Positions 1 through 64,000 of a stretch of 64,000 bases of DNA are shown here, piece after piece. Under the pieces are notes generated by a model. It was not told the origin of the DNA. It did not search any database and worked only from the letters and a program-made list of their open reading frames with translations. Position 1 is the stretch's first letter, and the number at the start of each line of letters is the position of its first letter. This stretch comes from Bacillota bacterium (GTDB lineage Bacteria; Bacillota_I; Bacilli_A; Acholeplasmatales; Acholeplasmataceae), in the NCBI GenBank assembly GCA_018817915.1, contig JAHISX010000043.1, positions 2,591-66,590 of the forward strand. Direction: 5' to 3'. The position numbers and the translations under genes are program-made.

Positions 1-1
1 T

Positions 2-241
2 CTAGGAAGTTTTGGTATAATGAGTTATATAGTTCGTTCAACACCAAGTTTGTTTAAAGGTGTGACAGATACAACCTTAAATTTACTTAGTAGATTGAAT
101 ACCTCACTTTCACTAAACACAACAACAGCCTTTTTAGCAGTCACATATGGAGCAGTAGGATCATTTGTTAACTCACTATCCAACTTATTATTTGATGACA
201 ATAATGAAATTGTCATTGATTTATATGCTGGATGTGATTAG
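2..241 (+). CDS. 3' end of an ORF open to the left window edge; hypothetical, possibly the C-terminal tail of a polymorphic toxin
   Basis: No stop in this frame from base 2 to TAG 239-241. The listed ATG at 20 has no convincing RBS. A small membrane-protein gene follows 11 nt later, as in toxin/immunity pairs. No recognisable motif. Confidence 0.3.
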   Translation, partial: LGSFGIMSYIVRSTPSLFKGVTDTTLNLLSRLNTSLSLNTTTAFLAVTYGAVGSFVNSLSNLLFDDNNEIVIDLYAGCD

Positions 242-252
242 GAAGGATTGTT

Positions 253-753
253 ATGAATAAAACGAAAACAAAGTATCTCGTATCACCATTCATATTATTT
301 GGAATATTATTTATTGTTATTATAAGCTATTTTGCATTTGTACTGACATTCATTATTTTACCGACACCATCTGAAGAAAATCGTTCTCAACTTACTACTA
401 TATTATTAGTTATCATACTTGGTGGGTTTCCAACATTCACATTAGCATTCAGCCTAAACAAATGTTTTTCAATGATTTCTTTTGATGAAGAAGGTGTTCA
501 TAAGTCGTTATTTAACCGGTTCTTTAAGCAAGATTTTTTATGGAAAGATATAAAAGAGGTAAGACTCTTTAATAGAGTTGACCAGTGGTTATTTATAAGC
601 AAACTATCCACTGAAGGAATGTCTTATTATCAACTAATCAAAAACAGAGATATTATACAAATGAGTTTCAACCCAAATATACTAAAAGCAATCAGAAAAT
701 ATTCAAGTTTGAAGATAGAAAATCTAAAAGAAAATCAAATTAATGAAGTATAA
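253..753 (+). CDS. Small membrane protein: two N-terminal TM helices plus a ~90-aa soluble domain (bacterial PH / YdbS-like layout); candidate immunity protein
   Basis: RBS aggaagga (240-247) lies 5 nt before ATG 253. Two hydrophobic helices (LVSPFILFGILFIVIISYFAFVLTFIIL; LTTILLVIILGGFPTFTLAFSL) precede ISFDEEGVHK...FLWKDIKEVRLF, a pattern typical of membrane-flanked bacterial PH domains. Confidence 0.5.
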   Translation: MNKTKTKYLVSPFILFGILFIVIISYFAFVLTFIILPTPSEENRSQLTTILLVIILGGFPTFTLAFSLNKCFSMISFDEEGVHKSLFNRFFKQDFLWKDIKEVRLFNRVDQWLFISKLSTEGMSYYQLIKNRDIIQMSFNPNILKAIRKYSSLKIENLKENQINEV

Positions 754-897
754 TTCATTATTAAAGTTCAGTGAAAATGTGCTAAAATAACCTCAAGTTT
801 ATTTAAGGGATTATCACTACTAATGCTCTAAGAATATTCTCAGATAAGGAGAAATAATCTAATAGCTTCTAAGTATGCGTATTGTGCCAACAACCCA

Positions 898-1440
898 GTG
901 ATGTATGTTGATCCAAGTGGAACTACTCCGCAGATTGTTATTTTTCTTTTGAAATTAGCAGCGGGTTCTGCCGTTGCAGATGGTCCTCTTCCAATTGGTG
1001 ATACAATAGCTATATTATTGCTAATAACAGCTGGATTAATAATGATAGCAGATATAACAGAGACAAATTATTCAAAAGTTAACAAAAATAATTATTATGT
1101 TTACACACTGAGTGATGGTGAAGGTGTATTTTATGTTGGTATTACAAAAAACCTTGAGAGAAGAAAAGCTCAACATGAAGCAACTTTTGGGCCAGGGTTC
1201 GATATGCTAAGTACAGGCCCAATGAATTTGGCACAAGCACGCGTAATGGAAACTAGTTTGATTGTTTCCTATGGAACTAGAGAGATATATCAAATGGGTG
1301 AAACGCTCTTTGGAGGTTCTAAAATTATGGGAAATCAAATATTAAGTATATCCAATAGACGATATCCTACTTCACTTCTAATTCACAAATTAGAGAGTGA
1401 TGCACTTTTATGGATGGAGAGATTAGGTCCGAGACGATGA
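898..1440 (+). CDS. Orphan RHS/WapA-type polymorphic-toxin C-terminal cassette with a GIY-YIG nuclease-like domain
   Basis: The frame is open from 832 (after TAA 829-831) and reads ...NLIASKYAYCANNPVMYVDPSG, the RHS/YD core-end signature. Downstream is YVYTLSDGEGVFYVGITKNLERRKAQH...ARVMETS, which matches GIY..YIG..R..E. No YD-repeat body or RBS lies upstream; GTG 898/ATG 901 is the only start. Confidence 0.7.
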   Translation: MMYVDPSGTTPQIVIFLLKLAAGSAVADGPLPIGDTIAILLLITAGLIMIADITETNYSKVNKNNYYVYTLSDGEGVFYVGITKNLERRKAQHEATFGPGFDMLSTGPMNLAQARVMETSLIVSYGTREIYQMGETLFGGSKIMGNQILSISNRRYPTSLLIHKLESDALLWMERLGPRR

Positions 1441-2465
1441 AAAAAGAATACTATTTTGAAGATTTACTCATACAAGAAATTTATATGGATTACAAACAAA
1501 ATATTATTGATAAAATGACCAATGAGAAGGCAACAGAGAAAACCCTTGAGGACTACAGTGAGATCTTTGATGAAAATACACCACAATCAAGATTAGCTAT
1601 GATTGCATTAGCCTATTATCAGTGGAGTATAGGTAGATTACTTCCTATCATCAAAGAGAAAGCTCGATTCACATATCGAGATTTTATGGATTACATTGAT
1701 GAATATTATGAGATGGATATCACAGGGAACTATGTTAATACTTTATATAAACCTGACATCACTCATCAAAAGGTAATTGATCAAGTGGAAACAATTATGC
1801 AGCTTCTTGACACTGAAATGCCCAAAATTAAGCGTTTAATCTCGTATAGAGAATATGAAATTAAAGGTTTAGAAATAAATGGCATATATGCCTATAAAAT
1901 TCCATGCGAAGCAGTTGAAGAACAAACAGCAGATGCTTGTTATATGTATTTTTACTTTTTAAAAGATGTTCTTCCTCCCAGTAGGGATAAGTATATCTAT
2001 ATCTATAATATTTATTCTGTAGGAAGAGTTCTCACATTAGATGAAGTTCAGAATGTTGGATTTATTCCGAGTTGTTTTCATTATAGACAGAATCTTCATC
2101 AGAAGAAGCAAGTATTTGAAGAGCGAACGTCAAATGTGTTTCTAGAATTTGTCCATCCTAAACATTATAAATGGCAATTTGTTTGGAATATGAACACTTT
2201 CCAAGCAAAAAAAGGGAACCAAAAATCCATTTATTTAGGTCAAGCTCAAAAGATATTACTACCTGTATATGAAGCTGATAGAATGAAAGAACCACGAAAC
2301 TCATTCAGTCCTGCTCTTTTTGAAACCTTAGAGTTAAGCATTACAACAAGAGCAAAAGGCTATAAAAACTGTGACATTCCACACTTCATTAATGGAAAGA
2401 TTTTATTTGATCCTGAAGTAGAAGTATATGAAGAAATCATAGTTGAAGAGATCCCTATTATATAA
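1437..2465 (+). CDS. Hypothetical protein; candidate cognate immunity protein of the GIY-YIG toxin cassette
   Basis: ATG 1437 overlaps the toxin stop (ATGA, 1437-1440), so the two are translationally coupled. 342 aa, no signal peptide or TM, no motif I recognise. Start chosen at MKKEYYFEDL rather than the ORF-track 1410. Confidence 0.5.
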   Translation: MKKEYYFEDLLIQEIYMDYKQNIIDKMTNEKATEKTLEDYSEIFDENTPQSRLAMIALAYYQWSIGRLLPIIKEKARFTYRDFMDYIDEYYEMDITGNYVNTLYKPDITHQKVIDQVETIMQLLDTEMPKIKRLISYREYEIKGLEINGIYAYKIPCEAVEEQTADACYMYFYFLKDVLPPSRDKYIYIYNIYSVGRVLTLDEVQNVGFIPSCFHYRQNLHQKKQVFEERTSNVFLEFVHPKHYKWQFVWNMNTFQAKKGNQKSIYLGQAQKILLPVYEADRMKEPRNSFSPALFETLELSITTRAKGYKNCDIPHFINGKILFDPEVEVYEEIIVEEIPII

Positions 2466-2743
2466 AGAACGAATAAAGTTATTGTCTATTATTTCAGAGA
2501 GCACATCGTTTATTGGAAATTTTCACAGACTAATAACTCATTGAGTTTAGTTAGCTACATTTCGTAAAAAAATATGTTGCATATTGTTCTAATACTCCAT
2601 TAATAGATATTGATCCAAACAGCAAGAATGGCTAACTTTGATTACTATTTTAATTTATCTATATCGTATACAATCTGGAAAAAAACTAATCATTATCTTT
2701 ATCAATGAGATAAGTGCAAAATTTTTATTTTATAAATGAATAC

Positions 2744-2784
2744 AAAAAAGATGATTGTGAAATATCTGCACAATCATCTTTTAT
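2744..2784. terminator. Bidirectional intrinsic terminator between the toxin/immunity cassette and gpmI
   Basis: Perfect 12-bp stem aagatgattgtg (2748-2759) / cacaatcatctt (2769-2780) with a 9-nt loop. A-run on the 5' side and T-run on the 3' side. Sits 19 nt from the gpmI stop. Confidence 0.7.
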
Positions 2785-2802
2785 ATATAACTTAAAAACA
2801 AT

Positions 2803-4326
2803 TTATTTAATGATTAGACTATGGCCTGTCATTTCTTTTGGTTGCTTAACATCAAGTAAATCTAATAATGTTGGTGCAACATCACATAATGAACCAGTAC
2901 CAACTTTAATATCTTTTTTAGTTATTAAAACTGGAACAAGATTGGTTGTATGAGCCGTATGTGGTTCTCCATCTTCGCTTCTCATCTTTTCTGCATTACC
3001 ATGATCTGCGATCACGATAGCAACACCACCAATAGAAAGGATTGCTTCAACGACCTCATGAGTACATTGATCAACTGTTTCTACAGCTTTAATTGCTGCT
3101 GGAATTGATCCTGTATGACCAACCATATCAGGATTAGCAAAGTTTAAAATCATCGTATCAAATTTACCTGATAAGACTGCTTCTACAGCTCTATCTTTAA
3201 CTTCAAATGCACTCATTTCAGGTTGTAAATCATAGGTAGCAACTTTAGGAGATTCTACAAGAATTCTTGTAGCACCTTCTAATTTTCTTTCTTGTCCACC
3301 ATCAAAGAAGAAGGTGACATGGGCGTATTTTTCAGTTTCAGCAATTCTAAGTTGCTTAAGACCAGCATCAGCTATGACTTCACCATAAAGATTATTTAAG
3401 ACTTGAAGTTCATAAGCAAGAGGTCCTTTAACAGTCTTGTTGTAATGCATCATAGAAACAAAGAATATATCTGTTGGTACATTTTTAGGATCAAAACTTG
3501 CCTTACCTTCAGTATGGTAAATATTTGCTTCACTTGGGTTAGAAAAGGCTGTAGCAATTCTTATCGCTCTATCTGGTCTAAAATTAGCGAATATAATTGA
3601 ATCGTGATCACCAATTAAACCTTTTTCATCTACAACAAATGGTACGATGAATTCATCAGTGATGCCAGCATCATAAGATACCTGTGTGCCAACAAGTGCA
3701 TCATCAAATTTCTTTCCAGTACCTAAAATCATATTATCAATTGCTAATTGAATGCGATCCCAGTTGTTATCACGATCCATCGCATAATATCTGCCAGATA
3801 CTGTAGCAACTTTCATTCCATGATCAATTAAAGTCTTTAAATAACCTAGTCCTGAGACTTGCGGTGTATCTCTACCATCCATGAAGGCATGAAGATAAGG
3901 TGTTATCCCTTGCGATACTGCTAAATCATGAAGTGCCATGATATGTGTTGGATATGCATGAACACCACCATCACTGACGAGTCCAAAGATATGAAGCTTG
4001 CTATTGTTTTTTTTAGCATGATCAATGGCGTCAAGAAATGCTTGATTTTTAAAGAATGAACCGTCTTTAATTGCGACATTGATTCTAGTTAGTGATTGAT
4101 AAACAACACGTCCGGTACCTAAGTTTAAGTGACCAACTTCACTATTACCCATTTGTCCATCTGGTAACCCTACATATTCACCACTAGCTTCTAATACATT
4201 ATTTGGATAATCTTTAAATAATTGATCTAAAAATGGTTTTTTAGCAAGTGATACTGCGTTGCTATCACTTGATGGAGCAAGTCCATAGCCATCCATAATA
4301 ATTAATGCTGCAAATTTTTTATTCAT
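2803..4326 (-). CDS. gpmI: 2,3-bisphosphoglycerate-independent phosphoglycerate mutase
   Basis: 507 aa. N-terminus LIIMDGYGL...SNAV, MGNSEVGHLNLGTGR and C-terminal ADHGNAE...HT are hallmark iPGM motifs, and the length is as expected. Confidence 0.95.
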   Translation of the reverse strand: MNKKFAALIIMDGYGLAPSSDSNAVSLAKKPFLDQLFKDYPNNVLEASGEYVGLPDGQMGNSEVGHLNLGTGRVVYQSLTRINVAIKDGSFFKNQAFLDAIDHAKKNNSKLHIFGLVSDGGVHAYPTHIMALHDLAVSQGITPYLHAFMDGRDTPQVSGLGYLKTLIDHGMKVATVSGRYYAMDRDNNWDRIQLAIDNMILGTGKKFDDALVGTQVSYDAGITDEFIVPFVVDEKGLIGDHDSIIFANFRPDRAIRIATAFSNPSEANIYHTEGKASFDPKNVPTDIFFVSMMHYNKTVKGPLAYELQVLNNLYGEVIADAGLKQLRIAETEKYAHVTFFFDGGQERKLEGATRILVESPKVATYDLQPEMSAFEVKDRAVEAVLSGKFDTMILNFANPDMVGHTGSIPAAIKAVETVDQCTHEVVEAILSIGGVAIVIADHGNAEKMRSEDGEPHTAHTTNLVPVLITKKDIKVGTGSLCDVAPTLLDLLDVKQPKEMTGHSLIIK

Positions 4327-4423
4327 TTTATTTACTCCTTCGAAAGCTTTATCAACTCTATTATACTTGAAAATCCTACGGAAGCGAAATTCAACGCAAA
4401 AAAAACGTTTTCAAGTGTCACTA

Positions 4424-4452
4424 TTGGAATATTATAAAAATTATGATAAAAT
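4424..4452 (+). promoter_or_regulatory. Sigma-A-type promoter for the FMN riboswitch-ribU transcript
   Basis: -35 TTGGAA (4424-4429), 17-nt spacer, extended -10 TGaTAAAAT (4444-4452). Lies ~10 nt upstream of the riboswitch P1. Confidence 0.5.
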
Positions 4453-4461
4453 ATGTGTGTA

Positions 4462-4570
4462 ATACTTCGGGGCAGGGTGAAATTCCCTACCGGCGGTCAT
4501 AGTCCGCGAGCCTTAGGGCAGACCTTGTGCAACTCAAGGACCGACAGTAAAGTCTGGATGGAAGAAGTAA
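4462..4570 (+). promoter_or_regulatory. FMN riboswitch (RFN element) aptamer
   Basis: Contains the near-invariant RFN blocks ggggcagggtgaaattccctaccggcggt, agtccgcgagcc and ccgacagtaaagtctggatggaagaag. P1 is tacttc (4463-4468) / gaagta (4564-4569). Confidence 0.92.
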
Positions 4571-4593
4571 TGTCAGTTTGACATGCCTTTTTG

Positions 4594-4619
4594 TCGCCGA
4601 AGTAATTTGGCGATTTTTT
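4594..4619 (+). terminator. Riboswitch expression-platform terminator
   Basis: Stem tcgccga (4594-4600) / ttggcga (4607-4613, one G-U pair), 6-nt loop, then T6 (4614-4619). Lies 20 nt before the ribU start. Confidence 0.75.
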
Positions 4620-4638
4620 GTTACTTAGGAGGTAAATC

Positions 4639-5316
4639 ATGTCAAATTACTTACGATTAAAAAAAATGTTATATGTTGTTTCATTAGCTGCAGTTTCTAT
4701 TGTCTTAGGATTAGTAGAAATTACTTGGCCGATTCCTGGTGCTAGTTTTCTAAAACTCGATTTTAGTGAAGTTGCTATATTGGTTGCTTTGCTTGTCTTA
4801 GGAAATAAAGAAACAATGATTGTTGTTTTGATACGAAGTTTCTCTAGAAGATTATTTCTAGGATTTTCGTTGGATGGTATTGTTGGTGAGATGGTTGCTA
4901 TGGTTGCTTCGTTTTCGATCATCATAGCTTATAATCTTTCAAGAAGATTTTTAAAGATCAAAGATAAACCACTTATTTATGAAGTGAGTGTGAATGGTAA
5001 TAAGATTAAGAGAAACGAATTTATCGTTACAACTTTAACGATTACATTATTTTTAACTGTGATCTTATTTGCTTTCAATTTCTTTATTGCAACGCCAATT
5101 TATTACACATTGCCAAATCCTTATGTGCCGGTACTATCAATCAGTGGTAGATTGCATTATACGGTTTTTACTTTTATTCCGGATTCACCATTTACTTATG
5201 CACAATATTTTTGGGCATTACTCGTTTTATATTTACCTTTTAATATTGTAAAAGGCGCGTTAGTGAGCATTGTCTTCTTGTTGCTAAAGCCTAGAATGAA
5301 ATATTTAGAGCTCTAA
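4639..5316 (+). CDS. ribU: Riboflavin transporter, ECF-type S component (RibU/FmnP family)
   Basis: Directly downstream of the FMN riboswitch. LKLDFSEVAILVALLVLG and C-terminal LPFNIVKGALVSIVFLLLKP resemble B. subtilis RibU (LKIDFSDVPAIIA...; LPFNMIKG...). Multi-TM protein. Confidence 0.8.
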   Translation: MSNYLRLKKMLYVVSLAAVSIVLGLVEITWPIPGASFLKLDFSEVAILVALLVLGNKETMIVVLIRSFSRRLFLGFSLDGIVGEMVAMVASFSIIIAYNLSRRFLKIKDKPLIYEVSVNGNKIKRNEFIVTTLTITLFLTVILFAFNFFIATPIYYTLPNPYVPVLSISGRLHYTVFTFIPDSPFTYAQYFWALLVLYLPFNIVKGALVSIVFLLLKPRMKYLEL

Positions 5317-5344
5317 TATGTTATAATAGATTTGAGGGATAATT

Positions 5345-5812
5345 ATGAAATTGTCTGAAATGTTTAAGGAACCTATCAATAGGAAAGACTTACTGCCTGT
5401 CATCAAACAGGCCGTTTTCATGTCTATTATTGGTGGTTTGCTTATTGGAACCATTCATTTATTGGTTGTTCAAATATTTCATATATCATTAATCTGGATG
5501 TTTCTTTTCATTTTAGGTATAACAATGGCTAGAAGAATCAGAGATGCATATACAAATTATCATATTGCTTATGCGATTATTGCTATAGTTTCTCTTTTTG
5601 TAACTTACTATCTTACTCAATGTGTGTATGCATATGGACTAGTCTTTATGACCAATGGATTAGTTGGAGAGTATATCAATTTCATTTTTAACCCACTGCT
5701 ACATTTTAATTTTATAAACATTTTAAGTTCAAGTTTTTTAACGGTTGGAAATTTAATCGATGTCTTCTTTTTCATCGTAATCAACATTTATGTCGTAAGA
5801 TACCTAAAGTAA
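5345..5812 (+). CDS. Hypothetical integral membrane protein (about 4 TM)
   Basis: RBS gaggga lies before ATG 5345. Hydrophobic throughout, with no recognisable motif. Confidence 0.5.
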   Translation: MKLSEMFKEPINRKDLLPVIKQAVFMSIIGGLLIGTIHLLVVQIFHISLIWMFLFILGITMARRIRDAYTNYHIAYAIIAIVSLFVTYYLTQCVYAYGLVFMTNGLVGEYINFIFNPLLHFNFINILSSSFLTVGNLIDVFFFIVINIYVVRYLK

Positions 5813-7207
<1,395 letters not shown>

Positions 7208-7220
7208 TACAAATGCAAAA

Positions 7221-7253
7221 ATAGAAATCAAATTGCTTGATTTCTATTTTTTT
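7221..7253 (+). terminator. Intrinsic terminator of eno
   Basis: Perfect 10-bp stem atagaaatca (7221-7230) / tgatttctat (7238-7247), 7-nt loop, T-run 7248-7253. Confidence 0.85.
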
Positions 7254-7261
7254 GTTAATAT

Positions 7262-7299
7262 GAATAAAAAAAAGTCTAATATAAATTTATTGGACTTTT
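7262..7299 (-). terminator. Intrinsic terminator of the minus-strand permease gene
   Basis: 12-bp stem 7270-7281 / 7288-7299 (one G-U pair), 6-nt loop. On the minus strand it is followed by a U-run (the plus-strand A-run at 7262-7269). Starts 5 nt past the stop at 7304. Confidence 0.65.
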
Positions 7300-7303
7300 C
7301 GTC

Positions 7304-8422
7304 TTAAAAAAAGATAAGAACAACTGTACTGATGATGATTATAAAGATTATGCAAAGTATCGTATATTGAATCAAGTAATGCTTAATTTGCTGATGATAA
7401 TCTCTAAGAACATACTTGAAGGTAATCAAACTAGCTAAAGATGCAATAATGCTTCCCATTGCACCAATATTAACCCCTTGGAGTAAAGGTTGCCATAAAT
7501 AAACTGGTGTAAATGTCGATAAAAGAACAGCAGTTGGGACGTTACTAATCAATTGGCTGACGAATAAGCCAGAAAAGAATATTGAATATCTTGTATTTAA
7601 TAATTGAGAAACAAAAATTTGTACATTTTGTATTTGTGATAGATTGCCTGTAAAAATAAAAAATGCAAGAAAAGTAAGTAATAAGTGAAAATCAACACGT
7701 CTTAATAAATGTCTGCCGTAAATCATCACTAAAATCAAAGTGATGATCAACGTATAGAGTTCTGGAACAATTCTAAGTATGTTGAGTAATGCATTAATTA
7801 ATATAAGCAGATAGAGAAATAACCTACGCAGATCAACTACAGGAGTAGTGATATTGAGTTCACAAGTAGATGAAGGTATCCTAATCAATAAAGTGGTTAC
7901 TATTAACAATAAACCCATCAGAGTGATTGGGAAAGTAACGGATAAAAAAGATGAGAATGGAATATTAAAGTAAGCATATAGATAAATGTTTTGAGGATCT
8001 CCCATTGGGGTTAATGCACTACCCATATTGGCAGCAATGGTCTGTAAGATTAAAATAGTTATTGCGTGTTTTTCTTGATGTGTATGCTTCGTAATAAAAA
8101 TTGTAAATGGAATCAAAGTCAATAATACGGCATCATTGGTCAGCAGCATCGCTAAAAAGAATGTTACAAGAACAATTACTAAACCAACCCATTTGATGTT
8201 TTTTAGATGCATCACCAATTTTGTTGCTACATAATCAAAAAAATGCGTTTCATAGATACCGGAAACAGCAATCATTATAGTAAACATAATGATTAAGACT
8301 TTCCAATTGACATAGTCCAAATATGCTAACGATGGTGTGGTGATGAACATGGAAAAAACAGCAAAAATCATTGCAACTAAAAAGACCTTATCTTTTATTA
8401 TAAACTCCATTATTCTTATCAT
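7304..8422 (-). CDS. ArsB/NhaD-superfamily anion permease (YbiR/citrate-transporter-like)
   Basis: 372 aa with ~10-12 TM. The motif GSALTPMGDPQNIYLY resembles the G(D/N)PQN signature of this superfamily. Start ambiguous (8422 or 8410). Confidence 0.6.
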   Translation of the reverse strand: MIRIMEFIIKDKVFLVAMIFAVFSMFITTPSLAYLDYVNWKVLIIMFTIMIAVSGIYETHFFDYVATKLVMHLKNIKWVGLVIVLVTFFLAMLLTNDAVLLTLIPFTIFITKHTHQEKHAITILILQTIAANMGSALTPMGDPQNIYLYAYFNIPFSSFLSVTFPITLMGLLLIVTTLLIRIPSSTCELNITTPVVDLRRLFLYLLILINALLNILRIVPELYTLIITLILVMIYGRHLLRRVDFHLLLTFLAFFIFTGNLSQIQNVQIFVSQLLNTRYSIFFSGLFVSQLISNVPTAVLLSTFTPVYLWQPLLQGVNIGAMGSIIASLASLITFKYVLRDYHQQIKHYLIQYTILCIIFIIIISTVVLIFF

Positions 8423-8540
8423 AGAACCTCATATTTGATGATGCCAATCGATATTATACGCCTTTTTTGATAAAACTCAATATCAATCAGATTGGTTTGA
8501 TCATAAACTTCCACCAAATTAAATTCGATTTGAACTTTTG

Positions 8541-8554
8541 TTGAAAATTTTCAA
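8541..8554. promoter_or_regulatory. Perfect 14-bp palindrome TTGAAAATTTTCAA in the divergent permease/opp intergenic region (candidate operator)
   Basis: Self-complementary 14-mer read directly. It contains overlapping AATTTTC/GAAAATT half-sites like those of the CodY box. The binding factor is not established. Confidence 0.3.
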
Positions 8555-8801
8555 TATTTTCATTCATCAGTCACCAAAATAGAATATATAAATAATGATA
8601 TTTTACAAATTTAGCACAATAATCAATGACGTTTTTATTGATCATTAAAAAAGGAAAAAAACAACAAATAACAGCTTCTATTTATGAAAGTGTTTTCATC
8701 CATTTTAGTACATTATCAGTTTTATAATATATTATATTATAACATAAATATAAATAAGGGCTGATGGCATGATCAATGCAAGTTATTTGTGTCATTTGGA
8801 C

Positions 8802-8830
8802 TTGTAATTTATATGATATTGCAGTATAAT
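8802..8830 (+). promoter_or_regulatory. Candidate sigma-A promoter of the opp operon
   Basis: -35 TTGTAA (8802-8807), 17-nt spacer, consensus -10 TATAAT (8825-8830). Ends 51 nt upstream of the oppB ATG. Confidence 0.5.
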
Positions 8831-8880
8831 TAACCAAATATTAATTAGTGATATTAATCAACATATGGAGGCAACTCATA

Positions 8881-9813
8881 ATGGTCTATTATACCAAACG
8901 CGTGTTTTCGGCATTTTTCACCTTACTCATCATTGCATCACTAACGTTTTTTATGATGCGCTCGATTCCAGGTGGACCATTTACACGTGAACGTACACTA
9001 GATCCTGTTATTGAAGCTAGACTGCTTGCTAAATATAATTTAGATGCTCCATTAATGGAACAATATTTTGACTATATGAATGGACTATTTCATTTTGATT
9101 TAGGACCTTCTTTTCAGTATAAAGGCTATACAGTCAATGAAATCATTGCTGTAGGATTTCCTGTATCAGCAAAAATCGGTATTGTGTCTGTCATCATGGT
9201 TGTTATGATTGGTATTCCTATTGGCATTATTTCAGCATTAAAACAAAATAAACCTATTGACTATATTGTGATGATTTTAGCAACTTTAGGGGTGACAATC
9301 CCAAGCTTTGTTATTGCGACTCTATTCCTTTATTATTTTGGAGTCAAATTGAATTGGGTACCAACAGGTGGCTTCGGTCCTAATCCGTTGTATTATATAG
9401 GACCAGTCATTGCATTATCTGGGTATTCATTATCATTTGTTGCAAGATTAACGAGATCAAGCATGTTAGAAGTACTACAACAAGATTATATACGTACTGC
9501 AAGAGCTAACGGGATCAAAGAATATAAAGTAATGTACAAACATGCGCTCAAAAATGCAATTATTCCAGTCATTACTTATGTTGGACCAATGATTGCTGCA
9601 GTACTTACTGGATCATTTGTTGTTGAAAATGTATTTGATATTCCTGGTATTGGTGATCGATTCGTTACCAGTGTATCCAATCGAGATTATACAATGATTG
9701 TTGGTGTTACAGTATTTTACGCCGCTTTCTATATCATAATGGTTTTACTTGTGGACATTGCTTACTCGCTTATTGATCCACGCATAAGACTCGGCAAGAA
9801 GAGTGGTGATTGA
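8881..9813 (+). CDS. oppB: Oligopeptide/dipeptide ABC transporter permease (OppB/DppB type)
   Basis: N-terminus YTKRVFSAFFTLLIIASLTFFMMRSIPGGPF, plus YIRTARANGIKE (EAA loop). RBS atggagg lies before ATG 8881. Confidence 0.9.
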   Translation: MVYYTKRVFSAFFTLLIIASLTFFMMRSIPGGPFTRERTLDPVIEARLLAKYNLDAPLMEQYFDYMNGLFHFDLGPSFQYKGYTVNEIIAVGFPVSAKIGIVSVIMVVMIGIPIGIISALKQNKPIDYIVMILATLGVTIPSFVIATLFLYYFGVKLNWVPTGGFGPNPLYYIGPVIALSGYSLSFVARLTRSSMLEVLQQDYIRTARANGIKEYKVMYKHALKNAIIPVITYVGPMIAAVLTGSFVVENVFDIPGIGDRFVTSVSNRDYTMIVGVTVFYAAFYIIMVLLVDIAYSLIDPRIRLGKKSGD

Positions 9814-9814
9814 T

Positions 9815-11002
9815 ATGAAAAAGAGCGATTTTAATTTTGTAAGTGCTGAAGCAAAAATCAGTAACGAACAAATCAGACCAGGATTAACTTATTGGAAAGA
9901 TGCATGGAGAAGACTTAAGAAAAACGTTTTAGCCATGATTGGTTTAGTTGTTATTGTTCTTGTTACCTTGTTTGGTGTATTTGGTCCATTTTTTACACCA
10001 TTTTTAGATAGTACTCAAGTCGTGGGCTATACCAACATTCCTCCAAGACTTACTATTACAAAAGCAGGAGATACATTCTTTTATTTCAATGGCACACAAT
10101 ATGATTTGTATGCTGTAACTGAAAAAGGTATGCTTTTAGTAAAACTTGATGAAATTAGATTGGATGCAGTTGAACAAAAGTATTATTTTGAATATGAAGG
10201 TGAAGAAGTCATTCTTGATTATTCATATAAATTGCAAGAAGACTTGGCATTTGAAGGTATTAACTTTAGCATTACTTATCGAGGATATGAGTATAAAGGT
10301 ATCTATAAAACAGTCGCCAATCAAATGTTTCCTTGGGGATCTGATAATATGGGACGAGATGTGTTAACAAGAGTCATGTATGGTGCTCGTATTTCATTAT
10401 TTATTGCATTAGTTGCGGCACTCGTCAATCTTCTCATAGGCGTTCTCTATGGTAGTATTTCAGGTTTAGAAGGGGGAACAGTCGATAATATCATGATGAG
10501 AATCATTGATGTCATTAACTCCATTCCTTTGCTCTTATATGTTATTTTGATTATGGTTATCCTAGATGATAATAGTATGTTTACAGTCATTCTCACCTTA
10601 GGACTCGTCTATTGGGTTGGTATGGCAAGACTTGTTCGAGGACAAGTCTTAGGACTTAAAAATCAAGAATTTGTTCTCGCTGCAAGAGCTATAGGTGTCC
10701 CTAAGAGACAAATTATTTTTAGACACTTAATTCCAAACGCACTTGGTCCTATAGTTGTTTCATTAACCATGATGATTCCTAGTGCAATCTTTACTGAAGC
10801 ATTTTTAAGTTTTATTGGACTTGGAGCATCTGCTCCACAAGCTTCTTGGGGATCTCTAGCCAATGATGCTGTTGAAGTTTTTAGATCATCATTCTATCAG
10901 TTGGTATTTCCTGCATCAGCAATTGCAATTACCATTCTAGCATTTAATTTCTTTGGTGACGGGCTTAGATCAGCTCTCGATCCTAAGCTGAGAAAGGGGT
11001 AA
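9815..11002 (+). CDS. oppC: Oligopeptide ABC transporter permease (OppC type) with an enlarged first extracytoplasmic loop
   Basis: PWGSDNMGRDVLTRV and FVLAARAIGVPKRQIIFRHLIPN motifs. 395 aa, about 90 aa longer than the classical OppC. Confidence 0.9.
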   Translation: MKKSDFNFVSAEAKISNEQIRPGLTYWKDAWRRLKKNVLAMIGLVVIVLVTLFGVFGPFFTPFLDSTQVVGYTNIPPRLTITKAGDTFFYFNGTQYDLYAVTEKGMLLVKLDEIRLDAVEQKYYFEYEGEEVILDYSYKLQEDLAFEGINFSITYRGYEYKGIYKTVANQMFPWGSDNMGRDVLTRVMYGARISLFIALVAALVNLLIGVLYGSISGLEGGTVDNIMMRIIDVINSIPLLLYVILIMVILDDNSMFTVILTLGLVYWVGMARLVRGQVLGLKNQEFVLAARAIGVPKRQIIFRHLIPNALGPIVVSLTMMIPSAIFTEAFLSFIGLGASAPQASWGSLANDAVEVFRSSFYQLVFPASAIAITILAFNFFGDGLRSALDPKLRKG

Positions 11003-11008
11003 TCGCAT

Positions 11009-12034
11009 ATGAAAGTACTAGAGGTTAAGAACCTTAAGACCAGCTTTTTCACTCACATGGGTGAAGTTCAAGCAGTACGTGGCATTTCTTTTGATCTTGA
11101 AAAAGGAGAAATCTTGGGTATTGTAGGAGAATCAGGATCTGGCAAAAGTGTAACATCGCTATCTATTATGGGTTTGATTGATGAACCAGGTAGAATTAAA
11201 GAAGGAGAAATACTGTTTCAAGGCAGAGATTTATCTAAGCTGACGCACCATGAACTTACTGATATTAGAGGTAAAGATATTGCAATGATCTTCCAAGATC
11301 CAATGACATCTTTGAATCCACTATTTAAAATTGGAAGTCAAATAAAAGAAGTGATTTTAGAACATACACAGATGTCAAAACAAGAAGCTGAAGCTCATGC
11401 TATTTCACTTTTGAAGCTAGTAAATATTCCAGAACCAGAAACTAGAATGAATCAGTATCCCCATCAATTTTCAGGTGGGATGAGACAAAGAGCATTGATT
11501 GCAATGGCATTATCGTGCGATCCTCAGCTACTTATAGCAGATGAACCCACAACTGCACTTGATGTGACCATCCAAGCCCAAATCCTTGAACTCTTAAGAG
11601 ATTTAAAGGATAAGATTGATTTAAGTATTATTTTAATTACACATGATTTAGGAGTCATTGCTGAGATTTGTTCTAAGGTCGTTATTATGTATGGTGGACT
11701 GATTATGGAAAAAGGAAGTGTCTTTGACATTTTCGAAAATCCTCAGCATCCATATACAAAAGGATTACATCAATCCGTTCCAAAAAATGTTAGAGGATCA
11801 AAAGCAAGATTAATTCCAATTGATGGCACACCACCGGATCTATTAGAACCACCAACAGGATGTCCATTTTCACCAAGATGTCCTCATGCCATGGAAATTT
11901 GTCTAAAAGAAGCAGCACCACTTTTCAAATTAGAAGATGGTCATACTGCATCTTGTTGGTTGCATCACAAGGATGCACCAAAAATTGAAGACTATATTCA
12001 AGTGAAGGGGGATGAATTCGATGTTGTCGAATGA
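11009..12034 (+). CDS. oppD: Oligopeptide ABC transporter ATPase
   Basis: Walker A GESGSGKS, signature FSGGMRQR, Walker B LLIADEPTTALD, and a C-terminal Cys-rich oligopeptide-type extension (GCPFSPRCPHAMEIC). Confidence 0.93.
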   Translation: MKVLEVKNLKTSFFTHMGEVQAVRGISFDLEKGEILGIVGESGSGKSVTSLSIMGLIDEPGRIKEGEILFQGRDLSKLTHHELTDIRGKDIAMIFQDPMTSLNPLFKIGSQIKEVILEHTQMSKQEAEAHAISLLKLVNIPEPETRMNQYPHQFSGGMRQRALIAMALSCDPQLLIADEPTTALDVTIQAQILELLRDLKDKIDLSIILITHDLGVIAEICSKVVIMYGGLIMEKGSVFDIFENPQHPYTKGLHQSVPKNVRGSKARLIPIDGTPPDLLEPPTGCPFSPRCPHAMEICLKEAAPLFKLEDGHTASCWLHHKDAPKIEDYIQVKGDEFDVVE

Positions 12035-13025
12035 AAAAGAACCTTTACTAGAAGTAAGAGGACTAAAGAAACATTTTGATTTAAGTACACTTGGCAATAA
12101 AAAGATTCTTGCAGCTGTAGACGGTATTGATTTTATCATCTATAAAGGCGAGACATTTGGATTAGTCGGTGAATCAGGTTGTGGTAAAACAACAACGGGA
12201 AGATTGATCGTTAAGCTGTATCGTCCGACAGCTGGTAGTATCATTTTTGATGGTATTGATTATGCAGGTGTTTCTGAAAGACAGTTAAAACCCTTTAGAA
12301 AACGGGTTCAAATGATTTTCCAAGACCCATATGCATCCTTAAATTCTAGAATGACAGTAACGGAAATCATTGCTGAAGGCATTAAGACCCATAAAATTCT
12401 TACATCAAAAACAGATATTGAAAATCGTGTTCATGAACTTCTAGAAAAAGTAGGGCTTAAAAGAGAGCATGCAGGCAGATATCCCCATGAATTTTCTGGT
12501 GGACAACGTCAAAGAATTGGCATTGCCCGTGCACTTGCTTTAAATCCTGAATTAATTGTTGCTGATGAACCAATCAGTGCGCTCGATGTATCTATCCAAG
12601 CACAAGTGATCAACATGTTAGAAGATTTACAAAAAGAGTTTAACCTAACTTATCTTTTTATCGCACATGATCTATCTATGGTACGTCATATCAGCGATCG
12701 TATCGGTGTTATGTATCTTGGAAAGATGATGGAAATTGGAGTGAGTGATGATGTATATGAAAAACCACTTCATCCTTATACAAAATCTTTATTATCTGCA
12801 ATTCCAATTGCAAATCCAAGAGTCAGAATGAAAGATACAAGAGTTATTTTACAAGGAGATGTAACCAGTCCGATTAATCCACAACCAGGATGTCGGTTTG
12901 CAACTCGGTGTCCTTATGCTGTTGACAGATGTCACAATGAAACACCAGAGTTTAGAGAAGTTTTACCCAATCGAATGACTGCTTGTCATTTGATTGAAGA
13001 AATCAACGGTTTAACCACCAAATAG
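12021..13025 (+). CDS. oppF: Oligopeptide ABC transporter ATPase
   Basis: Walker [10 protein letters not shown], signature FSGGQRQR, Walker [13 protein letters not shown], and C-terminal [15 protein letters not shown]. Start is 12012 or 12021. Confidence 0.93.
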
Positions 13026-13060
13026 GTGTTTAAATAAAAAAAAAGAGGAGAGAGAAAAAA

Positions 13061-14800
13061 ATGAAAAAACTAGTAACACTTATAGTGGCACTAGCTATCG
13101 TGTTCGGCCTAGCTGCATGTCAAGAACCAAGAGACACTACAGTTTTGCGTTGGAACATCGGTGCTGACCCACTAACTTTGGACCCATCATTGAATGGTGC
13201 TTCAGATGGCGGAGACGTTATCAATAATACATTTGAAGGACTTGTTCGTGAATTCAATGGCGTCGTTGAACCTGGTATTGCTGAGTCTTGGGTAACTTCC
13301 AATGAAGGTAAGACGATTACATTTACACTTCGCGATTCTTTTTGGAGTGATGGATCAGATTTGACTGCTTCAGACTTTGTATATACATGGCTTAGAGCAA
13401 TGAGCCCAGAAACAGCTAGCGAATATGCTTGGATTTGGGAATATACAAATGTAGTTGGAGCAAATGAATATGTATATTTCTATGATGAAGCAGACAATGC
13501 AACTGGAGATGAAAATGTATATGATGACGATGGCGTACTGGTAGGAACAAACTACTCAGATGGTCTTGATGATGAAACTGGCTATACATTAGCTGAATCA
13601 AGAGATAACGTAGGCATTTCAGCACCAAACGACAATACACTTGTTGTTGAACTTAATAATCCAACAAGCTACTTTGTAAGTTTGATGGCATTCTATCATT
13701 TCTTACCTGTTAAACAGTCTTCAGTTGAAGCTGTTGGTGGTGAAGATGGACTTTGGGCTAAAAAACCTGATCTTGCTGTTTCAAATGGACCATTCAAGTT
13801 AACTGAATATACACTTGGAGATGGTTTAGTTCTTGAAAAGAATGATAACTACTGGGAAGCTGACAGTGTAAAACTTGAAAAAATTGAAGGTTCATTTATT
13901 GACAATGAATCAACTGCATATGATAAATATAATTCAGATGAATTAGATTATATTCCTGCAGTTCCAAGTTCAGAAATGACTCGTCTAATTGCTGAAGATC
14001 CAGAATTCCACGTATTTGCATTACTTGGAACTTATTATTACAGTTTTAATTTAGATGTAGAATTATTCCAAAATCTTAAACTACGTACTGCATTAGCATA
14101 TGCTGTTGATAGAGAAGCTGTTGTTGAAGCATTAGGTGGTGGACAAGTTCCTGCTGCTGGTTTCATACCTCCAGGATTTATTGATAATGAAGGTAATGAC
14201 TTCTTCGCAGAAGCTGGTACTTATGGCATGGTTGCTGATGATTCAAACTTTGATGAAGCAGTTACTTTGTTTGCTCAAGCTGCAGCTGAAATGGATATGA
14301 CAGTTGCTGAACTTCAAGCTGCATTAGCTGCTTCTGAACTTTCTTATAATACTTCAGATGCACATGCAATGGTTGCACAACTTGTTCAAGAATCATGGAA
14401 TCAAGTTCTTGGATTCCAAATGGACTTAGTCAATAGCGAATGGGCTGTTTTCCAAGTTGATAGAACAAATGGTAACTTTGATGTTGCTCGTGGTGGTTGG
14501 TTAACTGACTTCATGGATCCAATTGGAATGCTTGCAATCTTCACGGATGGTAATGCTTATAATGATCCTAATTATTATAACCCAACATTTGATACATTAA
14601 TTGAAGAAGCACAAGCAACTACAGATCCTGCAGTTCACTTTGCTAAATTATACGCTGCTCAAGATGAAATTATGGGCGATATGCCAATCGTTCCAGTATA
14701 CCATTACTCAGATTTCATGTATGTTAAATCATATTTGAAGGATTGGGGACGTAGTGTTCTTGGTACTGTTGACTTTAGTAGAGCATATATCGAAGAATAA
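13061..14800 (+). CDS. oppA: Oligopeptide-binding lipoprotein (family 5 SBP)
   Basis: Signal peptide with lipobox LAAC. LTLDPSLN...INNTFEGLV and DNYWEAD are typical of family 5 SBPs. It is the last gene of the operon (BCDFA order). Confidence 0.88.
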   Translation: MKKLVTLIVALAIVFGLAACQEPRDTTVLRWNIGADPLTLDPSLNGASDGGDVINNTFEGLVREFNGVVEPGIAESWVTSNEGKTITFTLRDSFWSDGSDLTASDFVYTWLRAMSPETASEYAWIWEYTNVVGANEYVYFYDEADNATGDENVYDDDGVLVGTNYSDGLDDETGYTLAESRDNVGISAPNDNTLVVELNNPTSYFVSLMAFYHFLPVKQSSVEAVGGEDGLWAKKPDLAVSNGPFKLTEYTLGDGLVLEKNDNYWEADSVKLEKIEGSFIDNESTAYDKYNSDELDYIPAVPSSEMTRLIAEDPEFHVFALLGTYYYSFNLDVELFQNLKLRTALAYAVDREAVVEALGGGQVPAAGFIPPGFIDNEGNDFFAEAGTYGMVADDSNFDEAVTLFAQAAAEMDMTVAELQAALAASELSYNTSDAHAMVAQLVQESWNQVLGFQMDLVNSEWAVFQVDRTNGNFDVARGGWLTDFMDPIGMLAIFTDGNAYNDPNYYNPTFDTLIEEAQATTDPAVHFAKLYAAQDEIMGDMPIVPVYHYSDFMYVKSYLKDWGRSVLGTVDFSRAYIEE

Positions 14801-14842
14801 TATTTACACAACACATTGATTTTTAATTAAATCTTACGAATG

Positions 14843-14879
14843 AAAAGCATATCGGAGTAATTTCTGATATGCTTTTTTT
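14843..14879 (+). terminator. Intrinsic terminator of the opp operon
   Basis: 11-bp stem aaaagcatatc (14843-14853) / gatatgctttt (14866-14876) running into a T-run that ends at 14879. Confidence 0.85.
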
Positions 14880-14938
14880 AAATAAATGATGCCTATTTAT
14901 ATAAAACTACAAGAAATTTATTTTTTTGGTGAAATTAG

Positions 14939-14967
14939 TTGCAAAAAGAAAGCGATTACATTATAAT
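14939..14967 (+). promoter_or_regulatory. Sigma-A promoter of the glycan-utilisation island
   Basis: -35 TTGCAA (14939-14944), exactly 17-nt spacer, consensus -10 TATAAT (14962-14967). Confidence 0.6.
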
Positions 14968-14970
14968 ATG

Positions 14971-14986
14971 ATTGAAACGTTTCGAT
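14971..14986. promoter_or_regulatory. LacI-family operator O1 (attgaaacgtttcgat)
   Basis: 16-mer with a CG centre. It is one of three near-identical copies in the window (with 15121 and 35732) and overlaps the predicted transcription start of the promoter at 14939-14967. Confidence 0.6.
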
Positions 14987-15120
14987 AACCATATCGAGCG
15001 ACAGAACAAATATGATAAAACATCCAGTTTCATGGCAAAAGTATCTAATCCTTGCAAAAGATAATGCGTAAGAGATTACTGATAGGATTAAAGAGGATCT
15101 GGATTATATTTTTTCTAAAA

Positions 15121-15136
15121 CTCGAAACGTTTCGAT
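15121..15136. promoter_or_regulatory. LacI-family operator O2 (ctcgaaacgtttcgat)
   Basis: Same palindrome core cgaaacgtttcgataa as O1, centred exactly 150 bp downstream of O1 and 53 nt upstream of the lipoprotein ATG. Confidence 0.6.
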
Positions 15137-15188
15137 AATTATATTTTTAATAAGAATCTAAGTGATTGAAAAATTTAGGAGGAGAAAA

Positions 15189-18100
15189 ATGAACAAAGTT
15201 TTTAAACTATTTACAGTTTTGTTAATGGTTGGATTAGCTTTTGGAATTACGGCATGTAAAGAAGATGACCCTATTATTATTCCCGAAGTTACTGAATTCA
15301 ACGTTTTAGGCGGATGGACCGATGGCGGAGATGGTGTTTATACATTGAACACAAACACAACATCTGAATTAGACTTTTCTTACGATAAGGCTGCTTTTCC
15401 ATATGCATTTATGAGTAGTGCTGATATCACTCAAGACCTTTCTATATTTAAGAAGTTGGTCATTACAGTTGAAGGCACAGGCTCAATGCTTGTAAAACTA
15501 GAAACAAATGATTCAACACCTGCAAAAGAAGTTGGGTTAAATGTTACTGGTATTCAAGGCACTTATGAATGGAATTTACTTGCAGATTCAGCTTTCTTAG
15601 CTAAAGTTGATAAAGTAGTGGTTATTGCTGCTCCTGGTAAAGAAGATTCTATTGGTGATATTACAATTTCAGAATTGAAATTTGATGTTGCTGTTGCTGA
15701 TGGATTTATTATTCAAACAGACTTTTCAAACATTCCAACAAACGTGAATGAATATAACGGAACAGACGAAAATTTCGATTTCAATATGAAGTGGGAAAAT
15801 TTTGCTGAAGAAACTTATACAATTTCATATGTTGGTACAACTACAGTCGTTTCATTTGATAAAGCTGCTGGCCAAGAATGGTCAACAATGCAATCACAAG
15901 TGCAAGGCGATTTCACTGATTTCAACTATGTCGTTGCAATCGTTAGTGGTACTGTTGGACAAAAATTCTTACTTAAAGCAGCAAACGGTTATGAAAATTT
16001 CATTTTCTTAACAGCTGAACAACAAGAAGTCGTCGTTGATATTTCAGCAATGACAGCTGCTGAAAAGAATGCGATTACTGCAATCTTTGCATTTGGTAAA
16101 GCTGGCGCATCTGGTACTGGTGATTTTGTGATCCATGAAGCTTTCATGACAGCAACTTACGATTATCAACCTCCAGTTATTATTAAGAATATCTATAATG
16201 GTACTGATTTATCATTTGGTGTTACACAATGGTATGATGGTGGAGATTTAAATTACACCTTAACACCTAGTGGATCAGATTTAGTTGTTGATTATAACAA
16301 GACATCTGATTGGGCTTATATGGTTGGTCATATTGAAGGCGACTTAAGCGCATTTGCTAAAGTTGAATTCGAAGTCACAGGTACATTAAACAAGACAGCA
16401 TTATTTAAAGTTGAAAGTCCTTCTGGTAACATTGAAAAATCAGTTACATTTGATGGAACTAGACAAACAATCGTTATTGAACTATCAGCTATGACACCAA
16501 CTGCAGTATCTACTATTAATAAAGTAGTCATCTTTGCAGCTCCAGGTGGTTCAGGCTCTGGTCAATTCACACTACACAGAACAACATTTATGACATCAGA
16601 TTTCAGTTTACAAGATACTTGGGCTGAAAATGATCTTGGAACATATACATTCTCAACAACAGTTGACGACACAGTATTAGTTACTTATACGAAGGTTGCT
16701 CAAGGTTGGGTTTATATGAAGAGTGTATTTACTGAAGAAGAAGTTACTGGTTTGAATACTTTAACAGTCACATTAAAAGGCACAGATGGCAAACAAGTTC
16801 TTGTTAAAGCTAACGGTGTTGAACAATGGGTAACATTTGTTGGTACTGCTGAACAAACTGTGACATTTACTGCAACTCTATTTACTGAAATCATTATGTT
16901 TGCTGAAGGTGGCGTTGATAATGCTACAGGAACATTTGAAATCGTGAGTGCAAACTTAAGTTACGTTGCTCCTGATTTAGATCCAACACTGATACTTGAT
17001 ATCAATTCAAATTGGACTGAAAATGATCTAGACACTTATGCATTTACAACAGTTGCTGGTGTAGTCACAGTTGATTATACTAAAATAGCAGGTCAAGAAT
17101 GGTCATTCTTTAGACAAAATTTTGATTCTCAAGAAGTTGCTGGATTAAATACATTAACATTAGTATTACAAGGTACAGAAGGCAAGACTGTCTTAGTTAA
17201 GCCAAATGATAGTGGCGTATTAGAACAAGCAGTTACATTTGGTACTGAACCAGTTACAGTTGTGGTTTATGCTGATGCTTTCGCTAATATTATTTTCTTT
17301 GGTGAAGCTGGTGTTGCACCTGCTTCAGGATCTTTCCAAATCTTAAGTGCTACTTTAAGTTACACTTACATGGTTGATGAATGGATTCCTAACGTAGCTA
17401 CAATTTATACATTGACAGAAGTTGCAGGAGAAATCACAGTTGATTATGCTAAACTTGCTGGCAACGAATGGGAATGGTTAAGAGTTCAATTCAATGCAAA
17501 TGACGTTGCAGGATTAAACACATTAACAATGGTCGTATCTGGTACCGTTGGACAAACTTTATTGATTAAGCCAAATGATAATGGTGCTTTAGAACAAAGT
17601 GTAACATTTGCTGATACAGATCCAGTGACACTCGTATTTACTACAGACGCATTCGCAAATGTATTTATATTTGCTGAACCAAATACCGCACCAGCTACTG
17701 GTACATTTACAATTAACAGTGCTACTTTGACTTATGTTCCTTTTGATTTTGATCCAACATTAGTCATTGATGCAAATGCTGATTGGTTTGCAAATGTTGG
17801 AACCATTTACACAATTACAAATACTGATGGTGTTACTTCAGTAGACTATGATAAACTTGCAGGTAATGAATGGGAATGGATTAAAGTCAATTTCAATCAA
17901 GAAGATGCAATGGGACTTAACACATTAACAATCGTTGTTCAAGGTACAGCTGGGCAAACTATTTTAATTAAGCCGAATGATAATGGTGCTTTAGAACAAT
18001 CCATTACTTTTGCAGATGCAAATCCAGTAACAGTGGTCGTTACAGCAGATAATTTCTTAAATGTCATTATATTTGCTGCTCCAGGAACTGCTCCAGCATC

Positions 18101-19280
18101 AGGCTCATTTGATATCATAAGCACAAAATTAAGTTATGTATACAACACAACTGATTGGTTTGCTAACAATGTATCTATTTATACAATCGTGGTTACAGAT
18201 GCAGTAGCAGATGTTGACTATGCGAAACTTGCTGGCAATGAATGGGAATGGATAAAAGTCGAATTTGATCCAGAAATGAGTGTAGGATTAAATACACTTA
18301 CTATTACTGTTCAAGGTACAGTTGGACAAACATTATTAATTAAGCCAAATGATAATGGCGCTTTAGAACAAAGTGTAACATTTGCTGATACAGATCCTGT
18401 AACACTTGTTATAACTGCTCCTTCATTTGCTAATATCATTTTATTTGCTGAACCAGGAACTGCTCCAGCAACTGGATCATTCTCGATCGTCAGCACAAAA
18501 TTAACTTATGTAGAACCTGCTGTTGATTTGACACGTGAATTCGATTTGAATCCAACTTGGATAGAAAATGACTTAGGAACATATTCAACATCAACAACAG
18601 TTGATAATACAATCTTAGTGACATATACAAAAGTTGCACAAGGTTGGGTCTTCCTGAAGAGTGTATTCACTGCTGAAGATGTTTTAGGTTTGAATACCTT
18701 AACAGTCACTTTAAAAGGTACAGATGGTAAACAAGTTATGGTCAAGGCTAATGGTGTTGAACAATGGGTAACATTTGTTGGTACTGCTGAACAAACGGTA
18801 ACATTTAAAGCAGCAGCATTCACTGAAATCATTATGTTTGCTGAAGGTGGTGTTGATGACGCTACAGGTACATTTGAAATCGTTAGTGCAGTATTAAGTT
18901 ATGAATTTGATTTGCAATCAACTTGGGCAGAAAATGATTTAGGAACTTATTCATTTTCAACAACAGTTGATGATACAGTCTTAGTTACATATACAAAGGT
19001 TGCACAAGGCTGGGTCTTCTTAAAGAGCGTATTTACTCCTGAAGAAGTTGCTGGTATGAATACTTTGACTGTGACAATTAAAGGTACAGATGGAAAACAA
19101 GTTTTAGTTAAAGTTAATGGTGTTGAACAATGGGTAACATTTGTTGGTACTGCTGAACAAACAGTAACTTTCACTACTGCAGGATTTACTGAAATCATTA
19201 TGTTTGCTGAAGGTGGCGTTGATGATGCTACTGGCACATTTGAAATTATCAATGCAGTTGCGACTTACGTACAACCATAA
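15189..19280 (+). CDS. Giant surface lipoprotein (1363 aa) built from ten related ~120-155-aa beta-sandwich-like (CBM-like) modules
   Basis: RBS aggaggag lies before ATG 15189. Signal peptide plus lipobox FGITAC. Ten modules share the template W..(N)D..TY.......V.Y.K.AG.EW........GLNTLT..V.GT.G...L.K.N........TF.......V.......I..FAE.G...A.G.F.I.S..L.Y. Confidence 0.85.
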   Translation: MNKVFKLFTVLLMVGLAFGITACKEDDPIIIPEVTEFNVLGGWTDGGDGVYTLNTNTTSELDFSYDKAAFPYAFMSSADITQDLSIFKKLVITVEGTGSMLVKLETNDSTPAKEVGLNVTGIQGTYEWNLLADSAFLAKVDKVVVIAAPGKEDSIGDITISELKFDVAVADGFIIQTDFSNIPTNVNEYNGTDENFDFNMKWENFAEETYTISYVGTTTVVSFDKAAGQEWSTMQSQVQGDFTDFNYVVAIVSGTVGQKFLLKAANGYENFIFLTAEQQEVVVDISAMTAAEKNAITAIFAFGKAGASGTGDFVIHEAFMTATYDYQPPVIIKNIYNGTDLSFGVTQWYDGGDLNYTLTPSGSDLVVDYNKTSDWAYMVGHIEGDLSAFAKVEFEVTGTLNKTALFKVESPSGNIEKSVTFDGTRQTIVIELSAMTPTAVSTINKVVIFAAPGGSGSGQFTLHRTTFMTSDFSLQDTWAENDLGTYTFSTTVDDTVLVTYTKVAQGWVYMKSVFTEEEVTGLNTLTVTLKGTDGKQVLVKANGVEQWVTFVGTAEQTVTFTATLFTEIIMFAEGGVDNATGTFEIVSANLSYVAPDLDPTLILDINSNWTENDLDTYAFTTVAGVVTVDYTKIAGQEWSFFRQNFDSQEVAGLNTLTLVLQGTEGKTVLVKPNDSGVLEQAVTFGTEPVTVVVYADAFANIIFFGEAGVAPASGSFQILSATLSYTYMVDEWIPNVATIYTLTEVAGEITVDYAKLAGNEWEWLRVQFNANDVAGLNTLTMVVSGTVGQTLLIKPNDNGALEQSVTFADTDPVTLVFTTDAFANVFIFAEPNTAPATGTFTINSATLTYVPFDFDPTLVIDANADWFANVGTIYTITNTDGVTSVDYDKLAGNEWEWIKVNFNQEDAMGLNTLTIVVQGTAGQTILIKPNDNGALEQSITFADANPVTVVVTADNFLNVIIFAAPGTAPASGSFDIISTKLSYVYNTTDWFANNVSIYTIVVTDAVADVDYAKLAGNEWEWIKVEFDPEMSVGLNTLTITVQGTVGQTLLIKPNDNGALEQSVTFADTDPVTLVITAPSFANIILFAEPGTAPATGSFSIVSTKLTYVEPAVDLTREFDLNPTWIENDLGTYSTSTTVDNTILVTYTKVAQGWVFLKSVFTAEDVLGLNTLTVTLKGTDGKQVMVKANGVEQWVTFVGTAEQTVTFKAAAFTEIIMFAEGGVDDATGTFEIVSAVLSYEFDLQSTWAENDLGTYSFSTTVDDTVLVTYTKVAQGWVFLKSVFTPEEVAGMNTLTVTIKGTDGKQVLVKVNGVEQWVTFVGTAEQTVTFTTAGFTEIIMFAEGGVDDATGTFEIINAVATYVQP
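16620..19277 (+). repeat. Seven tandem in-frame repeats (366-402 nt each) within the lipoprotein gene, in two subfamilies ordered A-B-B-B-B-A-A
   Basis: Repeat-initial TGG codons sit at 16620, 17013, 17382, 17784, 18156, 18558 and 18924. A 44-nt block ggtgttgaacaatgggtaacatttgttggtactgctgaacaaac is identical at 16815, 18753 and 19119. A 38-nt block gctttagaacaaagtgtaacatttgctgatacagatcc is shared by the B copies starting at 17382 and 18156. Confidence 0.92.
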
Positions 19281-19311
19281 TAAAGACAAGTAGTACATAA
19301 ATAATAATCTT

Positions 19312-19366
19312 AATTGCGAGCTAGAAGCTATTTGAGTAGTTACTGCTGCTATCTCGCAATTTTTAG
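19312..19366 (+). terminator. Possible terminator/attenuator after the lipoprotein gene
   Basis: 9-bp stem aattgcgag (19312-19320) / ctcgcaatt (19353-19361), then a T-run. The 32-nt loop makes it atypical, so read-through is likely. Confidence 0.45.
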
Positions 19367-19467
19367 ATTTTGTTTTCTCAAAAATATTCAGTAAAAACTA
19401 AATTTTTAACAAATTTATTGAAGTTATCATTTATAATGATGATTATAGGTATGATAAGGAGAAAAGT

Positions 19468-20901
19468 ATGAAAAAAATAATGATTATTGTAGGAGCAATC
19501 CTATTATCTTTTGGATTATTAGCTTGTACAAAAGATGAAGTACCAAGTGGTAAGACAGTCATTACTTATGCGTCTTGGAATTTAGGTTCAGAGGAAGCTA
19601 CAGAACCTAATATGGAAAGACTCATGATTGATGCTTTTATGGAAAAATATACAGATATTGAAGTTCAAATTATTGAAAGACCAAAAATTCCAGGAACAAA
19701 TAATGATTTAGGATGGAATGAATTTTTAGCAGCTCGTGCTTCAACACAAACTTTACCAGATGTTTTTCAATCTGATAACATTCCTTATTATGTTATTAAT
19801 GACTGGGCTTATAATTTGACAGACATCGCAATGGCTGATCCAGAATATCTAAACGTGAGTGAAGATATTAGATCAGTAGCTACATATGATGGAAAAGTCA
19901 TGGCATTACCAAATGCAGTACATTATGCTGGTTATGTTGTTAATCAAACATTATATGATAATCAAGGTCAGGATTATCCAACTGTTGATTCAACAATGGA
20001 TGAAGTGATTCAAATGACCAAAGCTGCTGCAAATCATGCCAGTACAAATAATACTGGTGTTGTTGGTTTTGAAGGTATTGAACATATCATTCATTGGTAT
20101 CCAGCACAACTAAATCCTGATTATGGTTGGTTTACACTATCAGAAGATGGATTTAATCTTGATTCACCTGAATTTGCTACAACAATGGAACTATATCGCA
20201 CAATGAGAACTGATACTACTTACGTATTAGAAGCATTATTTGATGCTGCTGCAGCTGAAGAATCAACTGTTGTTCTTGGCGACATTTTTCCTGAAGGTGA
20301 TTATTTTAATAATGGCGTAATTCTAATTAAATGGTATTATTCTTGGGATTTTGGTTGGATTCAATCAAAAATTAACTCAGGAGATTATACTTGGGATCTA
20401 GATTTCATTGGTACACCAGTTGTTAATGGTGTGAAACGTGTTCCGATTGTTGCTGATTTCTTTACAGTCGCATCAAATACGGCACATCCTGAAGAAGCTT
20501 ATTTACTTTCTAAATGGATGGGTTATGGTAAAGATGGATATCAAGAACGCTTAGATTTAAGTTCAAGTGTTGAAGGTATTTCACAAGTTAACTTTGCACC
20601 AATTCAAAATGACTCAGACTTACTAGATGCATACTTTGCTTTATATCCATCATTTTCAAGTCTAAGAAGCATTATTGAAGACGGTACATTAATTGTTGAA
20701 CCTCCAAAGTATTTACCTGGATATATCAATGCAAGATATCAAGGTACATATGATGCTGAAAATAAAATGGGTGATATCATCAACGGTCTGATGGCTGGTG
20801 AAGTTTTACTCGCAGATATTAAGACACAACTCAATTTACGTGCAAATGCCTTATATGATGAAGCACGTCAAGAATTCGAAACTGCATTGGCAAATAAATA
20901 A
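19468..20901 (+). CDS. Carbohydrate ABC transporter substrate-binding lipoprotein (family 1 SBP)
   Basis: Signal peptide plus lipobox LLAC. VITYASWNLGSEE...IEVQII...LPDVFQ are typical features of sugar SBPs. RBS aaggag. Confidence 0.85.
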   Translation: MKKIMIIVGAILLSFGLLACTKDEVPSGKTVITYASWNLGSEEATEPNMERLMIDAFMEKYTDIEVQIIERPKIPGTNNDLGWNEFLAARASTQTLPDVFQSDNIPYYVINDWAYNLTDIAMADPEYLNVSEDIRSVATYDGKVMALPNAVHYAGYVVNQTLYDNQGQDYPTVDSTMDEVIQMTKAAANHASTNNTGVVGFEGIEHIIHWYPAQLNPDYGWFTLSEDGFNLDSPEFATTMELYRTMRTDTTYVLEALFDAAAAEESTVVLGDIFPEGDYFNNGVILIKWYYSWDFGWIQSKINSGDYTWDLDFIGTPVVNGVKRVPIVADFFTVASNTAHPEEAYLLSKWMGYGKDGYQERLDLSSSVEGISQVNFAPIQNDSDLLDAYFALYPSFSSLRSIIEDGTLIVEPPKYLPGYINARYQGTYDAENKMGDIINGLMAGEVLLADIKTQLNLRANALYDEARQEFETALANK

Positions 20902-20918
20902 TGCATCATTAAGTGATA

Positions 20919-20946
20919 AGGGGACCCCTGTCTAGGGGTTCCCTTT
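20919..20946 (+). other. GC-rich intercistronic hairpin after the SBP gene
   Basis: aaggggacccc (20919-20929) / ggggttccctt (20936-20946) with one mismatch and a 6-nt loop. Only TTT follows, so it is more likely an mRNA-stabilising or partial terminator element than a full terminator. Confidence 0.45.
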
Positions 20947-20967
20947 CAAAAATGAATGAGGGGACAT

Positions 20968-23940
20968 ATGAAAATATCAGTTAAGCTAAAAAAATATGTA
21001 ATATGGGGACTTTCTGGACTCATTCTCATTTTTATTATCCTTGGTTTGAGTGGAACATTCAGTTCAACTGGTGTTGCTCATCCAACTTTAGATATCTTAC
21101 CTGCAGTTGCTGTTGAGGATTATTATACATCTTATTTATCAACCTATGCACAGGCTATTACTGACAGTGATGAAGTACATATCATTTCAGCGCCTGATTT
21201 TGTGCTACCCTTAGGTGATCATTTAAGTGATGATTTAACATATTATGAATGGATAGATGATAGCACAATTTCTTTACAAGTCTCAGTCGGAACAAGTGGC
21301 TTATATCATATATTTGTTGATTACATGTCTCAAACAGATTCACATATGCCTATTTCATTATCTGTTCAATTGAATGGAGAAGCATATGCACCCTATTATG
21401 AAGCATCACAAGTTACTTTAAACACTTTGTGGAAAGAATCAACAGAAGAATTAGGGACAGACCGTTATGGCAATGATGTGAGCGTCATGCAAGAAGTCGT
21501 CGAAGAGTGGCAATACGTGTCACTTAAAGATGCTAGACGTCTTTATCCTGATGGATTGATGTTTTATTTACCAGAAGGAGAAAATCAGATTCAAATAGAA
21601 AAACTTTCTGGTGAATTATTATTAAGAGAAATTAAAATTCAAGCTAAAACAGAATATATAACTTATGAAAATTACCTCAATTCTCAAGCAGCAACATCCG
21701 CAACTGGACTCGTTCGCCTTGAAGCTGAGGAAGCATATTATAAAAATTCATCAACCATTGGACGCGGTGTGAGTAGAGATCCACTCGTACTTCCTTTTTC
21801 GATGACAAAATTAAAACTCAATGTTCTGGGTGCGGACTCATTTGATATATCAGGAGATGCAGTTACATGGCTCGCAGAAGTAGAACAACCTGGATATTAT
21901 GCGCTCACCCTCAAAGTCAAACAAACGATGCAAAATACGACCGTTTATCGGAGTTTATATATCAATGGGGAACTTCCTTTTCTTGAGGCGCAGGTTTTGC
22001 CAATCTCATATGATCGAGGCTGGCAAAACTTGACACTCTCAAACACTGAGAATGAACCTTACTTATTCTATTTAGAACCAGGTGATAAAATTACTTTAGA
22101 AGTGAACAGTTCAATGTTTACAACTGTTGTTGATCGCCTAAGAATTATCAGTAATGAAATGAGTCAACTTGGTCTTGATATTACAAAATTAACAAGAAAT
22201 AATACAGACCAAGGTATTGATTGGGATATGATTTTATATTTTCCTAATCTTGAAACAGAATTAGCTGATTGGATTACAGAACTTAATTTAATTACATCTT
22301 CTCTAAGTTCAATGTATGGATTCGATAAGGATGCTCAAGTTGTGCAAGATATTCAAGCAGCAATAAGTAAAATTGAAAGTATTGCAGCAGATATCAATGA
22401 ATTACCGAGACGTTTAACACTTTTATCAACAGGATCTTCAAGTGCTGTTCAGCTTCTTAGTAGTCAAATAGATAGCATTTTAAAACAACCAATGCTCTTA
22501 GACTCTATTTTTATTCATACATTAGATCAAGAATTACCAAAAGCTAACGGTAAAGGATGGGATAGTTTTAAGATTTCATTTGGACGGTTTTTCCTCTCAT
22601 TCTTTGATACTTCATACACAGAAAAAGCAACCGCTGATGAATTAGAAGTTTGGGTGAATCGATCACGTCAATATGTTGACTTGCTTCAAAAAATAACAGA
22701 TGACCAGTTTACAACTGAAACTGGAATTAAGGTTAAAATTTCGCTTATTAGTGATGATAGCAAGCTCTTGCTTGCTAACTCAGCAGATCAGCAGCCTGAT
22801 GCTGCTTTAGGTATCTCTGCATGGATACCGAATGAATATGGTATGCGTGGTATGCTTTATGATATGACTCAAGCGGATGGATTTTCCGATGTCATCTCCG
22901 TTTTCAATCCAGAACAACTCATTCCAATGGTTTATGATGGTAAACTTTATGGATTACCAGAAACAGAAAACTTCTTTGTTCTATTCTATAGAAAAGATAT
23001 TTTAGATCAACTAGATTTAACTGTTCCTAATACATGGGATGATGTTTTAAACATGTTACCAGTTCTAAGAAGATATGGGATGAGTTTTTATATTCCACTT
23101 TCAAATAGTAGTTCTTTAAAATCATTTGATGCTACCGGACCTTTTATCAATCAATTTGAAGGAGAAATTTATGCTCCAGATGGATTGTCAGCAGCACTAG
23201 ATAATGAAAATACAATTGAAGCGATGACATTTATGACAGATCTATTCCGAGAATATAGTATGCCATACCAAGTTGCTAGCTTCTTTAATAGTTTTAGATA
23301 TTCAAGCATACCAATTGGAATTGGTGATTTTGGCATGTATTTGCAATTGATGAATGCAGCATCTGATATTAGTGGTTTATGGAATATCGCACTTGTTCCT
23401 GGTATCGAACATGAGGTTTACAATACAGATACTGATCAAATGGAAACAGTCGTTAATCGTTCTATGTCTGGGGCACAACAAGCAAGTGTTATCTTTGAAA
23501 AGAGTGACAAAAAAGAAGAAGCATGGTCTTTCCTTTCCTGGTGGATGTCCACGGATACTCAAGTTATGTTTTCAAATACCTTGCTCAACACGCTAGGTAC
23601 AAGATATTTATGGAATAGTGCCAATCTAGAAGCATTTGAACAATTCAGTTGGAATGAAGAGCATAAAGCAATCATTCTTGAACAATGGACACATTTAAAA
23701 GAAATTCCTAAAATACCTGGAAGTTACATTATTGAACGCGAAATCAGTAACACTTGGAATAGTGTGGTTTATGATGATTCCAATCTAAGAAGTACAGTCA
23801 GTGATGCCTTAATTAAAATCAATAAAGAATTAGCACGCAAATTAAAGGAATTTGGATATCTTGATGATAAAGGAAATGTCATCAAGCCTTTCATTTTACC
23901 AACAAGAGAACTCATTGAAAGTTGGTATCCACATGACTAA
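20968..23940 (+). CDS. Membrane-anchored giant solute-binding protein (990 aa): N-terminal TM, two CBM-like beta-sandwich regions, a helical linker and a C-terminal family 1 SBP domain
   Basis: TM helix [18 protein letters not shown] with no lipobox. [15 protein letters not shown] is a CBM6/35-style 'EAE' start. The C-terminal ~430 aa (ELEVWVNRS...[18 protein letters not shown]...[12 protein letters not shown]) is sugar-SBP-like. Confidence 0.7.
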
Positions 23941-24880
23941 AGAAATCAAGAAAAAGAGCAAGCTAAGAAAATATATTGAAATGGAAAAAGTGCTATATAA
24001 AAAAGATGATAAAATAGCATATCTTTTCTCATTGCCATATGTCCTTTTATTCTTAACATTTATTGTTATCCCAATTATTTTAGCAATCTATTTATCGTTC
24101 ACAACGTTTGATTTAGTGAGTTTTCCTAGCTTCAATGGATTTAATAATTATATCTATTTACTAACTTCAGATGAAGAATTCATGAAATACATTTTACCTA
24201 ACACCATTAAGTTTGCGATTATAGTAGGTCCTGGTGGATATGCTTTATCTTTTGTTATGGCATGGGCACTTGCACAGTTACCTCATAAATTAAGAACAGT
24301 ACTTGCCATTGTCTTGTACTCACCTTCATTAACTGCTGGTGTCACAATGACTGTTGTTTGGAAAGTATTCTTTGCAGGCGATCAATCTGGTTATCTTAAT
24401 GCAATACTCTTACAATTAGGCATGATTGTTGAACCTATTTCATTCTTACAATCCCCTGATTTCTTATTTACAATCATGATCATTGTTGCTCTTTGGGGAA
24501 GCATGGGTATTGGTTTCTTAGCGATGCTTGCAGGTATACTTAATATCGATCAAGAGCTCTATGAAGCTGCTGCTATAGATGGTATGAAAAATCGTTTCCA
24601 AGAAGTGTTCTTCATCACAATTCCATCCATGAAACCTCAGATGCTCTTCGGTGCCGTTATGGCCATTGTAGGGACCTTTTCGGCTGGTGCGTTAGGCGTT
24701 TCACTCTCTGGGTCTAACCCAACACCAAACTATGCTGGATCACTCATTGTCAACCATATTGAGGATTACGGTTTTATTCGGTATGACATGGGTTATGCTG
24801 CTGCATTATCTTTAGTATTACTATTAATTATATATTTCTTTAGCCGGCTATCATGGCGGTTCTTTGGCGAAAAGGACTAG
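23933..24880 (+). CDS. Carbohydrate ABC transporter permease (MalF/UgpA type)
   Basis: EAA loop [29 protein letters not shown], 6 TM. ATG 23933 overlaps the upstream stop. Confidence 0.88.
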
Positions 24881-25765
24881 GTGGCAGATATGAAAAATAG
24901 TTATAGAGCAGTCAAAGTTAATCCTACTAAATTCGGAATGGATCAAATGCCATTTTTACTCATGGTTTTACCTGTTGCCTTATTTATGTTATTGCCGTTG
25001 GTTTATATTTTCAATCATGCCTTCAAGCCTTTTGATGAATTGATTGAATACCCACCACGCTTTTTCGTAAGAAGACCAACCTTAGTGAATGTTTATGAAC
25101 TTTTCCAAACATCAACCACAACAGGTATTCCTGTATCAAGATATTTATTTAATAGTATTGTTGTGACGATTGTTGTCGTTGTGCTTTCTATTTTCTTGAG
25201 TACCATCACCGGATATGCACTTTCTAAATTGAAGTTTCATATTAAAGGAACAATATCAAAGATCAATACATTAGCGATGATGTTTGTTGGTACTGCAGTT
25301 ATTATCCCAAGATATATCATCATTGAACAATTAGGCTTTATTGATAGTTTTTATGTCCATATTATTCCGGTTATTGCTATCCCAGTCGGGCTCTTTTTGG
25401 TCAAACAGTTTATTGACCAAATACCTAATGAATTATTAGATGCCGCGAAAATAGATGGGGCAAGTAGTTTCACCATTTATTTGAAGATCATACTGCCATT
25501 GATTAAACCAGCAATAGCAACCATCGCAATTTTATCTTTCCAGACAGTATGGAATAATGCAGATATATCAGCGACCTATATTAATACAGATTCACTTAAA
25601 ACATTTGCCTATTATATGGCGACTCTTTCATCATCCTCTAACGTTGTTGCTGGCCAGGGTATGAATGCAGTTGCATCGCTCATTATGTTTTTACCGAATT
25701 TAATCATCTTCATATTCTTGCAAAACAAGGTTATGAGTACAATGGTTAATTCGGGGATTAAGTAG
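24881..25765 (+). CDS. Carbohydrate ABC transporter permease (MalG/UgpE type)
   Basis: EAA loop ELLDAAKIDGASSFTIYLKIILPLIKP. Start is GTG 24881 or ATG 24890. Confidence 0.88.
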   Translation: MADMKNSYRAVKVNPTKFGMDQMPFLLMVLPVALFMLLPLVYIFNHAFKPFDELIEYPPRFFVRRPTLVNVYELFQTSTTTGIPVSRYLFNSIVVTIVVVVLSIFLSTITGYALSKLKFHIKGTISKINTLAMMFVGTAVIIPRYIIIEQLGFIDSFYVHIIPVIAIPVGLFLVKQFIDQIPNELLDAAKIDGASSFTIYLKIILPLIKPAIATIAILSFQTVWNNADISATYINTDSLKTFAYYMATLSSSSNVVAGQGMNAVASLIMFLPNLIIFIFLQNKVMSTMVNSGIK

Positions 25766-25773
25766 GTGATGAT

Positions 25774-27804
25774 ATGAAAAAACTAACGATATTTACGATC
25801 CTACTTTCTTTCATCTTCATCTTTACACAAGCAAACTTAAGTGTTAATGCCTCAGGTCAATTAGCTAATTATGGTATTCCATATCAAACTTATACCCTTT
25901 CATCTTCAAATAGTTTCATACCTACTCAAACAGCATATATACCTGTAGGTGTTCTTGGAGAAGATTTAGGACTCAATGCACCAGAAGATATCTTTTATCT
26001 TGATGACTTATTTTATATAGCTGACACAGGAAACAAAAGAGTTATCGTTATTAATTTAGCAGGTGATCTCATCGATTCATATGCATTAGTTGAATTCCAA
26101 AGTCCAACAGGAATCTTTGTTAAATCAGGATACTTATATGTAGCAGATAAAACAGCTAAGGCAGTTTATCAAATTGAAATGTCTTCGAAAACTATTACTC
26201 AAACAATTACTAAGCCAACATCGCCTATTTATGGGCAACAAAATGACTTTGTTCCTACAAAGGTTGCTGTTGATAGCAGTGATAGTATATACATTATCGG
26301 GGAAGGCTCTACAAGTGGTGTCATTCAAGTCAATTATGCTGGTGAATTTGTCGGTTATCTAGGTATCAATACAGTCCCATTAAGTCTAAGAAAAATCATT
26401 TATAATTTCTTTGTTGCTGATTCGAATCTAGCATCAAGTACACCACCATCTCCAACAAACTTAGCTTTAGGAGCCAAAGGTTCTATTCTTACAACCAATG
26501 CTAATGTGACTGAGACATTTAAAAGACTCAATATTTCTGGTATTAATACACTGTTTGATACAACCGTTTATCCATCTGTTGGTCTTTCAGATATTTGGAT
26601 GAATAATGAAAACTATATTTATTTGGTTGCTGATAGTGGCGAAGTCTATGAATATGATTCAAATGGTAATATGTTGTTCTATTTCAATACAAACGATACA
26701 ACCTTAACCCAATCACTCGGATTGACATCTCAAGCAAGAGGTATAGGAACAGATAGTATCGGTAATCTATATATTCTAGACAAAGGATATAATTCAATCC
26801 AAGTTTATCAACGCACAGTCTTCGTTGACCTCGTTCATGAAGCAGTCACGATGTATAACGACGGTAAATATGTTGAATCTAAACCTATTTGGGAAGAAAT
26901 CATTAGACAAAACAGTTCTTTTGCGCTGGCACATTCAGCATTAGGTAGTGCACTTGCAAAAGAAGGAGAATTCTCAGCTGCTTTATCTGAATTCTACGAC
27001 GCAAAAGATTATAAAGGATACTCAGATACATTTTGGGAAATTAGAAATGTTGCTATTCAAGATAATCTAGGCATGTGGGCAATTTCGCTTTTAGGCATCT
27101 ACATTGTATTTAAGATATCGAGATCTCTTTTTAGAAAATCGTCTGCATATGAAGTTTATCAAGAAAAGAAAAAGAAAGTATTGAACCAGAAACTGACTTC
27201 AGAGGTTGTTTATTCACTGAATGTAATTAAGCGTCCAAATGATATGTTCTTTGGAATCAAGAGATACAATTCAGCAAGCTATCTATCTGGCTTTATTGTA
27301 TTCTTTATGTTCATTATTGTTTATTTGATCAATATCTACGCAACTGGATTCTTATTTAGGGATGCAAATCCAAATAATGTTATCATCGAACTTGCTATGG
27401 TTATAGGCGTTTTCTTCCTATATGTTGTTGTAAATTATTTGGTCAGTACATTAAATGATGGTGAAGGTAGATTTAAAGATATTTTAATCTCAACGTCTTA
27501 CATTTTAGTACCATTCATTATATTTACATTACCAATGACTTTCCTTTCCAATTATCTGACTTATAATGAATCCTTCATCTTTATTTTCTATCATCAAATT
27601 ATTCTAATATGGACAATGATTTTAATTGTTATTTCAATTAAGAGTGTTCATAACTACACGTTCTGGGAAACAGTTAAAAATATCTTAATTATCATATTTG
27701 GTATGTTTATACTCATCCTGATTGGTCTATTGATATATTCTTTCTTGGGTCAGCTAATCGAATTTGTTCTATCTGTCATCAAGGAGGTGATTTATCGTGT
27801 CTAA
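25774..27804 (+). CDS. Secreted NHL-repeat beta-propeller + TPR-like segment fused to a C-terminal Yip1-type multi-TM domain
   Basis: Signal peptide. Five to six NHL-like blades (YIADTGNKRVIVINLAGDLI; LYVADKTAKAVYQIE; IYIIGEGSTSGVIQVNYAGEFV; IYLVADSGEVYEYDSNGNML; LYILDKGYNSIQVYQ). A TPR-like helix pair (ALAHSALGSALAKEGEFSAALSEFYDA). The last ~250 aa contain about 6 TM segments with Yip1-like organisation. Confidence 0.65.
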   Translation: MKKLTIFTILLSFIFIFTQANLSVNASGQLANYGIPYQTYTLSSSNSFIPTQTAYIPVGVLGEDLGLNAPEDIFYLDDLFYIADTGNKRVIVINLAGDLIDSYALVEFQSPTGIFVKSGYLYVADKTAKAVYQIEMSSKTITQTITKPTSPIYGQQNDFVPTKVAVDSSDSIYIIGEGSTSGVIQVNYAGEFVGYLGINTVPLSLRKIIYNFFVADSNLASSTPPSPTNLALGAKGSILTTNANVTETFKRLNISGINTLFDTTVYPSVGLSDIWMNNENYIYLVADSGEVYEYDSNGNMLFYFNTNDTTLTQSLGLTSQARGIGTDSIGNLYILDKGYNSIQVYQRTVFVDLVHEAVTMYNDGKYVESKPIWEEIIRQNSSFALAHSALGSALAKEGEFSAALSEFYDAKDYKGYSDTFWEIRNVAIQDNLGMWAISLLGIYIVFKISRSLFRKSSAYEVYQEKKKKVLNQKLTSEVVYSLNVIKRPNDMFFGIKRYNSASYLSGFIVFFMFIIVYLINIYATGFLFRDANPNNVIIELAMVIGVFFLYVVVNYLVSTLNDGEGRFKDILISTSYILVPFIIFTLPMTFLSNYLTYNESFIFIFYHQIILIWTMILIVISIKSVHNYTFWETVKNILIIIFGMFILILIGLLIYSFLGQLIEFVLSVIKEVIYRV

Positions 27805-30055
27805 ATATTTAAAATATATGAAGCATGTTATCATCCTTTCTATTACTTTGGTACTGGCTTTCTTGGGTATTAACCAATTGCTTTATGCGACCAGTTTGAT
27901 TGACACACCACTTCCAAGTTTTGATGTCATCAGTCCATTTGTTGATTCCAATAAATATACGCACATCAAAACAGATGATGTTGCTATGAATCAACAGCTC
28001 ATCAATCCAACTGCCACAATCTTAAATACTGATGGTGGAACGGTCTATTTGGATGATGAATCCCTAGCATTCCAAGTAGTTAATTCGAATGGTTACTTGT
28101 GGTCATCAACCATTGATTATGATCAACCTGATTTTTCCAACTCATTTAAACAGCGTGCACGTAGCGCAATTATTGTTGAATCTTATAATGTATCAAGCAG
28201 CAATTATGCGATTACTGAAGAAAATTTATTTACTGAAGGAACAACAGTTGATACTACACTTCATGATAATGGATTTGTGTCACTTATTCGTTTTGGGAAA
28301 TCTGATATTTTAGTTCAACTAGAAGTTACTTTCTTAGAAAATCAAATTATCGTTGAAATTCCTCAAGCAGCTATAGATGAAAGTGGAGATTTTAAAATAT
28401 CATCGATTAAAGTTTACCCATATTTTGGAGCAGTGCATGAAGCAGATGTTCCTGGGTATGTCTTTTTGCCTGATGGTATTGGAGCATTAATCGATTACAA
28501 GACAGAAAACCCACTCGTTAATACCAATTATCAAAAAGAAATTTATAACCGTAATATTGGATATAACATCGAATCTGATCTATCCACTTTTACAAGCGGT
28601 GGCACACATATTTATGCACCAGTCTTTGGGTTTGTGCATGGTGTTGATCAAAATGCAGTCTTTGCAAATATTACATCAGGCTCAGAATATGGTTTGATCA
28701 ATGTTTACTATCCAGCTAGAACAAGAGGCTTTACGACTGTCTTTTCAGAGTTTGTCTTTAGAAAAACTTATAAGCAGCCAATTGATAAAGTTGGTAATAC
28801 GATTGCACTTCTACAAAGTTATCCAAATGAAATAGATATTAAAATAGAGTATAGCTTACTAGAAAATGAAGAAGCAAACTATGTCGGTATGGCAAAAACC
28901 TATCGCTCCTACTTAGAAAGTGAAATACTTCCAGATTTAATCGCAACAGAACAAGCAAATGTACCATTAAAGCTTGAAACCATTGGTATTGAAAAAATGG
29001 ATGGTGTACTTTTCACAAAGAGTATTGTGATGACGAAACTTTCTGATTTTTCATCGATGATTAGTGAGTTAGAGCAAGAAGGTATTGATAACATCACGGC
29101 AAATATCACAGGATTCACATCAAAAGGTGTGACCTGGTCAGCACCAAACTATGAGAGTCTTTCATCTAAAATTGGAAATAAAGGTGATTTAGCAGATATT
29201 AATAATGAAGTCTCTGATTTATATTTAACAGCAGAATACTTAATGGCAAGTAATCGTTCAAATGGGTATAATCAATATTTTGATTTAGCCAAGAAAATTT
29301 CTGATCAGCTGTATATGTATAATTCAGCAACTGATCTTAAATACTTGTTAGAATTTAACAAAGTTCGTTCCATTTTCAATTCTAGTGTTGATCATCTTTC
29401 TGATTATGAAATCAGTGGATTATCTATTCTTTCAATGGGAAGTTTACTCTATAGTGATTTTGGGAATCAACTTTACTTAAAAGATCAAATTAAAATGATG
29501 AATGAATTGCTATCATCCTATGATCAAAAGGTTGCTTTATATGATGTAAATGCATATTTATGGGGACAAATCGATGCATTCTATGATTTTCCTATGTATT
29601 CTAGTCAATACGTGACATTTGATGATACTGTACCATTCATGTCAATCGCACTGAGTGGCCACATGGATTTATTTGGATCAAATGCAAATTTCTATCCTTA
29701 TGCAAGAGATGAATTGTTGCGATTAATTGATTTTGGTGTCTATCCTTCGTTCATCGTTACACAAGAATCATCTAAATTACTACAAAAGACAGGATTAGAA
29801 TCCATTTATTCTTCAAGATTTGATGATTTAAAACCATCCATCATTGCTTATTATAATTTTGTCAATGATGCTTTAAAGTATGTCCAAAATGCTCAGATTA
29901 TTGATCGTGTTGTCATCAGCTCAGGAGTCATTGAAGTTATTTATGATAATGGCTTTGAGATTGTTGTCAATTATTCAAGCGATGTAGTCATCTATCAAAG
30001 TCAGTCGATATCACCAAAGAGTTATCTTGTGATCGACTCTAATCCTTTGGATTAA
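27797..30055 (+). CDS. Uncharacterised 752-aa membrane-anchored extracytoplasmic protein (possibly DUF5696-like)
   Basis: RBS aaggagg lies 9 nt before GTG 27797. It has one N-terminal TM (VIILSITLVLAFLGI) and the rest is predicted extracellular. No catalytic motif recognised. It lies between two permease pairs. Confidence 0.55.
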   Translation: MSKYLKYMKHVIILSITLVLAFLGINQLLYATSLIDTPLPSFDVISPFVDSNKYTHIKTDDVAMNQQLINPTATILNTDGGTVYLDDESLAFQVVNSNGYLWSSTIDYDQPDFSNSFKQRARSAIIVESYNVSSSNYAITEENLFTEGTTVDTTLHDNGFVSLIRFGKSDILVQLEVTFLENQIIVEIPQAAIDESGDFKISSIKVYPYFGAVHEADVPGYVFLPDGIGALIDYKTENPLVNTNYQKEIYNRNIGYNIESDLSTFTSGGTHIYAPVFGFVHGVDQNAVFANITSGSEYGLINVYYPARTRGFTTVFSEFVFRKTYKQPIDKVGNTIALLQSYPNEIDIKIEYSLLENEEANYVGMAKTYRSYLESEILPDLIATEQANVPLKLETIGIEKMDGVLFTKSIVMTKLSDFSSMISELEQEGIDNITANITGFTSKGVTWSAPNYESLSSKIGNKGDLADINNEVSDLYLTAEYLMASNRSNGYNQYFDLAKKISDQLYMYNSATDLKYLLEFNKVRSIFNSSVDHLSDYEISGLSILSMGSLLYSDFGNQLYLKDQIKMMNELLSSYDQKVALYDVNAYLWGQIDAFYDFPMYSSQYVTFDDTVPFMSIALSGHMDLFGSNANFYPYARDELLRLIDFGVYPSFIVTQESSKLLQKTGLESIYSSRFDDLKPSIIAYYNFVNDALKYVQNAQIIDRVVISSGVIEVIYDNGFEIVVNYSSDVVIYQSQSISPKSYLVIDSNPLD

Positions 30056-30067
30056 GGAGGAGATCAG

Positions 30068-30955
30068 ATGAAAAAACATAAAATGAGTCGCGTACTCAGA
30101 GAAAATTTAATTGGCTATTCCTTCATTAGCATTTGGATATTAGGATTTCTGGTCTTCATGTTATATCCATTTATTACTTCAATTATCTACAGTTTAAGTG
30201 AAGTGAAGATTTTAGGCACAGGTATTGAATTCACATTTCAATGGTTTGAAAATTTTAGAAATATCTTTCAACTAGAAGAAGGGTTCGCTTTTGTTGAAGC
30301 GCTCATCTCATTCTTAAAAGAACTTGTTTTCCAAGTACCTATTATTATCGTATTTTCTGTGTTGATTGCTGTTTTACTCAATCAACCCATTAAAGGAAGA
30401 GGTATTTTTAGATCAATCTTCTTTTTACCAGTCATTATTTCTTCTGGACCAGTTATTAATGAGTTAATCTCACAAGGTGCAGGGGGAGCAAATATTTTTG
30501 AAAGTTATGGTTTTATAAGCATTATTGAAAATACTTTAAATCCCGCTTTAGCCGCACCTATTGTTTCTGTCTTCTCACAAATTATTATTATCTTTTGGTT
30601 TTCAGGAGTTCAGATTTTGATTTTCTTGGCTGGCTTGCAAAAGGTCGACCGACAAATCTATGAAGCAGCTCGTGTGGATGGCGCTGGTCCTTGGGAATCA
30701 TTTTGGAAGATCACGTTACCATCACTTTCTAACTTAGTCTTCATCAATATCATCTATACCATTGTCCTACTCGCAACATTCTCAGAAAATGCTGTTATTG
30801 TAAGCATTAAATCGAATATGTTTAATATTAATACTGGATATGGTATGGCATCAGCAATGGCTTGGGTCTATTTCATCGTTGTCATGTTGATTATTGGTTT
30901 GGTAGCTTTAATTTTTATTCCTAAAAATGTAAAAGTTAAGGGGGCAAAGAAATGA
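30068..30955 (+). CDS. Carbohydrate ABC transporter permease (MalF/UgpA type), second system
   Basis: EAA loop RQIYEAARVDGAGPWESFWKITLPSL. RBS aaggaggag. Confidence 0.88.
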   Translation: MKKHKMSRVLRENLIGYSFISIWILGFLVFMLYPFITSIIYSLSEVKILGTGIEFTFQWFENFRNIFQLEEGFAFVEALISFLKELVFQVPIIIVFSVLIAVLLNQPIKGRGIFRSIFFLPVIISSGPVINELISQGAGGANIFESYGFISIIENTLNPALAAPIVSVFSQIIIIFWFSGVQILIFLAGLQKVDRQIYEAARVDGAGPWESFWKITLPSLSNLVFINIIYTIVLLATFSENAVIVSIKSNMFNINTGYGMASAMAWVYFIVVMLIIGLVALIFIPKNVKVKGAKK

Positions 30956-31896
30956 AAAAGATTTTGAAAAATAAACGCCCTACAGACTTTAAGACTAAGG
31001 TAAGAAAATTCTTTTTTGGCACACATGTCACAGATTCACTATTCACAAAAATAGCAATCTACACATTATTAATTAGTATTGGGTTCTTATACATCTATCC
31101 AATGCTCTATATGCTTTCAAACAGCTTGAAGAGTCAATCGGATATTGTGAACCCTATGGTGAACTGGGTACCAACCAGCCTATATTTTGGTAACTATGAA
31201 CGTGCATTTAGTGTACTGAATTATTTCCCAACTTTATGGAAGAGTATGTTTGTTACTTTCTTACCAGCTTTGATTCAAACGTTGGTTACAGCTGTTATCG
31301 GATATGGCTTTGCTAAATTTGATTTCAAGCTTAAAAAGATGTGGTTTGTTTTGGTTTTACTCACATTTGTAATCCCTGTACAGGTTTATATGATTCCTCG
31401 ATATGTCATGTTTTTCAATCTTGATTTATTGGAAAGCCCATTATCAATCATCTTGCCTGCAACATTTGGTCAAGGAATTAATTCAGCAATCTTCGTTTTA
31501 ATCTTTTATCAGTTCTTCAGAATGATTCCTAACAGCATTAATGAAGCTGCTGAAATTGATGGTGCTGGCCCTTATTACATTTTCTTTAAAATTGGTGTTC
31601 CTCTTGCAGGACCAGCATTTATTACATCGTTTTTATTTGGACTTGTCTGGTATTGGAATGAAACCTATATCTCATCTCTTTTCTTAGGCTCCGCGTATCC
31701 GAATATGCAACTAAGACTAGCGAACTTTGTTTCTGAATACACACAAATCTATGCGAGTGATGAATTACTTAGAATCAATGAAGGTGTTCGGTTGGCAGCA
31801 ACCTTACTCATCATTCTTCCAATGCTCATCATATATTTCACAATCCAACGTTGGTTTGTAGAAGGAGTTGAAAAAACCGGAGTTACCGGTGAATAA
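30952..31896 (+). CDS. Carbohydrate ABC transporter permease (MalG/UgpE type), second system
   Basis: EAA loop SINEAAEIDGAGPYYIFFKIGVPLAGP. ATGA overlap with the upstream gene. Confidence 0.88.
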   Translation: MKKILKNKRPTDFKTKVRKFFFGTHVTDSLFTKIAIYTLLISIGFLYIYPMLYMLSNSLKSQSDIVNPMVNWVPTSLYFGNYERAFSVLNYFPTLWKSMFVTFLPALIQTLVTAVIGYGFAKFDFKLKKMWFVLVLLTFVIPVQVYMIPRYVMFFNLDLLESPLSIILPATFGQGINSAIFVLIFYQFFRMIPNSINEAAEIDGAGPYYIFFKIGVPLAGPAFITSFLFGLVWYWNETYISSLFLGSAYPNMQLRLANFVSEYTQIYASDELLRINEGVRLAATLLIILPMLIIYFTIQRWFVEGVEKTGVTGE

Positions 31897-31897
31897 T

Positions 31898-33268
31898 ATG
31901 AAAATTATAAAAAACAAAAAATTACTTTTATTCCTATTTGTTATTTTACTTAGCATAGGTCTTGTATCATGCAAAGAAGAGGTCATCGTGCCTATTGATG
32001 AATTACCAGCAGTTAATACGACACTTTACCGAACAGATGTTCTAACTGGTGTTGAAGAAGTTATTTTAGATGAACTTGAATTGGGATTTAATTTCTTTTG
32101 GGAAACTGCAAATTCCAATCTTGAATCAAGTGGTTATGGACTCATTCCTGATCGCTATAATACCTATACGAATACAGCAGGAAGTGTTGCTTCCACGGCA
32201 TCTGTAGGATTTGGGTTAACAGCTATTCCAATAGGAATTGAAAATAATTGGATTACAAGAGAACAAGGTGAAGAACGTGCATACTATACCATGGTGACTT
32301 TACAAAATATGAGTCGTACACATGGGTTCTGGTATCACTTCATTGACATGCAAACCGGTGCACGGGTTTGGAGTTCTGAAGTATCCATAATTGATACTGC
32401 ACTCTTAATCAATGGCGTCTTAACGGCAGGCAGATATTTTGGTGGACGTGTTGAGCAACTTGCATATGAACTCTATGAAGCCATAGAATGGAGCTGGTAC
32501 TTCGATTATGAAGCAAACAAGTTCTATATGGGCTACAAGCCTGAAACTGGTTTTGAGGGCTATTGGGGTGGTTATGCTGAGCAATTGATGGTCTTTGTAC
32601 TTGCTGCAGGCAGTCCAGATCATTCTGTTGGCAAAGGTGCTTACCAATTAATGAAGTTATCAAGCACAAAAGTAAGCTCAGGTTTAGACTATGGAAGTTT
32701 CTATCCTACATGGACAGGCAGTTTATTTACACATCAATATTCACATGCCTGGATTGATTTTGAATCGTATAATGATGAACAAGGTTACAATTGGTTCACA
32801 AATAGCGTCAATGCTGTCGATGCTGCAATCGCTTATGCAAAATCACAAACTAGTCAATATATCGGTATAAATGAAAACTCTTGGGGCATGTCAGCATGTG
32901 ACGGGCCTAGTGGATATGTAGGAAATTATGGTAGTGGACCATCCGCAGGTAACGCACATTTTGTCGATGGGACAGTTCCGGCTTATGGCGCATTAGGCTC
33001 TATCGTATTTAGACCTGAAGAAGCAATTGCTGCAGCACTTAACTATCGTACCTATGAAAGATTTTGGAGTGTTTATGGTTTTAAAGATGCTTATAATCTA
33101 TCGAATTCAGCAAATGGTTGGTTTGGTAATGACATCATCGGTTTAGATAAGGGGATTTCAGTTGTTATGATTGAAAACTACTTATCCGGTATGGTTTGGA
33201 AGATTTATATGGAAGTTCCATACATCCAAGACGGATTAGAAAGTTTAGATTTTGTTGCTGTTGAATAA
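31898..33268 (+). CDS. Surface lipoprotein, glucoamylase-like (alpha/alpha)6 protein; GH144/PF10091-like candidate endo-beta-1,2-glucanase
   Basis: Start MKIIKNKKLLLFLFVILLSIGLVSC (lipobox). Motifs FFWETAN...SGYGLIPDRY, STASVGFGLTAI, HGFWYHFIDMQTGAR, SIIDTALLINGVL, YGFKDAYN and GLDKG, as I recall them for this family. Confidence 0.55.
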   Translation: MKIIKNKKLLLFLFVILLSIGLVSCKEEVIVPIDELPAVNTTLYRTDVLTGVEEVILDELELGFNFFWETANSNLESSGYGLIPDRYNTYTNTAGSVASTASVGFGLTAIPIGIENNWITREQGEERAYYTMVTLQNMSRTHGFWYHFIDMQTGARVWSSEVSIIDTALLINGVLTAGRYFGGRVEQLAYELYEAIEWSWYFDYEANKFYMGYKPETGFEGYWGGYAEQLMVFVLAAGSPDHSVGKGAYQLMKLSSTKVSSGLDYGSFYPTWTGSLFTHQYSHAWIDFESYNDEQGYNWFTNSVNAVDAAIAYAKSQTSQYIGINENSWGMSACDGPSGYVGNYGSGPSAGNAHFVDGTVPAYGALGSIVFRPEEAIAAALNYRTYERFWSVYGFKDAYNLSNSANGWFGNDIIGLDKGISVVMIENYLSGMVWKIYMEVPYIQDGLESLDFVAVE

Positions 33269-33300
33269 AAAAAAAGGATGTGTTCAACAGAACACATCCT
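33267..33300 (-). terminator. Intrinsic terminator of the GH35 gene, also the end point of the plus-strand operon
   Basis: Perfect 11-bp stem aggatgtgttc (33275-33285) / gaacacatcct (33290-33300) with a 4-nt loop. The U-run is present only on the minus-strand transcript (plus-strand A-run ending at the stem). Confidence 0.75.
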
Positions 33301-33305
33301 AGAAA

Positions 33306-35636
33306 TTAATTCTTGAAATATAATGTTAGTTTTGATTGTACTTTTGCGTGGATCAAACTTGTGAAATGATACGTGTCTGAATCTTTGGTGAATGTATAAC
33401 TTTCATGTGGGATTGGGTGAAGTTTTGTTTGAACGATGATTTCATCTTGCACTTGAGTTAATCTAAGATTGATCTTGTCTTGAGTATAGCTTGTCATTTC
33501 AGCTGTTGACCAGATGATATCAAAATTTGGCAATTTAAGATTAACAGGTAGCATTAGACCTTCTTGAGAGAATAAATCAATTTGTTTACCATCAAATAAA
33601 GGTTGATTATGATTTTTAATTTGGATCTTTTGATCAAAATGTTCTAAATTGAGCAAATGAATCATTGATTCATCATGATTGGATTGTGTTGTTGAAAATA
33701 AGAATCCAGTTGCACCTGTAATTTCTAATGTTGGATGTATATTCAATTGATCAAGAAATGATTGAGTGAGTTCAATGTATCCTGGATAAAGAGAAGTTAT
33801 GAAAACTGCTTGATCACTGATGAATCCTGATTTTTCTTGATTGATTGCATGATTGAATAATGTATTTTCATCTGTTTCTATCGTTTGAACATAAAATGTT
33901 CTAAACTCTTTAGCACCTTTGATTTCATGTTGATAAACCAATGATAGGTTCTTAGATTCCCAATCATAATAAATGGTTTTAGGTTTAATCTTTAAATAAT
34001 CAATCAGCAAGGTACAAGGCTCACCAAACATATCATAAATTGGTAATTCACCAATGAAGAAAGCTTTTCCACCTTGTTTTAAATAATTAACAATCTTTTC
34101 TTGAATTTCTTTTGCTAAATATTGAGCAACACCTAAGACGAGCAGTTTATGAGTTTTAACATTTAAAGACATTGCTTCAAGATGAATTGCTTTCATACGA
34201 TAATGAAGAAGAAGCATATGTTTGAGCAACGTATCCCAAAATAATGAGTTTCTATGAAATTGAAGATTTTCTTGCATTTCTTTCGTTTTCTTGGCATCTG
34301 GATTTGTATACTCAGTCATATAGTAGTCAGTAATAAATCCAATATAGACACCATCATGATCTTCTTTCATCAATGAAAGTTTATCTTGAAGATTTAAAAT
34401 CATTTGAGAAGTGGATTGTAATCTGTCAAAAGTATAATTGGTAGTGCCATCTGGTTGTATAGGTGCTGCGAAACCATGACGCTCACCTGTAATTGCTAAT
34501 CGGTTATTTCCATCAGGTTCACTTAGATGGTCTAATTTTCGATTGAATCCACCAGTTAGCAAATAGTAGTTAATCATTTTATGGCCTTGAGCAATTGACA
34601 TTCTAAGTTTAAAGTCAGATGCTGATGGCAAGTAATGTGTGGATAGATTATCACCGAAGTTACCATCTCCTACATTGAATTCAAGAGAAGTAAGTGGTTG
34701 ACCATCATGGATTGTAGAATCAGTTAACGCGTTGATGATATAGAAATCGTGAAATGTTTCTAAATCAAGATTGCCGAAGTAAACATCTGTACCTGTGATG
34801 ATACCATTATGTTGGTAAGTTTCAATGAGTTGACTAATGCCAATCGGGAATGTTTTCCCTCTGCCAGCAGAAGTCCCATGGATATTTACAAAGTAGAGCA
34901 TGTCTGTCACACCAAATGATTCCCACATGGCTTTAAGATTTTCAATATAAGTTTTAAAACGATTGCGCATCAAGCATCCAAGCGCATCTCTGAATTTGAG
35001 TTGGTTCATTGGATTGGTATCATGAAAGTCTAAGTTTGGAAGCATAACAGATAATTCTTTAAGAACTGAAGGAGTAAGATCTGGTGCATTACTGACCCAA
35101 GATAACATACCTACTTCATTATCTAGTTGAATGCCAATTACATTTCCTCCATGTTGAGCTAAATAAGGTTCTGCAACTTTAAAGACACGATGAAACCACA
35201 ATTTTGTCTCCTTTAAAAATGATGGATCTAAGTAATCAATGGTTGCTGTAGGAACGTTCTTGTTATTCCAGGTTTTAGGTTTAATTTGAGGGTATTTCTC
35301 ATACAACCAATAGGGTAAGCCTTCATTCTTAAGTTCAGCCATGATAAAAGGACCAGGTCTTAAAAAAACCATTAAATCCTTTTGTTGAGCAAGTTCTATA
35401 AAAAGACGTAGATTTTGATTTGAGTGTAAGTGACCATCAAGGTCAACTTCACCTTCAACCTCTTCATGAACAATCCATGGAACATAGGTTGCTACGGTAT
35501 TACAGCCAGTTTGTTTGAGTAAATCTAAATGCATAGACCAGGATTCAACAGGTAATCGAAAATAATGGACTTCACCTGAAAGAATCATGATCGGATTTCC
35601 ATTTTGAAAAAACGACTTAGACGCATAAGTTAACAT
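33306..35636 (-). CDS. Glycoside hydrolase family 35 protein (beta-galactosidase-like fold)
   Basis: ILSGEVHYFRLPVESW...GCNTVATYVPWIVHE...LRPGPFIMAELKNEGLPYWL and QLDNEVG are GH35 signatures. Start set at MLTYASKSFF (ATG 35636, RBS aaggaag) instead of the ORF-track 35714. Confidence 0.8.
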   Translation of the reverse strand: MLTYASKSFFQNGNPIMILSGEVHYFRLPVESWSMHLDLLKQTGCNTVATYVPWIVHEEVEGEVDLDGHLHSNQNLRLFIELAQQKDLMVFLRPGPFIMAELKNEGLPYWLYEKYPQIKPKTWNNKNVPTATIDYLDPSFLKETKLWFHRVFKVAEPYLAQHGGNVIGIQLDNEVGMLSWVSNAPDLTPSVLKELSVMLPNLDFHDTNPMNQLKFRDALGCLMRNRFKTYIENLKAMWESFGVTDMLYFVNIHGTSAGRGKTFPIGISQLIETYQHNGIITGTDVYFGNLDLETFHDFYIINALTDSTIHDGQPLTSLEFNVGDGNFGDNLSTHYLPSASDFKLRMSIAQGHKMINYYLLTGGFNRKLDHLSEPDGNNRLAITGERHGFAAPIQPDGTTNYTFDRLQSTSQMILNLQDKLSLMKEDHDGVYIGFITDYYMTEYTNPDAKKTKEMQENLQFHRNSLFWDTLLKHMLLLHYRMKAIHLEAMSLNVKTHKLLVLGVAQYLAKEIQEKIVNYLKQGGKAFFIGELPIYDMFGEPCTLLIDYLKIKPKTIYYDWESKNLSLVYQHEIKGAKEFRTFYVQTIETDENTLFNHAINQEKSGFISDQAVFITSLYPGYIELTQSFLDQLNIHPTLEITGATGFLFSTTQSNHDESMIHLLNLEHFDQKIQIKNHNQPLFDGKQIDLFSQEGLMLPVNLKLPNFDIIWSTAEMTSYTQDKINLRLTQVQDEIIVQTKLHPIPHESYTFTKDSDTYHFTSLIHAKVQSKLTLYFKN

Positions 35637-35731
35637 TGAGAAACACTTCCTTACTTTATAGGTTAAAGACTCTAGGGCTTTAACAATTGTGATTGCTTTA
35701 ATATATTTTATCATATAAAATAGAAATAGAT

Positions 35732-35747
35732 ATCGAAACGTTTCAAT
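35732..35747. promoter_or_regulatory. LacI-family operator O3 (atcgaaacgtttcaat) in the divergent GH35 / GH144-lacI-GH3-GH94 control region
   Basis: Third copy of the cgaaacgttt-c palindrome. It sits between a candidate plus-strand promoter (TTGCTT 35693-35698 / TAAAAT 35716-35721) and ATG 35758, and upstream of a minus-strand TGnTAAAAT (35705-35713). Confidence 0.6.
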
Positions 35748-35757
35748 GAGGTCAGCT

Positions 35758-36981
35758 ATGAATAAAAAATTACTCGAAGAGATCCAAAAAACTGCATTTC
35801 AATTCTTTCAAGATTTTACAAATTTTAATGAAGAGTCAACTGGCTATGGTTTAACTGTTGACCATACGAATAATTTAGATTCAGCATCCATCGCATCTTC
35901 TGGGTTTATGTTGAGTAGTTTAATTATTGGTGTTCAACATGGATATATTAGCCATGCAGTAGCACTTCATCAAGCAAGAAAGACTTTATTTACACTATAT
36001 CATCACGCTGAGCAACAATATGGATTTTATGCGCATTTCTTTGATATAAATACAGGACAAAGAAGAGGGAAATGTGAATATTCAACCATCGATACTGCAC
36101 TTGCTCTATGTGGTGTACTTGCTGTTGATGCATATTTTAATGATGAGGAAATATCCAAGCTTTCTCAAATGATAGTTGATCGTGTTGATTGGCAAGAATT
36201 CATCTTTGAAAAAGATGGTAAAAAGTTTTTGCACATGTCATATAACCCCAATAAAGATGGTGCGTATGCTTTAGGAAAAGCAGGATTCATTTATCAGTGG
36301 GATATGTTTGCTGAACAACTCATGATGTATGTGATGATAGGCGGAGGAAAATATCAAGATCAAGCAAATGATTTATATCAAGGATTTGCGCGTGATTTTA
36401 GAAGATATGGTGAGTACGAATATTTCATTTCTCCAGGCAACACATTATTCAATTACCAATTCCCTTTAGCATTCCTTAATTTGGAAGGTTATAGAGATAC
36501 TCAAAATATTTCATGGTTTGATAATGCTAAGATAGCAACACTTGCTCACCTTCAATGTTCTCTAGATTATCAAAAGACGTATAAAACATTCAGTAAGGCA
36601 TTCTTTGGATTTAATGCATCTGACACGCCTTTGGGATACCGTGTCTTTAGTGCGCTACCTAATAGCTTAAATGAGTTAAAAACCGATGGAACAGTTGCAC
36701 CTTTTTCAATGATTGGATCATTACCTTTTACACCGGATATCAGTATGGCATCGATTGAAAAAATGCTTAAAATTAATGGTTTGTGGGGACGTTATGGATT
36801 CTATGATGCTTTTAATCTTGAAAAAGATGAACCATGGATCAGTCAAAGATATATTGCAATTGATAAAGGATTAGAAATGCTAATGTGCAATTTTGTATTA
36901 ACTAAGGATGTTCAAAATGCTTTAATGAATCATCCTGTAATTGTTAAAGGTTTAGAAACACTTCATTGGGTAAAAAAATAG
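35758..36981 (+). CDS. Cytoplasmic paralogue of the GH144/PF10091-like glucoamylase-like protein
   Basis: No signal peptide. Same motif set as 31898-33268: TGYGLTVDHT, ASIASSGFMLSS, YGFYAHFFDINTGQR, STIDTALALCGVL, YGFYDAFN, IDKG. RBS gagg lies 6 nt before ATG 35758. Confidence 0.55.
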   Translation: MNKKLLEEIQKTAFQFFQDFTNFNEESTGYGLTVDHTNNLDSASIASSGFMLSSLIIGVQHGYISHAVALHQARKTLFTLYHHAEQQYGFYAHFFDINTGQRRGKCEYSTIDTALALCGVLAVDAYFNDEEISKLSQMIVDRVDWQEFIFEKDGKKFLHMSYNPNKDGAYALGKAGFIYQWDMFAEQLMMYVMIGGGKYQDQANDLYQGFARDFRRYGEYEYFISPGNTLFNYQFPLAFLNLEGYRDTQNISWFDNAKIATLAHLQCSLDYQKTYKTFSKAFFGFNASDTPLGYRVFSALPNSLNELKTDGTVAPFSMIGSLPFTPDISMASIEKMLKINGLWGRYGFYDAFNLEKDEPWISQRYIAIDKGLEMLMCNFVLTKDVQNALMNHPVIVKGLETLHWVKK

Positions 36982-37014
36982 ATTCAATATAGTTTAAAGA
37001 AAAGAGTTGATATC

Positions 37015-37974
37015 ATGACAACGATTAAAGACGTAGCTAAAAAAGCAGGAGTATCAATTTCCACAGCTTCTTATGCAATCAATAATTTACCAAATGTTCA
37101 TCCTGACACTAGAAAGAGAATACTTGAAGCAGCAAAAGAGTTGGACTATCATCCAAATGGTATTGCTCGTAATCTCAAAACACAAAGAACAGGTAACATT
37201 GGCGTCTTCATTTATGGATTTTCTGGACCAATATTTAGTGATGTTCTTGAGGGTATTAGACAAAAACTTCAAGAAAATAACTTTAACATTGTCGTAAGTA
37301 GCGGAAAATCATCTGCAAATCTTCTTCTGGAAAGACAAGTTGATGCAGCTATCGTGTTTGATGGAGAATTAACTGATGATATTTTACTCAATTATGCGAA
37401 ATATGGATTTCCACTTTTCGTCCTTGATCGCAAATTACAAGCAGAAAACATTTATTCAAGTGTTATCGATAATGAAGGTTTGGTCAAACAATTCATCATG
37501 CAGATGATTGAAAAGGGATATGACGATTTTGCATTTGTCAGTGGACCAAGCGATTCATTTAATAATAATCACCGTTATGAAGGTTTTAAAATAGCATTAA
37601 AAAATAAAGGCATTACGCATCATGAGTTTATTGAAAGTGATTTTACGATTCAAGGTGGATATAATGCAGGTAAAAAAGTTCTATCGATGGCAAAAAAACC
37701 TAGATTTGTATATTGTGCCAATGATGAATCTGCCATAGGATTTATGAGAGCAATCAAAGAAGGAGGATTAAGAATTCCTTCTGATATCGCAGTTGCTGGA
37801 TTTGATAACTTCTATATGGGAGAATTCATTTCACCAAAACTAACAACCATCGGTATCGATCACATCCTTTGGGGAAAACAAGTAGCTGGTGTCATTATTG
37901 ATATTGTAACAAATCAAAAGGTTAAAGAAATAGGGCATCCTCAAGGATCCATCATCATGAGAAAGTCTTGCTAG
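37015..37974 (+). CDS. LacI/GalR-family transcriptional regulator
   Basis: N-terminal HTH MTTIKDVAKKAGVSISTASYAINN followed by a periplasmic-binding-protein-like sugar-sensor domain. 319 aa. Confidence 0.92.
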   Translation: MTTIKDVAKKAGVSISTASYAINNLPNVHPDTRKRILEAAKELDYHPNGIARNLKTQRTGNIGVFIYGFSGPIFSDVLEGIRQKLQENNFNIVVSSGKSSANLLLERQVDAAIVFDGELTDDILLNYAKYGFPLFVLDRKLQAENIYSSVIDNEGLVKQFIMQMIEKGYDDFAFVSGPSDSFNNNHRYEGFKIALKNKGITHHEFIESDFTIQGGYNAGKKVLSMAKKPRFVYCANDESAIGFMRAIKEGGLRIPSDIAVAGFDNFYMGEFISPKLTTIGIDHILWGKQVAGVIIDIVTNQKVKEIGHPQGSIIMRKSC

Positions 37975-38004
37975 ACTAGAAGGCATTAGACATTAGGAGA
38001 ACAT

Positions 38005-40146
38005 ATGGATATAAACAAGCTGTTGCATAATATGACAATTGAAGAAAAAGCAGGACAACTTATGCAGTTAGCACCTTTTTTCTTCATCAGGGATTTAGAA
38101 ATCGAAGTTGCTGGAAATGTGAGTGACATTGGCATCACACAAAAGAAGATCTTTCAATCAGGGTCTGTTTTAGGTATTCGAAATGCTAAAGAAATGATTG
38201 ATGTACAAAAAAGATATTTAAGTCAAAGTCGCTTACAGATACCTTTGATTTTTATGGCAGATATCATCCATGGTTATGAAACGATATTTCCTGTACCAAT
38301 TGCGATTTCAAGTTCGTGGAATCCAGAATTAGCATATCAAATGGCTAGAGTTTCTGCTCTAGAAGCTTCTTCAGCAGGTATCCACGTCACTTTTTCACCT
38401 ATGGCTGATTTATCTAGAGATCCAAGATGGGGCAGAGTCGTTGAAGGATTTGGTGAAGATGCATATCTTTCATCATCCTTTGTCAAACAAATGGTATTAG
38501 GATACCAAAATGATGGTATTGAAAAACCTGGGAATGTTGCTTCTTGTGTTAAGCATTTTGCAGCTTATGGGGCTGTTGAAGCAGGTAGGGATTATAATAC
38601 CGTTGATGTTTCTAGACTATTTTTGCATCAATATCACTTAACAGGGTATAAAGCAGCAATCGATGCTGGAGCAAAAATGATTATGACAGCATTCAATACT
38701 GTTGATGGTATACCCTCAACGGTTAACTCATATTTGTTAAAAGATGTTTTAAGAGATCAATGGAAATTTGAAGGAGTTACAATCTCAGATTATGATTCAC
38801 TACATCAAATCGTCGATCACGGATGTGCTGAAAATGATAAAGAAGCCGCTTTATTAGGCATTGAGGCAGGTTTGGATATCGAAATGGCTTCATCTTGTTA
38901 TGTCAACTATTTAAAAGAGTTGATTAATGAAAATAAAGTTGATGTCAAACGAGTTGACAAAGCAGTCTTGCGTATCTTAGAGCTAAAAAAGGAACTCGGA
39001 CTCTTTGAAAATCCATTTAAAGGTGCAGATATTTTATTGGAAGAACAATTAGTACATTCTAAAGAACATCTTGCGATTGCAAAAAAAGCTGCAGATGAAT
39101 GTTCAGTTTTACTTAAAAATGATCATGTTTTACCACTTAAAGAAGGTGTGAGAGTTGCTCTGATTGGTCCACATGCACAATCGAGATCTACCAATGGGTC
39201 ATGGTCATGGCATGGAAAAAGCGAACTCAATAGCACGCTAGAAGAATCTTTAATCAAACAAGATATCATTCCAGTGATTACTTTGAGTGTTGAAAGAGAT
39301 GATCAAATTTCAAAAGAAGATAAAGAAATACTTAAGACTTGTGATGTTGCTATCATAGCAATTGGTGAGGATGCTTATGAAAGTGGAGAAGCACGATCTA
39401 AAACAGATCTTTCCATACCAAGAAAACAATCATCGCTTGTTCAATTAGTCAAGTCATTGGGACTAAAGAGTGTTGTTTTATTATACTCAGGTAGACCACT
39501 TATGCTTGACTCAGTTCTACAAACAGATGCTTTAATGTATGTTTGGTTTCTAGGTAGTCAAGCCAATGAATCAATCAGTGAAACCTTGAGTGGAAAAATT
39601 AATCCATCAGGGAAGTTAACAATGTCCTTTCCAAGAAATGTAGGACAAATTCCAATATATTACAATTATTACACGACTGGAAGACCTAAAGAAGAACATG
39701 TACAAAATGAATATGTTTCTTATTATCTTGACGTGCCCAATTCACCACTATTTCCATTTGGATATGGGTTGAGCTATTCATCGTTTGATTATCATGATCT
39801 TCATATCTCTAGCGATGAAATAACGCCAGAAGAAAAGCTATCCATATCGATAGAAGTTACCAATAAAAGTAATGTTGCAGGATATGAAACTGTCCAACTT
39901 TATATCAGAGATTATGTTTCAAAAATTGTACGTCCAATTAAAGAACTTAAAGGATTTAAAAAAGTTTGGTTTGATGGAAACACTTCACAAGTCATCAAAT
40001 TCAATCTCCAACTTGAAGATCTTATGATCATTGATGCCTTTGGAAATGAGTTTTTTGAATATGGAAAGTTTTCTGTGATGGTCGGCCCAAATTCAGAAAA
40101 TGTGATTTCAAAAGACTTTAGATTGATTAAGGAGAGCAAACAATGA
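38005..40146 (+). CDS. Glycoside hydrolase family 3 beta-glucosidase (BglX type), cytoplasmic
   Basis: SRDPRWGRVVEGFGEDAYL, KHFAAYGAVEAGRDYN, GVTISDYDS (nucleophile region) and the C-terminal FPFGYGLSY with an FnIII-like tail. No signal peptide. Confidence 0.9.
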   Translation: MDINKLLHNMTIEEKAGQLMQLAPFFFIRDLEIEVAGNVSDIGITQKKIFQSGSVLGIRNAKEMIDVQKRYLSQSRLQIPLIFMADIIHGYETIFPVPIAISSSWNPELAYQMARVSALEASSAGIHVTFSPMADLSRDPRWGRVVEGFGEDAYLSSSFVKQMVLGYQNDGIEKPGNVASCVKHFAAYGAVEAGRDYNTVDVSRLFLHQYHLTGYKAAIDAGAKMIMTAFNTVDGIPSTVNSYLLKDVLRDQWKFEGVTISDYDSLHQIVDHGCAENDKEAALLGIEAGLDIEMASSCYVNYLKELINENKVDVKRVDKAVLRILELKKELGLFENPFKGADILLEEQLVHSKEHLAIAKKAADECSVLLKNDHVLPLKEGVRVALIGPHAQSRSTNGSWSWHGKSELNSTLEESLIKQDIIPVITLSVERDDQISKEDKEILKTCDVAIIAIGEDAYESGEARSKTDLSIPRKQSSLVQLVKSLGLKSVVLLYSGRPLMLDSVLQTDALMYVWFLGSQANESISETLSGKINPSGKLTMSFPRNVGQIPIYYNYYTTGRPKEEHVQNEYVSYYLDVPNSPLFPFGYGLSYSSFDYHDLHISSDEITPEEKLSISIEVTNKSNVAGYETVQLYIRDYVSKIVRPIKELKGFKKVWFDGNTSQVIKFNLQLEDLMIIDAFGNEFFEYGKFSVMVGPNSENVISKDFRLIKESKQ

Positions 40147-43100
40147 ACATTAAAAACAGCATGAAAACTCACGAATTGAATCATGGAGGCATCTCATTCA
40201 ATCTATTGGAAAATGGAGATATTTTTGATATAAGCTATGAAGATAATCAAATCAATTTATTAAAAGGTAATGCTATTGATGGATCGCTGATGAATTTATA
40301 CTTAAGAGTGTATATAGATGATTCAGTCTACTTTACTAGATTGATTGGAAAACATTCACCAAGTCACTTTTTTATTGAACAAGATATCGTTTATTACCAA
40401 GGTATATTTCAAGGTGTAGCCTATCAAGTATCCCTTAAACTTAATCAATTTGATTGGATTTATGAGGTTAAACTTAAGAGCGATTTTGCATGTCAAGCTG
40501 ATGTGATCTACGGACAAGATATTGCTATTCAGTCAAAATCAAGTGTCTTATCAAGTGAACCATATACAGTACAATACATTGATTATAAAGCATTTTCCAA
40601 TCAAAAAGGATATACTTTGTGTGCTCGTCAAAATCAAGGCAGATCTCAGTTTTTGCAAATCGGAAGTTTAACTAAAAATATTGCATACACAACAGATGGT
40701 TTTCAATTCTTCGGATTATCCTATAAGGAAACAGGCATACCTGAGGCCATGGATCAACCTCGTCTTATTTCCGAGGTTTATCAATATGAGTTCTCATATT
40801 TCGCTTTACAAAGCGATATCATTGATGTTGAGCAAAATGAAAAAAGTGTAGTCTTTTATGGTTTGTATAAATCTTCATATGATCAAGTGATTGAACATTT
40901 CGAGCCTTATCATGAAATTTTTGAATCTGCTTGGATAGACAGAAAAGTCAATAAGCAACCTAGCAGCAAGGCTTTACTTGATTCAACAAAACAAATCAAT
41001 GGTTTAACTATCGATGAAGATGGTTTGAAACTGATATACTCTAAAATGAATTTACCAGAAAGAAATGAAGAAGATCTTCTTTCATTTTTTTCAACAAATA
41101 ATCATCACGTCGTACTTAAACAAAAAGAATTACTCGTTGAAAGACCACACGGACATATTTTAGTCCAAGGTGATTTAAAGCATGCTACAGAATCAGTCAT
41201 GGCTACGACGAACTTTATGTTTGGTGTCTTTAATTCACATGTTGTTTTAGGTAATACAAGCTTCAATAAATTTATTGGGAATACACGTAGTCCGTTAAAC
41301 GTTCAAAAAATTTCTGGACAACGTATTTATATTAAACGCAATAAAGTATATTACATCTTAGGTTTACCAAGTTTTTATGATATGGGAGGAGCAACAACAA
41401 GATGGACCTATATCCTTGATGATGATGTTTTAACTGTCGATGTCATGATTGATATTGAAACAACTCAACATTCTTTAGTGATCACTTCAGAAAATCAAAT
41501 CAAATACGATTTCATTCTAACGCATCAAGTTGTTATGGGTGTTAATGAGTATGCATATCATTTGGATTATACACATAATGATCAAACGATTAGTTTTGTT
41601 GCACCAAAACAATCAATGGTAGGTGAAAAGTATCCTAATCTAACATATTCAATTCAAACAAAGACACCATTTTCGATCATTGATGAACAAACAGCATTTG
41701 GTTGTGAAAATCAACATGGCCTTCTAATCTTGTCATTCAGCAAGGTCTCAAGTTTAAGAATTAATTTATCTGCTTCTATAGATGGTCATATATTTGAACC
41801 AATCCTTTTCTCATATGAGGAAGCAGATCTTAAAGGAACAAAATATTTTAAAACTTTTTCAGGTAACCTGACACTCACTCACCCTACTTACCAACATGAA
41901 GTAGATCGATTAGAATTGATTGCATTTTGGTATACCCATAATGCACTTATTCATTATGCATCTCCACATGGACTTGAACAATATAATGGTGCTGCTTGGG
42001 GAACAAGAGATGTTTGCCAAGGACCAATGGAACTTTTCTCTGCAACTCAACATACACATTTAATGAGAGAAATTCTGCTCAAAACATATAGTCGACAATT
42101 TTTAGAAACAGGAGATTTCCCTCAGTGGTATATGTTTGATCTATATTATCAAATCCAGGCACATGAATCACATGGAGATATTATTATTTGGCCAATGCGA
42201 GCACTCGCTTACTATTTAAGAGAAACAGGTGATTTTTCAATACTTGATGAACAAGTTACTTATATGTCAAAAGAAAGTAATGAATTCACTAAACCAACAA
42301 GTTTAATGCATCATCTCAAAAAACAAATTGAGGCAATTGAATTATCTTTCATCAAAGATACTCACTTGCCAGCTTATGGTGGTGGAGATTGGGATGATAC
42401 GCTTCAGCCTGCAAATCATGATTTAACTAAAAAAATGGTCAGTGGTTGGACAGTAGCTCTACTTTATGAAGCATGTTTGGTACTTGCAGATGAATTAGAA
42501 ATTGCTCAAATTGATTTTTCTAAAAAGATGCACGAATTAGTTCATGGAATTAAACAAGATTATCAGAAATATATGATTGTTGATGATATACCAGCTGGCT
42601 TTGTTGTTTTCGGAGATGAACTGACTTATCTGCTACACCCCAGAGATTTAAAAACAGGCTTAAGTTACCGGTTATTGCCATTCATCAGATCAATGATTGC
42701 TGAATTGGCAGATGAAAATCAAGTTGATAGTTACTCTAAGATTATTGATAAATATTTGAAGCATCCTGATGGGGTAAGACTGATGGATACTACAGTTGAA
42801 TATCAGGGTGGTAAAACTACATACTTTGCTCGCGCAGAAACAGCAGCAAACTTTGGTAGAGAAATAGGTCTTCAATATGTCCATGCTCATATCAGATACA
42901 TTGAAGCTATGGCAAAAATTGGAAATGCTAAGGATGCATATAATGGATTGTTTGTTATCAATCCAATCTTAATTCAAGAAACAGTTAAAAATGCCTACTA
43001 TAGACAAAGCAATGTTTATTTTTCAAGTTCTGATGCATGGTTTAAGGATCGATATGAATCAAGAAGAGACTTTAAGAAAATACATGATCAAAAGATCTTA

Positions 43101-43433
43101 GTCAAAGGCGGATGGAGATTATATTCAAGCGGACCTGGTATCTATATTAACCAATTAATCTCAAACATTTTAGGTATTCGTCTTGATCATGGTCATTTGC
43201 TTTTAGATCCTGTCCTTCCTCAACATTTAGATGGATTAGTCGTTGATTATGTATTTAAAGATAAGCAAATCAGGATTCAGTACCATCAAGGTGAAGAAGC
43301 GGTGCTTGTCAATAAAAAGAAAGTTGCATATCAAAAATCTTTGACGCACTATCAAAATAGTGGAATCATTCTTGATGCAAATTTAATCCTTTCAAGTCAA
43401 GAGCCCGTTTTGATTGATATTTGGAGTCAATAG
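40143..43433 (+). CDS. GH94-like glycan phosphorylase; candidate 1,2-beta-oligoglucan phosphorylase
   Basis: 1096 aa and cytoplasmic. AAWGTRDVCQGP and YGGGDWDDTLQPA resemble the RD..QD and (A/G)DWND catalytic-region motifs of GH94. The size and the LacI-GH3-GH94 order match my recollection of the Listeria innocua lin1838-1840 cluster. Confidence 0.6.
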   Translation: MNIKNSMKTHELNHGGISFNLLENGDIFDISYEDNQINLLKGNAIDGSLMNLYLRVYIDDSVYFTRLIGKHSPSHFFIEQDIVYYQGIFQGVAYQVSLKLNQFDWIYEVKLKSDFACQADVIYGQDIAIQSKSSVLSSEPYTVQYIDYKAFSNQKGYTLCARQNQGRSQFLQIGSLTKNIAYTTDGFQFFGLSYKETGIPEAMDQPRLISEVYQYEFSYFALQSDIIDVEQNEKSVVFYGLYKSSYDQVIEHFEPYHEIFESAWIDRKVNKQPSSKALLDSTKQINGLTIDEDGLKLIYSKMNLPERNEEDLLSFFSTNNHHVVLKQKELLVERPHGHILVQGDLKHATESVMATTNFMFGVFNSHVVLGNTSFNKFIGNTRSPLNVQKISGQRIYIKRNKVYYILGLPSFYDMGGATTRWTYILDDDVLTVDVMIDIETTQHSLVITSENQIKYDFILTHQVVMGVNEYAYHLDYTHNDQTISFVAPKQSMVGEKYPNLTYSIQTKTPFSIIDEQTAFGCENQHGLLILSFSKVSSLRINLSASIDGHIFEPILFSYEEADLKGTKYFKTFSGNLTLTHPTYQHEVDRLELIAFWYTHNALIHYASPHGLEQYNGAAWGTRDVCQGPMELFSATQHTHLMREILLKTYSRQFLETGDFPQWYMFDLYYQIQAHESHGDIIIWPMRALAYYLRETGDFSILDEQVTYMSKESNEFTKPTSLMHHLKKQIEAIELSFIKDTHLPAYGGGDWDDTLQPANHDLTKKMVSGWTVALLYEACLVLADELEIAQIDFSKKMHELVHGIKQDYQKYMIVDDIPAGFVVFGDELTYLLHPRDLKTGLSYRLLPFIRSMIAELADENQVDSYSKIIDKYLKHPDGVRLMDTTVEYQGGKTTYFARAETAANFGREIGLQYVHAHIRYIEAMAKIGNAKDAYNGLFVINPILIQETVKNAYYRQSNVYFSSSDAWFKDRYESRRDFKKIHDQKILVKGGWRLYSSGPGIYINQLISNILGIRLDHGHLLLDPVLPQHLDGLVVDYVFKDKQIRIQYHQGEEAVLVNKKKVAYQKSLTHYQNSGIILDANLILSSQEPVLIDIWSQ

Positions 43434-43441
43434 GAAAAAAC

Positions 43442-43478
43442 AAAAAAGCAGAAACTAGGACCTAGTTTCTGCTTTTTA
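43442..43478. terminator. Bidirectional intrinsic terminator
   Basis: 13-bp palindromic stem agcagaaactagg (43447-43459) / cctagtttctgct (43461-43473), flanked by an A-run (5') and a T-run (3'). Lies between converging genes. Confidence 0.85.
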
Positions 43479-43498
43479 TATGTTTTGAGTGTTTGAAT

Positions 43499-44350
43499 TT
43501 AAATTTTTGTAATACTTGGCATTTCTGTTAATGTGAAATTTGCGGAGTTGATACGATAAGTATTTGTACCATCGCCTTCTATTTGCTCAGGGTTAGTGAA
43601 ATAGAGTTCAGTATTCCCCTTGACAGTAACACCTAACAGACTTGTGATATTAATATAGATCTTGATTTTAGAAAAGACATTAATCTGATTTGGATCATAA
43701 AATTCACTATCAGTTCTAATAATCAGATTGACAATGACATTATTTCTTTTTGTATGTTCATTATAGAGCAAGAATGCTCTTGTTTCATGTTCTGGTTTAG
43801 GTGTGACGAATTCGTAATTTGATCCAGTTCTTTCAAATCTGAGCTTATCAAATTTAATGCTGGATACTGTTCTTCCTTCAATGACACGGAAAGGAATTTT
43901 AATAGATACAAATCGGTAATTTTCAGGATGTAGGTAAATATCATCTACGTTGATCTGATTTTCTATCATGTGAAAAATCATTGATTTTCTTTGGATTAAG
44001 CGATCGATATAACGTTGTGATTCGCCATAAATCAGCATACGATCCATAAATTCGATAATTGAATAATTTGTAGAAGCAAACTGAAGTTCTCTAAATAGTT
44101 CTGCACGACGATTGGTATCATCATTCATCTTATAGACGGTCTTGTTATGCAGAAGAATAAGTAAGCTAAATAAGAAGGTAGAAAAAAATGATGCAAATGC
44201 AACGAATAATGTTGCAACTCTGATTCCAATAACGTTAAACATTTGATCTAGAATATCACCTAAAAATAGCATAGTTAATGCTATAAGAAAGACAGCCATA
44301 CTTGCTATTGCCATAATAGCAATAATCTTATTTTTGCTTGTACTCATCAT
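43499..44350 (-). CDS. Hypothetical membrane protein: two N-terminal TM helices plus a ~200-aa soluble domain
   Basis: 283 aa. TM helices IIAIMAIASMAVFLIALTMLFL and VATLFVAFASFFSTFLFSLLILL. No motif recognised. Monocistronic, lying between a bidirectional terminator and a 200-bp AT-rich upstream region. Confidence 0.5.
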   Translation of the reverse strand: MMSTSKNKIIAIMAIASMAVFLIALTMLFLGDILDQMFNVIGIRVATLFVAFASFFSTFLFSLLILLHNKTVYKMNDDTNRRAELFRELQFASTNYSIIEFMDRMLIYGESQRYIDRLIQRKSMIFHMIENQINVDDIYLHPENYRFVSIKIPFRVIEGRTVSSIKFDKLRFERTGSNYEFVTPKPEHETRAFLLYNEHTKRNNVIVNLIIRTDSEFYDPNQINVFSKIKIYINITSLLGVTVKGNTELYFTNPEQIEGDGTNTYRINSANFTLTEMPSITKI

Positions 44351-44568
44351 AATGAATCACTACCTTCTATTAAGATATTTGAAATATCGTGTAATCATTA
44401 TAGCACTAATTATATAGAATGAATCAAGTGCAATTTTCAAAAAATAAATATTATAAAAAATGTGTTATAAATTAATAATCACAAGGATATTTAGCTCATA
44501 TCCCAGATTATGATGGCAGATGAAATCCATGTGTAAAAATATGATATAATATGTATGAGGTAAATATT

Positions 44569-46608
44569 ATGAAGAACATGTATTTAGAGTTTTATAATCA
44601 ACAAACAAGAAAGTTAGCGAAGTCAAATTATGTGGATATCGATATCAATCAATATCCTTATTTAGATATGGATTCAGAGTCTATTTCTCTGAAACCAGAT
44701 ATTTTGATTGGTAGACTCGATCATAAAAAGACTTTTGGATTTTTAAGACAAGAGTTAGGCGATATTTATATTGACCAAAGATACTTATCAGACGCGATGC
44801 ATGATGATATTGTTTTGGTTAAAGAAGGTGTTGAACCGAAAATCGTTTTAGTCGTTGAAAGAGCATTAACAGTCATCATTGCTACAGTTAAAAAAACTAA
44901 AAGAGGTTTATTTTTTGAACCGGACACATATATTGATAGAAGACTTGAAGTAGAAGACACAGAAGGCTTAGTTGCTGGTCATGTTGTGATGCTTGAAGTT
45001 GAATCAATTGAACATTTTGGTATCTATGCTCATGTGAAGAAAATCATTGGACACGTTAATGATCCTGATATCAATACACTAAAGATTGTCTTCGGTTACG
45101 AGTGGCCACAAAAGTTCACAGATGAAGTTATGAATTCTTTAAAAGATATTCATATTGATATCAATCAAGAAAAGATAGAACGGGTTGATTTAACCAAAGA
45201 ACTTATTGTAACAATTGATGGTAAAGATGCTAAAGATTTAGATGATGCTATATCTTTAACAATCAAAGATAATCAATATCATTTAGGTGTTCATATTGCA
45301 GACGTTAGTCACTATGTTAAAGAAGATTCATTGTTAGATCAAGAAGCATATAACAGAAGCACATCATCTTATTTGGCTGATCGTGTCATTCCAATGTTGC
45401 CACATCTGCTATCGAATGATTGGTGTTCCCTAAATCCTAATGAGATTAAACTAACACTATCTTGCAATATGATCTTAGACATGGAAGGTAAAGTTGTTTC
45501 TTATAAGATACAAAAAAGCTATATTGAAAGTCATAGAAGACTAAACTATGATGAGGTCAATCAATTTCTAAAAAATCATGTTTCACTACACGATAAACCT
45601 GTTGAAGACATGCTCAAAACGATGAATGAACTATCACAAAAACTTAAAGTCATTCGTAAAGCACGTGGAGAAATCGAGTTTGAAAGTAGTGAACTTGGAT
45701 TTATCGTAGATCAGCAAGGACGTGTGCTTGATGTTTACGAAAGATCAACAGATGATGCTGAAGAACTGATCGAATCATTCATGTTGATAGCAAATGAAAC
45801 TGTCGCATATCACATGAATAAATCGAGTCTACCATGTTTATATCGTATCCATGAAAGACCAGATGTTCTTAAATTAAAGAACGCTTTAGTCATGGTTTCA
45901 AGATTAGGTTTCCCTGTGAATATGAAACAGTTGGGTAACCCTAAACCTTTGCAGGTACTAACAGAAAATTCATCAGGAACAGCATACAGTTACATCATTC
46001 ATATGATGCTGCTTCGTGCCATGCAAAAAGCTAAATACAGTGAAGTTTTATCACCTCATTACGGCTTAGGTGCAAGTTATTACGCTCATTTTACTTCTCC
46101 AATTAGAAGATATCCAGACTTAATTTTGCATCGCTTAGTCCATACTTTAGTCCTAGGAGAATCCAAGGACATTAAGAAGGATATGTACCATTTTGAATCA
46201 ATCATGCCAGAAGTTGCTACGCATACATCTGACCAAGAAAGAAAAGCTGTACAAATGGAACGCGATGTTGCTAAATTAAAGAGCTGTGAATATATGGCTG
46301 ACAAGATTGGTAACTTCTTTAAAGGAATGATTACACAAATGATGCCTTCTGGAATGTTTGTTAAACTCTCCAATGGTATTGAAGGATTTGTTCCTTTAAG
46401 AGTACTAGATGATTATTATATGTATAATGAAGCGCAATTAACATTCATCGGTAACAGAGGCAAAAAATATCGTTTGGGCGATAAAGTTAAGGTTGAGCTC
46501 TTAGATGTTGATCTAGGAACTAAGAAAATGGATTTTGTCATCGTTGATAAGAATAAGAACAAGAAGGTACAAAAACATGAAGCTTATAAGCCAAAACAAA
46601 AAGGCTAG
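44569..46608 (+). CDS. rnr: Ribonuclease R
   Basis: RNB-domain motifs [23 protein letters not shown] and [16 protein letters not shown], plus a C-terminal S1 domain and Lys-rich tail. RBS gaggt lies 8 nt before ATG 44569. Confidence 0.93.
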
Positions 46609-47020
46609 ACATGATTATTTCATTGAAGAAACATTTGAAGCTGGCATTCAATTGTTGGGCAGTGAAATCAAATCAATTCGTTTGGGTAAAGTCAATCTAA
46701 ATGATGCTTTTGTGACTTTTAGGAATGGCGAAATGTATGTCAATAATATGCACATCGCTAAATACGATTTTAGCAACCGATTCAATCACGAAGAAACGAG
46801 ACCACGTAAACTTTTATTGCATCACAAAGAAATCGTTAAACTTTTTTCTAAAACGAGAGAGCAAGGTTTTACAATTATTGCGCTTAAAGTTTATTTAATT
46901 GAAGGATTATGTAAAGTTGAAATTGGACTTGCAAAAGGTAAAAAGGATTATGATAAACGTGAATCCCTTAAAGAAAAAGATCAACAATTACGCATGAAGA
47001 AATCAATGAAAAATAGGTAG
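46577..47020 (+). CDS. smpB: SsrA-binding protein
   Basis: [32 protein letters not shown]...LLLHHKEI is canonical SmpB. Conserved rnr-smpB pairing. 32-nt overlap with the rnr 3' end. Confidence 0.93.
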
Positions 47021-47023
47021 CAT

Positions 47024-47899
47024 ATGGAACATAAGATTGGACTTGCCTTAGGTGGCGGTGGTGCTAGAGGATCTTATCAAATTGGTATCCTTAAAGCATT
47101 AGATGAAGAAGGCATTTTAAAAGATATCCATCATATATCAGGAACATCCATTGGAGCAATCAATACACTTATGGTTATGGGCAAACTCAGCTATGAGCGT
47201 ATGATTGAGATTTGGGAGAAAATTGGTAACACGGATATCTATGGTTCAGGACCTGATCGGTTTAAGATGGACCGGTTAGGTATTTTCAGTTTACAAGATG
47301 CTTTTAATGTCTTAACAAGAGAAGTTTCTCTTTCGGAAATCAGAGATAGTAAAATACAAGGATATGCAACATCTGCTAAAATACGTAAAGATTCCCTAAT
47401 CGATCAAGTGATGATTCATCGTATGGAAAAAGAAGTTTTCCACTTAAATGATTTTAAAGATCCACATAGAGCAGTTTTAGCGAGTGCATCAATTCCTGTA
47501 CTTTTTGGGTCGACAACGATTGATGACGATCATTATGTTGATGGTGGTGCATTAGACAACTGTCCAATACAACCATTACTCGATCAAGGATGCGATATCG
47601 TGATTGCTGTGCCCATTGATGGTTGGTTTAGACCTAGAAAGTTTCAAAAAGAAAATATTCTTTTAATCAATTTGAAAACACACTATTTATTTCATACCAT
47701 CCCTTATGACATATTAGACTTTAAACCTGACATCGTCACAGATAAAGCTGATTATGGTTATAAGATGGGTAAAGTCATGATTAAGAAATTAAAGAGTTTA
47801 GGATATTTAGAAGAGGATTCATCTTGGAATAAACCAGATGGTCATACCTATGTTAATATCAGTAGAGAAGAAGAAAAAATAATGAAGGAAGAGGTTTAA
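47024..47899 (+). CDS. Patatin-like phospholipase
   Basis: GGGGARGSYQIG oxyanion motif, GTSIGA (GxSxG) and the VDGGALDN catalytic Asp motif. Confidence 0.88.
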   Translation: MEHKIGLALGGGGARGSYQIGILKALDEEGILKDIHHISGTSIGAINTLMVMGKLSYERMIEIWEKIGNTDIYGSGPDRFKMDRLGIFSLQDAFNVLTREVSLSEIRDSKIQGYATSAKIRKDSLIDQVMIHRMEKEVFHLNDFKDPHRAVLASASIPVLFGSTTIDDDHYVDGGALDNCPIQPLLDQGCDIVIAVPIDGWFRPRKFQKENILLINLKTHYLFHTIPYDILDFKPDIVTDKADYGYKMGKVMIKKLKSLGYLEEDSSWNKPDGHTYVNISREEEKIMKEEV

Positions 47900-47902
47900 T
47901 CT

Positions 47903-48784
47903 ATGGATTTAGAGATTGTAAAGATTATTCAACAGCTAAGAAATCCAGTTTTCGACTGGTTATTCTATATCATTACTCAAATTGGTGATCAATATTTCTT
48001 TATTGCTTTGGTCGCTGTGATTTATTGGACAGTCAATAAGAAATACGCCCACAAATTTGTATTTACCTTCATGCTTACAGCAATCGTCAATACAGGTATT
48101 AAAGAAATAGTTCAGCGCATCAGACCATTTTATTATGATGGCATACAAACTGAACCTAGATGGGAAACGTCGGGTTACTCATTTCCTAGTGGACACTCTC
48201 AAGCAGCAGGTGCTCTAGGTTATATGGCATATGACGTTTCAAAAAAACTTTCAAAAAAATGGATTTGGTATATTGGCATTGCCATTATGGTTTTAGTTCC
48301 ATTCAGTAGGGTATATCTTGGACAGCATTTCTTATCTGATGTTATCGTTGGTGTCACATTAAGCTTTATCTTAGCACATTATATCTTTAAACTTGTTGAT
48401 AAAATGGGTGATAATGAACATATCTATACATTGATGCTCGCACCACTCTTTGTTCTATCATTATTCTTTGTTCAAAATAGTGATTTATATGTAGCAGCTG
48501 GTGGATTTGTTGGATTTGCTGTTGGTTACTATTTGGAAAAACAATATGTTCAATATGATGTTAAAACTGATTTTTGGAAACAAGTCTTAAAAGTGGTTAT
48601 TGGACTCGTTATAGCGATTGCATTAAAAGAAGGTTTGAAATTGATTCTTCCATATTCAATAGATGAAGAATTTAATCCGACGACACTTGATTTAATTTTC
48701 GACTTTTTCAGATACTTATTGATTGGAGTTTGGGCTGCGGTTGGTGCACCCCTCGTGTTTAAATATGTTTTCAAACGTCATTAA
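47903..48784 (+). CDS. PAP2-family membrane phosphatase (PgpB/undecaprenyl-diphosphatase-like)
   Basis: All three PAP2 motifs are present: KEIVQRIRP, PSGHS and SRVYLGQHFLSD. Multi-TM protein. Confidence 0.85.
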   Translation: MDLEIVKIIQQLRNPVFDWLFYIITQIGDQYFFIALVAVIYWTVNKKYAHKFVFTFMLTAIVNTGIKEIVQRIRPFYYDGIQTEPRWETSGYSFPSGHSQAAGALGYMAYDVSKKLSKKWIWYIGIAIMVLVPFSRVYLGQHFLSDVIVGVTLSFILAHYIFKLVDKMGDNEHIYTLMLAPLFVLSLFFVQNSDLYVAAGGFVGFAVGYYLEKQYVQYDVKTDFWKQVLKVVIGLVIAIALKEGLKLILPYSIDEEFNPTTLDLIFDFFRYLLIGVWAAVGAPLVFKYVFKRH

Positions 48785-49205
48785 GAAATCATTTGATGAA
48801 TTAACCAATTTAGAGCTATATCAAATCCTTGATTTAAGATTCAAGGTTTTTGTGATGGAACAACAGATTTTATATGTGGATACAGATTATAAAGATGTAA
48901 AGAGTGTCCATTATTTCATCAAAGATGGTGATCAGATCGTAAGTTATCTCCGGTTAATTCCTAAAGGTGTCAAATTTTGTGAATTTGCTCTAAGCAGAAT
49001 TGCAACAGATCCTAACTATAGAAGTCATGGTCTTGCAACTCAATTGATTAAAGTATCACTAGAAGATGTGAAGGGTGAACCGATCAGAATATCAGGACAA
49101 GCCTATTTGAAAGACTATTATGAGCATCTAGGTTTTGAAATAGTTAAAGGCCCTTATTTAGAAGAAGATATCTTGCATTATGAGATGGTTCATTCCAACC
49201 AATAA
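48765..49205 (+). CDS. GNAT-family N-acetyltransferase (ElaA-like)
   Basis: FDELTNLELYQILDLRFKVFVMEQ is an ElaA-type N-terminus, with a RSHGLATQLI acetyl-CoA loop. Start set at ATG 48765. Confidence 0.75.
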   Translation: MFSNVIKKSFDELTNLELYQILDLRFKVFVMEQQILYVDTDYKDVKSVHYFIKDGDQIVSYLRLIPKGVKFCEFALSRIATDPNYRSHGLATQLIKVSLEDVKGEPIRISGQAYLKDYYEHLGFEIVKGPYLEEDILHYEMVHSNQ

Positions 49206-49220
49206 TCAAACTAAATACCT

Positions 49221-49248
49221 TTACAATGAGCAATAACTATGTTAAAAT
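49221..49248 (+). promoter_or_regulatory. Promoter of the alaS T-box leader
   Basis: -35 TTACAA (49221-49226), 16-nt spacer, extended -10 TGtTAAAAT (49240-49248). Confidence 0.55.
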
Positions 49249-49254
49249 GTAATC

Positions 49255-49460
49255 GCAATGAACAGAACGAGTAGTAACTATTTTCTTTAAAGAGACTTCG
49301 TGGTTGGTGAAAACGAAGAAGAAATATTATGAAGGCTATCTGGGAGCAAAAGGTATATCGGCCTTAACGATTAAAGAGTGCTAGAGATTTTCTCTAGAAC
49401 TAAGGTGGTACCGCGTATAAAATACGTCCTTAGACAATTTCTAAGGACTTTTATTTTTAT
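49255..49460 (+). promoter_or_regulatory. T-box riboswitch leader, alanine specifier (GCU)
   Basis: AGAGA box (~49290). Specifier-loop gaaGGCTa with GCT at 49335-49337. Conserved T-box aactaaggtggtaccgcg (49398-49415). Terminator gtccttag / ctaaggac (49426-49433 / 49441-49448) followed by a T-run. Upstream of alaS. Confidence 0.9.
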
Positions 49461-49478
49461 TCATATGGAGGAATTGTT

Positions 49479-52061
49479 ATGAAATTTATGACAGCAGCAG
49501 AAATTAGAGAAGTTTGGTTATCATTTTTTGAATCAAAAGGGCACAAGATTGAACCTTCTGCTTCTTTAGTCCCTCAAAATGATCCAACGCTATTATGGAT
49601 TAACGCTGGTGTTGCCCCATTAAAGAAATACTTTGATGGTAGTGAAACGCCTGTAAATCCAAGACTTACCAATGTTCAAAAATGTATTCGTACCAATGAC
49701 ATTGACAATGTTGGAAAAACAGCTAGACATCACACGTTTTTTGAAATGCTTGGTAACTTTTCAATTGGAGATTATTTTAAAAAAGAAGCTATTGCATGGG
49801 GACTTGAACTTTTAACGGATCCAAAGTGGTTCGGTTTTCCTATTGAAAAACTTTATATGACATATTATCCTGATGATCTAGAAGCTAGACAATATTGGAT
49901 GGATCATGGTATTGAACCTTCACATTTAATTCCTAGAGCAGATAATTTCTGGGAAATTGGCCCAGGACCATGTGGCCCAGATACTGAAATCTATTTTGAT
50001 CGTGGGCAAACCTATGATCAACGTGGAAAAGAACTGATTGAAGAAGATTTAGAAAATGAAAGATATATCGAAATTTGGAACATCGTTTTTTCACAATATA
50101 ATTCGAAACCTGGTTTATCTAGAGAAAATTATCCAGAACTTCCTAATCAAAATATCGATACAGGTGCTGGTCTAGAAAGATTTGCTTGTGTCATTCAACA
50201 AACAAAAACTAATTTTGAAACCGATTTGTTCTATCCTACGATTGAGCATGTTGAAAAATTATCTGGTGTAACATATACTGGCCAAATGGCATTTAAAGTC
50301 ATCTCAGATCATATCAAGGCGTTAGTGTTTGCGATTAGTGATGGTGCTATGCTTTCTAATGAAGGCAGAGGTTATGTCCTGCGTAGATTGTTAAGAAGAG
50401 CTGTTAAATATGGTCGCTCGATCAATCTTACAGAACCATTCTTATATCAACTTGTTGATGATGTAGTAGAAACGATGGGTGTATTTTATCAAAATCTTTA
50501 TGAAACAAAAGATATTGTTCAAAAAATCGTCTTAAAGGAAGAACAAAAATTTCTTGAAACCATTAATGATGGTGAAAAACATTTACTTGATGCAATTGAA
50601 AAAGAAGGAAAAGTTATTTCAGGCGTTACAGCATTTAAACTTTATGATACTTACGGGTTTCCTATTGAACTCACACTAGAATATGCAAATGAACATCAAG
50701 TTATCGTTGATGAGAAAGCATTCTATCTTGAGCTTGAAAAACAAAAAGAACGCTCAAGATCTGCTCGTACAAATCATGGCAGCATGAAAGCACAAGAAGA
50801 AGCATTCTTAAGTTTTGTTGAACCCTCATTATTTGTGGGCTACAAGACACTTCAAACCGAAGCTAAAGTCATCAAAGTTTTTGATCAGGGTATCGTCTTA
50901 GATCAAACACCATTTTATGCAACCAGTGGTGGGCAAGTTGCTGACCAAGGAACGATTAATGGACTAAAAGTAACTGATGTATCTAAACTTCCAAATGGTC
51001 AATTTTTACACCAAGTAGAAGAAGGTGCTTTTCAAGAAGGCGATGACGTGCTTGCTATCGTTGATGCTTACCAAAGATTAAGAACGATTAGAAACCATAG
51101 TGCGGCACATCTGTTCCATCAATCGATTAAGGATAACTTTGGAAAACATGCAAATCAACAAGGTTCTCAAGTTTCACCAAAGAGCTGGAGATTTGACTTT
51201 AACCACTATGAAACAGAATCTGATGAGCAAATTCTTTTAGTAGAAAAATTAGTTAAACATTATATACACGAAAAACCATTAGATGTTATCATTCGTGAAA
51301 TGCCACTTGAAGAAGCTAAACAATATGGCGCTATGGCACTGTTTGGTGAAAAGTATCACGATATCGTAAGAGTCGTAGATATGGGTTGGAGTAAAGAATT
51401 ATGTGGTGGCACACACGTTAAGAACACAAGTGAGATTGTTGACTTTGCCATTACATCATATGAATCGATCGGTTCTGGTATTTATCGTATGGAAGGTGTG
51501 ACTGGAACAGACGTTAAAGAGCAGGTAAAAGGCTTTTTAGAGCCACTTTATCGTGAACTCGAAACACTATATGACAAGATCAGTAGAATGGAAATTAAGG
51601 TAGATATTCCAAAGCAACCAGAAATTATAGGAAGCTATCAAGACATCATTAATATGCGCCATTACATCATTGAAGTCAAAGAGTTAATCAAGGAAAAAGA
51701 AAAAGAAGTCAGTCGTTTAAAACAACAAGATGTTTTGCAAAGATTAGAAGATTTTATAGAAGATGATGAATCGAAAAACCAAGTGATTGTTACACATGAT
51801 ATCGATTCTAAAGTTTTAAAGCAATTGATGGATGCACTTTATGATAAAATAAAAGCGCAAACCTTATTTCTTGTGAACATCCAAGAAGGCAAAGCAACAT
51901 TCCTTTGCAAAAGCTCATTGGATCAAGCAGGTAACTTAGTTAAACTAGCTGCATCCCTTACTAATGGATCAGGTGGTGGAAAACCAAATATGGCTCAAGG
52001 TGGAACACAGGATTTATCAAATCTTGATCAAGCATTAGAGACCATAAGAAAGAGCTTATGA
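49479..52061 (+). CDS. alaS: Alanine--tRNA ligase
   Basis: 860 aa. HHTFFEMLGNFSIGDYFK, WNIVFSQYN, the editing-domain HSAAH...CGGTH, and a C-terminal DHHA1-like GGGKPNMAQGG. Confidence 0.97.
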   Translation: MKFMTAAEIREVWLSFFESKGHKIEPSASLVPQNDPTLLWINAGVAPLKKYFDGSETPVNPRLTNVQKCIRTNDIDNVGKTARHHTFFEMLGNFSIGDYFKKEAIAWGLELLTDPKWFGFPIEKLYMTYYPDDLEARQYWMDHGIEPSHLIPRADNFWEIGPGPCGPDTEIYFDRGQTYDQRGKELIEEDLENERYIEIWNIVFSQYNSKPGLSRENYPELPNQNIDTGAGLERFACVIQQTKTNFETDLFYPTIEHVEKLSGVTYTGQMAFKVISDHIKALVFAISDGAMLSNEGRGYVLRRLLRRAVKYGRSINLTEPFLYQLVDDVVETMGVFYQNLYETKDIVQKIVLKEEQKFLETINDGEKHLLDAIEKEGKVISGVTAFKLYDTYGFPIELTLEYANEHQVIVDEKAFYLELEKQKERSRSARTNHGSMKAQEEAFLSFVEPSLFVGYKTLQTEAKVIKVFDQGIVLDQTPFYATSGGQVADQGTINGLKVTDVSKLPNGQFLHQVEEGAFQEGDDVLAIVDAYQRLRTIRNHSAAHLFHQSIKDNFGKHANQQGSQVSPKSWRFDFNHYETESDEQILLVEKLVKHYIHEKPLDVIIREMPLEEAKQYGAMALFGEKYHDIVRVVDMGWSKELCGGTHVKNTSEIVDFAITSYESIGSGIYRMEGVTGTDVKEQVKGFLEPLYRELETLYDKISRMEIKVDIPKQPEIIGSYQDIINMRHYIIEVKELIKEKEKEVSRLKQQDVLQRLEDFIEDDESKNQVIVTHDIDSKVLKQLMDALYDKIKAQTLFLVNIQEGKATFLCKSSLDQAGNLVKLAASLTNGSGGGKPNMAQGGTQDLSNLDQALETIRKSL

Positions 52062-52486
52062 AAAAATATTTAGGATTAGATTTAGGGAGTAAAACAGTTG
52101 GTATATCAATGAGCGAATCCGGTGTCATTGCGTATGCACTGACAACACTAAGATTTAGTGAAAATAATTATGAAGAGGCTGCAGATCAAGTCTCTCAACT
52201 TGTCATATCAAACAAGATCGAAATTGTGGTTTTAGGATTTCCAAAGCATATGAATAATGATATTGGAATCAGAGGAAAAATAAGTGAAGATTTTAAAGTA
52301 CTATTAGAACAAAGATGCTCAGCTGAAATTGTTCTTTGGGACGAAAGATTATCAACACAAACTGCACTCCGTGCAATGATTAAAGGATCAGAGCGACGCA
52401 AATCCCAAAAACAAAAAAAGGATGAGTTAGCTGCTGTTGTTATATTACAAAACTATTTAGATTATAAAGGAGCAAGTCTATGTTAG
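52058..52486 (+). CDS. ruvX: YqgF/RuvX-family putative pre-16S rRNA nuclease (Holliday-junction-resolvase-like)
   Basis: LGLDLGSKTVGIS N-terminus, WDERLST and AAVVILQNYLD. ATGA overlap with alaS, matching the B. subtilis alaS-yrrK order. Confidence 0.9.
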   Translation: MKKYLGLDLGSKTVGISMSESGVIAYALTTLRFSENNYEEAADQVSQLVISNKIEIVVLGFPKHMNNDIGIRGKISEDFKVLLEQRCSAEIVLWDERLSTQTALRAMIKGSERRKSQKQKKDELAAVVILQNYLDYKGASLC

Positions 52487-52764
52487 AAGAAAACCAAATG
52501 ATTGTTACAAATGCTGAAGGCGATGAGTCTGTATGCGAAATTTTATTTACCCATGAACATGGTGGAAAGAATTATGTTGTCTTTGAATTTGTAGATTCCC
52601 ATGAAGTAAGTGCTGCTGTTTATGTCGTTGGAAAAACAGAAGACGAAGGAACCTTTCTTGACATCGAAACCGATGAAGAATGGGATATGCTAGACAAAGT
52701 TTTACAAGCATATTTCGACAGCGAAGACGATGAATTAGAAGACGACGAAGAAGAAGAGGCATAA
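52480..52764 (+). CDS. DUF1292 (YrzB-like) small acidic protein
   Basis: 94 aa. EILFTHEHGGKNYVVFEF...VYVV pattern with an acidic tail. Its position after ruvX matches yrzB in B. subtilis. Confidence 0.75.
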   Translation: MLEENQMIVTNAEGDESVCEILFTHEHGGKNYVVFEFVDSHEVSAAVYVVGKTEDEGTFLDIETDEEWDMLDKVLQAYFDSEDDELEDDEEEEA

Positions 52765-53324
52765 TGCTAGAAGAGATTAAACAATATGCGAAAGATCATC
52801 AAGTTCCAATTATTTGTGATGATGGTCTTTTGTTTCTATCGAAAGTCATTCAAGAATATCCAATTAAACAAGTTTTAGAAATCGGAACTGCCATTGGCTA
52901 TAGCGCACTTGCTATGGCTTCTTTGGGTTGTAAAGTTGATACACTGGAAAGAAAGCTAGAAATGTATGAACTTGCTAAAATTAATTTGGAAACTTATGAT
53001 AAAAATAATCAAATCAAGTTAATTTATGCAGATGCTCTAACCTATCATGGAGAACTCAAAACTTATGATCTGATCTTTATTGATGCTGCAAAGGCGCAGT
53101 ATCAACGCTTTTTTGAAAAGTACATGCCATATTTGAATCCAAAAGGCATTATTGTTTGTGATAACCTAAGATTTCATGATTTGAAACCAGAAAACGTCAA
53201 TAGACACACCAAGCAATTATTAAGAAAAATAGAAACATTTAAAGCATTCTTATTGAATCACCCAGAATTTAAAACAACTTTTGTTGAACAAGGTGATGGG
53301 ATGAGCATAAGTCAAAGGAAATAA
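52764..53324 (+). CDS. Class I SAM-dependent O-methyltransferase (YrrM/TrmR-like, family 3)
   Basis: VLEIGTAIGYSAL (SAM motif I) and DLIFIDAAK. Synteny with yrrM upstream of the two U32 genes. Confidence 0.8.
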   Translation: MLEEIKQYAKDHQVPIICDDGLLFLSKVIQEYPIKQVLEIGTAIGYSALAMASLGCKVDTLERKLEMYELAKINLETYDKNNQIKLIYADALTYHGELKTYDLIFIDAAKAQYQRFFEKYMPYLNPKGIIVCDNLRFHDLKPENVNRHTKQLLRKIETFKAFLLNHPEFKTTFVEQGDGMSISQRK

Positions 53325-53325
53325 T

Positions 53326-54204
53326 ATGAAACTTTTGTCAACATTTTACAAAGTAGAGGATATCGAAAAACTTTCAGTTTATGCTGATGGTTTTTTAATT
53401 GGAAATGATGACTTTGGAACAAGATTGACAAAGAGTTATTCGACAAAAGAGATTCAAGAAGTTCTAAAGATAACAAAAAGATTGAATAAATCATTATATT
53501 TGGTATGCAATCAAATATTTAATGATGATCAATTAGTAAATTTTAAATCTTGGATTGAAAAATTACCTATCTTAGAATTTTCAGGTATTGTTGTTGCTGA
53601 TTTAGGTGCATATCGTTTATTAGATCATATGGGGTTAAGTGAACTGATCGTCTATAACCCTGAAACACTGATGACCAATGCTTATGATTTTAATTTTTTA
53701 GCGCATTTTAATATTCAAGGTGTTTTTGTTGCTAAAGAAATAACACTCGAGGATGTAATCTATATTGGAGACAAAAAGAAGTATAAGATGTTCATGATTG
53801 GCCATGGACATTTGAATATGTTTTACTCAAAAAGACAATTGATTGATAATTTCATGGACTTTACTGAATCAGAAAATGTATATCATAACAGACAGGATTT
53901 AAAGATTGTTGAAGAGAATAGGAAAGAAGATCCTTACCCTATCTTAGAAGATCAAGCTGGGACACATGTTTTTAGAAGTCAAGTACTCTCATCAATTAAT
54001 CATTTAAGCGCATTAAAAGGGTTTGTTGATTATTTAGTGATTGATTCGTTATTTAAAGATGATGATTATGCATTGTCGGTTTTAAAAATGTATAAAGCAG
54101 AAAAAGAAGACCTAGAACAAATTCAATTGATTAAAAATAAATATCAAGAAGTTTGGGATGAAGGATTCTTTTATAAGAAAACAATATATAAACACAAAGG
54201 ATAA
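53326..54204 (+). CDS. Peptidase U32-family protein (YrrN/TrhP2-like)
   Basis: 292 aa with a U32-like TIM-barrel sequence. Paired with the following canonical U32 gene, as with yrrN-yrrO in B. subtilis. Confidence 0.7.
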   Translation: MKLLSTFYKVEDIEKLSVYADGFLIGNDDFGTRLTKSYSTKEIQEVLKITKRLNKSLYLVCNQIFNDDQLVNFKSWIEKLPILEFSGIVVADLGAYRLLDHMGLSELIVYNPETLMTNAYDFNFLAHFNIQGVFVAKEITLEDVIYIGDKKKYKMFMIGHGHLNMFYSKRQLIDNFMDFTESENVYHNRQDLKIVEENRKEDPYPILEDQAGTHVFRSQVLSSINHLSALKGFVDYLVIDSLFKDDDYALSVLKMYKAEKEDLEQIQLIKNKYQEVWDEGFFYKKTIYKHKG

Positions 54205-55385
54205 TGATGATTGAACTGTTGGCACCTGCCGGAGATTTAGAAAAATTAAAGATTGCACTGATGTATGGTGCAGATGCTGTCTTCATTGGAGGACAGAATT
54301 TTTCGCTTCGTGCACGTGCTTCCAATTTCACATTAAATGATATCTTAGAAGCAACAACCTTTGCACATGAAAAACATAAGAAGATTTATGTTACAACCAA
54401 TATTATTCCTCACAATGAAGATTTAGAAGGTGTAATTGAATATTTACAAGCTTTAGAGACTAGAAATGTGGATGCCATTATATCTGCTTCACCATTCATC
54501 ATTGATATGGCACTTAAACATACGAAGCTTGAAGTTCATTTATCAACTCAACAATCAGCAACTAATAGTGAAGCTGTTCATTTCTGGCATGATCATGGGA
54601 TCACCCGTATCGTTTTAGCTCGTGAGCTTGATAAACATCAAATTAAACGATTAATCTCTAAAACAGATGCCGATATTGAAGTCTTTATTCACGGTGGTAT
54701 GTGTATGTCTTATTCTGGTAGATGTAGTCTATCCAATAATATGACTGACCGTGATGCAAATCGTGGTGGGTGTGCGCACTCTTGTAGATGGAGTTATGAA
54801 CTTACTCAAGATGGGAAAAGCGTGAGTGATCAAATGTTTTCCATGTCTTCTAAAGATTTAGAAGCATTAGAACAAATTCCATTTTTAATTGAAGCAGGGG
54901 TTAAATCGTTAAAGATTGAAGGCAGAATGAAAAGTTTACATTATATTGCTACTGTCGTATCTACGTATAGACGTTTAATCGATGCGTTTAATCAAAATGG
55001 AGAAATTAAGGATTTCAATCCTTATTTGATTGAACTTCAAAAAGCAGAAAATAGATTAGCTTCTCATGGTTATCTTGAAGGATTACCTGGTGTCGAACAG
55101 CAACTCTATGATAAGAAGAGTGAACAACCATCACAACTCTTTATTGGACTTGTTCAAAGCTATGATGAAAAAACTCAAATAGCAACCATCGAACAACGTA
55201 ATTATTTTGAAGTAGGATATGAAATAGAAATCTTTCATCCAAATGGTAATGAAGAGACATTTACATTAAACTATATGTCTGATGAAAAAGGCGAGTTTAC
55301 CCAAGTTGCTAGACATCCCCAACAAATACTACATATCAAGGTTCCATTTCCTGTTGAACCTTATGCTATGCTGAGGAAAAAATAA
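54204..55385 (+). CDS. Peptidase U32-family protein (YrrO/TrhP1-like)
   Basis: IELLAPAGDLEKLKIALMYGADAVFIGG, LARELD and the Cys-rich CMSYSGRCSLSN...GGCAHSCRW are typical of U32. Confidence 0.88.
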   Translation: MMIELLAPAGDLEKLKIALMYGADAVFIGGQNFSLRARASNFTLNDILEATTFAHEKHKKIYVTTNIIPHNEDLEGVIEYLQALETRNVDAIISASPFIIDMALKHTKLEVHLSTQQSATNSEAVHFWHDHGITRIVLARELDKHQIKRLISKTDADIEVFIHGGMCMSYSGRCSLSNNMTDRDANRGGCAHSCRWSYELTQDGKSVSDQMFSMSSKDLEALEQIPFLIEAGVKSLKIEGRMKSLHYIATVVSTYRRLIDAFNQNGEIKDFNPYLIELQKAENRLASHGYLEGLPGVEQQLYDKKSEQPSQLFIGLVQSYDEKTQIATIEQRNYFEVGYEIEIFHPNGNEETFTLNYMSDEKGEFTQVARHPQQILHIKVPFPVEPYAMLRKK

Positions 55386-56047
55386 TGGAAACATACGAAA
55401 AAGACGGAAGAATCATCACTTATCTCATTACCCACAAAAGAATTAAAAATACATACTTTAGAGTCAAGGATGGATATTTAAAAGTCACCACGCATCCTTT
55501 GACTAAAAAGAGCTTAATCATCGCTTATATTGATGCTAGATTTGATCAACTATATAAAAAACTTGATGTCACAAAACCTAAAGAATTAGACAATCAAATT
55601 ACGCTTTGGGATCATACACTGGAACTCATGATTTCTTACGGTCTATTTAGATATCGAGTACACAGTGATATCGTGGTTGTTTGGTCATTAGAGACAGATG
55701 TAGCCAAGGTTAAAAGACAGGTTTACGCGAAAGAGTTAGAACAACAAATCAAAAAAATCAGTAAGGATATCGAAGCAACCATTGCTCAAAAAGGTCTTAA
55801 CATACTACCTTACAAAATTAAATATCTCAAGTCTAAATATGGAAGTTATCACCGAAAAAACAATGAAATTACACTCAATTCCTTTCTTTCAAGGCTAGAC
55901 CCGATTTATCTAAACTATGTGATTTATCATGAATATGCACATGCAATCGTTTTTAATCATTCAAAAGATTTTTATAATCTTTTAAACGAATTCATGCCAA
56001 ATCATCGTGTTTATCAAAAAGACTTAAAAAAAATAGCAATTATTTGA
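55385..56047 (+). CDS. DUF45/YgjP-like (M48-related) metal-dependent hydrolase
   Basis: KYGSYHRKNNEITLN and VIYHEYAH (HExxH) near the C-terminus. Confidence 0.7.
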   Translation: METYEKDGRIITYLITHKRIKNTYFRVKDGYLKVTTHPLTKKSLIIAYIDARFDQLYKKLDVTKPKELDNQITLWDHTLELMISYGLFRYRVHSDIVVVWSLETDVAKVKRQVYAKELEQQIKKISKDIEATIAQKGLNILPYKIKYLKSKYGSYHRKNNEITLNSFLSRLDPIYLNYVIYHEYAHAIVFNHSKDFYNLLNEFMPNHRVYQKDLKKIAII

Positions 56048-56089
56048 AAAATGATGTATAATAATTAAGAAATTTAAGGAGGTACACCA

Positions 56090-56563
56090 ATGGCTGTTAA
56101 GCAAACGTTTCAATTAACTCAAGAAGGTGTCGATAATTTAAAAACTGAACTTACATATTTAAAAGATGTTAGACGTGGTGAAAACCTAGAAGCACTCAAA
56201 GAAGCAAGAGCACAAGGTGATTTATCAGAAAATGCTGATTATGATGCTGCTAGAAACGAACAAGCAAGAATCGAAGCTAGAATTGCTGAGATTGAAAATA
56301 TCATCAAAAATGTTAAAATCATCAAAACAACATCTGAAGATATCGTTAATATCGGTAAAACCGTAAGTGTTCGTTTTGTAGAAACAAACGAATTGAAGGA
56401 ATTTTATCTTGTTGGAAGCATCGAAGCTGATCCAAAAGCAAGAAAAATCTCTGTAGAATCTCCAATTGGTAAAGCAATGATCAACCATGCAGAAGGCGAT
56501 ACAGTAGAAGTAAAAACAGAAACAGGACGCATCTTTTCAATCGAGATAGTGGAAATTAACTAA
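56090..56563 (+). CDS. greA: Transcription elongation factor GreA
   Basis: LT.EG...L..EL..L...R......L.EAR..GDLSENADYDAA..EQ...E.RI..IE is canonical GreA. RBS aaggagg. Confidence 0.96.
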   Translation: MAVKQTFQLTQEGVDNLKTELTYLKDVRRGENLEALKEARAQGDLSENADYDAARNEQARIEARIAEIENIIKNVKIIKTTSEDIVNIGKTVSVRFVETNELKEFYLVGSIEADPKARKISVESPIGKAMINHAEGDTVEVKTETGRIFSIEIVEIN

Positions 56564-57111
56564 TGTCAGTTTATCAAAAATGCATACCGCAGGCTTATTA
56601 TGCATCCATTTTTGAAATTCCATATCAAAAACTAAAAGAGCAAGGGATAAATTCCTTGTTTTTTGACTTAGATAATACAATCATTGCCTATGATGAAGTT
56701 GAACTTAATCATAAGCAAATTGAATTTATTAAAGACTTGCAAAAAGATTTTAAAGTACTCATTTTATCGAATACCAATTTTAAAAGAGTATCGCTGGCTT
56801 TAAATAAAGTAGATCTTCCATTTATTTGGTATGCTAAGAAACCTTTAAAATTCGGCTTTAAAAAAGCATTAAAAATACTTGATGCTAAAAAAGAAGAGAC
56901 AGTCATTATTGGCGATCAACTCATGACTGATGTTTTTGGTGCGAATAGAGTTGGCATCGGCTCCATTTTAGTCGCATCTGTTAAGCGTAAATCAGATCGT
57001 GCAATAACAAAATTTAATCGAAAAATTGAAGCTGTTATTCTTAAGAAAATTCAAAAGAAAGCGCCTGATCTTTATAATGAAAGGCTCAAATTATATGTCG
57101 ACAGTCATTAA
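56563..57111 (+). CDS. yqeG: YqeG-family HAD-IIIA phosphatase
   Basis: FFDLDNTI (HAD motif I), LSNT and IGDQLMTDVFGANRVG. Followed by yqeH, as in Bacillus. Confidence 0.85.
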   Translation: MSVYQKCIPQAYYASIFEIPYQKLKEQGINSLFFDLDNTIIAYDEVELNHKQIEFIKDLQKDFKVLILSNTNFKRVSLALNKVDLPFIWYAKKPLKFGFKKALKILDAKKEETVIIGDQLMTDVFGANRVGIGSILVASVKRKSDRAITKFNRKIEAVILKKIQKKAPDLYNERLKLYVDSH

Positions 57112-58120
57112 GTGCCAGGGCTGCGGTGCAATACTGCAAACAGAAGATCAATCAAAAGTTGGATATGTTTTGTCATTAGATCACGAATATTGTCAATCGT
57201 GTTATCGTCTGATGCATTATGGTGAAGCAAATATCCATTTTCATCCTGAAGATCTACCAAATCTTGAAAGTGATTCCTTAATCCTCATGGTGAGTTCAGT
57301 ACTCCATTTAGACATGTTGTTTAGTTATCCTGTCTATAGATATCAACCTGACGCTCATTTTGTTTATGTAATTAATCAAATAGATTTGTTGCCACAAAGC
57401 ACCAATTTAGATAAACTCGTCGAAAAATTAACTCAAAAAGCACGTTCACTTAATGTACCTTTTCAAGACTTAATCTTAATGTCGGCTAAAAATACATTTG
57501 ATATTGAAAATCTTAAAAAATATTTGACTTCTTATAGACACAAAAATATTTATTTGCTCGGTGTGCAAAATAGTGGGAAGACAACAATTTATAAGGCTTT
57601 AACGAACCAAACCAAAGCACTAGCCTTTAAAAAGGCTGGGCTTACACAAGAAGCATTATCCTCACCTTTTGGTGATCAAATCATTTATGATATGCCAGGA
57701 TTATATCAAGAAGGATACTTGCATCAATTATTGCCTTATGAGGTTTATAAGAATTTAATCCCTGATATTGAGATGAAGCCAAAAATTTATCAAGTGAAAG
57801 ATCAACAAGCTTTAATGATTGAAGGCTTGATATCTATTGTCTTTAAAGGAACTAATATGAGTGCTGTCTTTTATGGGCATCAAAATCTTAAGATTCATAA
57901 GACAAATGCAAAAAGAGTCAAAGAGCTTTTATTGAATAAAGAAGAACACTTCAAAGTCTTTGTTCATGATTATGAGGAAAAAGCGCTTAGAATTCCTAAG
58001 GGGAAAACACAAATTACTTTTGCAGATATGGGATTTTTGCATGTTATTGGACCAATGCACTTGAAAATCACTTATCCTAAAGGCATGCACTTAAGCATGA
58101 CGGAGGCAACTTTTCAATGA
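57095..58120 (+). CDS. yqeH: Ribosome-biogenesis GTPase YqeH (circularly permuted)
   Basis: N-terminal zinc knuckle CQGCGA...CQSCYRL. Permuted G motifs NQID (G4), GVQNSGKTT (G1) and DMPG (G3). Start set at ATG 57095. Confidence 0.85.
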   Translation: MSTVIKCQGCGAILQTEDQSKVGYVLSLDHEYCQSCYRLMHYGEANIHFHPEDLPNLESDSLILMVSSVLHLDMLFSYPVYRYQPDAHFVYVINQIDLLPQSTNLDKLVEKLTQKARSLNVPFQDLILMSAKNTFDIENLKKYLTSYRHKNIYLLGVQNSGKTTIYKALTNQTKALAFKKAGLTQEALSSPFGDQIIYDMPGLYQEGYLHQLLPYEVYKNLIPDIEMKPKIYQVKDQQALMIEGLISIVFKGTNMSAVFYGHQNLKIHKTNAKRVKELLLNKEEHFKVFVHDYEEKALRIPKGKTQITFADMGFLHVIGPMHLKITYPKGMHLSMTEATFQ

Positions 58121-58689
58121 TTGAATCAATTAAGAAAAAGGTTACGGAAAAACTCAAAGATCATCATAAGAGATTAGAACATGTCTTTGGAGTTTACGAA
58201 ACAGCAATTAAACTAGCTCAAGTTCATCATTTAGATGAGAATAAAGTAGCGGTTGCTGCACTTTATCATGACTATGCAAAATATGATTCTATTGAAAACC
58301 AAATTTCGCATTTAGATTTGGATGTTATTAAAGCATATATTGAAACTCCAGTCATCTATCATGCGTTTGCAGCAACAAAAGCATTGGAAATGGATTTTGA
58401 TATTCATGATGAAGAAGTATTAAATGCAATTAGATATCATGTTTGGGGTAGAATAGGTATGTCAGATATTGAGAAAGTCATTCTGATTAGTGATTCTTGT
58501 GAACCAAATAGAAAATTTGATGATGCAACACAAATTTATGAACTTGCACTTAAAGATTTAGATCAAGCTTGTGAAAGTGTCATGAAAGCTAGTATTGATT
58601 ACTTAGAAACTAAAGGCATTGTTCCAGCTAAGGAACAAATGGAGATATACATTTACTATATGGAGGTAAACCGTGGAAAAACTGAATAA
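58117..58689 (+). CDS. yqeK: HD-domain protein YqeK (bis(5'-nucleosyl)-tetraphosphatase-like)
   Basis: RLEHVFGVYETAIKLA and ALYHDYAKY (HD motif). Position before rsfS. Confidence 0.82.
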   Translation: MIESIKKKVTEKLKDHHKRLEHVFGVYETAIKLAQVHHLDENKVAVAALYHDYAKYDSIENQISHLDLDVIKAYIETPVIYHAFAATKALEMDFDIHDEEVLNAIRYHVWGRIGMSDIEKVILISDSCEPNRKFDDATQIYELALKDLDQACESVMKASIDYLETKGIVPAKEQMEIYIYYMEVNRGKTE

Positions 58690-58987
58690 AATAATTCAAG
58701 AATTAGAAGATTTAAAAGTCAAAGATTTAAAAGCGTATGATTTTGATAAAACATCACCATTTTATGATTATTTCGTGATTGCTACAACCAATGAAAAACA
58801 AGCAAATGCAGCAATCAATCATATAAAGAAAGCTTTATTAGCAGACGAAGTCAAACATATTGAAGGTAAAGGTGGCGCTTGGGTATTAATTGATTGTGGA
58901 GATGTCATTGTTCATCTATTTCAAGAAGAAGATCGCAGATTTTATGGCTTTGATCAACGTCTTTTAGGCATTAAACGTATTCAATAA
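58673..58987 (+). CDS. rsfS: Ribosomal silencing factor RsfS
   Basis: 104 aa. DYFVIATTNEKQANAA...EG....WVLIDCGDVIVHLF..E.R.FY is canonical RsfS/Iojap. Confidence 0.9.
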   Translation: MEKLNKIIQELEDLKVKDLKAYDFDKTSPFYDYFVIATTNEKQANAAINHIKKALLADEVKHIEGKGGAWVLIDCGDVIVHLFQEEDRRFYGFDQRLLGIKRIQ

Positions 58988-59628
58988 TGTTTGCAAGAGC
59001 ATATGATTTATTGATGGCCGATGTGGATTATGAAGCTATCTATCAATGGTTAAAGCCATATATTGGTTTAGATCAAATCATTGTCGATGCAGGTTGTGGT
59101 TCCGGGTACTTGTTGTTAGAACTACTCAAAAATAACCACCAAGCCATAGGTATCGATAACGATACTGAAATGCTTTCATTAGCTCAAAATAGAATACAAG
59201 AACATGAACTGAGTCCTATGCTCTATGAGCATGATTTGAGAAATTCTTTAGGAATCAAAGTGGATGTTGTACTAGCGATGTTTGATGTTGTAAATTATTT
59301 TAAGGGTATTCATCAAGTTTTTTATCACATCTATCAGGCATTAAATAAAGATGGTGTTTTCATCTTTGATATCTATAAGGAAGAAGTATTAGGAATATAT
59401 AATGATTATGTTGAAATAGAAGATGACCCAATACATTATGAATGGTCTGTGAAAACTAAAGATCACAAATTGTATCATACTTTAAAAATAAACCATGAAG
59501 TAGAAAAAATCATCCAGTATGCTTATCCTATCTCTTATTATCAAGGAGTATTAGAATCTTTTGGCTTCAGAGTTGAAGTTAAAGACGGAATAGATTCTAG
59601 AAAGCACTATATTGTCGCCTATAAGTAG
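58987..59628 (+). CDS. Class I SAM-dependent methyltransferase (YqeM-like)
   Basis: VDAGCGSGYLLLEL (motif I) and GIDNDTEML. Position after rsfS matches B. subtilis yqeM. Confidence 0.8.
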   Translation: MFARAYDLLMADVDYEAIYQWLKPYIGLDQIIVDAGCGSGYLLLELLKNNHQAIGIDNDTEMLSLAQNRIQEHELSPMLYEHDLRNSLGIKVDVVLAMFDVVNYFKGIHQVFYHIYQALNKDGVFIFDIYKEEVLGIYNDYVEIEDDPIHYEWSVKTKDHKLYHTLKINHEVEKIIQYAYPISYYQGVLESFGFRVEVKDGIDSRKHYIVAYK

Positions 59629-59644
59629 GCGATTTTATTTTATT
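59615..59644 (+). terminator. Weak intrinsic terminator overlapping the methyltransferase stop codon
   Basis: Stem tcgcct (59615-59620) / aggcga (59627-59632), 6-nt loop, then ttttatttt. Confidence 0.5.
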
Positions 59645-59719
59645 TGAGTCACGTTTAGGTCGTAAAAATGTTATAATATCTACATAAAAGACAGTTTCAA
59701 TGGTTTAGGGGGAATTGAT

Positions 59720-60997
59720 ATGAACAAATGCTTTATTTTACTTATTCTCATTACATCGACATTTTTTCTTTTTTCATGCAAAGAGACTACGGAAGTAGTT
59801 GATACAGATTCTTTGCCAGCAACAAAAGAAGAAATTCAAAATTCACTTGAGGTTTACATGAGTGAAATTAATGATGTGAATGAGACAGTATATACATTTG
59901 AACCTGGCGAGACACAACAAAATTTTGTTAAAGATATCTATTTGAAAGAAGAGTTTACAGTTGATGAGCCTGATTCATATTATTATAAGAATCATCGCTT
60001 TGTACCCAATCTAGATTCCATATTTAATGAGATTCAAATGGATTTAGACAGCATTGCTGATTTTAAAACCGGGACATTTATTGACACTAATTTGTTTGGT
60101 GACAAAATACTTTTTCATGTTCAAGATCAGCTACTAAGAATTGTTCTTACAAGCATTGATGAAAATGAAGAGGATGACGAACAAAAGGATATCAATGAAA
60201 TAGAAACTGTCAAACGTATACTTGACTTAAAAATAAACGCGGACGGTACACTCAGTTATAAATATCTAAGATACTCCAATAAGATTGACCACGAATATGT
60301 CACTTACTATGAGATCAATGAAGGTAAAAATGCTTTCTATTTTAATGGACAAGGTGCGACAGATATTGAGTACTTATATTTAGATATGACAACAAACAAT
60401 GTTACAGAATATTTGAGAATTCCTAATTCTTTATCAGAATATTCGGAATATTATTATTATTTTGACAATGCTTCTAACTTGGAATACTTCGCATTTTTTA
60501 TTAATGAAATCCTTCAAACTGAACATATAAGTCGTTACGCAATTAATACGATGATTTTTACATATTCCATTCGACACGAAGAAACAAAAAAAGCAGATTT
60601 AATGTGGAATATGACCTATGTTGATGATTGGGAAAGTTTGACAATAAGGGAATCCTCACAGTCGCATTATTATGTAGGTGATTATTTTACTGTTGATGGG
60701 CAAAACTATTTTTCAGATGACACAATATATGCATTTGTCGAATGGGGAAACCCTAAAATTATTCTTTGTAAGGAATTTTTATATGAGGATATCAATGACT
60801 CGGTCATTTCGCTGGAACATTATGGTATGCAATATCAGTATACTGAAGATACTCAAATTGCTTTGGAAGGTTTACTGACAACTTATATTGAAAGTATATC
60901 AGGTGATTTATTCTATGACGATGTCATAATAAATACTGAAGATTCTCACATCTTTCTTATCGATTATCTTGATGATTTGTTGTACTTCAATGAATAG
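59720..60997 (+). CDS. Hypothetical acidic lipoprotein
   Basis: Signal peptide plus lipobox LFSC. 425 aa, rich in D/E/Y/N, with no motif recognised. RBS aggggga. Confidence 0.6.
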   Translation: MNKCFILLILITSTFFLFSCKETTEVVDTDSLPATKEEIQNSLEVYMSEINDVNETVYTFEPGETQQNFVKDIYLKEEFTVDEPDSYYYKNHRFVPNLDSIFNEIQMDLDSIADFKTGTFIDTNLFGDKILFHVQDQLLRIVLTSIDENEEDDEQKDINEIETVKRILDLKINADGTLSYKYLRYSNKIDHEYVTYYEINEGKNAFYFNGQGATDIEYLYLDMTTNNVTEYLRIPNSLSEYSEYYYYFDNASNLEYFAFFINEILQTEHISRYAINTMIFTYSIRHEETKKADLMWNMTYVDDWESLTIRESSQSHYYVGDYFTVDGQNYFSDDTIYAFVEWGNPKIILCKEFLYEDINDSVISLEHYGMQYQYTEDTQIALEGLLTTYIESISGDLFYDDVIINTEDSHIFLIDYLDDLLYFNE

Positions 60998-61068
60998 ATC
61001 TAAATTGTTCATCGTATAAAATTAAAGTAATTTTCATCATCGCACATACTATAAAGTGGAGGTGTGAT

Positions 61069-61578
61069 ATGAAACAAGCTATGATGATGACGATGATCCT
61101 AGTAATCTTAGGATGGTTTTGGTTATATCCCAGACAAGAAGAGATTGAATATGCTAATCAATCGGCACAACCCTTGGAAATGATTGAAGTAGAAATTAAA
61201 GGTGCGGTTGTATTTCCAGGTATTTATCATTTCTTTGAGCCTTTAAGACTTGAAGAAATCATTAGCTATGCAGGAGGATTACTTGAAGACGCAGATATAT
61301 CATCATTTAATCAGTCTGAATTAATAAGTAGAGATAAACAAGTCACTATTTCATCAATTCATGTGACTGTTGAAACACCTTCGATTTTGGTCAATATCAA
61401 TACTGCTGGATTTAAAGAGTTGATTACCATACCGGGTATGACCGAAACAAGAGCTGCTTCACTGATTATCTATCGCGAGCAGTACGGAAAATTCAATACC
61501 ATCGATGATTTAATCAATGTCAAAAATATAGGAATTGTCACTCTTGAAAAAATTAAACCATATATTACTTTGGGATGA
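61069..61578 (+). CDS. comEA: Competence protein ComEA (DNA receptor; SLBB + helix-hairpin-helix)
   Basis: N-terminal TM. VEIKGAVVFPGIY (SLBB). VNINTAGFKELITIPGMTETRAASLIIYREQYGKFNTIDDLINVKNIG (HhH x2). Confidence 0.9.
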   Translation: MKQAMMMTMILVILGWFWLYPRQEEIEYANQSAQPLEMIEVEIKGAVVFPGIYHFFEPLRLEEIISYAGGLLEDADISSFNQSELISRDKQVTISSIHVTVETPSILVNINTAGFKELITIPGMTETRAASLIIYREQYGKFNTIDDLINVKNIGIVTLEKIKPYITLG

Positions 61579-63628
61579 TTTCTATATAGAGGGCTATGCA
61601 TTTTTCTTAATGATCCTTGGATGTTTTTATCCTTGGATTTTTATTGTTTTACTAGCCTACTTATACTGGCAAAGAAGACATATTAAATTTCTTGTTATCA
61701 TGATTGGAATTTTGATGTTATCGGCACGGTATTACATATTTGATGCTCGCGTGACACCAATATCAATCCATGGTGAATCTCAAATTACCGAGCTAACACC
61801 ATATGAGTATACTGATATGATCATTTTAAAATACAATAATTATTCTTTCCAAGCCTTTGTTGATCAAGGTGCTTATCAAGTTGGAGATATTGTTTTTGTT
61901 GATGCTCATGTGGAACCTTTTAGGAATCAGACCATTCCTTTTGGGTTTAATCAAAGAAATTACTATTTGTCACAAAATGTGAGGGGATATCTTGACATAG
62001 AATCAATCGCTTTTATTTCTCATTCGGATAGTTTTTATCATTTGAGAGAAGAACTGAACCTCTATTTATCTGGTTTTGAATCGCAAGCTTATATGAAGGC
62101 CTTATTACTTGGAGAAAAGAGTTTTACTGAAGAGCAAAGTTCGTTATATAAAAACCTTGGTATCCTTTATTTATTTACTGTATCAGGGTTACATATCTAT
62201 GGTCTATTATTCATCATCAAAAAAATCTTATTTTATTTTAGCTTTTCAGAAAAAACACAATTCATGATCATTGTGACTGTACTTTTGACTGTTTCTTATT
62301 TTAATCAATTTTCTGTCAGTGTATTAAGGATATTTTTAATCTACTTAATTCAATATGTCTCAACAAAGATGAAAATGAATCTTTCGCAATTAGATATGAT
62401 CCATCTGGCTTTTTTTATCATGCTGATGTTTCATATTGAATGGATATACAATCTAGGTTTTTTAATGCTATTTCTTATTTTAAACTTCATCAATTTGACA
62501 GCTTTTATTTATCAACATCTAAGCTTCTATTTAAAGAGACTTATGATATCTTTCATCATCATTTTAAGCATTCTTCCATTTCAAACAAAGATATCACCAT
62601 TTTTAATTTTGATGTTACCCATCATCACTATTTTCCTTTCAGGGCCTATCTATGTGCTCTCACCTTTGGTCCTTTTTATTCCAGAATTGGATGATTTACT
62701 ATCATCAATCCTCATACGTTTTGAAGATATCATGAAAAGTGTTCAATCCATCAACATTTCATTTGTTTTCCCTTCCCTACCGGGCTATAGCATCATACTA
62801 TATTATGTTCTGTTAATATATTTATTCAGATCAAGAAACTTAAAGTTATTATTACTCAGAAGTGAATTCATATTATTATTGTTCTTTTTCTATATTTTTG
62901 ATGTCTCTTTGAATCAAGAAATAAATCTTTACATGATTGATGTAGGACAAGGAGATTCATTTTTACTTGAATCTCCTTCGTGCAACATACTCATTGATAG
63001 TTATCAAAATGTATTATCTTTAATGAATGATTTGGGCATTTATCACCTGGACTATATGATTTTAACCCATAGTGATAATGATCATGTAGAAGAAGCACAA
63101 GAGATCATTGATCATGTCAAAGTGAACCAAGTTATCATCAATCCATATAATACATATGATATTACTCACAAAAAGATTGTAAAAGTCAAATCAGATGATA
63201 GTTTAAGATGTGGATTGCTATCAATTCAATTTTTAGGGCCAATTAAGCAGTATGAAGACTTAAACAATAATGCTCTAGTATTTAAAATTTTCATTGGCAA
63301 TCAAAGTTTTTTATTTACTGGAGATATAGAGAGTAAAGCAGAACAAGATTTAGTTCTAAAATATAACATCTCACTAAAAAGCGATGTGCTTAAAATAGCA
63401 CATCATGGTTCCTCGACATCTTCTATAGAAGAATTCATCTATTTTGTCGATCCTGATATTGCTCTTATTTCATTAGGTTACAATAACGGATACGGTTTTC
63501 CTAGTCAAGAGGTAATCAATAGACTTAAGCTATCTGATATTGATATCTATAGAACTGACACAATGGGAACCATTGTTTACACATATCATCAAAAGAAAGA
63601 AAAGTGGATCATGCATCTACCATTTTGA
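61535..63628 (+). CDS. comEC: DNA internalisation channel ComEC/Rec2 (competence domain + metallo-beta-lactamase domain)
   Basis: Polytopic membrane core (LGILYLFTVSGLHI) and a C-terminal MBL domain (MIDVGQGDSFLLE, LTHSDNDH, HHGS). The exact start is uncertain. Confidence 0.88.
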   Translation: MSLLKKLNHILLWDDFYIEGYAFFLMILGCFYPWIFIVLLAYLYWQRRHIKFLVIMIGILMLSARYYIFDARVTPISIHGESQITELTPYEYTDMIILKYNNYSFQAFVDQGAYQVGDIVFVDAHVEPFRNQTIPFGFNQRNYYLSQNVRGYLDIESIAFISHSDSFYHLREELNLYLSGFESQAYMKALLLGEKSFTEEQSSLYKNLGILYLFTVSGLHIYGLLFIIKKILFYFSFSEKTQFMIIVTVLLTVSYFNQFSVSVLRIFLIYLIQYVSTKMKMNLSQLDMIHLAFFIMLMFHIEWIYNLGFLMLFLILNFINLTAFIYQHLSFYLKRLMISFIIILSILPFQTKISPFLILMLPIITIFLSGPIYVLSPLVLFIPELDDLLSSILIRFEDIMKSVQSINISFVFPSLPGYSIILYYVLLIYLFRSRNLKLLLLRSEFILLLFFFYIFDVSLNQEINLYMIDVGQGDSFLLESPSCNILIDSYQNVLSLMNDLGIYHLDYMILTHSDNDHVEEAQEIIDHVKVNQVIINPYNTYDITHKKIVKVKSDDSLRCGLLSIQFLGPIKQYEDLNNNALVFKIFIGNQSFLFTGDIESKAEQDLVLKYNISLKSDVLKIAHHGSSTSSIEEFIYFVDPDIALISLGYNNGYGFPSQEVINRLKLSDIDIYRTDTMGTIVYTYHQKKEKWIMHLPF

Positions 63629-63672
63629 GACGTTTTTTAGTATAATATAAGTAACAGTCAGGGGGCATGACC

Positions 63673-64000
63673 ATGGCCGAGTCCATCTACCTTTATTACA
63701 GCAACAATGAATTTCTATTGAATCACAAAATTGAAGAAAAAATAGCAGAGCTGAATATTGATCCTTTCAATATCATTAAGTACGACTTGCTTGAAAATTC
63801 AAGTGATGATATTTTAGAGGATTTACAAACCGTTTCTTTTTTTGCTGAGCAAAAGGTTATTATTGTTCGTAATCTTGCTGAGATAGAAAAAGAAGGCGAG
63901 TCAGTTGTGAAAAATTGGATTTCCTATTTAGAAAAACCAAATCCAGATGTTATTTTACTTGTGATTCAAAATGAGTTATTACCAGAAGATTCAAAACTTG
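63673..64000 (+). CDS. holA: DNA polymerase III delta subunit, 5' part (runs off the window)
   Basis: Frame open from ATG 63673 (RBS caggggg) to the window end. YLYYSNNEFLL..K......L..DPFN....D......D.L.DLQTVSFFAEQKVIIVRN is a typical HolA N-terminus. comEC-holA order as in Bacillus. Confidence 0.8.
   Translation, partial: MAESIYLYYSNNEFLLNHKIEEKIAELNIDPFNIIKYDLLENSSDDILEDLQTVSFFAEQKVIIVRNLAEIEKEGESVVKNWISYLEKPNPDVILLVIQNELLPEDSKL

Follow-up and report, generated by a model that had tools for sequence, protein, structure and literature searches.

A probable orphan RHS toxin module with a GIY-YIG-type tip and a large candidate immunity protein in a wall-less member of the Acholeplasmataceae

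Results

Positions 832-2465 of the window (the whole stretch of 64,000 nucleotides analysed here) very probably hold an orphan rhs-CT/immunity module, that is, a toxin tip that is no longer connected to any YD-repeat shell and is accompanied by the cognate immunity gene. This assignment is based on the sequence anatomy of the locus, family membership, genomic context, the conserved synteny of toxin and partner, and purifying selection; nuclease activity, neutralisation and hence immunity, the expression state and the route of delivery are predicted. Of the refuting conditions set in the first-pass annotation, the three open to computational testing gave no ground for rejection. Orphan modules of the RHS type are known from earlier work, as are GIY-YIG (Tox-URI) tips, and the core of the finding is in that sense ordinary. 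The host, though, is a wall-less member of the Acholeplasmataceae, and the unnamed family to which the partner, the presumed antidote, belongs is new. The features of the locus are as follows.

1..241, + strand: 3' end of orphan B (C81:2217-2828), the toxin tip before the GIY-YIG orphan, glycine-rich and hydrophobic; its frame start, FVVVTYGYITPVMNIDPHG..., lies outside the window
253..753, + strand: 166-aa membrane protein with hydrophobic segments, encoded immediately past the stop of orphan B, for which it is the candidate immunity protein
832..921, + strand: leader of the GIY-YIG orphan; 832-867 is unrelated sequence, 868-921 the RHS core-end remnant SKYAYCANNPVMYVDPSG
928..1056, + strand: hydrophobic linker, two predicted helices (residues 34-48 and 52-75), motif DGPLPxGD
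1090..1437, + strand: predicted GIY-YIG (Tox-URI1-type) nuclease domain, from PF01541, invariant catalytic columns, and fold and profile matches
1437..2465, + strand: 342-aa cytoplasmic protein of an unnamed family, candidate cognate immunity protein; its start overlaps the toxin stop (ATGA, 1437-1440)
2555..2635, + strand: fourth, vestigial core end (LHFVKKYVAYCSNTPLIDIDPNSKNG*), with ~80% identity to the next orphan's leader in a paralogous array (L014/C26)

Organisation of the locus

The start of the contig, C81, is occupied by a co-oriented array in the order orphan A, orphan B, GIY-YIG orphan (the third unit) and vestigial core end, which adjoins the housekeeping genes gpmI and eno. The toxin frame opens directly after the TAA at 829-831 and reads EYSQIRRNNLIASKYAYCANNPVMYVDPSG..., as the first-pass annotation had given it, and closes with the TGA at 1438-1440. 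Its status as an orphan is borne out by the flank: the stop at 829-831 is in frame, and the sequence 5' of it is the immunity gene of another module, the 166-aa membrane protein, with no shell. The orphan B tip, which is probably membrane-active, has no Pfam match, and the 166-aa protein matches no family in Pfam or NCBIfam. The core end at 2555-2635 departs from the paralogous array after GATCC and runs into a stop seven codons on; judged from the sequence, it appears to be what a deletion left of the next orphan and to mark the right edge of the array. A full-length YD-repeat gene was to be looked for to the left of the window; two more orphans are found there but no such gene, and the contig then ends. 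A search for overlaps between contig ends linked the left end of C81 to no other contig, and the parent gene of the array was not found. Genetic code 4, under which TGA encodes tryptophan and the toxin stop would be read through, was weighed and dismissed, since table 11 leaves long housekeeping and RHS frames open and the tryptophan residues of these frames appear to be encoded by TGG.

The host belongs to the Acholeplasmataceae. Neither a PBP transpeptidase nor FtsW/RodA was found in the genome, which is 95% complete (the controls were positive in 10 of 14 control genomes), so that the earlier label of a Gram-positive WapA-type system does not suit this wall-less host. RHS genes occur in 61 of the 172 genomes of the family.

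The core-end remnant and the rhs genes of the genome

Residues 13-30 of the frame at 832-1440 align with positions 58-75 of the 76 positions of the RHS core-end model TIGR03696 (21.3 bits, E 2.9e-4; 23 bits in the genome-wide search), an 18-residue match that upholds the proposed core end; the score stays under the cut-off because only the tail of the model is present. The core-end motif PxxxxDPxG stands at the junction to the variable tip, and the genome's rhs genes have core ends to which YCANNPVMYVDPSG can be aligned. Homology to real rhs cores, in both DNA and protein, covers ~17-18 codons by per-base comparison (868-921), close to the ~20 codons first estimated, and 832-867 is unrelated. 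No repeat body precedes the core, as had been noted; the accompanying statement that there is no ribosome-binding site does not hold, since the leader contains AAGGAG at 846-851. This element is followed in frame only by a non-canonical ATA at 862 and then by GTG at 898 and ATG at 901. The conserved methionine codon of the core, which serves as the start of many other orphans, is AAG in the GIY-YIG orphan. A promoter and terminator scan of positions 1-3000 gave no signal above shuffled controls, and no promoter-like site above chance was seen upstream of the module.

An intact YD/RHS gene is present elsewhere in the genome (C53:5223-11972). Its product of 2246 aa scores 83 bits on the core model and is the only protein of the genome with the RHS_repeat family; the remaining rhs content consists of a 785-aa fragment (C21 and C85) and at least 12 short orphans. 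A full-length gene with a matching core end, as the first-pass annotation had anticipated, therefore exists, and the match to the leader is short: 82% DNA identity over 49 nt; the common tract is ~54 nt at 82%, and its longest perfect run is 11 nt. The single experimentally documented swap of this kind, in Salmonella, involved 522 bp at 95% (Koskiniemi 2014, PMC3967940). Because the homology to the C53 gene is too short and too diverged, RecA-type recombination is unlikely to be easy, and the idea that the module could be swapped into a full-length gene by homologous recombination is doubtful.

The toxin tip

The two hydrophobic segments reported after the core end are recovered by hydropathy at residues 34-48 and 52-75. 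The same linker is present in P0011, P0015 and the G090 orphan, and the paralogue on C26 has a different one. The Pfam GIY-YIG model PF01541 scores the tip at 23.1 bits, above the cut-off of 22.6 by a margin of 0.5 and with only the first 32 of its 78 positions aligned, and the C26 paralogue at 30.1 bits, in agreement with the signature first recognised in the sequence. The predicted catalytic residues are Y88/Y91 (1093-1104), Y101 (1132-1134), R111 (1162-1164), H115 (1174-1176), R137/E140 (1240-1251) and N168 (1333-1335), and the Y, YVG, R, H, RxxE and N columns of the tip are invariant in 15 relatives. Every residue of the Tox-URI1 signature 'Y, YxG, R, [RK]xxE, N' (Zhang et al. 2012, PMC3482391) is thus found in the tip. 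A PDB profile search with the toxin family matched I-TevI, UvrC and SLX1. The AlphaFold2 model of the tip has a pLDDT of 72, exceeding 83 over residues 11-70, and its best Foldseek matches are UvrC GIY-YIG domains with probability up to 0.99, weak E-values (best 0.027) and TM scores of 0.4-0.57; all matches with a probability of about 0.9 or above are UvrC GIY-YIG domains, followed by a UPF0213 protein at 0.75 and, lower and with weak E-values, Slx1, T4 EndoII and Hpy188I. Identification of the tip as a GIY-YIG/Tox-URI1 domain is supported by the HMM, the invariant catalytic residues and the profile search, and the weak fold matches are in keeping with it.

The subclade to which the toxin belongs is rare, with 22 matches among 1.84 billion representative proteins and members in 6 of the 172 Acholeplasmataceae genomes; relatives on contigs were sought with a profile from an 8-sequence toxin alignment. 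Members of the clade tip real RHS bodies in an Acholeplasmataceae chromosome (L026) and in a genome of the same genus (G074, shell of at least 623 aa), and others are carried on the RHS fragments P0008, P0011 and P0013. The clade has a conserved extra C-terminal segment, SISNxRY...ESDxLLL. Between the tip and its C26 paralogue the nuclease domain shows a dN/dS of 0.17 (dS 1.38), indicative of purifying selection.

The candidate immunity protein

The ATGA overlap at 1437-1440 is confirmed, and the paralogue, judged from its coordinates, has a GTGA overlap at the same place. The 342-aa ORF is, as had been remarked, without a recognised motif: searches of Pfam, NCBIfam, PHROGs and PADLOC matched it to no family, and a Pfam scan down to E 1 gave only a chance-level SSXT match, as it did for four relatives. 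None of Imm14, Imm26, Imm44, Imm51 and Imm54 (nor Imm9/12/39, for Tox-URI2) matches it, each model being assumed present in the Pfam copy used. Word-indexed homologue searches with the protein alone and with two alignments returned only itself, the C26 paralogue and one other; because so few homologues were found in this way, the family was built from the genes that adjoin toxin relatives. In all 12 relatives with a readable flank the toxin is followed, at -10 to +35 nt, by a large ORF without a Pfam match; the complete ones measure 271-342 aa, and significant similarity connects 11 of the 12 (38% over 224 aa at E 2e-47 in one case). The similarity matrices of toxins and partners co-vary (Pearson 0.86, Mantel p 0.007), which together with the retained adjacency favours the downstream ORF as the toxin's partner. 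The partner too is under purifying selection (dN/dS 0.15, dS 0.47 against the C26 paralogue).

The immunity-family profile had no match in the PDB. Foldseek matches of the immunity model to 14-3-3-like helical folds were set aside as uninformative (E of at least 0.37; AlphaFold2 pLDDT 54 from an 8-sequence alignment). Conservation across the family is concentrated in the helical N-terminal ~80 residues, which are therefore most likely to form the toxin-binding surface.

Discussion

We propose that the tip formerly sat, or could sit, at the end of a full-length RHS protein. In characterised RHS proteins the core end is the site of self-cleavage. The two-helix hydrophobic linker may help passage across the membrane into the target cell, where the GIY-YIG/Tox-URI1 domain, a predicted metal-dependent endonuclease, would degrade DNA, while the 342-aa cytoplasmic product would bind and block the nuclease in the producer and its kin. 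For deployment the tip would have to be attached to an RHS shell, for example that of the Sec-exported 2246-aa protein encoded on C53. Its present state is most likely silence, or no more than read-through, and its redeployment may never happen; the immunity gene would meanwhile protect against neighbours that fire the same toxin.

It is possible, if doubtful, that the module was installed and can be moved by site-specific recombination, a large serine recombinase acting on the core-end coding sequence, and not by homologous recombination, for which the shared tract is too short. The stop codon of genes in one recombinase clade lies, in five genomes of the family, 20-21 nt ahead of ACTCCAGTGATGTA..., a core-end remnant with its tip; the recombinase-side junction consists of a 20-nt leader and ACTCCAGTGATG; two loci switch to non-RHS DNA directly past CCAGT/CCGGT, a core-end remnant lies no more than 500 nt downstream of 10 of the 13 recombinase homologues with readable downstream sequence, and orphan B, directly upstream of the module, carries the recombinase-side 20-nt leader. 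Yet no recombinase gene adjoins the module at 832-2465, whose own leader is of another class, with seven genuine core codons before NNPV; the 'C-terminal displacement' model, reportedly put forward by Jackson in 2009 for enterobacterial orphan rhs-CT/rhsI modules, accounts equally well for that leader. The crossover point is known by deduction only, no pair of empty and occupied sites and no circular form was seen, and no extra left-half core sites were found upstream of the recombinase genes. The wider proposal, that tips in the Acholeplasmataceae are exchanged by a dedicated TnpX/TndX-like large serine recombinase whose attachment site would lie within the sequence that codes for the core end (...ACTCCAGT/GATGTA...), is equally tentative. 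Small cassettes of tip, immunity gene and recombinase would then write a new warhead in frame into an rhs gene and push the old tip downstream; if this were true, the C81 array would be a stack of displaced tips and the GIY-YIG module could be re-armed by the same enzyme. Literature searches turned up no description of a site-specific enzyme that exchanges toxin tips.

An unlikely reading holds that the toxin half is a relic, no longer joinable to a shell and kept through linkage to a useful immunity gene that guards against neighbours still firing the same toxin. The short and diverged tract shared with the intact rhs gene (~54 nt against the 522 bp of the documented swap), the AAG in place of the core methionine codon, the absence of a promoter signal in the scan and the reduction of the next downstream module to a stump all agree with it, as does the much smaller distance between the immunity genes of the paralogues (dS 0.47) than between their nuclease domains (dS 1.38). 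Against it, the toxin ORF is intact with all catalytic residues kept, and its nuclease domain is under purifying selection, though this selection may date from a period when the tip was attached to a shell. It is improbable that toxin and partner are a free-standing toxin-antitoxin-like pair, translated from GTG 898, ATG 901 or AAGGAG-N10-ATA 862 without an RHS shell and acting within the producing cell, in a role such as addiction or abortive infection. The AAGGAG element would suit such a pair, gene callers do call such orphans as separate proteins, and some orphans elsewhere have a TATAAT-like box and a methionine before the remnant; however, in the closest relatives the tip is fused covalently to an RHS body, the AAGGAG has no canonical start at a usable spacing, no promoter signal was seen, and a hydrophobic linker and core end make sense only in a delivered tip. 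That the domain is instead a homing endonuclease, belonging to a mobile intron or an intein-less element, is suggested by I-TevI among the profile matches and is very improbable, given its place directly after an RHS core end, the fusions to RHS shells in relatives, the lack of a DNA-binding extension of the I-TevI type and the constant presence of a co-varying partner gene.

With the orphan module as the preferred reading, a compact, rare GIY-YIG toxin clade is defined together with a large unannotated partner family, itself a candidate new class of GIY-YIG nuclease inhibitor. Because the homology tract is very short and the junctions from recombinase to core end are exact, the Acholeplasmataceae are a good place to test site-specific swapping of tips. 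The frequency of RHS weaponry in wall-less hosts also prompts one to ask by what means a producer with no wall displays and fires a shell protein, and wall-less cells may be among its targets as well.

Several known systems offer points of comparison. WapA of Bacillus subtilis is a Sec-exported, wall-associated YD-repeat toxin. The system described here likewise has a YD/RHS protein of a monoderm that carries a signal sequence at its N-terminus, shares the core-end motif and is followed by an immunity gene, but its host has no peptidoglycan machinery and wall anchoring is for that reason inapplicable. To our knowledge the tips of WapA are tRNases, not GIY-YIG nucleases. The UvrC N-terminal domain, the I-TevI catalytic domain and Slx1 provide the best fold and profile matches and have equivalent catalytic residues, whereas the toxin lacks repair or homing partner domains and is only 17-24% identical to them, with weak match statistics. 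With the Tox-URI1 toxins (PMC3482391) the tip shares the catalytic signature and the typical fusion to RHS repeats; it differs in belonging to a rare subclade with the extra C-terminal segment, and the immunity families on record for Tox-URI toxins (Imm14, 26, 44, 51, 54) give no match to its partner.

The closest resemblance is to the enterobacterial orphan rhs-CT/rhsI modules, such as the rhs-main/orphan pair of Salmonella Typhimurium (PMC3967940), in which the tip likewise keeps a piece of the core end and has its own immunity gene next to it, units are stacked co-oriented downstream of rhs genes, and the same genome holds an intact full-length rhs gene. The retained core is far shorter and more diverged here than in the Salmonella pair, the host is monoderm and wall-less, its RHS protein is of the Sec type with no T6SS context, and the arrays, unlike the enterobacterial ones, are interspersed with serine recombinase and AAA_14/DUF4143 genes. 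In these same arrays, a serine recombinase clade adjoins the core-end remnants.

Anatomy of the orphan tip

Positions 832-2465 of the window, which spans 2591-66590 of contig C81, hold an orphan RHS tip with a GIY-YIG/Tox-URI1 nuclease domain and its cognate immunity gene in a MAG (G000) of the wall-less Acholeplasmataceae. An orphan RHS tip with an immunity gene is of a kind already known, and the family of this partner is unnamed; the toxic mechanism, neutralisation and expression state of the module are what we infer. The orphan frame (832-1440) follows a TAA at 829-831, reads EYSQIRRNNLIASKYAYCANNPVMYVDPSGTTPQ... over 202 codons and stops at the TGA 1438-1440. Residues 13-30 match the last 18 of the 76 positions of the RHS core model TIGR03696 (E 2.9e-4), and the genome-wide search scores the core end at 23 bits in the same place. 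Per-base comparison with the real rhs genes of the genome places homology from about 868 (AAGTATGCGTATTGTGCCAAC...) to about 921, while leader positions 832-867 are unrelated to them. Two hydrophobic stretches (residues 34-48 and 52-75) lie 3' of the core end, and the remainder of the tip matches Pfam GIY-YIG just above threshold (23.1 bits against 22.6), only model positions 1-32 being aligned. The next ORF (1437-2465, 342 aa) starts within an ATGA overlap with the toxin stop. All these elements had been read from the sequence by the first-pass annotation, and the core-end and GIY-YIG models recover those it had named; its statement that the leader has no ribosome-binding site is incorrect, as AAGGAG is present at 846-851, after which the only in-frame starts are ATA 862, GTG 898 and ATG 901. 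Within this part of the leader (846-864) AAGGAG stands 10 nt before the in-frame ATA; where NMYAYC has its conserved core Met, with the ATG from which many other orphans start, this leader has AAG.

Toxin and partner

An exhaustive HMMER search with the tip (1051-1437) against 1.84 billion representative proteins returned only 22 at E <= 0.001. Among the near relatives, P0006, P0007, P0012 and P0015 are orphans behind RHS core ends, and P0008, P0011 and P0013 form the ends of RHS bodies truncated at a contig edge, all three carrying the core sequence YDxxGN...RYRGYRYD...YYLNSRYY. The tip terminates a YD-repeat frame extending past the edge of the locus on the Acholeplasmataceae chromosome OY781159.1 (L026), and at least 623 aa of shell in G074, a genome of the same genus as G000. 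The invariant columns of a 15-sequence toxin alignment (Y, V-Y, Y-V-(G), R, H, R-x-x-E, N) correspond to the published signature of Tox-URI1 (Y, YxG, R, [RK]xxE, N), which its authors describe as usually fused to RHS repeats (Zhang et al., PMC3482391). Against the PDB the family profile matched I-TevI (E 0.0034), UvrC and SLX1, and Foldseek with the AlphaFold2 model (pLDDT 72; above 83 for residues 11-70) placed UvrC GIY-YIG domains best with a probability of 0.99, and Slx1, T4 endonuclease II and Hpy188I lower, no match having an E-value better than 0.027. We conclude that the tip domain is a GIY-YIG nuclease of Tox-URI1 type, presumably with nuclease activity.

Scans of the 342-aa product against Pfam, NCBIfam, PHROGs and PADLOC gave no match; the earlier reading recognised no motif in it either. 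A large ORF without a Pfam domain follows the toxin at -10 to +35 nt in all 12 relatives with a readable flank, complete partner ORFs measuring 271-342 aa. Partner P0002 shares 38% identity over 224 aa with the L026 protein (E 2e-47) and 36% over the first 70 aa with P0029 (E 5e-9), from which a chain of similarity continues through P0030 and P0027 to L023; only the L022 partner lacks a detectable similarity link to the others. Toxin and partner similarity matrices for ten pairs give the same grouping (Pearson 0.86, Spearman 0.41, Mantel p ~0.007). The structure model is poor except for a helical N-terminal part (residues 10-125), and neither a signal peptide nor a membrane segment can be read from the sequence, which suits an inhibitor whose target nuclease is cytoplasmic. 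We take the ORF to encode the toxin's cognate immunity protein, which would neutralise it; the family of this protein is absent from every searched library.

The array on C81 and the paralogous module

The 2590 bases of contig C81 left of the window contain two further orphans, A and B, and not the full-length YD-repeat gene that might have been sought there.

Features of the C81 array
C81:118-684, orphan A, YYANNPVMYTDSDG..., then genes for a leucine-rich-repeat protein (322 aa) and an ORF of 127 aa
C81:2217-2828, orphan B, containing ...YITPVMNIDPHG..., its 3' end being window 1-241
Window 253-753, membrane-protein partner of orphan B
Window 2555-2635, vestigial fourth core end (stump) right of the immunity gene, KKYVAYCSNTPLIDIDPNSKNG and stop / LHFVKKYVAYCSNTPLIDIDPNSKNG and stop

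The leucine-rich-repeat protein (C81:688-1653; LRR_R13L1-DRL21, E 3.5e-7) is an LRR-type candidate for an immunity protein and rivals the 342-aa partner in size, so that the latter, considered unusually large in the first-pass annotation, is indeed large but not exceptional. The tip of orphan B (window 1-241 plus C81:2217-2590) is glycine-rich, hydrophobic and without a family match. The stump is about 80% identical to the next-orphan leader in the paralogous array (L014/C26), then diverges, and is truncated seven codons after DPNS; it marks where the array ends on the right, beside gpmI (on the minus strand), which is followed by eno. No complete unit thus follows the module in this co-oriented orphan array, which is anchored on its right in housekeeping DNA. 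At the left end of C81, k-mer overlap was sought with every other contig and none was found.

Compared with the pair on C26, the module is 64-66% identical in the toxin and 85% in the partner, homology running about 140 nt beyond the immunity stop; the four-base start/stop overlap is kept there as GTGA, judging from coordinates. The nuclease domain has a dN/dS of 0.17, the partner one of 0.15. dS between window 1051-2465 and C26:270-1678 is 1.38 in the nuclease domain and 0.47 in the immunity gene, a threefold difference from which a mosaic history of the pair follows; it indicates that the immunity genes are of mosaic origin or have undergone gene conversion, and each immunity protein may also protect against the other toxin.

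Host

The two complete chromosomes with the closest toxins are titled Acholeplasmataceae and belong to the same family as G000 by genome search. Neither PBP transpeptidase nor FtsW/RodA was found in G000 (95% complete), the controls being detected in 10 of 14 control genomes, and the host is on this ground wall-less, which does not fit the WapA-type Gram-positive assignment first made. Judging from its N-terminus, the RHS protein would leave by Sec export and then either be released or stay in the membrane. Of 172 Acholeplasmataceae genomes, 61 (in 12 of 20 genera) have RHS cores and 6 have the GIY-YIG toxin clade of the module; a literature search on RHS in this family found nothing. In one genus, whose genomes measure 0.5-0.8 Mb, RHS frames reach about 1850 aa, which is a heavy outlay for wall-less genomes of so small a size.

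Possible routes of tip exchange

rhs genes of G000
C53:5223-11972, intact rhs gene, 2246 aa, N-terminal signal-like segment, RHS_repeat matches
Across C21 and C85, rhs fragment, 785 aa
Left end of C53, rhs core fragment

At least 12 short orphans accompany these, with 1-26 codons ahead of the motif. The intact gene on C53 supplies the full-length YD-repeat gene with a matching core end that a tip swap by recombination, as first proposed, would call for. The tract it shares with the leader is about 54 nt at 82% identity (longest perfect run 11 nt), compared with 522 bp at 95% in the swap demonstrated in Salmonella (PMC3967940); homologous exchange, possible in principle, is therefore disfavoured here.

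A large serine recombinase gene adjoins orphans on C74, C53 and C26.

Recombinase/core-end junctions
G000 C74:3193-3260
G000 C53:1281-1310 (minus strand)
G000 C26:4100-4160
Loci L055-L068

Two of the 11 large serine recombinase genes of G000 have a core-end remnant 20-21 nt beyond their stop codon. Ten of the 172 Acholeplasmataceae genomes carry homologues of this clade, and the remnant lies within 500 nt downstream in 10 of the 13 with readable downstream sequence. In five genomes of the family the remnant, (I/M)TPVMY..D..G, begins 20-21 nt past the recombinase end; in G000 (C74, C53), G076, G096 and G169 the recombinase stop is followed by 20-21 nt and then by ACTCCAGTGATGTA... and a tip. 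On C26 and in G084 the same 20 nt and ACTCC(A/G)GT are kept before non-RHS sequence, the switch at two loci coming directly after CCAGT/CCGGT, and in G049, G083 and G072 stop and remnant are 95-115 nt apart, the spacer containing a hairpin and a TATAAT box. This junction pattern suggests a putative recombinase attachment site inside RHS core-end coding sequence, on which a literature search found nothing. The leader of orphan B (TGGTTACTTATGGATACATTACACCTGTAATG) matches the conserved 20 nt found after recombinase stops, despite which no recombinase gene lies upstream of it. The module has the other leader type, in which the core codons are genuine, and no recombinase gene adjoins it, so that its origin by the recombinase route is uncertain.

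AAA_14/DUF4143 ATPase genes also end immediately ahead of orphan tips in arrays, and on C26 one of them separates the recombinase gene from the orphan that comes next.

AAA_14/DUF4143 ATPase genes
G000 C26:2823-4157
G000 C74:5547-6818
L014:261-1466 and 10015-10965

At L023:742-2892 (Bacillota MAG MM_PC_MetaG.mb.5) a 281-aa RHS fragment bearing a related GIY-YIG tip is immediately preceded by a pair of IS3-family transposase genes, so that an insertion sequence, and not a recombinase cassette, seems to have interrupted this rhs gene. At L027:4459-5283, on an Acholeplasmataceae chromosome, a 274-aa ORF in which an RHS-type N-terminal region is fused to a short C-terminal part without YD shell resembles the remains of an rhs gene that a deletion has collapsed, and sits just upstream of the GIY-YIG orphan of the same chromosome.

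Follow-up and report, generated by a model that had tools for sequence, protein, structure and literature searches.

Within the 64-kb stretch of DNA analysed here (the window), an open reading frame on the plus strand starts with an ATG at position 15189 and ends with a stop codon at 19280 (CDS 15189–19280, stop codon included), encoding a protein of 1363 amino acids that we named LP10. The ORF is a real gene, and direct reading of the sequence revealed a ribosome-binding site, AGGAGG (15178–15183, +), separated from the ATG by a spacer of 5 nt (AGAAA). The N-terminus (MNKVFKLFTVLLMVGLAFGITAC) shows a basic n-region, a hydrophobic core and a lipobox (signal peptide and lipobox, MNKVFKLFTVLLMVGLAFGITA|C, 15189–15257, +). 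The latter follows the bacterial lipoprotein pattern [LVI][ASTVI][GAS]C in the form ...LAFG-I-T-A-C23, with Cys23 as the predicted lipidated residue. A lipobox-like N-terminus was present in 190 of the 224 family proteins collected, in agreement with the surface-lipoprotein signature that an initial annotation had noticed, and LP10 would accordingly be exposed at the cell surface.

Upstream of the gene, a sigma-70-like promoter (TTGCAA-17-TATAAT, 14939–14967, +) matched the consensus at 10 of 12 positions and was the best site between 14700 and 19600; its presumed promoter function is read from this consensus match. It directly precedes operator 1, a palindrome of the LacI-family type (TTGAAACGTTTCGA, 14972–14985, unstranded) located just past the –10 box. 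Operator 2, a perfect palindrome (TCGAAACGTTTCGA, 15122–15135, unstranded), lies ~55 nt 5′ of the start codon, and the same palindrome recurs as operator 3 (35733–35746, unstranded) between the divergent GH35 and GH144b-LacI-GH3-SOGP genes. The window thus contains three exact copies of the palindrome, of which two precede LP10 and one the GH144b-LacI operon. The LacI-type palindrome (GAAACGTTTC) was detected 5′ of LP10 and likewise in 24 of the 33 orthologous loci, where the exact 10-mer lies no more than 450 nt 5′ of the LP gene, mostly as two copies ~150 nt apart that are usually the sole copies in the entire locus. The position of operator 1 is kept at about –210 to –330 in 21 orthologous loci, that of operator 2 at about –45 to –185 in 24/33. 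Family knowledge and co-conservation suggest that the LacI-family regulator of the island (37015–37974, +) is the presumed binder of all three operators. The promoter match and the two palindromes, conserved upstream of orthologues, bear out the earlier proposal that an operator-bearing promoter has LP10 as its first gene. Past the stop codon, a terminator-like hairpin with a U-run behind it was predicted (19306–19369, +; dG –19.7 kcal/mol, z –2.6), so that co-transcription with the transporter genes is not assured.

An HMM trained on modules 4–10 only and searched against LP10 tiled the protein with ten domains. Modules 4–10 themselves scored E values of 1e-59 to 1e-66 and modules 1, 2 and 3 values of 8e-7, 2e-14 and 6e-11, indicating a homology of the ten modules far beyond chance. 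LP10 therefore consists of ten homologous modules of ~125 aa after the lipobox and of no other domain, as had been claimed from the sequence. The module length given at that time, ~120–155 aa, was refined to domain cores of 123–133 aa joined by linkers of 0–30 aa, while the number of ten held. The motif template described initially agreed with the consensus of 100 diverse modules (W..VYT..V.Y.K..W...N.L...GT.G..L.K.ND...E..TF...IFA.PG...G.F.I.). The module was not found in any other ORF of the window.

The modules (all on the plus strand) fall into several types. The head type comprises module 1 (15303–15689; aa 39–167), an AlphaFold2 beta-sandwich with positional orthologues across the family, as well as module 2 (15768–16166; aa 194–326) and module 3 (16212–16595; aa 342–469), both supported by HMM and AlphaFold2. 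These three share just 19–31% identity among themselves and with the remaining modules. Array type A is represented by module 4 (16596–16973; aa 470–595; 83% identity to modules 9 and 10), module 9 (18534–18902; aa 1116–1238) and module 10 (18903–19277; aa 1239–1363), with pairwise identities of 83–84%. Modules 6 (17367–17744; aa 727–852), 7 (17760–18140; aa 858–984) and 8 (18141–18518; aa 985–1110) constitute array type B and are 64–70% identical, and module 5 (16989–17366; aa 601–726) is of an intermediate type; modules 5 and 7–10 were delimited by HMM. Modules 1 and 2 are connected by a structured linker (15690–15767, +; aa 168–193, core ..ADGFIIQTDFSNIPTNVNEYNGTDE..; pLDDT 87–94). Conservation within the family peaks in this linker and at the start of module 2. 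Residues I182, P183, N185, Y189, G191 and F196, the last just within module 2, were invariant in 22 orthologues, and the same stretch was picked by the tool as search pattern.

Between close relatives, the copy number of the array differs from 3 to 7; across relatives, the number of repeats ranges from 5 to 10. This variation, the homogenisation to 83–84% identity within one protein and the large, repetitive nature of a lipoprotein from bacteria without a wall would be expected of a mollicute-type surface coat or variable antigen built of repeats, with drifting repeat number and no nutritional role. We consider such a function very improbable. The repeats represent full folded domains of 125 aa, not short low-complexity units, and the LP10 gene is preceded by sugar-type LacI operators conserved across genera, two properties that argue against a Mycoplasma-type variable surface lipoprotein. 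Moreover, the gene keeps its place beside catabolic genes in related loci, other proteins join the modules to a glycoside hydrolase, and no switch element was noticed on reading the upstream region of LP10.

The AlphaFold2 model of module 6, the single module chosen for prediction, exhibited a beta-sandwich of nine strands (pLDDT 96.9, pTM 0.89), corresponding to the contiguous, autonomously folding unit by which CAZy defines a carbohydrate-binding module (CBM). The model of aa 22–472 (modules 1–3) was all beta-sandwich as well (pLDDT 91.1). Among solved structures, Foldseek placed CBM29, CBM4, CBM22, CBM61, CBM86, CBM27, CBM6 and Cry1Ac domain III nearest, with E ~1e-4, TM 0.5–0.63 and identity ≤17%; by these values the CBM likeness of the fold is moderate only. 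For the three-module model, the matches included proteins with several CBMs, among them SGBP-B (7kwb), which binds glycans on the surface of Bacteroides. The jelly roll also occurs in non-lectin proteins among the matches, such as Cry, Vip3, reelin and ephrin receptors. The CBM-like sandwich foreseen by the initial annotation, which had suggested modelling a single module and searching with Foldseek, was thus recovered together with CBM-type neighbours.

At the level of sequence, LP10 matched no family in Pfam (E up to 10), a scan also suggested at the outset, or in NCBIfam. A search of the module profile against all PDB sequences yielded CBM11 as best match at E 0.2, nothing real, and hhalign of the profile against CBM_4_9 domains of co-occurring proteins gave a probability of 0.2%. 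Membership in CBM4/CBM9 (PF02018 CBM_4_9) was rejected on the basis of the missing Pfam match and this hhalign value. For CBM29, CBM22, CBM61, CBM86, CBM27, CBM6 and CBM11, the matches are at the level of fold, with no membership by sequence. Searches of Pfam, NCBIfam and the PDB revealed no catalytic domain in LP10. Taken with the hhalign result, they agree with the earlier view that neither a catalytic motif nor a named CBM family can be recognised. Like the type B jelly-roll CBMs (CBM29, CBM4, CBM22, CBM61, CBM86, CBM27, CBM6), the module measures ~125 aa, belongs to the same fold class and is found in tandem copies and, in some relatives, as an appendage of a glycoside hydrolase; unlike them, it shows no Pfam match or CBM_4_9 profile signal, and the linked enzyme is a GH144. 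The module is best read as a putative new CBM-like family, set apart by comparison with Pfam, NCBIfam and the solved structures of the PDB.

LP10 is followed by SBP1, a sugar solute-binding lipoprotein (lipobox LLAC; 19468–20901, +) located directly 3′ of the LP gene in 21/24 loci, and by a membrane-anchored protein of 994 aa (20956–23940, +), the C-terminal half of which corresponds to a Lin1841-like (sophorooligosaccharide-binding) SBP domain (5ysb, E 2e-15). Further downstream lies GH144a (31898–33268, +; lipobox LVSC), a lipoprotein homologous to endo-β-1,2-glucanase (5gzh, E 6e-40) and the predicted extracellular enzyme of the island. The island, which has two GH144 genes, also contains GH3, an SOGP with SOGP_N, SOGP_2nd and GH94 domains and a GH35 (SGT-like) related to the β-1,2-glucosyltransferase 7vkw (E 2.5e-52); ABC-transporter permeases, NHL/Yip1 and DUF5696 proteins are further neighbours. 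The enzyme activities are predicted from homology, with the functions of the enzyme and SBP families taken from published work (PMC11842490, PMC12102758, PMC8861115). Four independent markers, namely SOGP/GH94, the two GH144, the SGT-like GH35 and the Lin1841-like SBP, identify the island as a β-1,2-glucan locus and thus sharpen the original assignment to a β-glucan catabolic island. The same enzyme set is known from β-1,2-glucan/sophorooligosaccharide gene clusters, namely lin1838-1841 of Listeria innocua and the SGL clusters of Chitinophaga pinensis and Ignavibacterium album, which share SOGP/GH94, a GH3 β-glucosidase, GH144, a GH35 β-1,2-glucosyltransferase-like protein, a Lin1841-like SBP and a LacI-type regulator (PMC11842490, PMC8861115). 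In contrast to these clusters, the present island opens with LP10 and includes the conserved NHL/Yip1 and DUF5696 genes; the searched literature on them did not mention any surface binding protein with multiple modules.

The order LP, SBP1, long SBP, permeases, NHL/Yip1, DUF5696 was kept in 21/24 loci with downstream DNA, and distant orthologues adjoin GH144-LacI or SOGP-GH3-LacI-GH144. A six-module clade (Paracholeplasma vituli type) has kept the LacI orthologue and carries no β-1,2-glucan genes within 10 kb. Homologues of LP10 stem from Mariniplasma, Acholeplasmataceae, Peloplasma, Paracholeplasma and Izemoplasma, in line with the earlier suspicion that the host may lack a wall.

Clues to the ligand came from proteins that carry the module elsewhere, evidence that was beyond the reach of the initial sequence-only reading. 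Four protein clusters combine an N-terminal GH144 catalytic domain (PF10091), an Ig-like domain and 7–11 module copies, so that here, although not in LP10 itself, the module is appended to a carbohydrate-active enzyme as CAZy expects of a CBM. The first three modules of these fusions are colinear with LP10 aa 24–470 (31% identity over 453 aa, E 1e-57). One fusion gene resides in a locus with SOGP, NHL/Yip1, DUF5696, permeases, LacI and GH144, and the 10-mer of the operator 2 palindrome precedes the fusion gene in locus L006. These modular GH144 enzymes from metagenomes (P0078, P0079, P0080, P0114) hence resemble LP10 in module family, head, locus type and operator. They differ in that the catalytic and Ig-like domains share one chain with the modules and that most are anchored by a transmembrane helix instead of a lipobox, whereas the LP10 island encodes enzyme and module array apart from each other, as the lipoproteins GH144a and LP10.

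Further partners of the module are CBM_4_9, SBP_bac_8 and Flg_new surface repeats. Since many members of the wider family are joined to Flg_new and not to CAZymes, the module might serve surface proteins more generally as a building block. These associations, and the occurrence of the module family in loci without β-1,2-glucan genes, would also suit a surface lectin or adhesin for a different ligand, be it another glycan or the surface of cells whose glucans are scavenged, its position in the locus reflecting shared regulation only. CBM families often have several specificities. We nevertheless regard a different ligand as quite unlikely, as the direct enzyme fusions among the 150 matches listed are to GH144, the β-1,2-glucanase family, and the orthologues defined by the head are syntenic with β-1,2-glucan genes and share the operator in nearly all loci (operator 24/33).

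The fusions also bear on the question of whether LP10 might be a protein scaffold rather than a lectin, organising the parts of the extracellular system in a scaffoldin-like manner or spacing them from the membrane, with the lipoprotein GH144a, SBP1, the long SBP fusion and the NHL/Yip1 and DUF5696 membrane proteins as partners. The most conserved stretch, linker 1-2, lies outside the modules; together with the three-module head it would fit a partner docking site, and four other conserved proteins of the membrane or surface are encoded in tight synteny with the gene. However, the fusion layout of anchor, enzyme and modules places the modules distal to the enzyme, so that they form no stalk between enzyme and membrane. 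In addition, the Foldseek fold class is CBM-like, and variation of the copy number among close relatives is what avidity arrays typically show, unlike specific docking sites. Neither LP10 nor the island proteins gave a cohesin or dockerin match in Pfam, and a cellulosomal scaffoldin was rejected. A scaffold is therefore unlikely as the alternative to a lectin, although such a role could coexist with glycan binding by LP10.

We thus propose, with a probability of roughly 0.65, that LP10 binds glycans multivalently at the cell surface, anchored by a lipid and without catalytic activity, as a product of the β-1,2-glucan locus in a wall-less member of the Acholeplasmatales (Mariniplasma-like). Both the binding of glycan and its specificity are inferred from fold, fusions and locus, and LP10 is probably the capture arm of the β-1,2-glucan system. 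After Sec export and lipidation at Cys23, it would extend outwards from the membrane, its ten jelly-roll CBM-like modules forming a chain with the three-module head next to the anchor and a distal, evolutionarily dynamic array of seven near-identical modules. Many weak sites could hold linear or cyclic β-1,2-glucan at the cell surface by avidity, the neighbouring lipoprotein GH144a would cleave the polymer, and SBP1 and the Lin1841-like SBP fusion would pass sophorooligosaccharides to the ABC permeases; the hand-off from LP10 to GH144a and the SBPs is itself presumed. Cytoplasmic GH144b, GH3, SOGP and the SGT-like GH35 would then complete the breakdown. The island LacI, putatively the repressor in question, would keep the LP10 promoter silent via the two palindromic operators until the inducer, probably a sophorooligosaccharide, is present.

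A more specific version, which we advance tentatively and rate somewhat below an even chance, holds that the module is a new CBM family recognising β-1,2-glucan (linear, cyclic or both) and LP10 an SGBP counterpart with a docking head and a long-reach array. No CBM specific for β-1,2-glucan was described in the literature searched. If this version is true, this glucan would gain its first known binding module, and LP10 would be the counterpart, in a wall-less bacterium, of the surface glycan-binding proteins of Bacteroidota. The three conserved modules of its head would then engage the GH144a/SBP machinery, and its array, evolvable and acting by avidity, would extend tens of nanometres outwards from the bare membrane.

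Like SusE/SusF and SGBP-B of Bacteroidota, LP10 combines an N-terminal lipobox with tandem CBM-like beta-sandwich domains and no catalytic function, and its gene stands in a substrate-specific, regulator-controlled locus beside transport genes, the arrangement typical of SusE/SusF-type proteins of glycan utilisation loci. Membership in SusE/SusF by sequence was rejected, as there was no such Pfam match, no sequence relation and no TonB-dependent transporter among the neighbours. LP10, with its ABC-type neighbours, is thus an analogue of SusE/SusF, not a member. Unlike the Bacteroidota proteins, it belongs to the Acholeplasmatales, to a host without outer membrane and SusC/SusD in which uptake proceeds by ABC transporters and lipoprotein SBPs, and it comprises ten modules compared with two to four in SusE/SusF and SGBP-B.

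The lipoprotein LP10 (15189..19280, + strand), with which the putative β-1,2-glucan utilisation locus (the island) opens, is encoded in a single long plus-strand frame (15162..19280 in the ORF list of the window). Its likely start is the ATG at 15189, spaced by 5 nt from an AGGAGG (15178-15183), yielding a product of 1363 aa. Two minus-strand ORFs nested in the gene (18506..18832 and 18947..19252) were taken as chance ORFs. The N-terminus, MNKVFKLFTVLLMVGLAFGITAC, was built like a lipoprotein signal peptide, with all three parts present and the lipobox I-T-A-C23 at its end, and lipobox-like N-termini were found in 190 of the 224 family proteins collected. LP10 is predicted to be lipidated and would be exposed at the cell surface. 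Self-BLAST of LP10 returned the identity match alone; the repeats were recovered instead by an HMM trained on only the seven obvious C-terminal repeats. This HMM revealed ten domains tiling the chain, with modules 1-3 at aa 39-161, 196-321 and 346-465 (E 8e-7, 2e-14 and 6e-11) and modules 4-10 as seven domains between aa 471 and 1363 (E 1e-59 to 1e-66). Together with the signal peptide and lipobox, this result confirmed the initial annotation, which had described a lipoprotein composed of ten modules; the motif template proposed there agreed with the consensus of 100 diverse modules. We regard it as nearly certain that LP10 is a surface lipoprotein of ten jelly-roll modules. A cryptic enzyme could be ruled out, since the tiling modules leave no space for a catalytic domain. 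The module was absent from all other ORFs of the 64-kb window.

Modules 1-3 shared 19-31% identity with each other and with all other modules. Modules 4, 9 and 10 formed a near-identical set (83-84% identity), modules 6-8 a second one (64-70%), and module 5 was intermediate. A word-indexed search retrieved 75 relatives of full length, each with an E-value of 1e-106 or lower, plus a single weak partial match, all of them unnamed or labelled hypothetical. The first three modules were present in all 75 homologues and positionally orthologous, whereas the later array ranged from 2 to 7 copies and was reshuffled among close relatives. Three conserved modules thus form a head by the lipid anchor, with a dynamic array of repeats farther out. 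A rival explanation, considered unlikely, is that LP10 is a mollicute-type variable coat protein. In the alignment of 100 modules, the conserved residues were Y14, G59, K68, E76 and G112 (module 6 numbering). Conservation was stronger in the structured linker that joins modules 1 and 2 and in the start of module 2 (window 15690-15790, aa 168-200; ADGFIIQTDFSNIPTNVNEYNGTDENFDFNMKW) than in the modules, and YNGTD before module 3 represents a shorter echo of it. This linker may be a docking site, and its extreme conservation favours a second rival, in which LP10 is a protein-docking scaffold; scaffold and lectin roles are compatible.

An AlphaFold2 model of module 6, computed with the 100 modules as input alignment, showed an all-beta fold of nine strands (pLDDT 96.9, pTM 0.89). 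Foldseek matches in the PDB were almost exclusively β-jelly-roll CBMs (CBM29, CBM4, CBM22, CBM61, CBM86, CBM27 and CBM6), with the CBM-like domain III of Cry1Ac also among them; E-values lay near 1e-4 and TM-scores at 0.5-0.63, with identities of at most 17%. The head (aa 22-472) was modelled as three such sandwiches (pLDDT 91) and matched proteins of several CBM-like domains, including the Bacteroides surface glycan-binding protein SGBP-B. As anticipated in the initial annotation, modelling of a single module and structural search thus returned a β-sandwich with CBM-type neighbours, and in these models the module has the fold class of a CBM. Searches of Pfam, NCBIfam and the PDB sequences with whole LP10 yielded no credible family; RNase_PH_C (E 0.002 but below its cut-off) and CodY (E 0.14) were chance-level matches. 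The 100-module profile gave no real match against all PDB sequences: neither a designed Ig protein (E 0.002), whose two matched stretches individually reached E values of at least 0.03, nor CBM11 (E 0.2) is evidence of membership. CBM_4_9 was chosen for hhalign since it is found with the module in some proteins, and remote homology was rejected at a probability of 0.2%. The module therefore groups structurally with type B jelly-roll CBMs but fails all sequence membership tests run. Its placement outside the named CBM families held throughout, with no link by Pfam, NCBIfam, PDB-profile or CBM_4_9 profile-profile comparison. Judged by sequence, the family is undescribed in Pfam, NCBIfam and the PDB sequences, and we consider it a candidate for a new CBM family.

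Of 1.84 billion representative proteins searched by profile, 563 bore the module. At least four protein clusters (1766-2637 aa) combined an N-terminal GH144 catalytic domain and an Ig-like domain with 7-11 subsequent module copies; further partners were CBM_4_9, an SBP domain and Flg_new surface repeats. Attachment to a CAZyme is a classic hallmark of CBMs. LP10 aa 24-470 was colinear with the first three modules of the fusions (31% identity over 453 aa, E 1e-57). LP10 thus corresponds, as a protein in its own right, to the tail without catalytic function in a modular β-1,2-glucanase. In the fusions, an N-terminal membrane anchor is followed by the enzyme and then by the modules. A role as stalk or spacer fits this layout poorly, since the modules are distal to the enzyme relative to the anchor. 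The locus of one fusion gene contained SOGP, NHL/Yip1, DUF5696, permeases, LacI and a second GH144. The split (LP10 and GH144a) and fused forms represent a natural experiment on attaching and detaching binding arrays and enzymes.

On the 3′ side, the neighbours of LP10 are, in this order, SBP1, the long SBP, two permeases, NHL/Yip1, DUF5696, two permeases, GH144a, GH35, GH144b, LacI, GH3 and a GH94 phosphorylase of SOGP type, in which SOGP domains were found. SBP1 (19468-20901) is a sugar SBP lipoprotein with 22hh and its siblings ('Extracellular solute-binding protein family 1', E 9e-45) as best solved relatives; the ligand of 22hh, if published, would inform on import by the transporter of SBP1. 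The long SBP (20956-23940, 994 aa) is membrane-anchored, with an N-terminal transmembrane helix and an SBP domain in its C-terminal half, whose best solved relative was Lin1841 (E 2e-15), a sophorooligosaccharide-binding protein of Listeria (PMC11842490, PMC12102758, PMC8861115). The approximately 550 residues between helix and SBP domain had no Pfam match, and this unusual SBP fusion was kept beside LP10 in most loci. NHL/Yip1, a membrane protein with signal peptide, and the membrane-anchored DUF5696 protein (together 25774-30055) were conserved with the second permease pair in most β-1,2-glucan loci, including L006 (1624-5845), a locus with a GH144-module fusion gene; both genes were also present in a higher-GC (48%) lineage with a GH144 fusion. 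DUF5696 had no solved-structure relative. GH144a matched the endo-β-1,2-glucanase 5gzh (E 6e-40), and its start, MKIIKNKKLLLFLFVILLSIGLVSC, predicts a lipoprotein; GH144b was without signal peptide. GH35 (33306-35714, minus strand) had the Ignavibacterium β-1,2-glucosyltransferase 7vkw as best solved relative (E 2.5e-52), and is closer to it than to β-galactosidases. Four independent markers (SOGP, GH144a, the Lin1841-like SBP and GH35) make the island, as read from its sequence, a β-1,2-glucan locus, given the functions of the SOGP, GH144, Lin1841 and GH35-type families (PMC11842490, PMC12102758, PMC8861115). Very probably, LP10 belongs functionally to this system. With GH144a as lipoprotein and GH144b unsignalled, the surface would hold LP10 as binder candidate, an endo-glucanase and the SBPs, each with a lipid or a transmembrane helix as predicted anchor.

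The palindrome GAAACGTTTCGA occurred exactly three times in the window. Copy 1 (14972-14985) directly follows the best promoter match (TTGCAA-17-TATAAT, a consensus match at 14939-14967), copy 2 (15122-15135) precedes the LP10 ATG by ~55 nt, and copy 3 (35733-35746) separates GH35 from the divergently oriented GH144b-LacI-GH3-SOGP genes. GH35 and the GH144b operon hence have an operator-bearing intergenic region in common. The exact 10-mer GAAACGTTTC was detected no more than 450 nt ahead of the lipoprotein gene in 24 of 33 orthologous loci from other genomes, with two copies ~150 nt apart in 21 of these 24 and a one-mismatch version in 7 further loci. The upstream copies were usually the sole ones in the entire 10-24-kb locus, and the fusion gene in L006 was preceded by the same operator. 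This phylogenetic footprint supported the operator-controlled promoter proposed initially, and the LacI of the island would bind the operators and repress LP10. A hairpin with U-run 3′ of LP10 (19306-19369, dG -19.7 kcal/mol, z -2.6) suggests that LP10 may be largely monocistronic.

Among 24 loci with downstream DNA, 21 had SBP1, the long SBP, permeases, NHL/Yip1 and DUF5696 after the lipoprotein gene. Distant orthologues (30-45% identity) were located directly before GH144-LacI (L003, L025, L032 and L033) or beside SOGP-GH3-LacI-GH144 and GH35 (L004). The relatives' hosts comprised Acholeplasmataceae, Mariniplasma, Peloplasma, Paracholeplasma, "Tenericutes" and related MAGs, to which a genome scan added Xianfuyuplasma and Izemoplasma; the suspicion that the organism lacks a wall was borne out by these taxa.

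We thus interpret LP10, with a probability of roughly two in three, as a lipid-anchored, non-catalytic, multivalent surface glycan binder of the β-1,2-glucan system. LP10 would bind β-1,2-glucan directly, its ten sites would confer avidity, and captured glucan would be passed to the lipoprotein GH144a and then to the SBPs. LP10 resembles SusE/SusF and SGBP-B of Bacteroidota in function, but its sequence is unrelated to theirs, a SusC/SusD pair is lacking and import relies on an ABC transporter; LP10 is no member of these families. β-1,2-Glucans, which include osmoregulated periplasmic glucans and the cyclic glucans found in Rhizobiales and Brucella, have roles in symbiosis and infection. Published β-1,2-glucan clusters share the enzymes of the island, and we found no mention of an LP10-like binder in the searched papers on them; the literature searched described no β-1,2-glucan-specific CBM and held nothing relevant on glycan-utilisation lipoproteins of Acholeplasma or Mariniplasma. 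The enzymology of β-1,2-glucans has opened up recently (PMC11842490, PMC12102758). If binding is validated, the module would constitute a new CBM family and could serve as probe or affinity reagent to detect and purify these rare glucans. LP10 suggests polymer capture at a bare membrane, without wall or outer membrane, by a binder, an endo-glucanase and SBPs that are all predicted lipoproteins, an arrangement that parallels the Sus paradigm with unrelated parts. The general concept is familiar; new here are the candidate CBM family and, in bacteria that lack a wall, a candidate capture logic of the Sus kind.

The exception to the conserved gene order was a clade with six modules, of the Paracholeplasma vituli type, with the gene placed after a DUF4886/Flg_new protein and before the LacI orthologue, and β-1,2-glucan genes were not found within 10 kb. 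This clade may differ in ligand or in locus organisation, which bears on a third rival, that LP10 is a lectin for a ligand other than β-1,2-glucan. In L002 and L005, two loci of this clade, the lipoprotein gene (10001-12571) lies behind a large DUF4886/Flg_new surface protein, the LacI orthologue shares 63-66% identity with that of the window, and the operator is found ~3.5 kb upstream, ahead of the preceding gene. Pectate-lyase-like genes are nearby in L005. The relative P0047, encoded in L005, carries the NCBI label Methanobacterium sp. YSL; its locus resembles L002 in gene order and has a bacterial LacI. This likeness to the Paracholeplasma vituli locus suggests that the label is probably a binning or contamination error. 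In the window, the interval between CitMHS, which is on the minus strand (7304-8422), and LP10 is occupied by an Opp-type operon for a peptide ABC transporter (8848-14800), comprising two permeases, two ATPases and an SBP_bac_5 lipoprotein. CitMHS is immediately upstream of the lipoprotein gene in many related genomes, and the Opp operon thus looks like an insertion in the lineage of the window.

What the first reader, a model, noticed from the sequence alone, without database searches (positions are those of the whole stretch)
31898..43433. Enzyme set consistent with a beta-1,2-glucan / sophoro-oligosaccharide utilisation pathway
The module LacI regulator - cytoplasmic GH3 beta-glucosidase - ~1100-aa GH94-like phosphorylase (AAWGTRDVCQGP; GGGDWDDTLQPA) has the same composition and order as a Listeria innocua cluster I recall. 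In that cluster the large GH94 enzyme is 1,2-beta-oligoglucan phosphorylase, the GH3 enzyme prefers sophorose or sophoro-oligosaccharides, and an ABC SBP binds them. This island additionally has two glucoamylase-like (alpha/alpha)6 proteins. Their motifs (GYGL..D, S.A..GF.L, GF.(Y/A)HF.D..TG, S.IDTA.L, YGF.DA(Y/F)N) match what I remember of the GH144/PF10091 endo-beta-1,2-glucanase clan. Beta-1,2-glucans are periplasmic or cyclic glucans of Proteobacteria such as rhizobia, Agrobacterium and Brucella. A complete capture-import-phosphorolysis system in an Acholeplasma-like cell would imply scavenging of other bacteria's glucans.
Basis: partly seen in the sequence, partly recalled or inferred. 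Interest (0 to 1): 0.7.

Follow-up and report, generated by a model that had tools for sequence, protein, structure and literature searches.

The report
Beta-1,2-glucan utilisation locus in a mollicute
A wall-less Acholeplasma-family bacterium carries a regulated gene set that most likely captures, imports and breaks down beta-1,2-glucans made by other bacteria; the enzymes are known kinds, but the importer next to them is an undescribed conserved cassette.

Summary
Within 31898-43433, each enzyme's closest characterised relative acts on beta-1,2-glucosidic bonds.

- **GH3:** its best match is Listeria Lin1840 (7.9e-183).
- **GH144:** both (alpha/alpha)6 proteins are GH144, one a surface lipoprotein and one cytoplasmic.
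- **GH35:**

Published catalytic residues are conserved in the phosphorylase, GH35 and both GH144 proteins.

The locus starts at about 14940, not 31898. Upstream lie a 1372-aa lipoprotein with CBM-like repeats and an eight-gene import cassette. A 14-bp LacI-type palindrome marks both promoter regions here and in distant relatives.

The organism is a Mariniplasma-like member of Acholeplasmataceae. The locus is syntenic across that family and also occurs in Izimaplasma, Halobacillus and Paenibacillus. It is therefore an inherited Bacillota trait, not an island.

The enzyme module is a new member of a known kind. The cassette, with its DUF5696 protein of predicted GH129-like fold, is the most novel element. 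No activity has been assayed.

The parts
14939..14967 (+). Promoter-like site (TTGCAA-17-TATAAT) ahead of the first operon
   Evidence: 10 of 12 matches. This is a consensus match only; such matches are not enriched over shuffles in this AT-rich DNA.
14972..14985 (.). Candidate LacI operator TTGAAACGTTTCGA (palindrome)
   Evidence: three exact matches to TYGAAACGTTTCRA in the window, none in 100 shuffles. It lies directly after the promoter-like site.
15122..15135 (.). Second candidate LacI operator TCGAAACGTTTCGA (perfect palindrome), 27 bp upstream of the first gene
15162..19280 (+). 1372-aa surface lipoprotein (lipobox LAFGITAC) with at least 7 tandem ~125-aa repeats; putative glycan-capture protein
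   Evidence: No Pfam or NCBIfam hit. Repeats shown. AF2 model of one repeat has pLDDT 88.7. Its best Foldseek matches are CBM29, CBM4, CBM6, CBM11 and CBM22 (E about 1e-4, TM 0.5-0.64). A homologue holds the same position in Izimaplasma HR2.
19468..20901 (+). 477-aa solute-binding lipoprotein (lipobox LLAC); first gene of the eight-gene cassette
   Evidence: SBP_bac_1 only weakly, 25.7 bits, just under the 26-bit cut-off. Sequence. Same position in 42 loci.
20956..23940 (+). 994-aa membrane-anchored protein: N-terminal TM helix, ~500-aa ectodomain of unknown family, then a C-terminal SBP_bac_1/8 domain
   Evidence: A faint CBM_35 hit in the L021 orthologue.
23852..25765 (+). First ABC permease pair (two BPD_transp_1 genes, 23852-24880 and 24881-25765; the true start of the first is probably the ATG at about 23933)
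25774..27804 (+). 676-aa membrane protein: signal peptide, NHL-repeat ectodomain, C-terminal Yip1 multi-pass domain
27797..30055 (+). 752-aa DUF5696 protein, N-terminally membrane-anchored; predicted glycosidase-like fold
   Evidence: PF18952 at 469 bits. No PDB match by sequence. AF2 pLDDT 91.7, pTM 0.90. Foldseek best matches are GH129 (5OPQ, E 9.6e-30, TMt 0.71), then GH101, GH36, GH31 and GH97. Conserved acids are D226, E399, D496, D610 and D645.
30068..31896 (+). Second ABC permease pair (30068-30955 and 30952-31896)
   Evidence: Directly upstream of the GH144 lipoprotein gene in the 14 related genome loci whose 10-kb upstream flank reaches that far.
31898..33268 (+). GH144 endo-beta-1,2-glucanase homologue, surface lipoprotein (lipobox LVSC)
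   Evidence: PF10091, 1.8e-57. XcSGL 8XUL 3.4e-60 and CpSGL 5GZH 6e-40. The equivalents of the general-acid Glu, the candidate-base acid, and XcSGL F286 and Y367 are conserved (one search read against PMC12102758). The lipobox is conserved in all 16 orthologues examined.
33275..33300 (-). Hairpin with T-run; terminator-like site for the GH35 gene, also separating the first plus-strand operon from it
   Evidence: 11-bp stem, 5 GC pairs.
33306..35714 (-). GH35 protein related to beta-1,2-glucosyltransferase IaSGT; cytoplasmic; true start probably Met27 (35636)
   Evidence: GH35 plus GLMA_2nd. Best PDB match 7VKW IaSGT, 2.5e-52. Y52, E102, N175, E176, N275, E343 and Y378 equivalents are all conserved; R349 is replaced by Gly and L100 by Met (against PMC8861115). 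Homologues at 43-46% identity in Halobacillus, an Acholeplasma MAG and a contig carrying the protein NCBI names as from Paenibacillus castaneae all sit beside SOGP and/or GH144.
35680..35707 (+). Promoter-like site (TTAACA-16-TATATT) ahead of the second operon
   Evidence: 10 of 12 matches; consensus match only.
35733..35746 (.). Candidate LacI operator TCGAAACGTTTCAA in the divergent GH35 / GH144cyt intergenic region
   Evidence: The same palindrome (exact in 9 loci, one mismatch in a tenth) lies about 10-25 bp upstream of the GH144cyt orthologue in 10 related genome loci and in further metagenome loci.
35746..36981 (+). Second GH144 homologue with no signal peptide (cytoplasmic); 30% identical to the lipoprotein paralogue
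   Evidence: PF10091, 4.9e-47. XcSGL 8.4e-30. General-acid Glu, candidate-base Asp and the Phe are conserved; the Y367 equivalent is Phe. Identity.
37015..37974 (+). LacI-family transcription regulator
   Evidence: LacI HTH plus Peripla_BP domains.
38005..40146 (+). Cytoplasmic GH3 beta-glucosidase of the Lin1840 / JMB19063 / BT_3567 group
   Evidence: Best PDB match Lin1840, 7.9e-183. The stop overlaps the SOGP start by 4 nt.
40143..43433 (+). [quoted passage not shown]
   Evidence: SOGP_N, SOGP_2nd, GH94 and SOGP_4th. LpSOGP 5H3Z, 1.6e-244 over residues 13-1051. Catalytic D760 and Q621, R630, D631, R907, R916, E917, H924, Y1004, S1006 and Y141 equivalents are conserved; N138 is Ser and G623 is Asn (against PMC5309861).
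43443..43477 (.). 16-bp-stem bidirectional terminator-like hairpin ending the second operon

Best explanation
This is a LacI-controlled locus of about 28.5 kb (about 14940-43480) for using exogenous beta-1,2-glucan. The proposed steps are:
1. A surface lipoprotein with many CBM-like repeats holds the glucan at the membrane of this wall-less cell.
2. The lipid-anchored GH144 endo-beta-1,2-glucanase cuts it into sophoro-oligosaccharides.
3. Solute-binding proteins and two ABC permease pairs import the fragments. They belong to an eight-gene cassette that also encodes an NHL/Yip1 membrane protein and a DUF5696 ectoprotein.
4. In the cytoplasm a second GH144 shortens, or ring-opens, imported chains.
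5. SOGP removes glucose units as alpha-glucose-1-phosphate down to sophorose.
6. The GH3 beta-glucosidase splits sophorose into glucose.
7. An IaSGT-like GH35 enzyme also acts on sophorose or short oligomers, by transfer or hydrolysis.
8. The LacI protein represses both plus-strand operons and the divergent GH35 gene through the palindrome TYGAAACGTTTCRA until an oligosaccharide inducer appears.

Shown by sequence analysis: family membership, conservation of catalytic and subsite residues, predicted localisation, operator placement and synteny. Inferred: every activity, the substrate, the direction of flux and the roles of the cassette proteins.
For: **Closest characterised relatives.** All five enzymes match enzymes acting on beta-1,2-glucosidic bonds.
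- SOGP to LpSOGP, 1.6e-244.
- GH3 to Lin1840, 7.9e-183.
- Both GH144 proteins to XcSGL and CpSGL.
- GH35 to IaSGT, 2.5e-52.

**Residues.** Published catalytic and substrate-contact residues are conserved (read).

**Localisation fits an outside-to-inside pathway.**
- Lipoboxes occur on the repeat protein, the 477-aa SBP and one GH144. The GH144 lipobox is conserved in 16 orthologues.
- No signal peptide occurs on the second GH144, GH35, GH3 or SOGP.

**Regulation.**
- Three exact operator palindromes sit at the two promoter regions, with none expected by chance.
- The same palindrome is found at equivalent positions in 10 related genomes.
- It occurs 31 times (29 intergenic) in loci L020-L108, including Halobacillus mangrovi.

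**Synteny.**
- The enzyme module is conserved next to the RNase R gene in at least 15 Acholeplasmataceae genomes.
- The whole locus is conserved in Izimaplasma HR2 and most of it in a Bacillales MAG.

**Cassette association.** The gene after the DUF5696 cassette is visible in 70 loci. In 49 it is GH144, GH35 or GH3, and 3 more have SOGP nearby.

**Not a recent import.** GC content is uniform across the locus.
Against: - No enzyme, binding protein or regulator has been assayed.
- No ABC ATPase is encoded in the locus, so it must be supplied from elsewhere.
- Lin1840 hydrolyses laminaribiose about as well as sophorose (PMC4757417). The GH3 alone therefore does not fix the linkage.
- The GH35 lacks the Arg349 that IaSGT uses at subsite +1, so its reaction is uncertain.
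- The 477-aa SBP is below the Pfam cut-off, and its relation to the Listeria sophoro-oligosaccharide-binding protein could not be tested.
- A cytoplasmic endo-glucanase looks redundant with SOGP unless long or cyclic chains are imported, which is unproven.
- Promoter-like and terminator-like matches are not enriched over shuffles.
Confidence: 0.85

Rival explanations
1. The locus works mainly in the synthetic or remodelling direction. SOGP would build beta-1,2-oligoglucans from glucose-1-phosphate. The GH35 transglucosylase would move beta-1,2-linked glucose onto glucosides, for example the cell's own glucolipids, to make cell-associated glycoconjugates rather than to feed on foreign glucan.
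For: SOGP is reversible and was first characterised in the synthetic direction (PMC3960220, abstract). IaSGT transfers glucose from sophorose to alkyl and aryl glucosides of either anomer, without hydrolysis (PMC8861115). The hydrophobic aglycone-pocket positions stay hydrophobic in the window's GH35.
Against: The locus also encodes a secreted, lipid-anchored endo-glucanase, surface CBM-like repeats, two binding proteins and four permeases. These point to uptake of an external polymer. A LacI-type repressor and a GH3 beta-glucosidase are typical of catabolic operons. The GH35 is missing from most family members that keep the rest of the locus.
Confidence: 0.05
2. The true substrate is another beta-glucan, for example beta-1,3-glucan (laminarin) or mixed-linkage oligosaccharides. 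The similarity to beta-1,2 enzymes would then reflect family membership only, not specificity.
For: Lin1840 cannot distinguish sophorose from laminaribiose. Acholeplasma laidlawii has a GH94 laminaribiose phosphorylase (reference list of PMC3960220). The same transport cassette occurs beside GH16 genes in three loci.
Against: The phosphorylase is about 780 bits closer to LpSOGP than to any other solved GH94 enzyme. It keeps the residues that impose the flipped +1 binding mode specific to beta-1,2 substrates: R907, Y141, R916, Q621, D631 and Y1004. [quoted passage not shown] Five independent enzymes point the same way.
Confidence: 0.04
3. The locus is a decaying remnant or only partly functional in this reduced-genome lineage.
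For: Mollicute-type genomes lose metabolic genes. No ATPase gene is present in the locus. Accessory genes vary between relatives: GH13 and CE7 in most, GH35 in a few.
Against: All 15 reading frames are intact and long. Catalytic residues are conserved. Operator sites are conserved. Orthologues persist at 55-94% identity in many genomes. All of this indicates purifying selection.
Confidence: 0.03

Closest known systems
Listeria innocua lin1838-lin1843 cluster (LacI, SOGP Lin1839, GH3 Lin1840, ABC transporter)
   Same: It contains a LacI regulator, a GH94 SOGP, a cytoplasmic GH3 whose closest solved relative is Lin1840 itself, and an ABC importer. The proposed role is also use of exogenous beta-1,2-glucan by a Bacillota member that has no synthase (PMC3960220).
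   Different: The order is LacI-GH3-SOGP here, not LacI-SOGP-GH3. This locus adds two GH144 glucanases (one on the surface), a GH35, a CBM-like repeat lipoprotein and an eight-gene import cassette in place of the three-gene ABC system reported for Listeria (lin1841-lin1843).
Ignavibacterium album IALB_1177-1187 cluster (GH144 homologues, GH35 beta-1,2-glucosyltransferase IaSGT, SOGP-domain protein, ABC transporter, TonB-dependent transporter)
   Same: It combines extracellular and internal GH144 homologues with a GH35 IaSGT-type enzyme and a GH94 phosphorylase-type protein (PMC8861115). The window's GH35 keeps all seven -1 subsite and catalytic residues.
   Different: The I. album cluster is didermic, with a TonB-dependent transporter and periplasmic steps, and it has no beta-glucosidase. 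Here there is no outer membrane, a GH3 is present, and the GH35 lacks Arg349.
Characterised GH144 endo-beta-1,2-glucanases CpSGL (Chitinophaga pinensis) and XcSGL (Xanthomonas campestris)
   Same: Same Pfam family, (alpha/alpha)6 catalytic domain, general-acid Glu, candidate-base acidic residue and clan-defining Phe and Tyr.
   Different: One copy here is a lipoprotein of a wall-less monoderm. The other is cytoplasmic, a location not described for the characterised enzymes covered in the papers read here.
Lachnoclostridium phytofermentans SOGP (LpSOGP, PDB 5H3Z)
   Same: Full-length alignment over four domains, including the extra N-terminal domain that closes the active site in a monomer. The catalytic Asp and nearly all ligand-contact residues are identical.
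   Different: Two water-mediated contact positions differ (N138 to Ser, G623 to Asn). The host lineage and the gene neighbourhood differ.
Bacteroidota polysaccharide utilisation loci (the SusC/SusD logic)
   Same: The logic is the same: surface glycan binding, a surface endo-enzyme, an oligosaccharide importer, internal exo-enzymes and a local regulator. A conserved transport core is paired with different glycanases in different loci. The comparison itself rests on my own knowledge of these loci.
   Different: There is no homology to SusC or SusD. The core here is two ABC permease pairs, two binding proteins, an NHL/Yip1 protein and a DUF5696 protein.

Membership tests
[quoted passage not shown] | Four-domain architecture with the extra N-terminal beta-sandwich (Ndom1) that replaces the dimer partner | tested here: met
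   Pfam SOGP_N (240 bits), SOGP_2nd (252 bits), GH94 catalytic and SOGP_4th domains. The alignment to 5H3Z covers residues 13-1051.
[quoted passage not shown] | Catalytic acid Asp760 (GDWDD) and the phosphate-site residues H924 and S1006 | tested here: met
   GGGDWDDTLQPAN is identical, as are the GREIxLQYVHAH and RLYSSGPG segments, in the alignment. Residue numbers come from PMC5309861; chain numbering is the paper's numbering plus 1.
[quoted passage not shown] | Subsite +1/+2 residues that set beta-1,2 specificity (R907, Y141, R916, Q621, D631, Y1004) | tested here: met
   All six are conserved. Only the water-mediated contacts N138 (Ser) and G623 (Asn) differ.
[quoted passage not shown] | Closer to SOGP than to the cellobiose, chitobiose, laminaribiose and cellodextrin clades | tested here: met
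   817.6 bits to LpSOGP versus at most 40.3 bits to any other solved GH94 protein. No tree was built.
[quoted passage not shown] | Phosphorolysis of sophoro-oligosaccharides of DP 3 or more to alpha-glucose-1-phosphate | not testable with these tools
   Needs an enzyme assay.
GH144 endo-beta-1,2-glucanase | PF10091 (alpha/alpha)6 domain with significant similarity to characterised members | tested here: met
   Both proteins match. XcSGL 3.4e-60 and 8.4e-30; CpSGL 6e-40 and 1.4e-22.
GH144 endo-beta-1,2-glucanase | General-acid Glu (CpSGL E211 / XcSGL E239) and the acidic residue at the CpSGL E142 position | tested here: met
   GYAEQLM and FAEQLMM carry the Glu. IIDTA and TIDTA carry an Asp at the E142 position, as in XcSGL (residues).
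GH144 endo-beta-1,2-glucanase | Clan-defining Phe (XcSGL F286) and the -3 subsite Tyr (Y367) | tested here: met
   Lipoprotein copy: F and Y are both conserved. Cytoplasmic copy: F is conserved and Y is replaced by Phe, which is still aromatic.
GH144 endo-beta-1,2-glucanase | Specific endo-hydrolysis of beta-1,2-glucan | not testable with these tools
   Needs an enzyme assay. The action pattern of the cytoplasmic copy (endo versus sophorose-releasing) is open.
GH3 beta-glucosidase of the Lin1840 (sophorose-degrading) group | Closest relatives are Lin1840, JMB19063 and BT_3567-type enzymes; three-domain GH3 architecture | tested here: met
   Lin1840 7.9e-183, JMB19063 5.1e-174, 5XXL 7.7e-167. 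GH3 N-terminal, C-terminal and Fn3-like domains.
GH3 beta-glucosidase of the Lin1840 (sophorose-degrading) group | Nucleophile D270, acid/base E473, and +1 residues R572 and Y583 from the partner subunit | tested here: inconclusive
   I reconstructed local Lin1840 sequence by hand from the mutagenesis primers printed in PMC4757417. GVLISDWGAV and GGEAGS correspond to GVTISDYDSL and SGEARS in the window protein, so D270 and E473 are conserved and W271 is Tyr, as in JMB19063.
GH35 beta-1,2-glucosyltransferase (IaSGT type) | Catalytic E176 (acid/base) and E343 (nucleophile), and -1 subsite residues Y52, E102, N175, N275, Y378 | tested here: met
   All seven are conserved in the alignment to 7VKW (residues). 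Asn, not Asp, is present at position 175, the residue said to separate Glc from GlcN specificity.
GH35 beta-1,2-glucosyltransferase (IaSGT type) | Arg349, the key side-chain contact at subsite +1 | tested here: not met
   The aligned residue is Gly. The paper notes that Arg349 is not conserved in many homologues. I therefore call the protein IaSGT-like, not an IaSGT orthologue.
GH35 beta-1,2-glucosyltransferase (IaSGT type) | Encoded within a beta-1,2-glucan gene cluster | tested here: met
   True in the window, and in Halobacillus mangrovi, an Acholeplasma MAG and a contig carrying the protein NCBI names as from Paenibacillus castaneae. Also true in many metagenome loci.
LacI/GalR regulator with palindromic operator | N-terminal HTH, a periplasmic-binding-protein-like effector domain, and a palindrome of about 14 bp with a central CG in its own regulon's promoter regions | tested here: met
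   Domains. Palindrome TYGAAACGTTTCRA at 14972, 15122 and 35733, with none expected by chance, and positionally conserved in relatives. Binding itself is not tested.
Carbohydrate ABC importer (CUT1 type) | Solute-binding protein, two permeases and an ATPase | tested here: inconclusive
   Two binding proteins and four permeases are present. No sugar-type ATPase gene is in the locus or the window; the only ABC ATPases belong to the Opp-type system at 11009-13025. From my own knowledge, shared ATPases encoded elsewhere are common in Bacillota.

The most novel reading that the evidence does not exclude
The eight-gene cassette at 19468-31896 may be an undescribed glycan-import machine of Bacillota that most often works with beta-1,2-glucan enzymes. 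Its genes are a binding lipoprotein, a ~1000-aa anchored binding-protein fusion, a permease pair, an NHL/Yip1 membrane protein, a DUF5696 ectoprotein with a GH129/GH101-like fold, and a second permease pair. One version of this reading is that it takes up unusually large or cyclic beta-1,2-glucans. That would explain why a cytoplasmic endo-acting GH144 is kept beside the exo-acting SOGP and GH3, neither of which can attack a ring. DUF5696 would then be either a new glycoside hydrolase family or a non-catalytic surface partner.
Probability: 0.3. Interest if true: 0.7.

Novelty: new member of a known kind. Interest (0 to 1): 0.45.

Why it matters
Beta-1,2-glucans are the cyclic and periplasmic glucans that Proteobacteria such as rhizobia, Agrobacterium, Brucella and Xanthomonas use in symbiosis, infection and osmoadaptation. 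Few consumers of them are known.

This locus predicts that free-living wall-less Acholeplasmataceae and Izimaplasma, and several walled Bacillota, harvest these glucans. In the full-text library searched I found nothing linking beta-1,2-glucan to these mollicute lineages.

The work identifies cultured carriers, Peloplasma aerotolerans M4Ah and Halobacillus mangrovi, in which the prediction can be tested directly.

It also ties two proteins of unknown function to a defined substrate: DUF5696 and the NHL/Yip1 protein. It supplies a candidate operator for the regulon. Both give a practical entry point to an uncharacterised import system.

Tried and rejected
- **DUF5696 against PDB sequences.** Only a chance hit at E 0.59. 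The fold had to be predicted instead.
- **NCBIfam.** It has no model for SOGP, GH144, DUF5696, the 477-aa binding protein or the repeat lipoprotein. Routine annotation would therefore not name this pathway.
- **tRNA scan of the window.** None found, so there is no integration-site signal. Together with uniform GC and conserved flanks, I rejected the idea of a recently acquired island.
- **Papers linking SOGP to Acholeplasma.** The only connection is the A. laidlawii laminaribiose phosphorylase in reference lists. I considered that the 1096-aa protein might be that enzyme type and rejected it on domain content and score.
- **Peloplasma description paper.** It does not mention glucans, phosphorylases or glycoside hydrolases.
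- **Search for DUF5696 in papers.** No paper found.
- **A substrate-neutral cassette.** After seeing GH76, GH16 and GH51 neighbours I first thought the cassette was substrate-neutral. The larger sample showed 52 of 70 cassettes linked to beta-1,2 genes, so I now describe it as mostly, not exclusively, beta-1,2-associated. That sample is biased towards relatives of the query.
- **Binding-protein specificity.** I could not compare the 477-aa binding protein with the Listeria sophoro-oligosaccharide-binding protein, or align the GH3 to Lin1840 residue by residue.
- **Promoter and terminator scans.** They give no enrichment over shuffles. I use only the sites that coincide with the operators and gene ends.

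Full report
**1. The observation**

They are two PF10091 proteins (31898-33268 and 35746-36981), a LacI regulator (37015-37974), a GH3 (38005-40146) and a 1096-aa GH94-type protein (40143-43433). Every quoted motif is present in the translations. Pfam scores are far above the curated cut-offs.

Two points need correction.
- The order LacI-GH3-SOGP differs from the published Listeria order lin1838 (LacI), lin1839 (SOGP), lin1840 (GH3) (PMC3960220). The composition is the same.

**2. The phosphorylase**

The 1096-aa protein carries the SOGP-specific Pfam domains SOGP_N, SOGP_2nd and SOGP_4th around a GH94 catalytic domain. Against all solved structures it matches LpSOGP (5H3Z) at E 1.6e-244 and 817.6 bits over residues 13-1051. 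The next best are the GH94 domain of cyclic glucan synthase (40 bits) and cellobiose phosphorylases (about 30 bits).

I read the printed alignment against the residues named in PMC5309861. These are conserved:
- the catalytic acid D760 (GDWDD);
- the phosphate-site residues H924 and S1006;
- the +1/+2 residues R907, Y141, R916, E917, Q621, R630, D631 and Y1004.

Only two water-mediated contacts differ: N138 is Ser and G623 is Asn.

**3. The GH144 proteins**

Both match characterised GH144 endo-beta-1,2-glucanases. Against XcSGL (8XUL) the E-values are 3.4e-60 and 8.4e-30. Against CpSGL (5GZH) they are 6e-40 and 1.4e-22.

I used the residues discussed in PMC12102758.
- Both proteins keep the general-acid Glu (CpSGL E211 / XcSGL E239).
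- Both keep an acidic residue at the CpSGL E142 position. It is Asp, as in XcSGL.
- Both keep the clan-defining Phe (XcSGL F286).
- The -3 subsite Tyr (Y367) is kept in the first protein and is Phe in the second.

The two are 30% identical. The first has a lipoprotein signal (…LSIGLVSC…), and a lipobox is present in all 16 orthologues examined. The second has no signal peptide.

**4. The GH3**

Its best solved relative is Lin1840 itself (7.9e-183). Next come JMB19063 and a Bacteroides periplasmic beta-glucosidase. Lin1840 prefers sophorose but also cleaves laminaribiose (PMC4757417). This enzyme supports the pathway but does not define the linkage.

I reconstructed local Lin1840 sequence by hand from the printed mutagenesis primers. 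It indicates that D270 and E473 are conserved. The R572 position is only probably conserved (TGRP motif), and I mark that test inconclusive.

**5.

The minus-strand GH35 protein's best solved relative is the beta-1,2-glucosyltransferase IaSGT of Ignavibacterium album (7VKW, 2.5e-52). This is ahead of the archaeal exo-beta-glucosaminidases and all beta-galactosidases.

All seven residues that PMC8861115 lists for catalysis and the -1 subsite are conserved: Y52, E102, N175, E176, N275, E343 and Y378. That includes Asn175, which the authors contrast with Asp in glucosaminidases. Arg349, the key +1 contact, is Gly, and Leu100 is Met. The paper notes both as common variations among homologues.

Homologues at 43-46% identity lie beside SOGP and/or GH144 genes in all three contexts examined. 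These are Halobacillus mangrovi, an Acholeplasma MAG, and a contig carrying the protein that NCBI names as from Paenibacillus castaneae. In the Paenibacillus-type and Halobacillus contexts no GH3 is visible, so this GH35 may handle sophorose there.

I call it IaSGT-like. Whether it transfers or hydrolyses is open.

**6. Upstream: capture and import**

The unit begins near 14940. The first gene (15162-19280) encodes a 1372-aa lipoprotein with no Pfam or NCBIfam hit. It has at least seven ~125-aa repeats. A model of one repeat (pLDDT 88.7) is a beta-sandwich. Its best structural matches are chain-binding carbohydrate-binding modules: CBM29, CBM4, CBM6, CBM11 and CBM22 (E about 1e-4, TM 0.5-0.64). 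That is moderate evidence for a glycan-binding role.

Eight genes follow:
1. a 477-aa binding lipoprotein;
2. a 994-aa anchored protein ending in a binding-protein domain;
3. and 4. two permeases;
5. an NHL-repeat/Yip1 membrane protein;
6. a DUF5696 protein;
7. and 8. two more permeases.

No ATPase gene is present in the locus.

**7. The cassette is a conserved unit**

The eight genes are collinear in 42 of 88 fetched loci that are long enough to show them. The gene following the cassette is visible in 70 loci.
- In 49 it is GH144, GH35 or GH3.
- In 3 more, SOGP is nearby.
- In 18 it is something else: GH16 (three loci), GH13 (two), GH76 with GH38, a GH51-like arabinofuranosidase, a sulfatase, and surface Ig-like proteins.

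The sample consists of the best matches to a query alignment dominated by beta-1,2-linked proteins, so the proportion is biased.

DUF5696 has no sequence match in the PDB. A confident model (pLDDT 91.7, pTM 0.90) resembles GH129 glycosidases (5OPQ, E 9.6e-30, TMt 0.71; 5WZN), then GH101, GH36, GH31 and GH97. Five acidic positions are conserved across 37 homologues: D226 in all 37, D645 (Asp or Glu) in all 37, and E399, D496 and D610 in 33-35. I could not superpose the structures, so whether these are catalytic is unknown. No paper in the library mentions DUF5696.

**8. Regulation and operon structure**

The palindrome TYGAAACGTTTCRA occurs exactly three times in 64 kb, and none occurred in 100 shuffles.
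- Two copies lie between a promoter-like site (14939-14967) and the first gene.
- One lies at 35733-35746, between a promoter-like site (35680-35707) and the cytoplasmic GH144 gene. This is the region shared with the divergent GH35 gene.

The same palindrome lies about 10-25 bp upstream of the GH144cyt orthologue in 10 related genomes. It occurs 31 times, 29 of them intergenic, in loci L020-L108. There it sits upstream of the binding-protein, GH144, SOGP or LacI genes, including in Halobacillus mangrovi.

Terminator-like hairpins lie at 33275-33300 and 43443-43477. I infer two plus-strand operons, 15162-33268 and 35746-43433, plus the GH35 gene, all under the locus's LacI protein. Binding itself is untested.

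**9. Organism and distribution**

The closest SOGP genes (78% identity) are in MAGs named Mariniplasma. Others at 51-69% are in Acholeplasmataceae MAGs, HGW-Tenericutes-2, Xianfuyuplasma and the cultured Peloplasma aerotolerans M4Ah.

The module permease-permease-GH144-GH144-LacI-GH3-SOGP, followed by the RNase R gene, is syntenic in at least 15 of these genomes. The GH35 is present only in the window and its two closest relatives among them. Most others carry a GH13 and a CE7 esterase at the variable positions.

The whole locus is conserved in Izimaplasma HR2 and most of it in a Bacillales MAG. GC content is uniform, and the flanking genes are housekeeping genes. This is an inherited chromosomal locus, not an island.

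**10. Most likely mechanism**

The steps are as given in the best explanation: capture by the repeat lipoprotein, surface endo-cleavage by GH144, import by the cassette, cytoplasmic trimming by the second GH144, phosphorolysis by SOGP to sophorose plus glucose-1-phosphate, and sophorose cleavage by GH3. The GH35 is a further sophorose-using enzyme.

Sequence analysis shows family membership, residue conservation, predicted topology, operator placement and synteny. All activities, the natural substrate and the roles of the cassette proteins are inferred.

The cytoplasmic endo-type GH144 is the least explained part. One reading is that long or cyclic glucans, which exo-enzymes cannot attack, are imported.

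**11. Comparison with known systems and novelty**

The enzyme set unites parts known separately: from Listeria (LacI, SOGP, GH3, ABC), from I. album (GH144 copies, GH35, SOGP-type protein) and from the characterised GH144 enzymes. On that basis it is a new member of a known kind.

The undescribed elements, as far as the searched library shows, are the presence in mollicute-type bacteria, the cytoplasmic GH144, the candidate operator, and the import cassette with DUF5696.

**12. Limits**

- No tree was built.
- Residue checks were read from pairwise HMMER alignments.
- The binding-protein specificity and the GH3 +1 residues could not be tested.
- The cassette census is biased.
- Nothing has been assayed.

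Noticed in passing
window 19468-31896; also L020-L108: An eight-gene cassette (binding lipoprotein, ~1000-aa binding-protein fusion, two permeases, NHL/Yip1 protein, DUF5696, two permeases) is collinear in 42 loci from diverse Bacillota. In 52 of 70 loci it is linked to beta-1,2-glucan genes. Elsewhere it is linked to GH16, GH13, GH76 with GH38, or GH51 genes.
   Followed up: yes
window 27797-30055: DUF5696, a family with no described function, is predicted with high confidence to have a GH129/GH101/GH36-like glycosidase fold on a membrane anchor. Five acidic positions are conserved. Whether it is catalytic is unknown.
   Followed up: partly
window 15162-19280: A 1372-aa lipoprotein with no family assignment is built from at least seven ~125-aa repeats (two nearly identical at the DNA level, 18536-19246). 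The predicted fold of a repeat resembles chain-binding carbohydrate-binding modules.
   Followed up: partly
L008 4393-6018 and 6936-7901 (Peloplasma aerotolerans); same positions in most related loci: Most Acholeplasmataceae versions of the locus carry a GH13 alpha-amylase-family gene and a CE7 (AXE1) esterase gene where the window has neither. The window and its two closest relatives instead have the GH35 gene between the two GH144 genes. From my own knowledge, an esterase could remove acyl substituents from decorated cyclic glucans; this was not tested.
   Followed up: partly
L023 14134-18751 and L054 (Acholeplasma sp. MAG); L027 12543-17167 (Halobacillus mangrovi): Other versions of the locus insert a glycerophosphodiester phosphodiesterase (GDPD), a DUF4886 protein and a CBM4_9 surface protein between the GH144 genes, or sulfatase/phosphodiesterase-family genes after the GH35. 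From my own knowledge, cyclic beta-1,2-glucans of Proteobacteria often carry phosphoglycerol and succinyl groups, so these may be de-decorating enzymes.
   Followed up: no
window 43499-44350 (minus strand): A 283-aa predicted membrane protein with no Pfam hit lies between the SOGP terminator and the RNase R gene. It was found in only one of the related loci (L002, 86% identity).
   Followed up: no
window 20956-22600: The ~500-aa ectodomain that precedes the binding-protein domain in the 994-aa protein has no family assignment. The orthologue in L021 shows a faint CBM_35 hit.
   Followed up: no
window 8848-14800: A complete Opp-type peptide ABC importer (two permeases, two ATPases, a family-5 binding protein) lies directly upstream of the glucan locus. 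Its ATPases are the only ABC ATPases in the window.
   Followed up: no
window 1410-2465 and 59720-60997: Two ORFs of 351 and 425 aa have no Pfam match.
   Followed up: no
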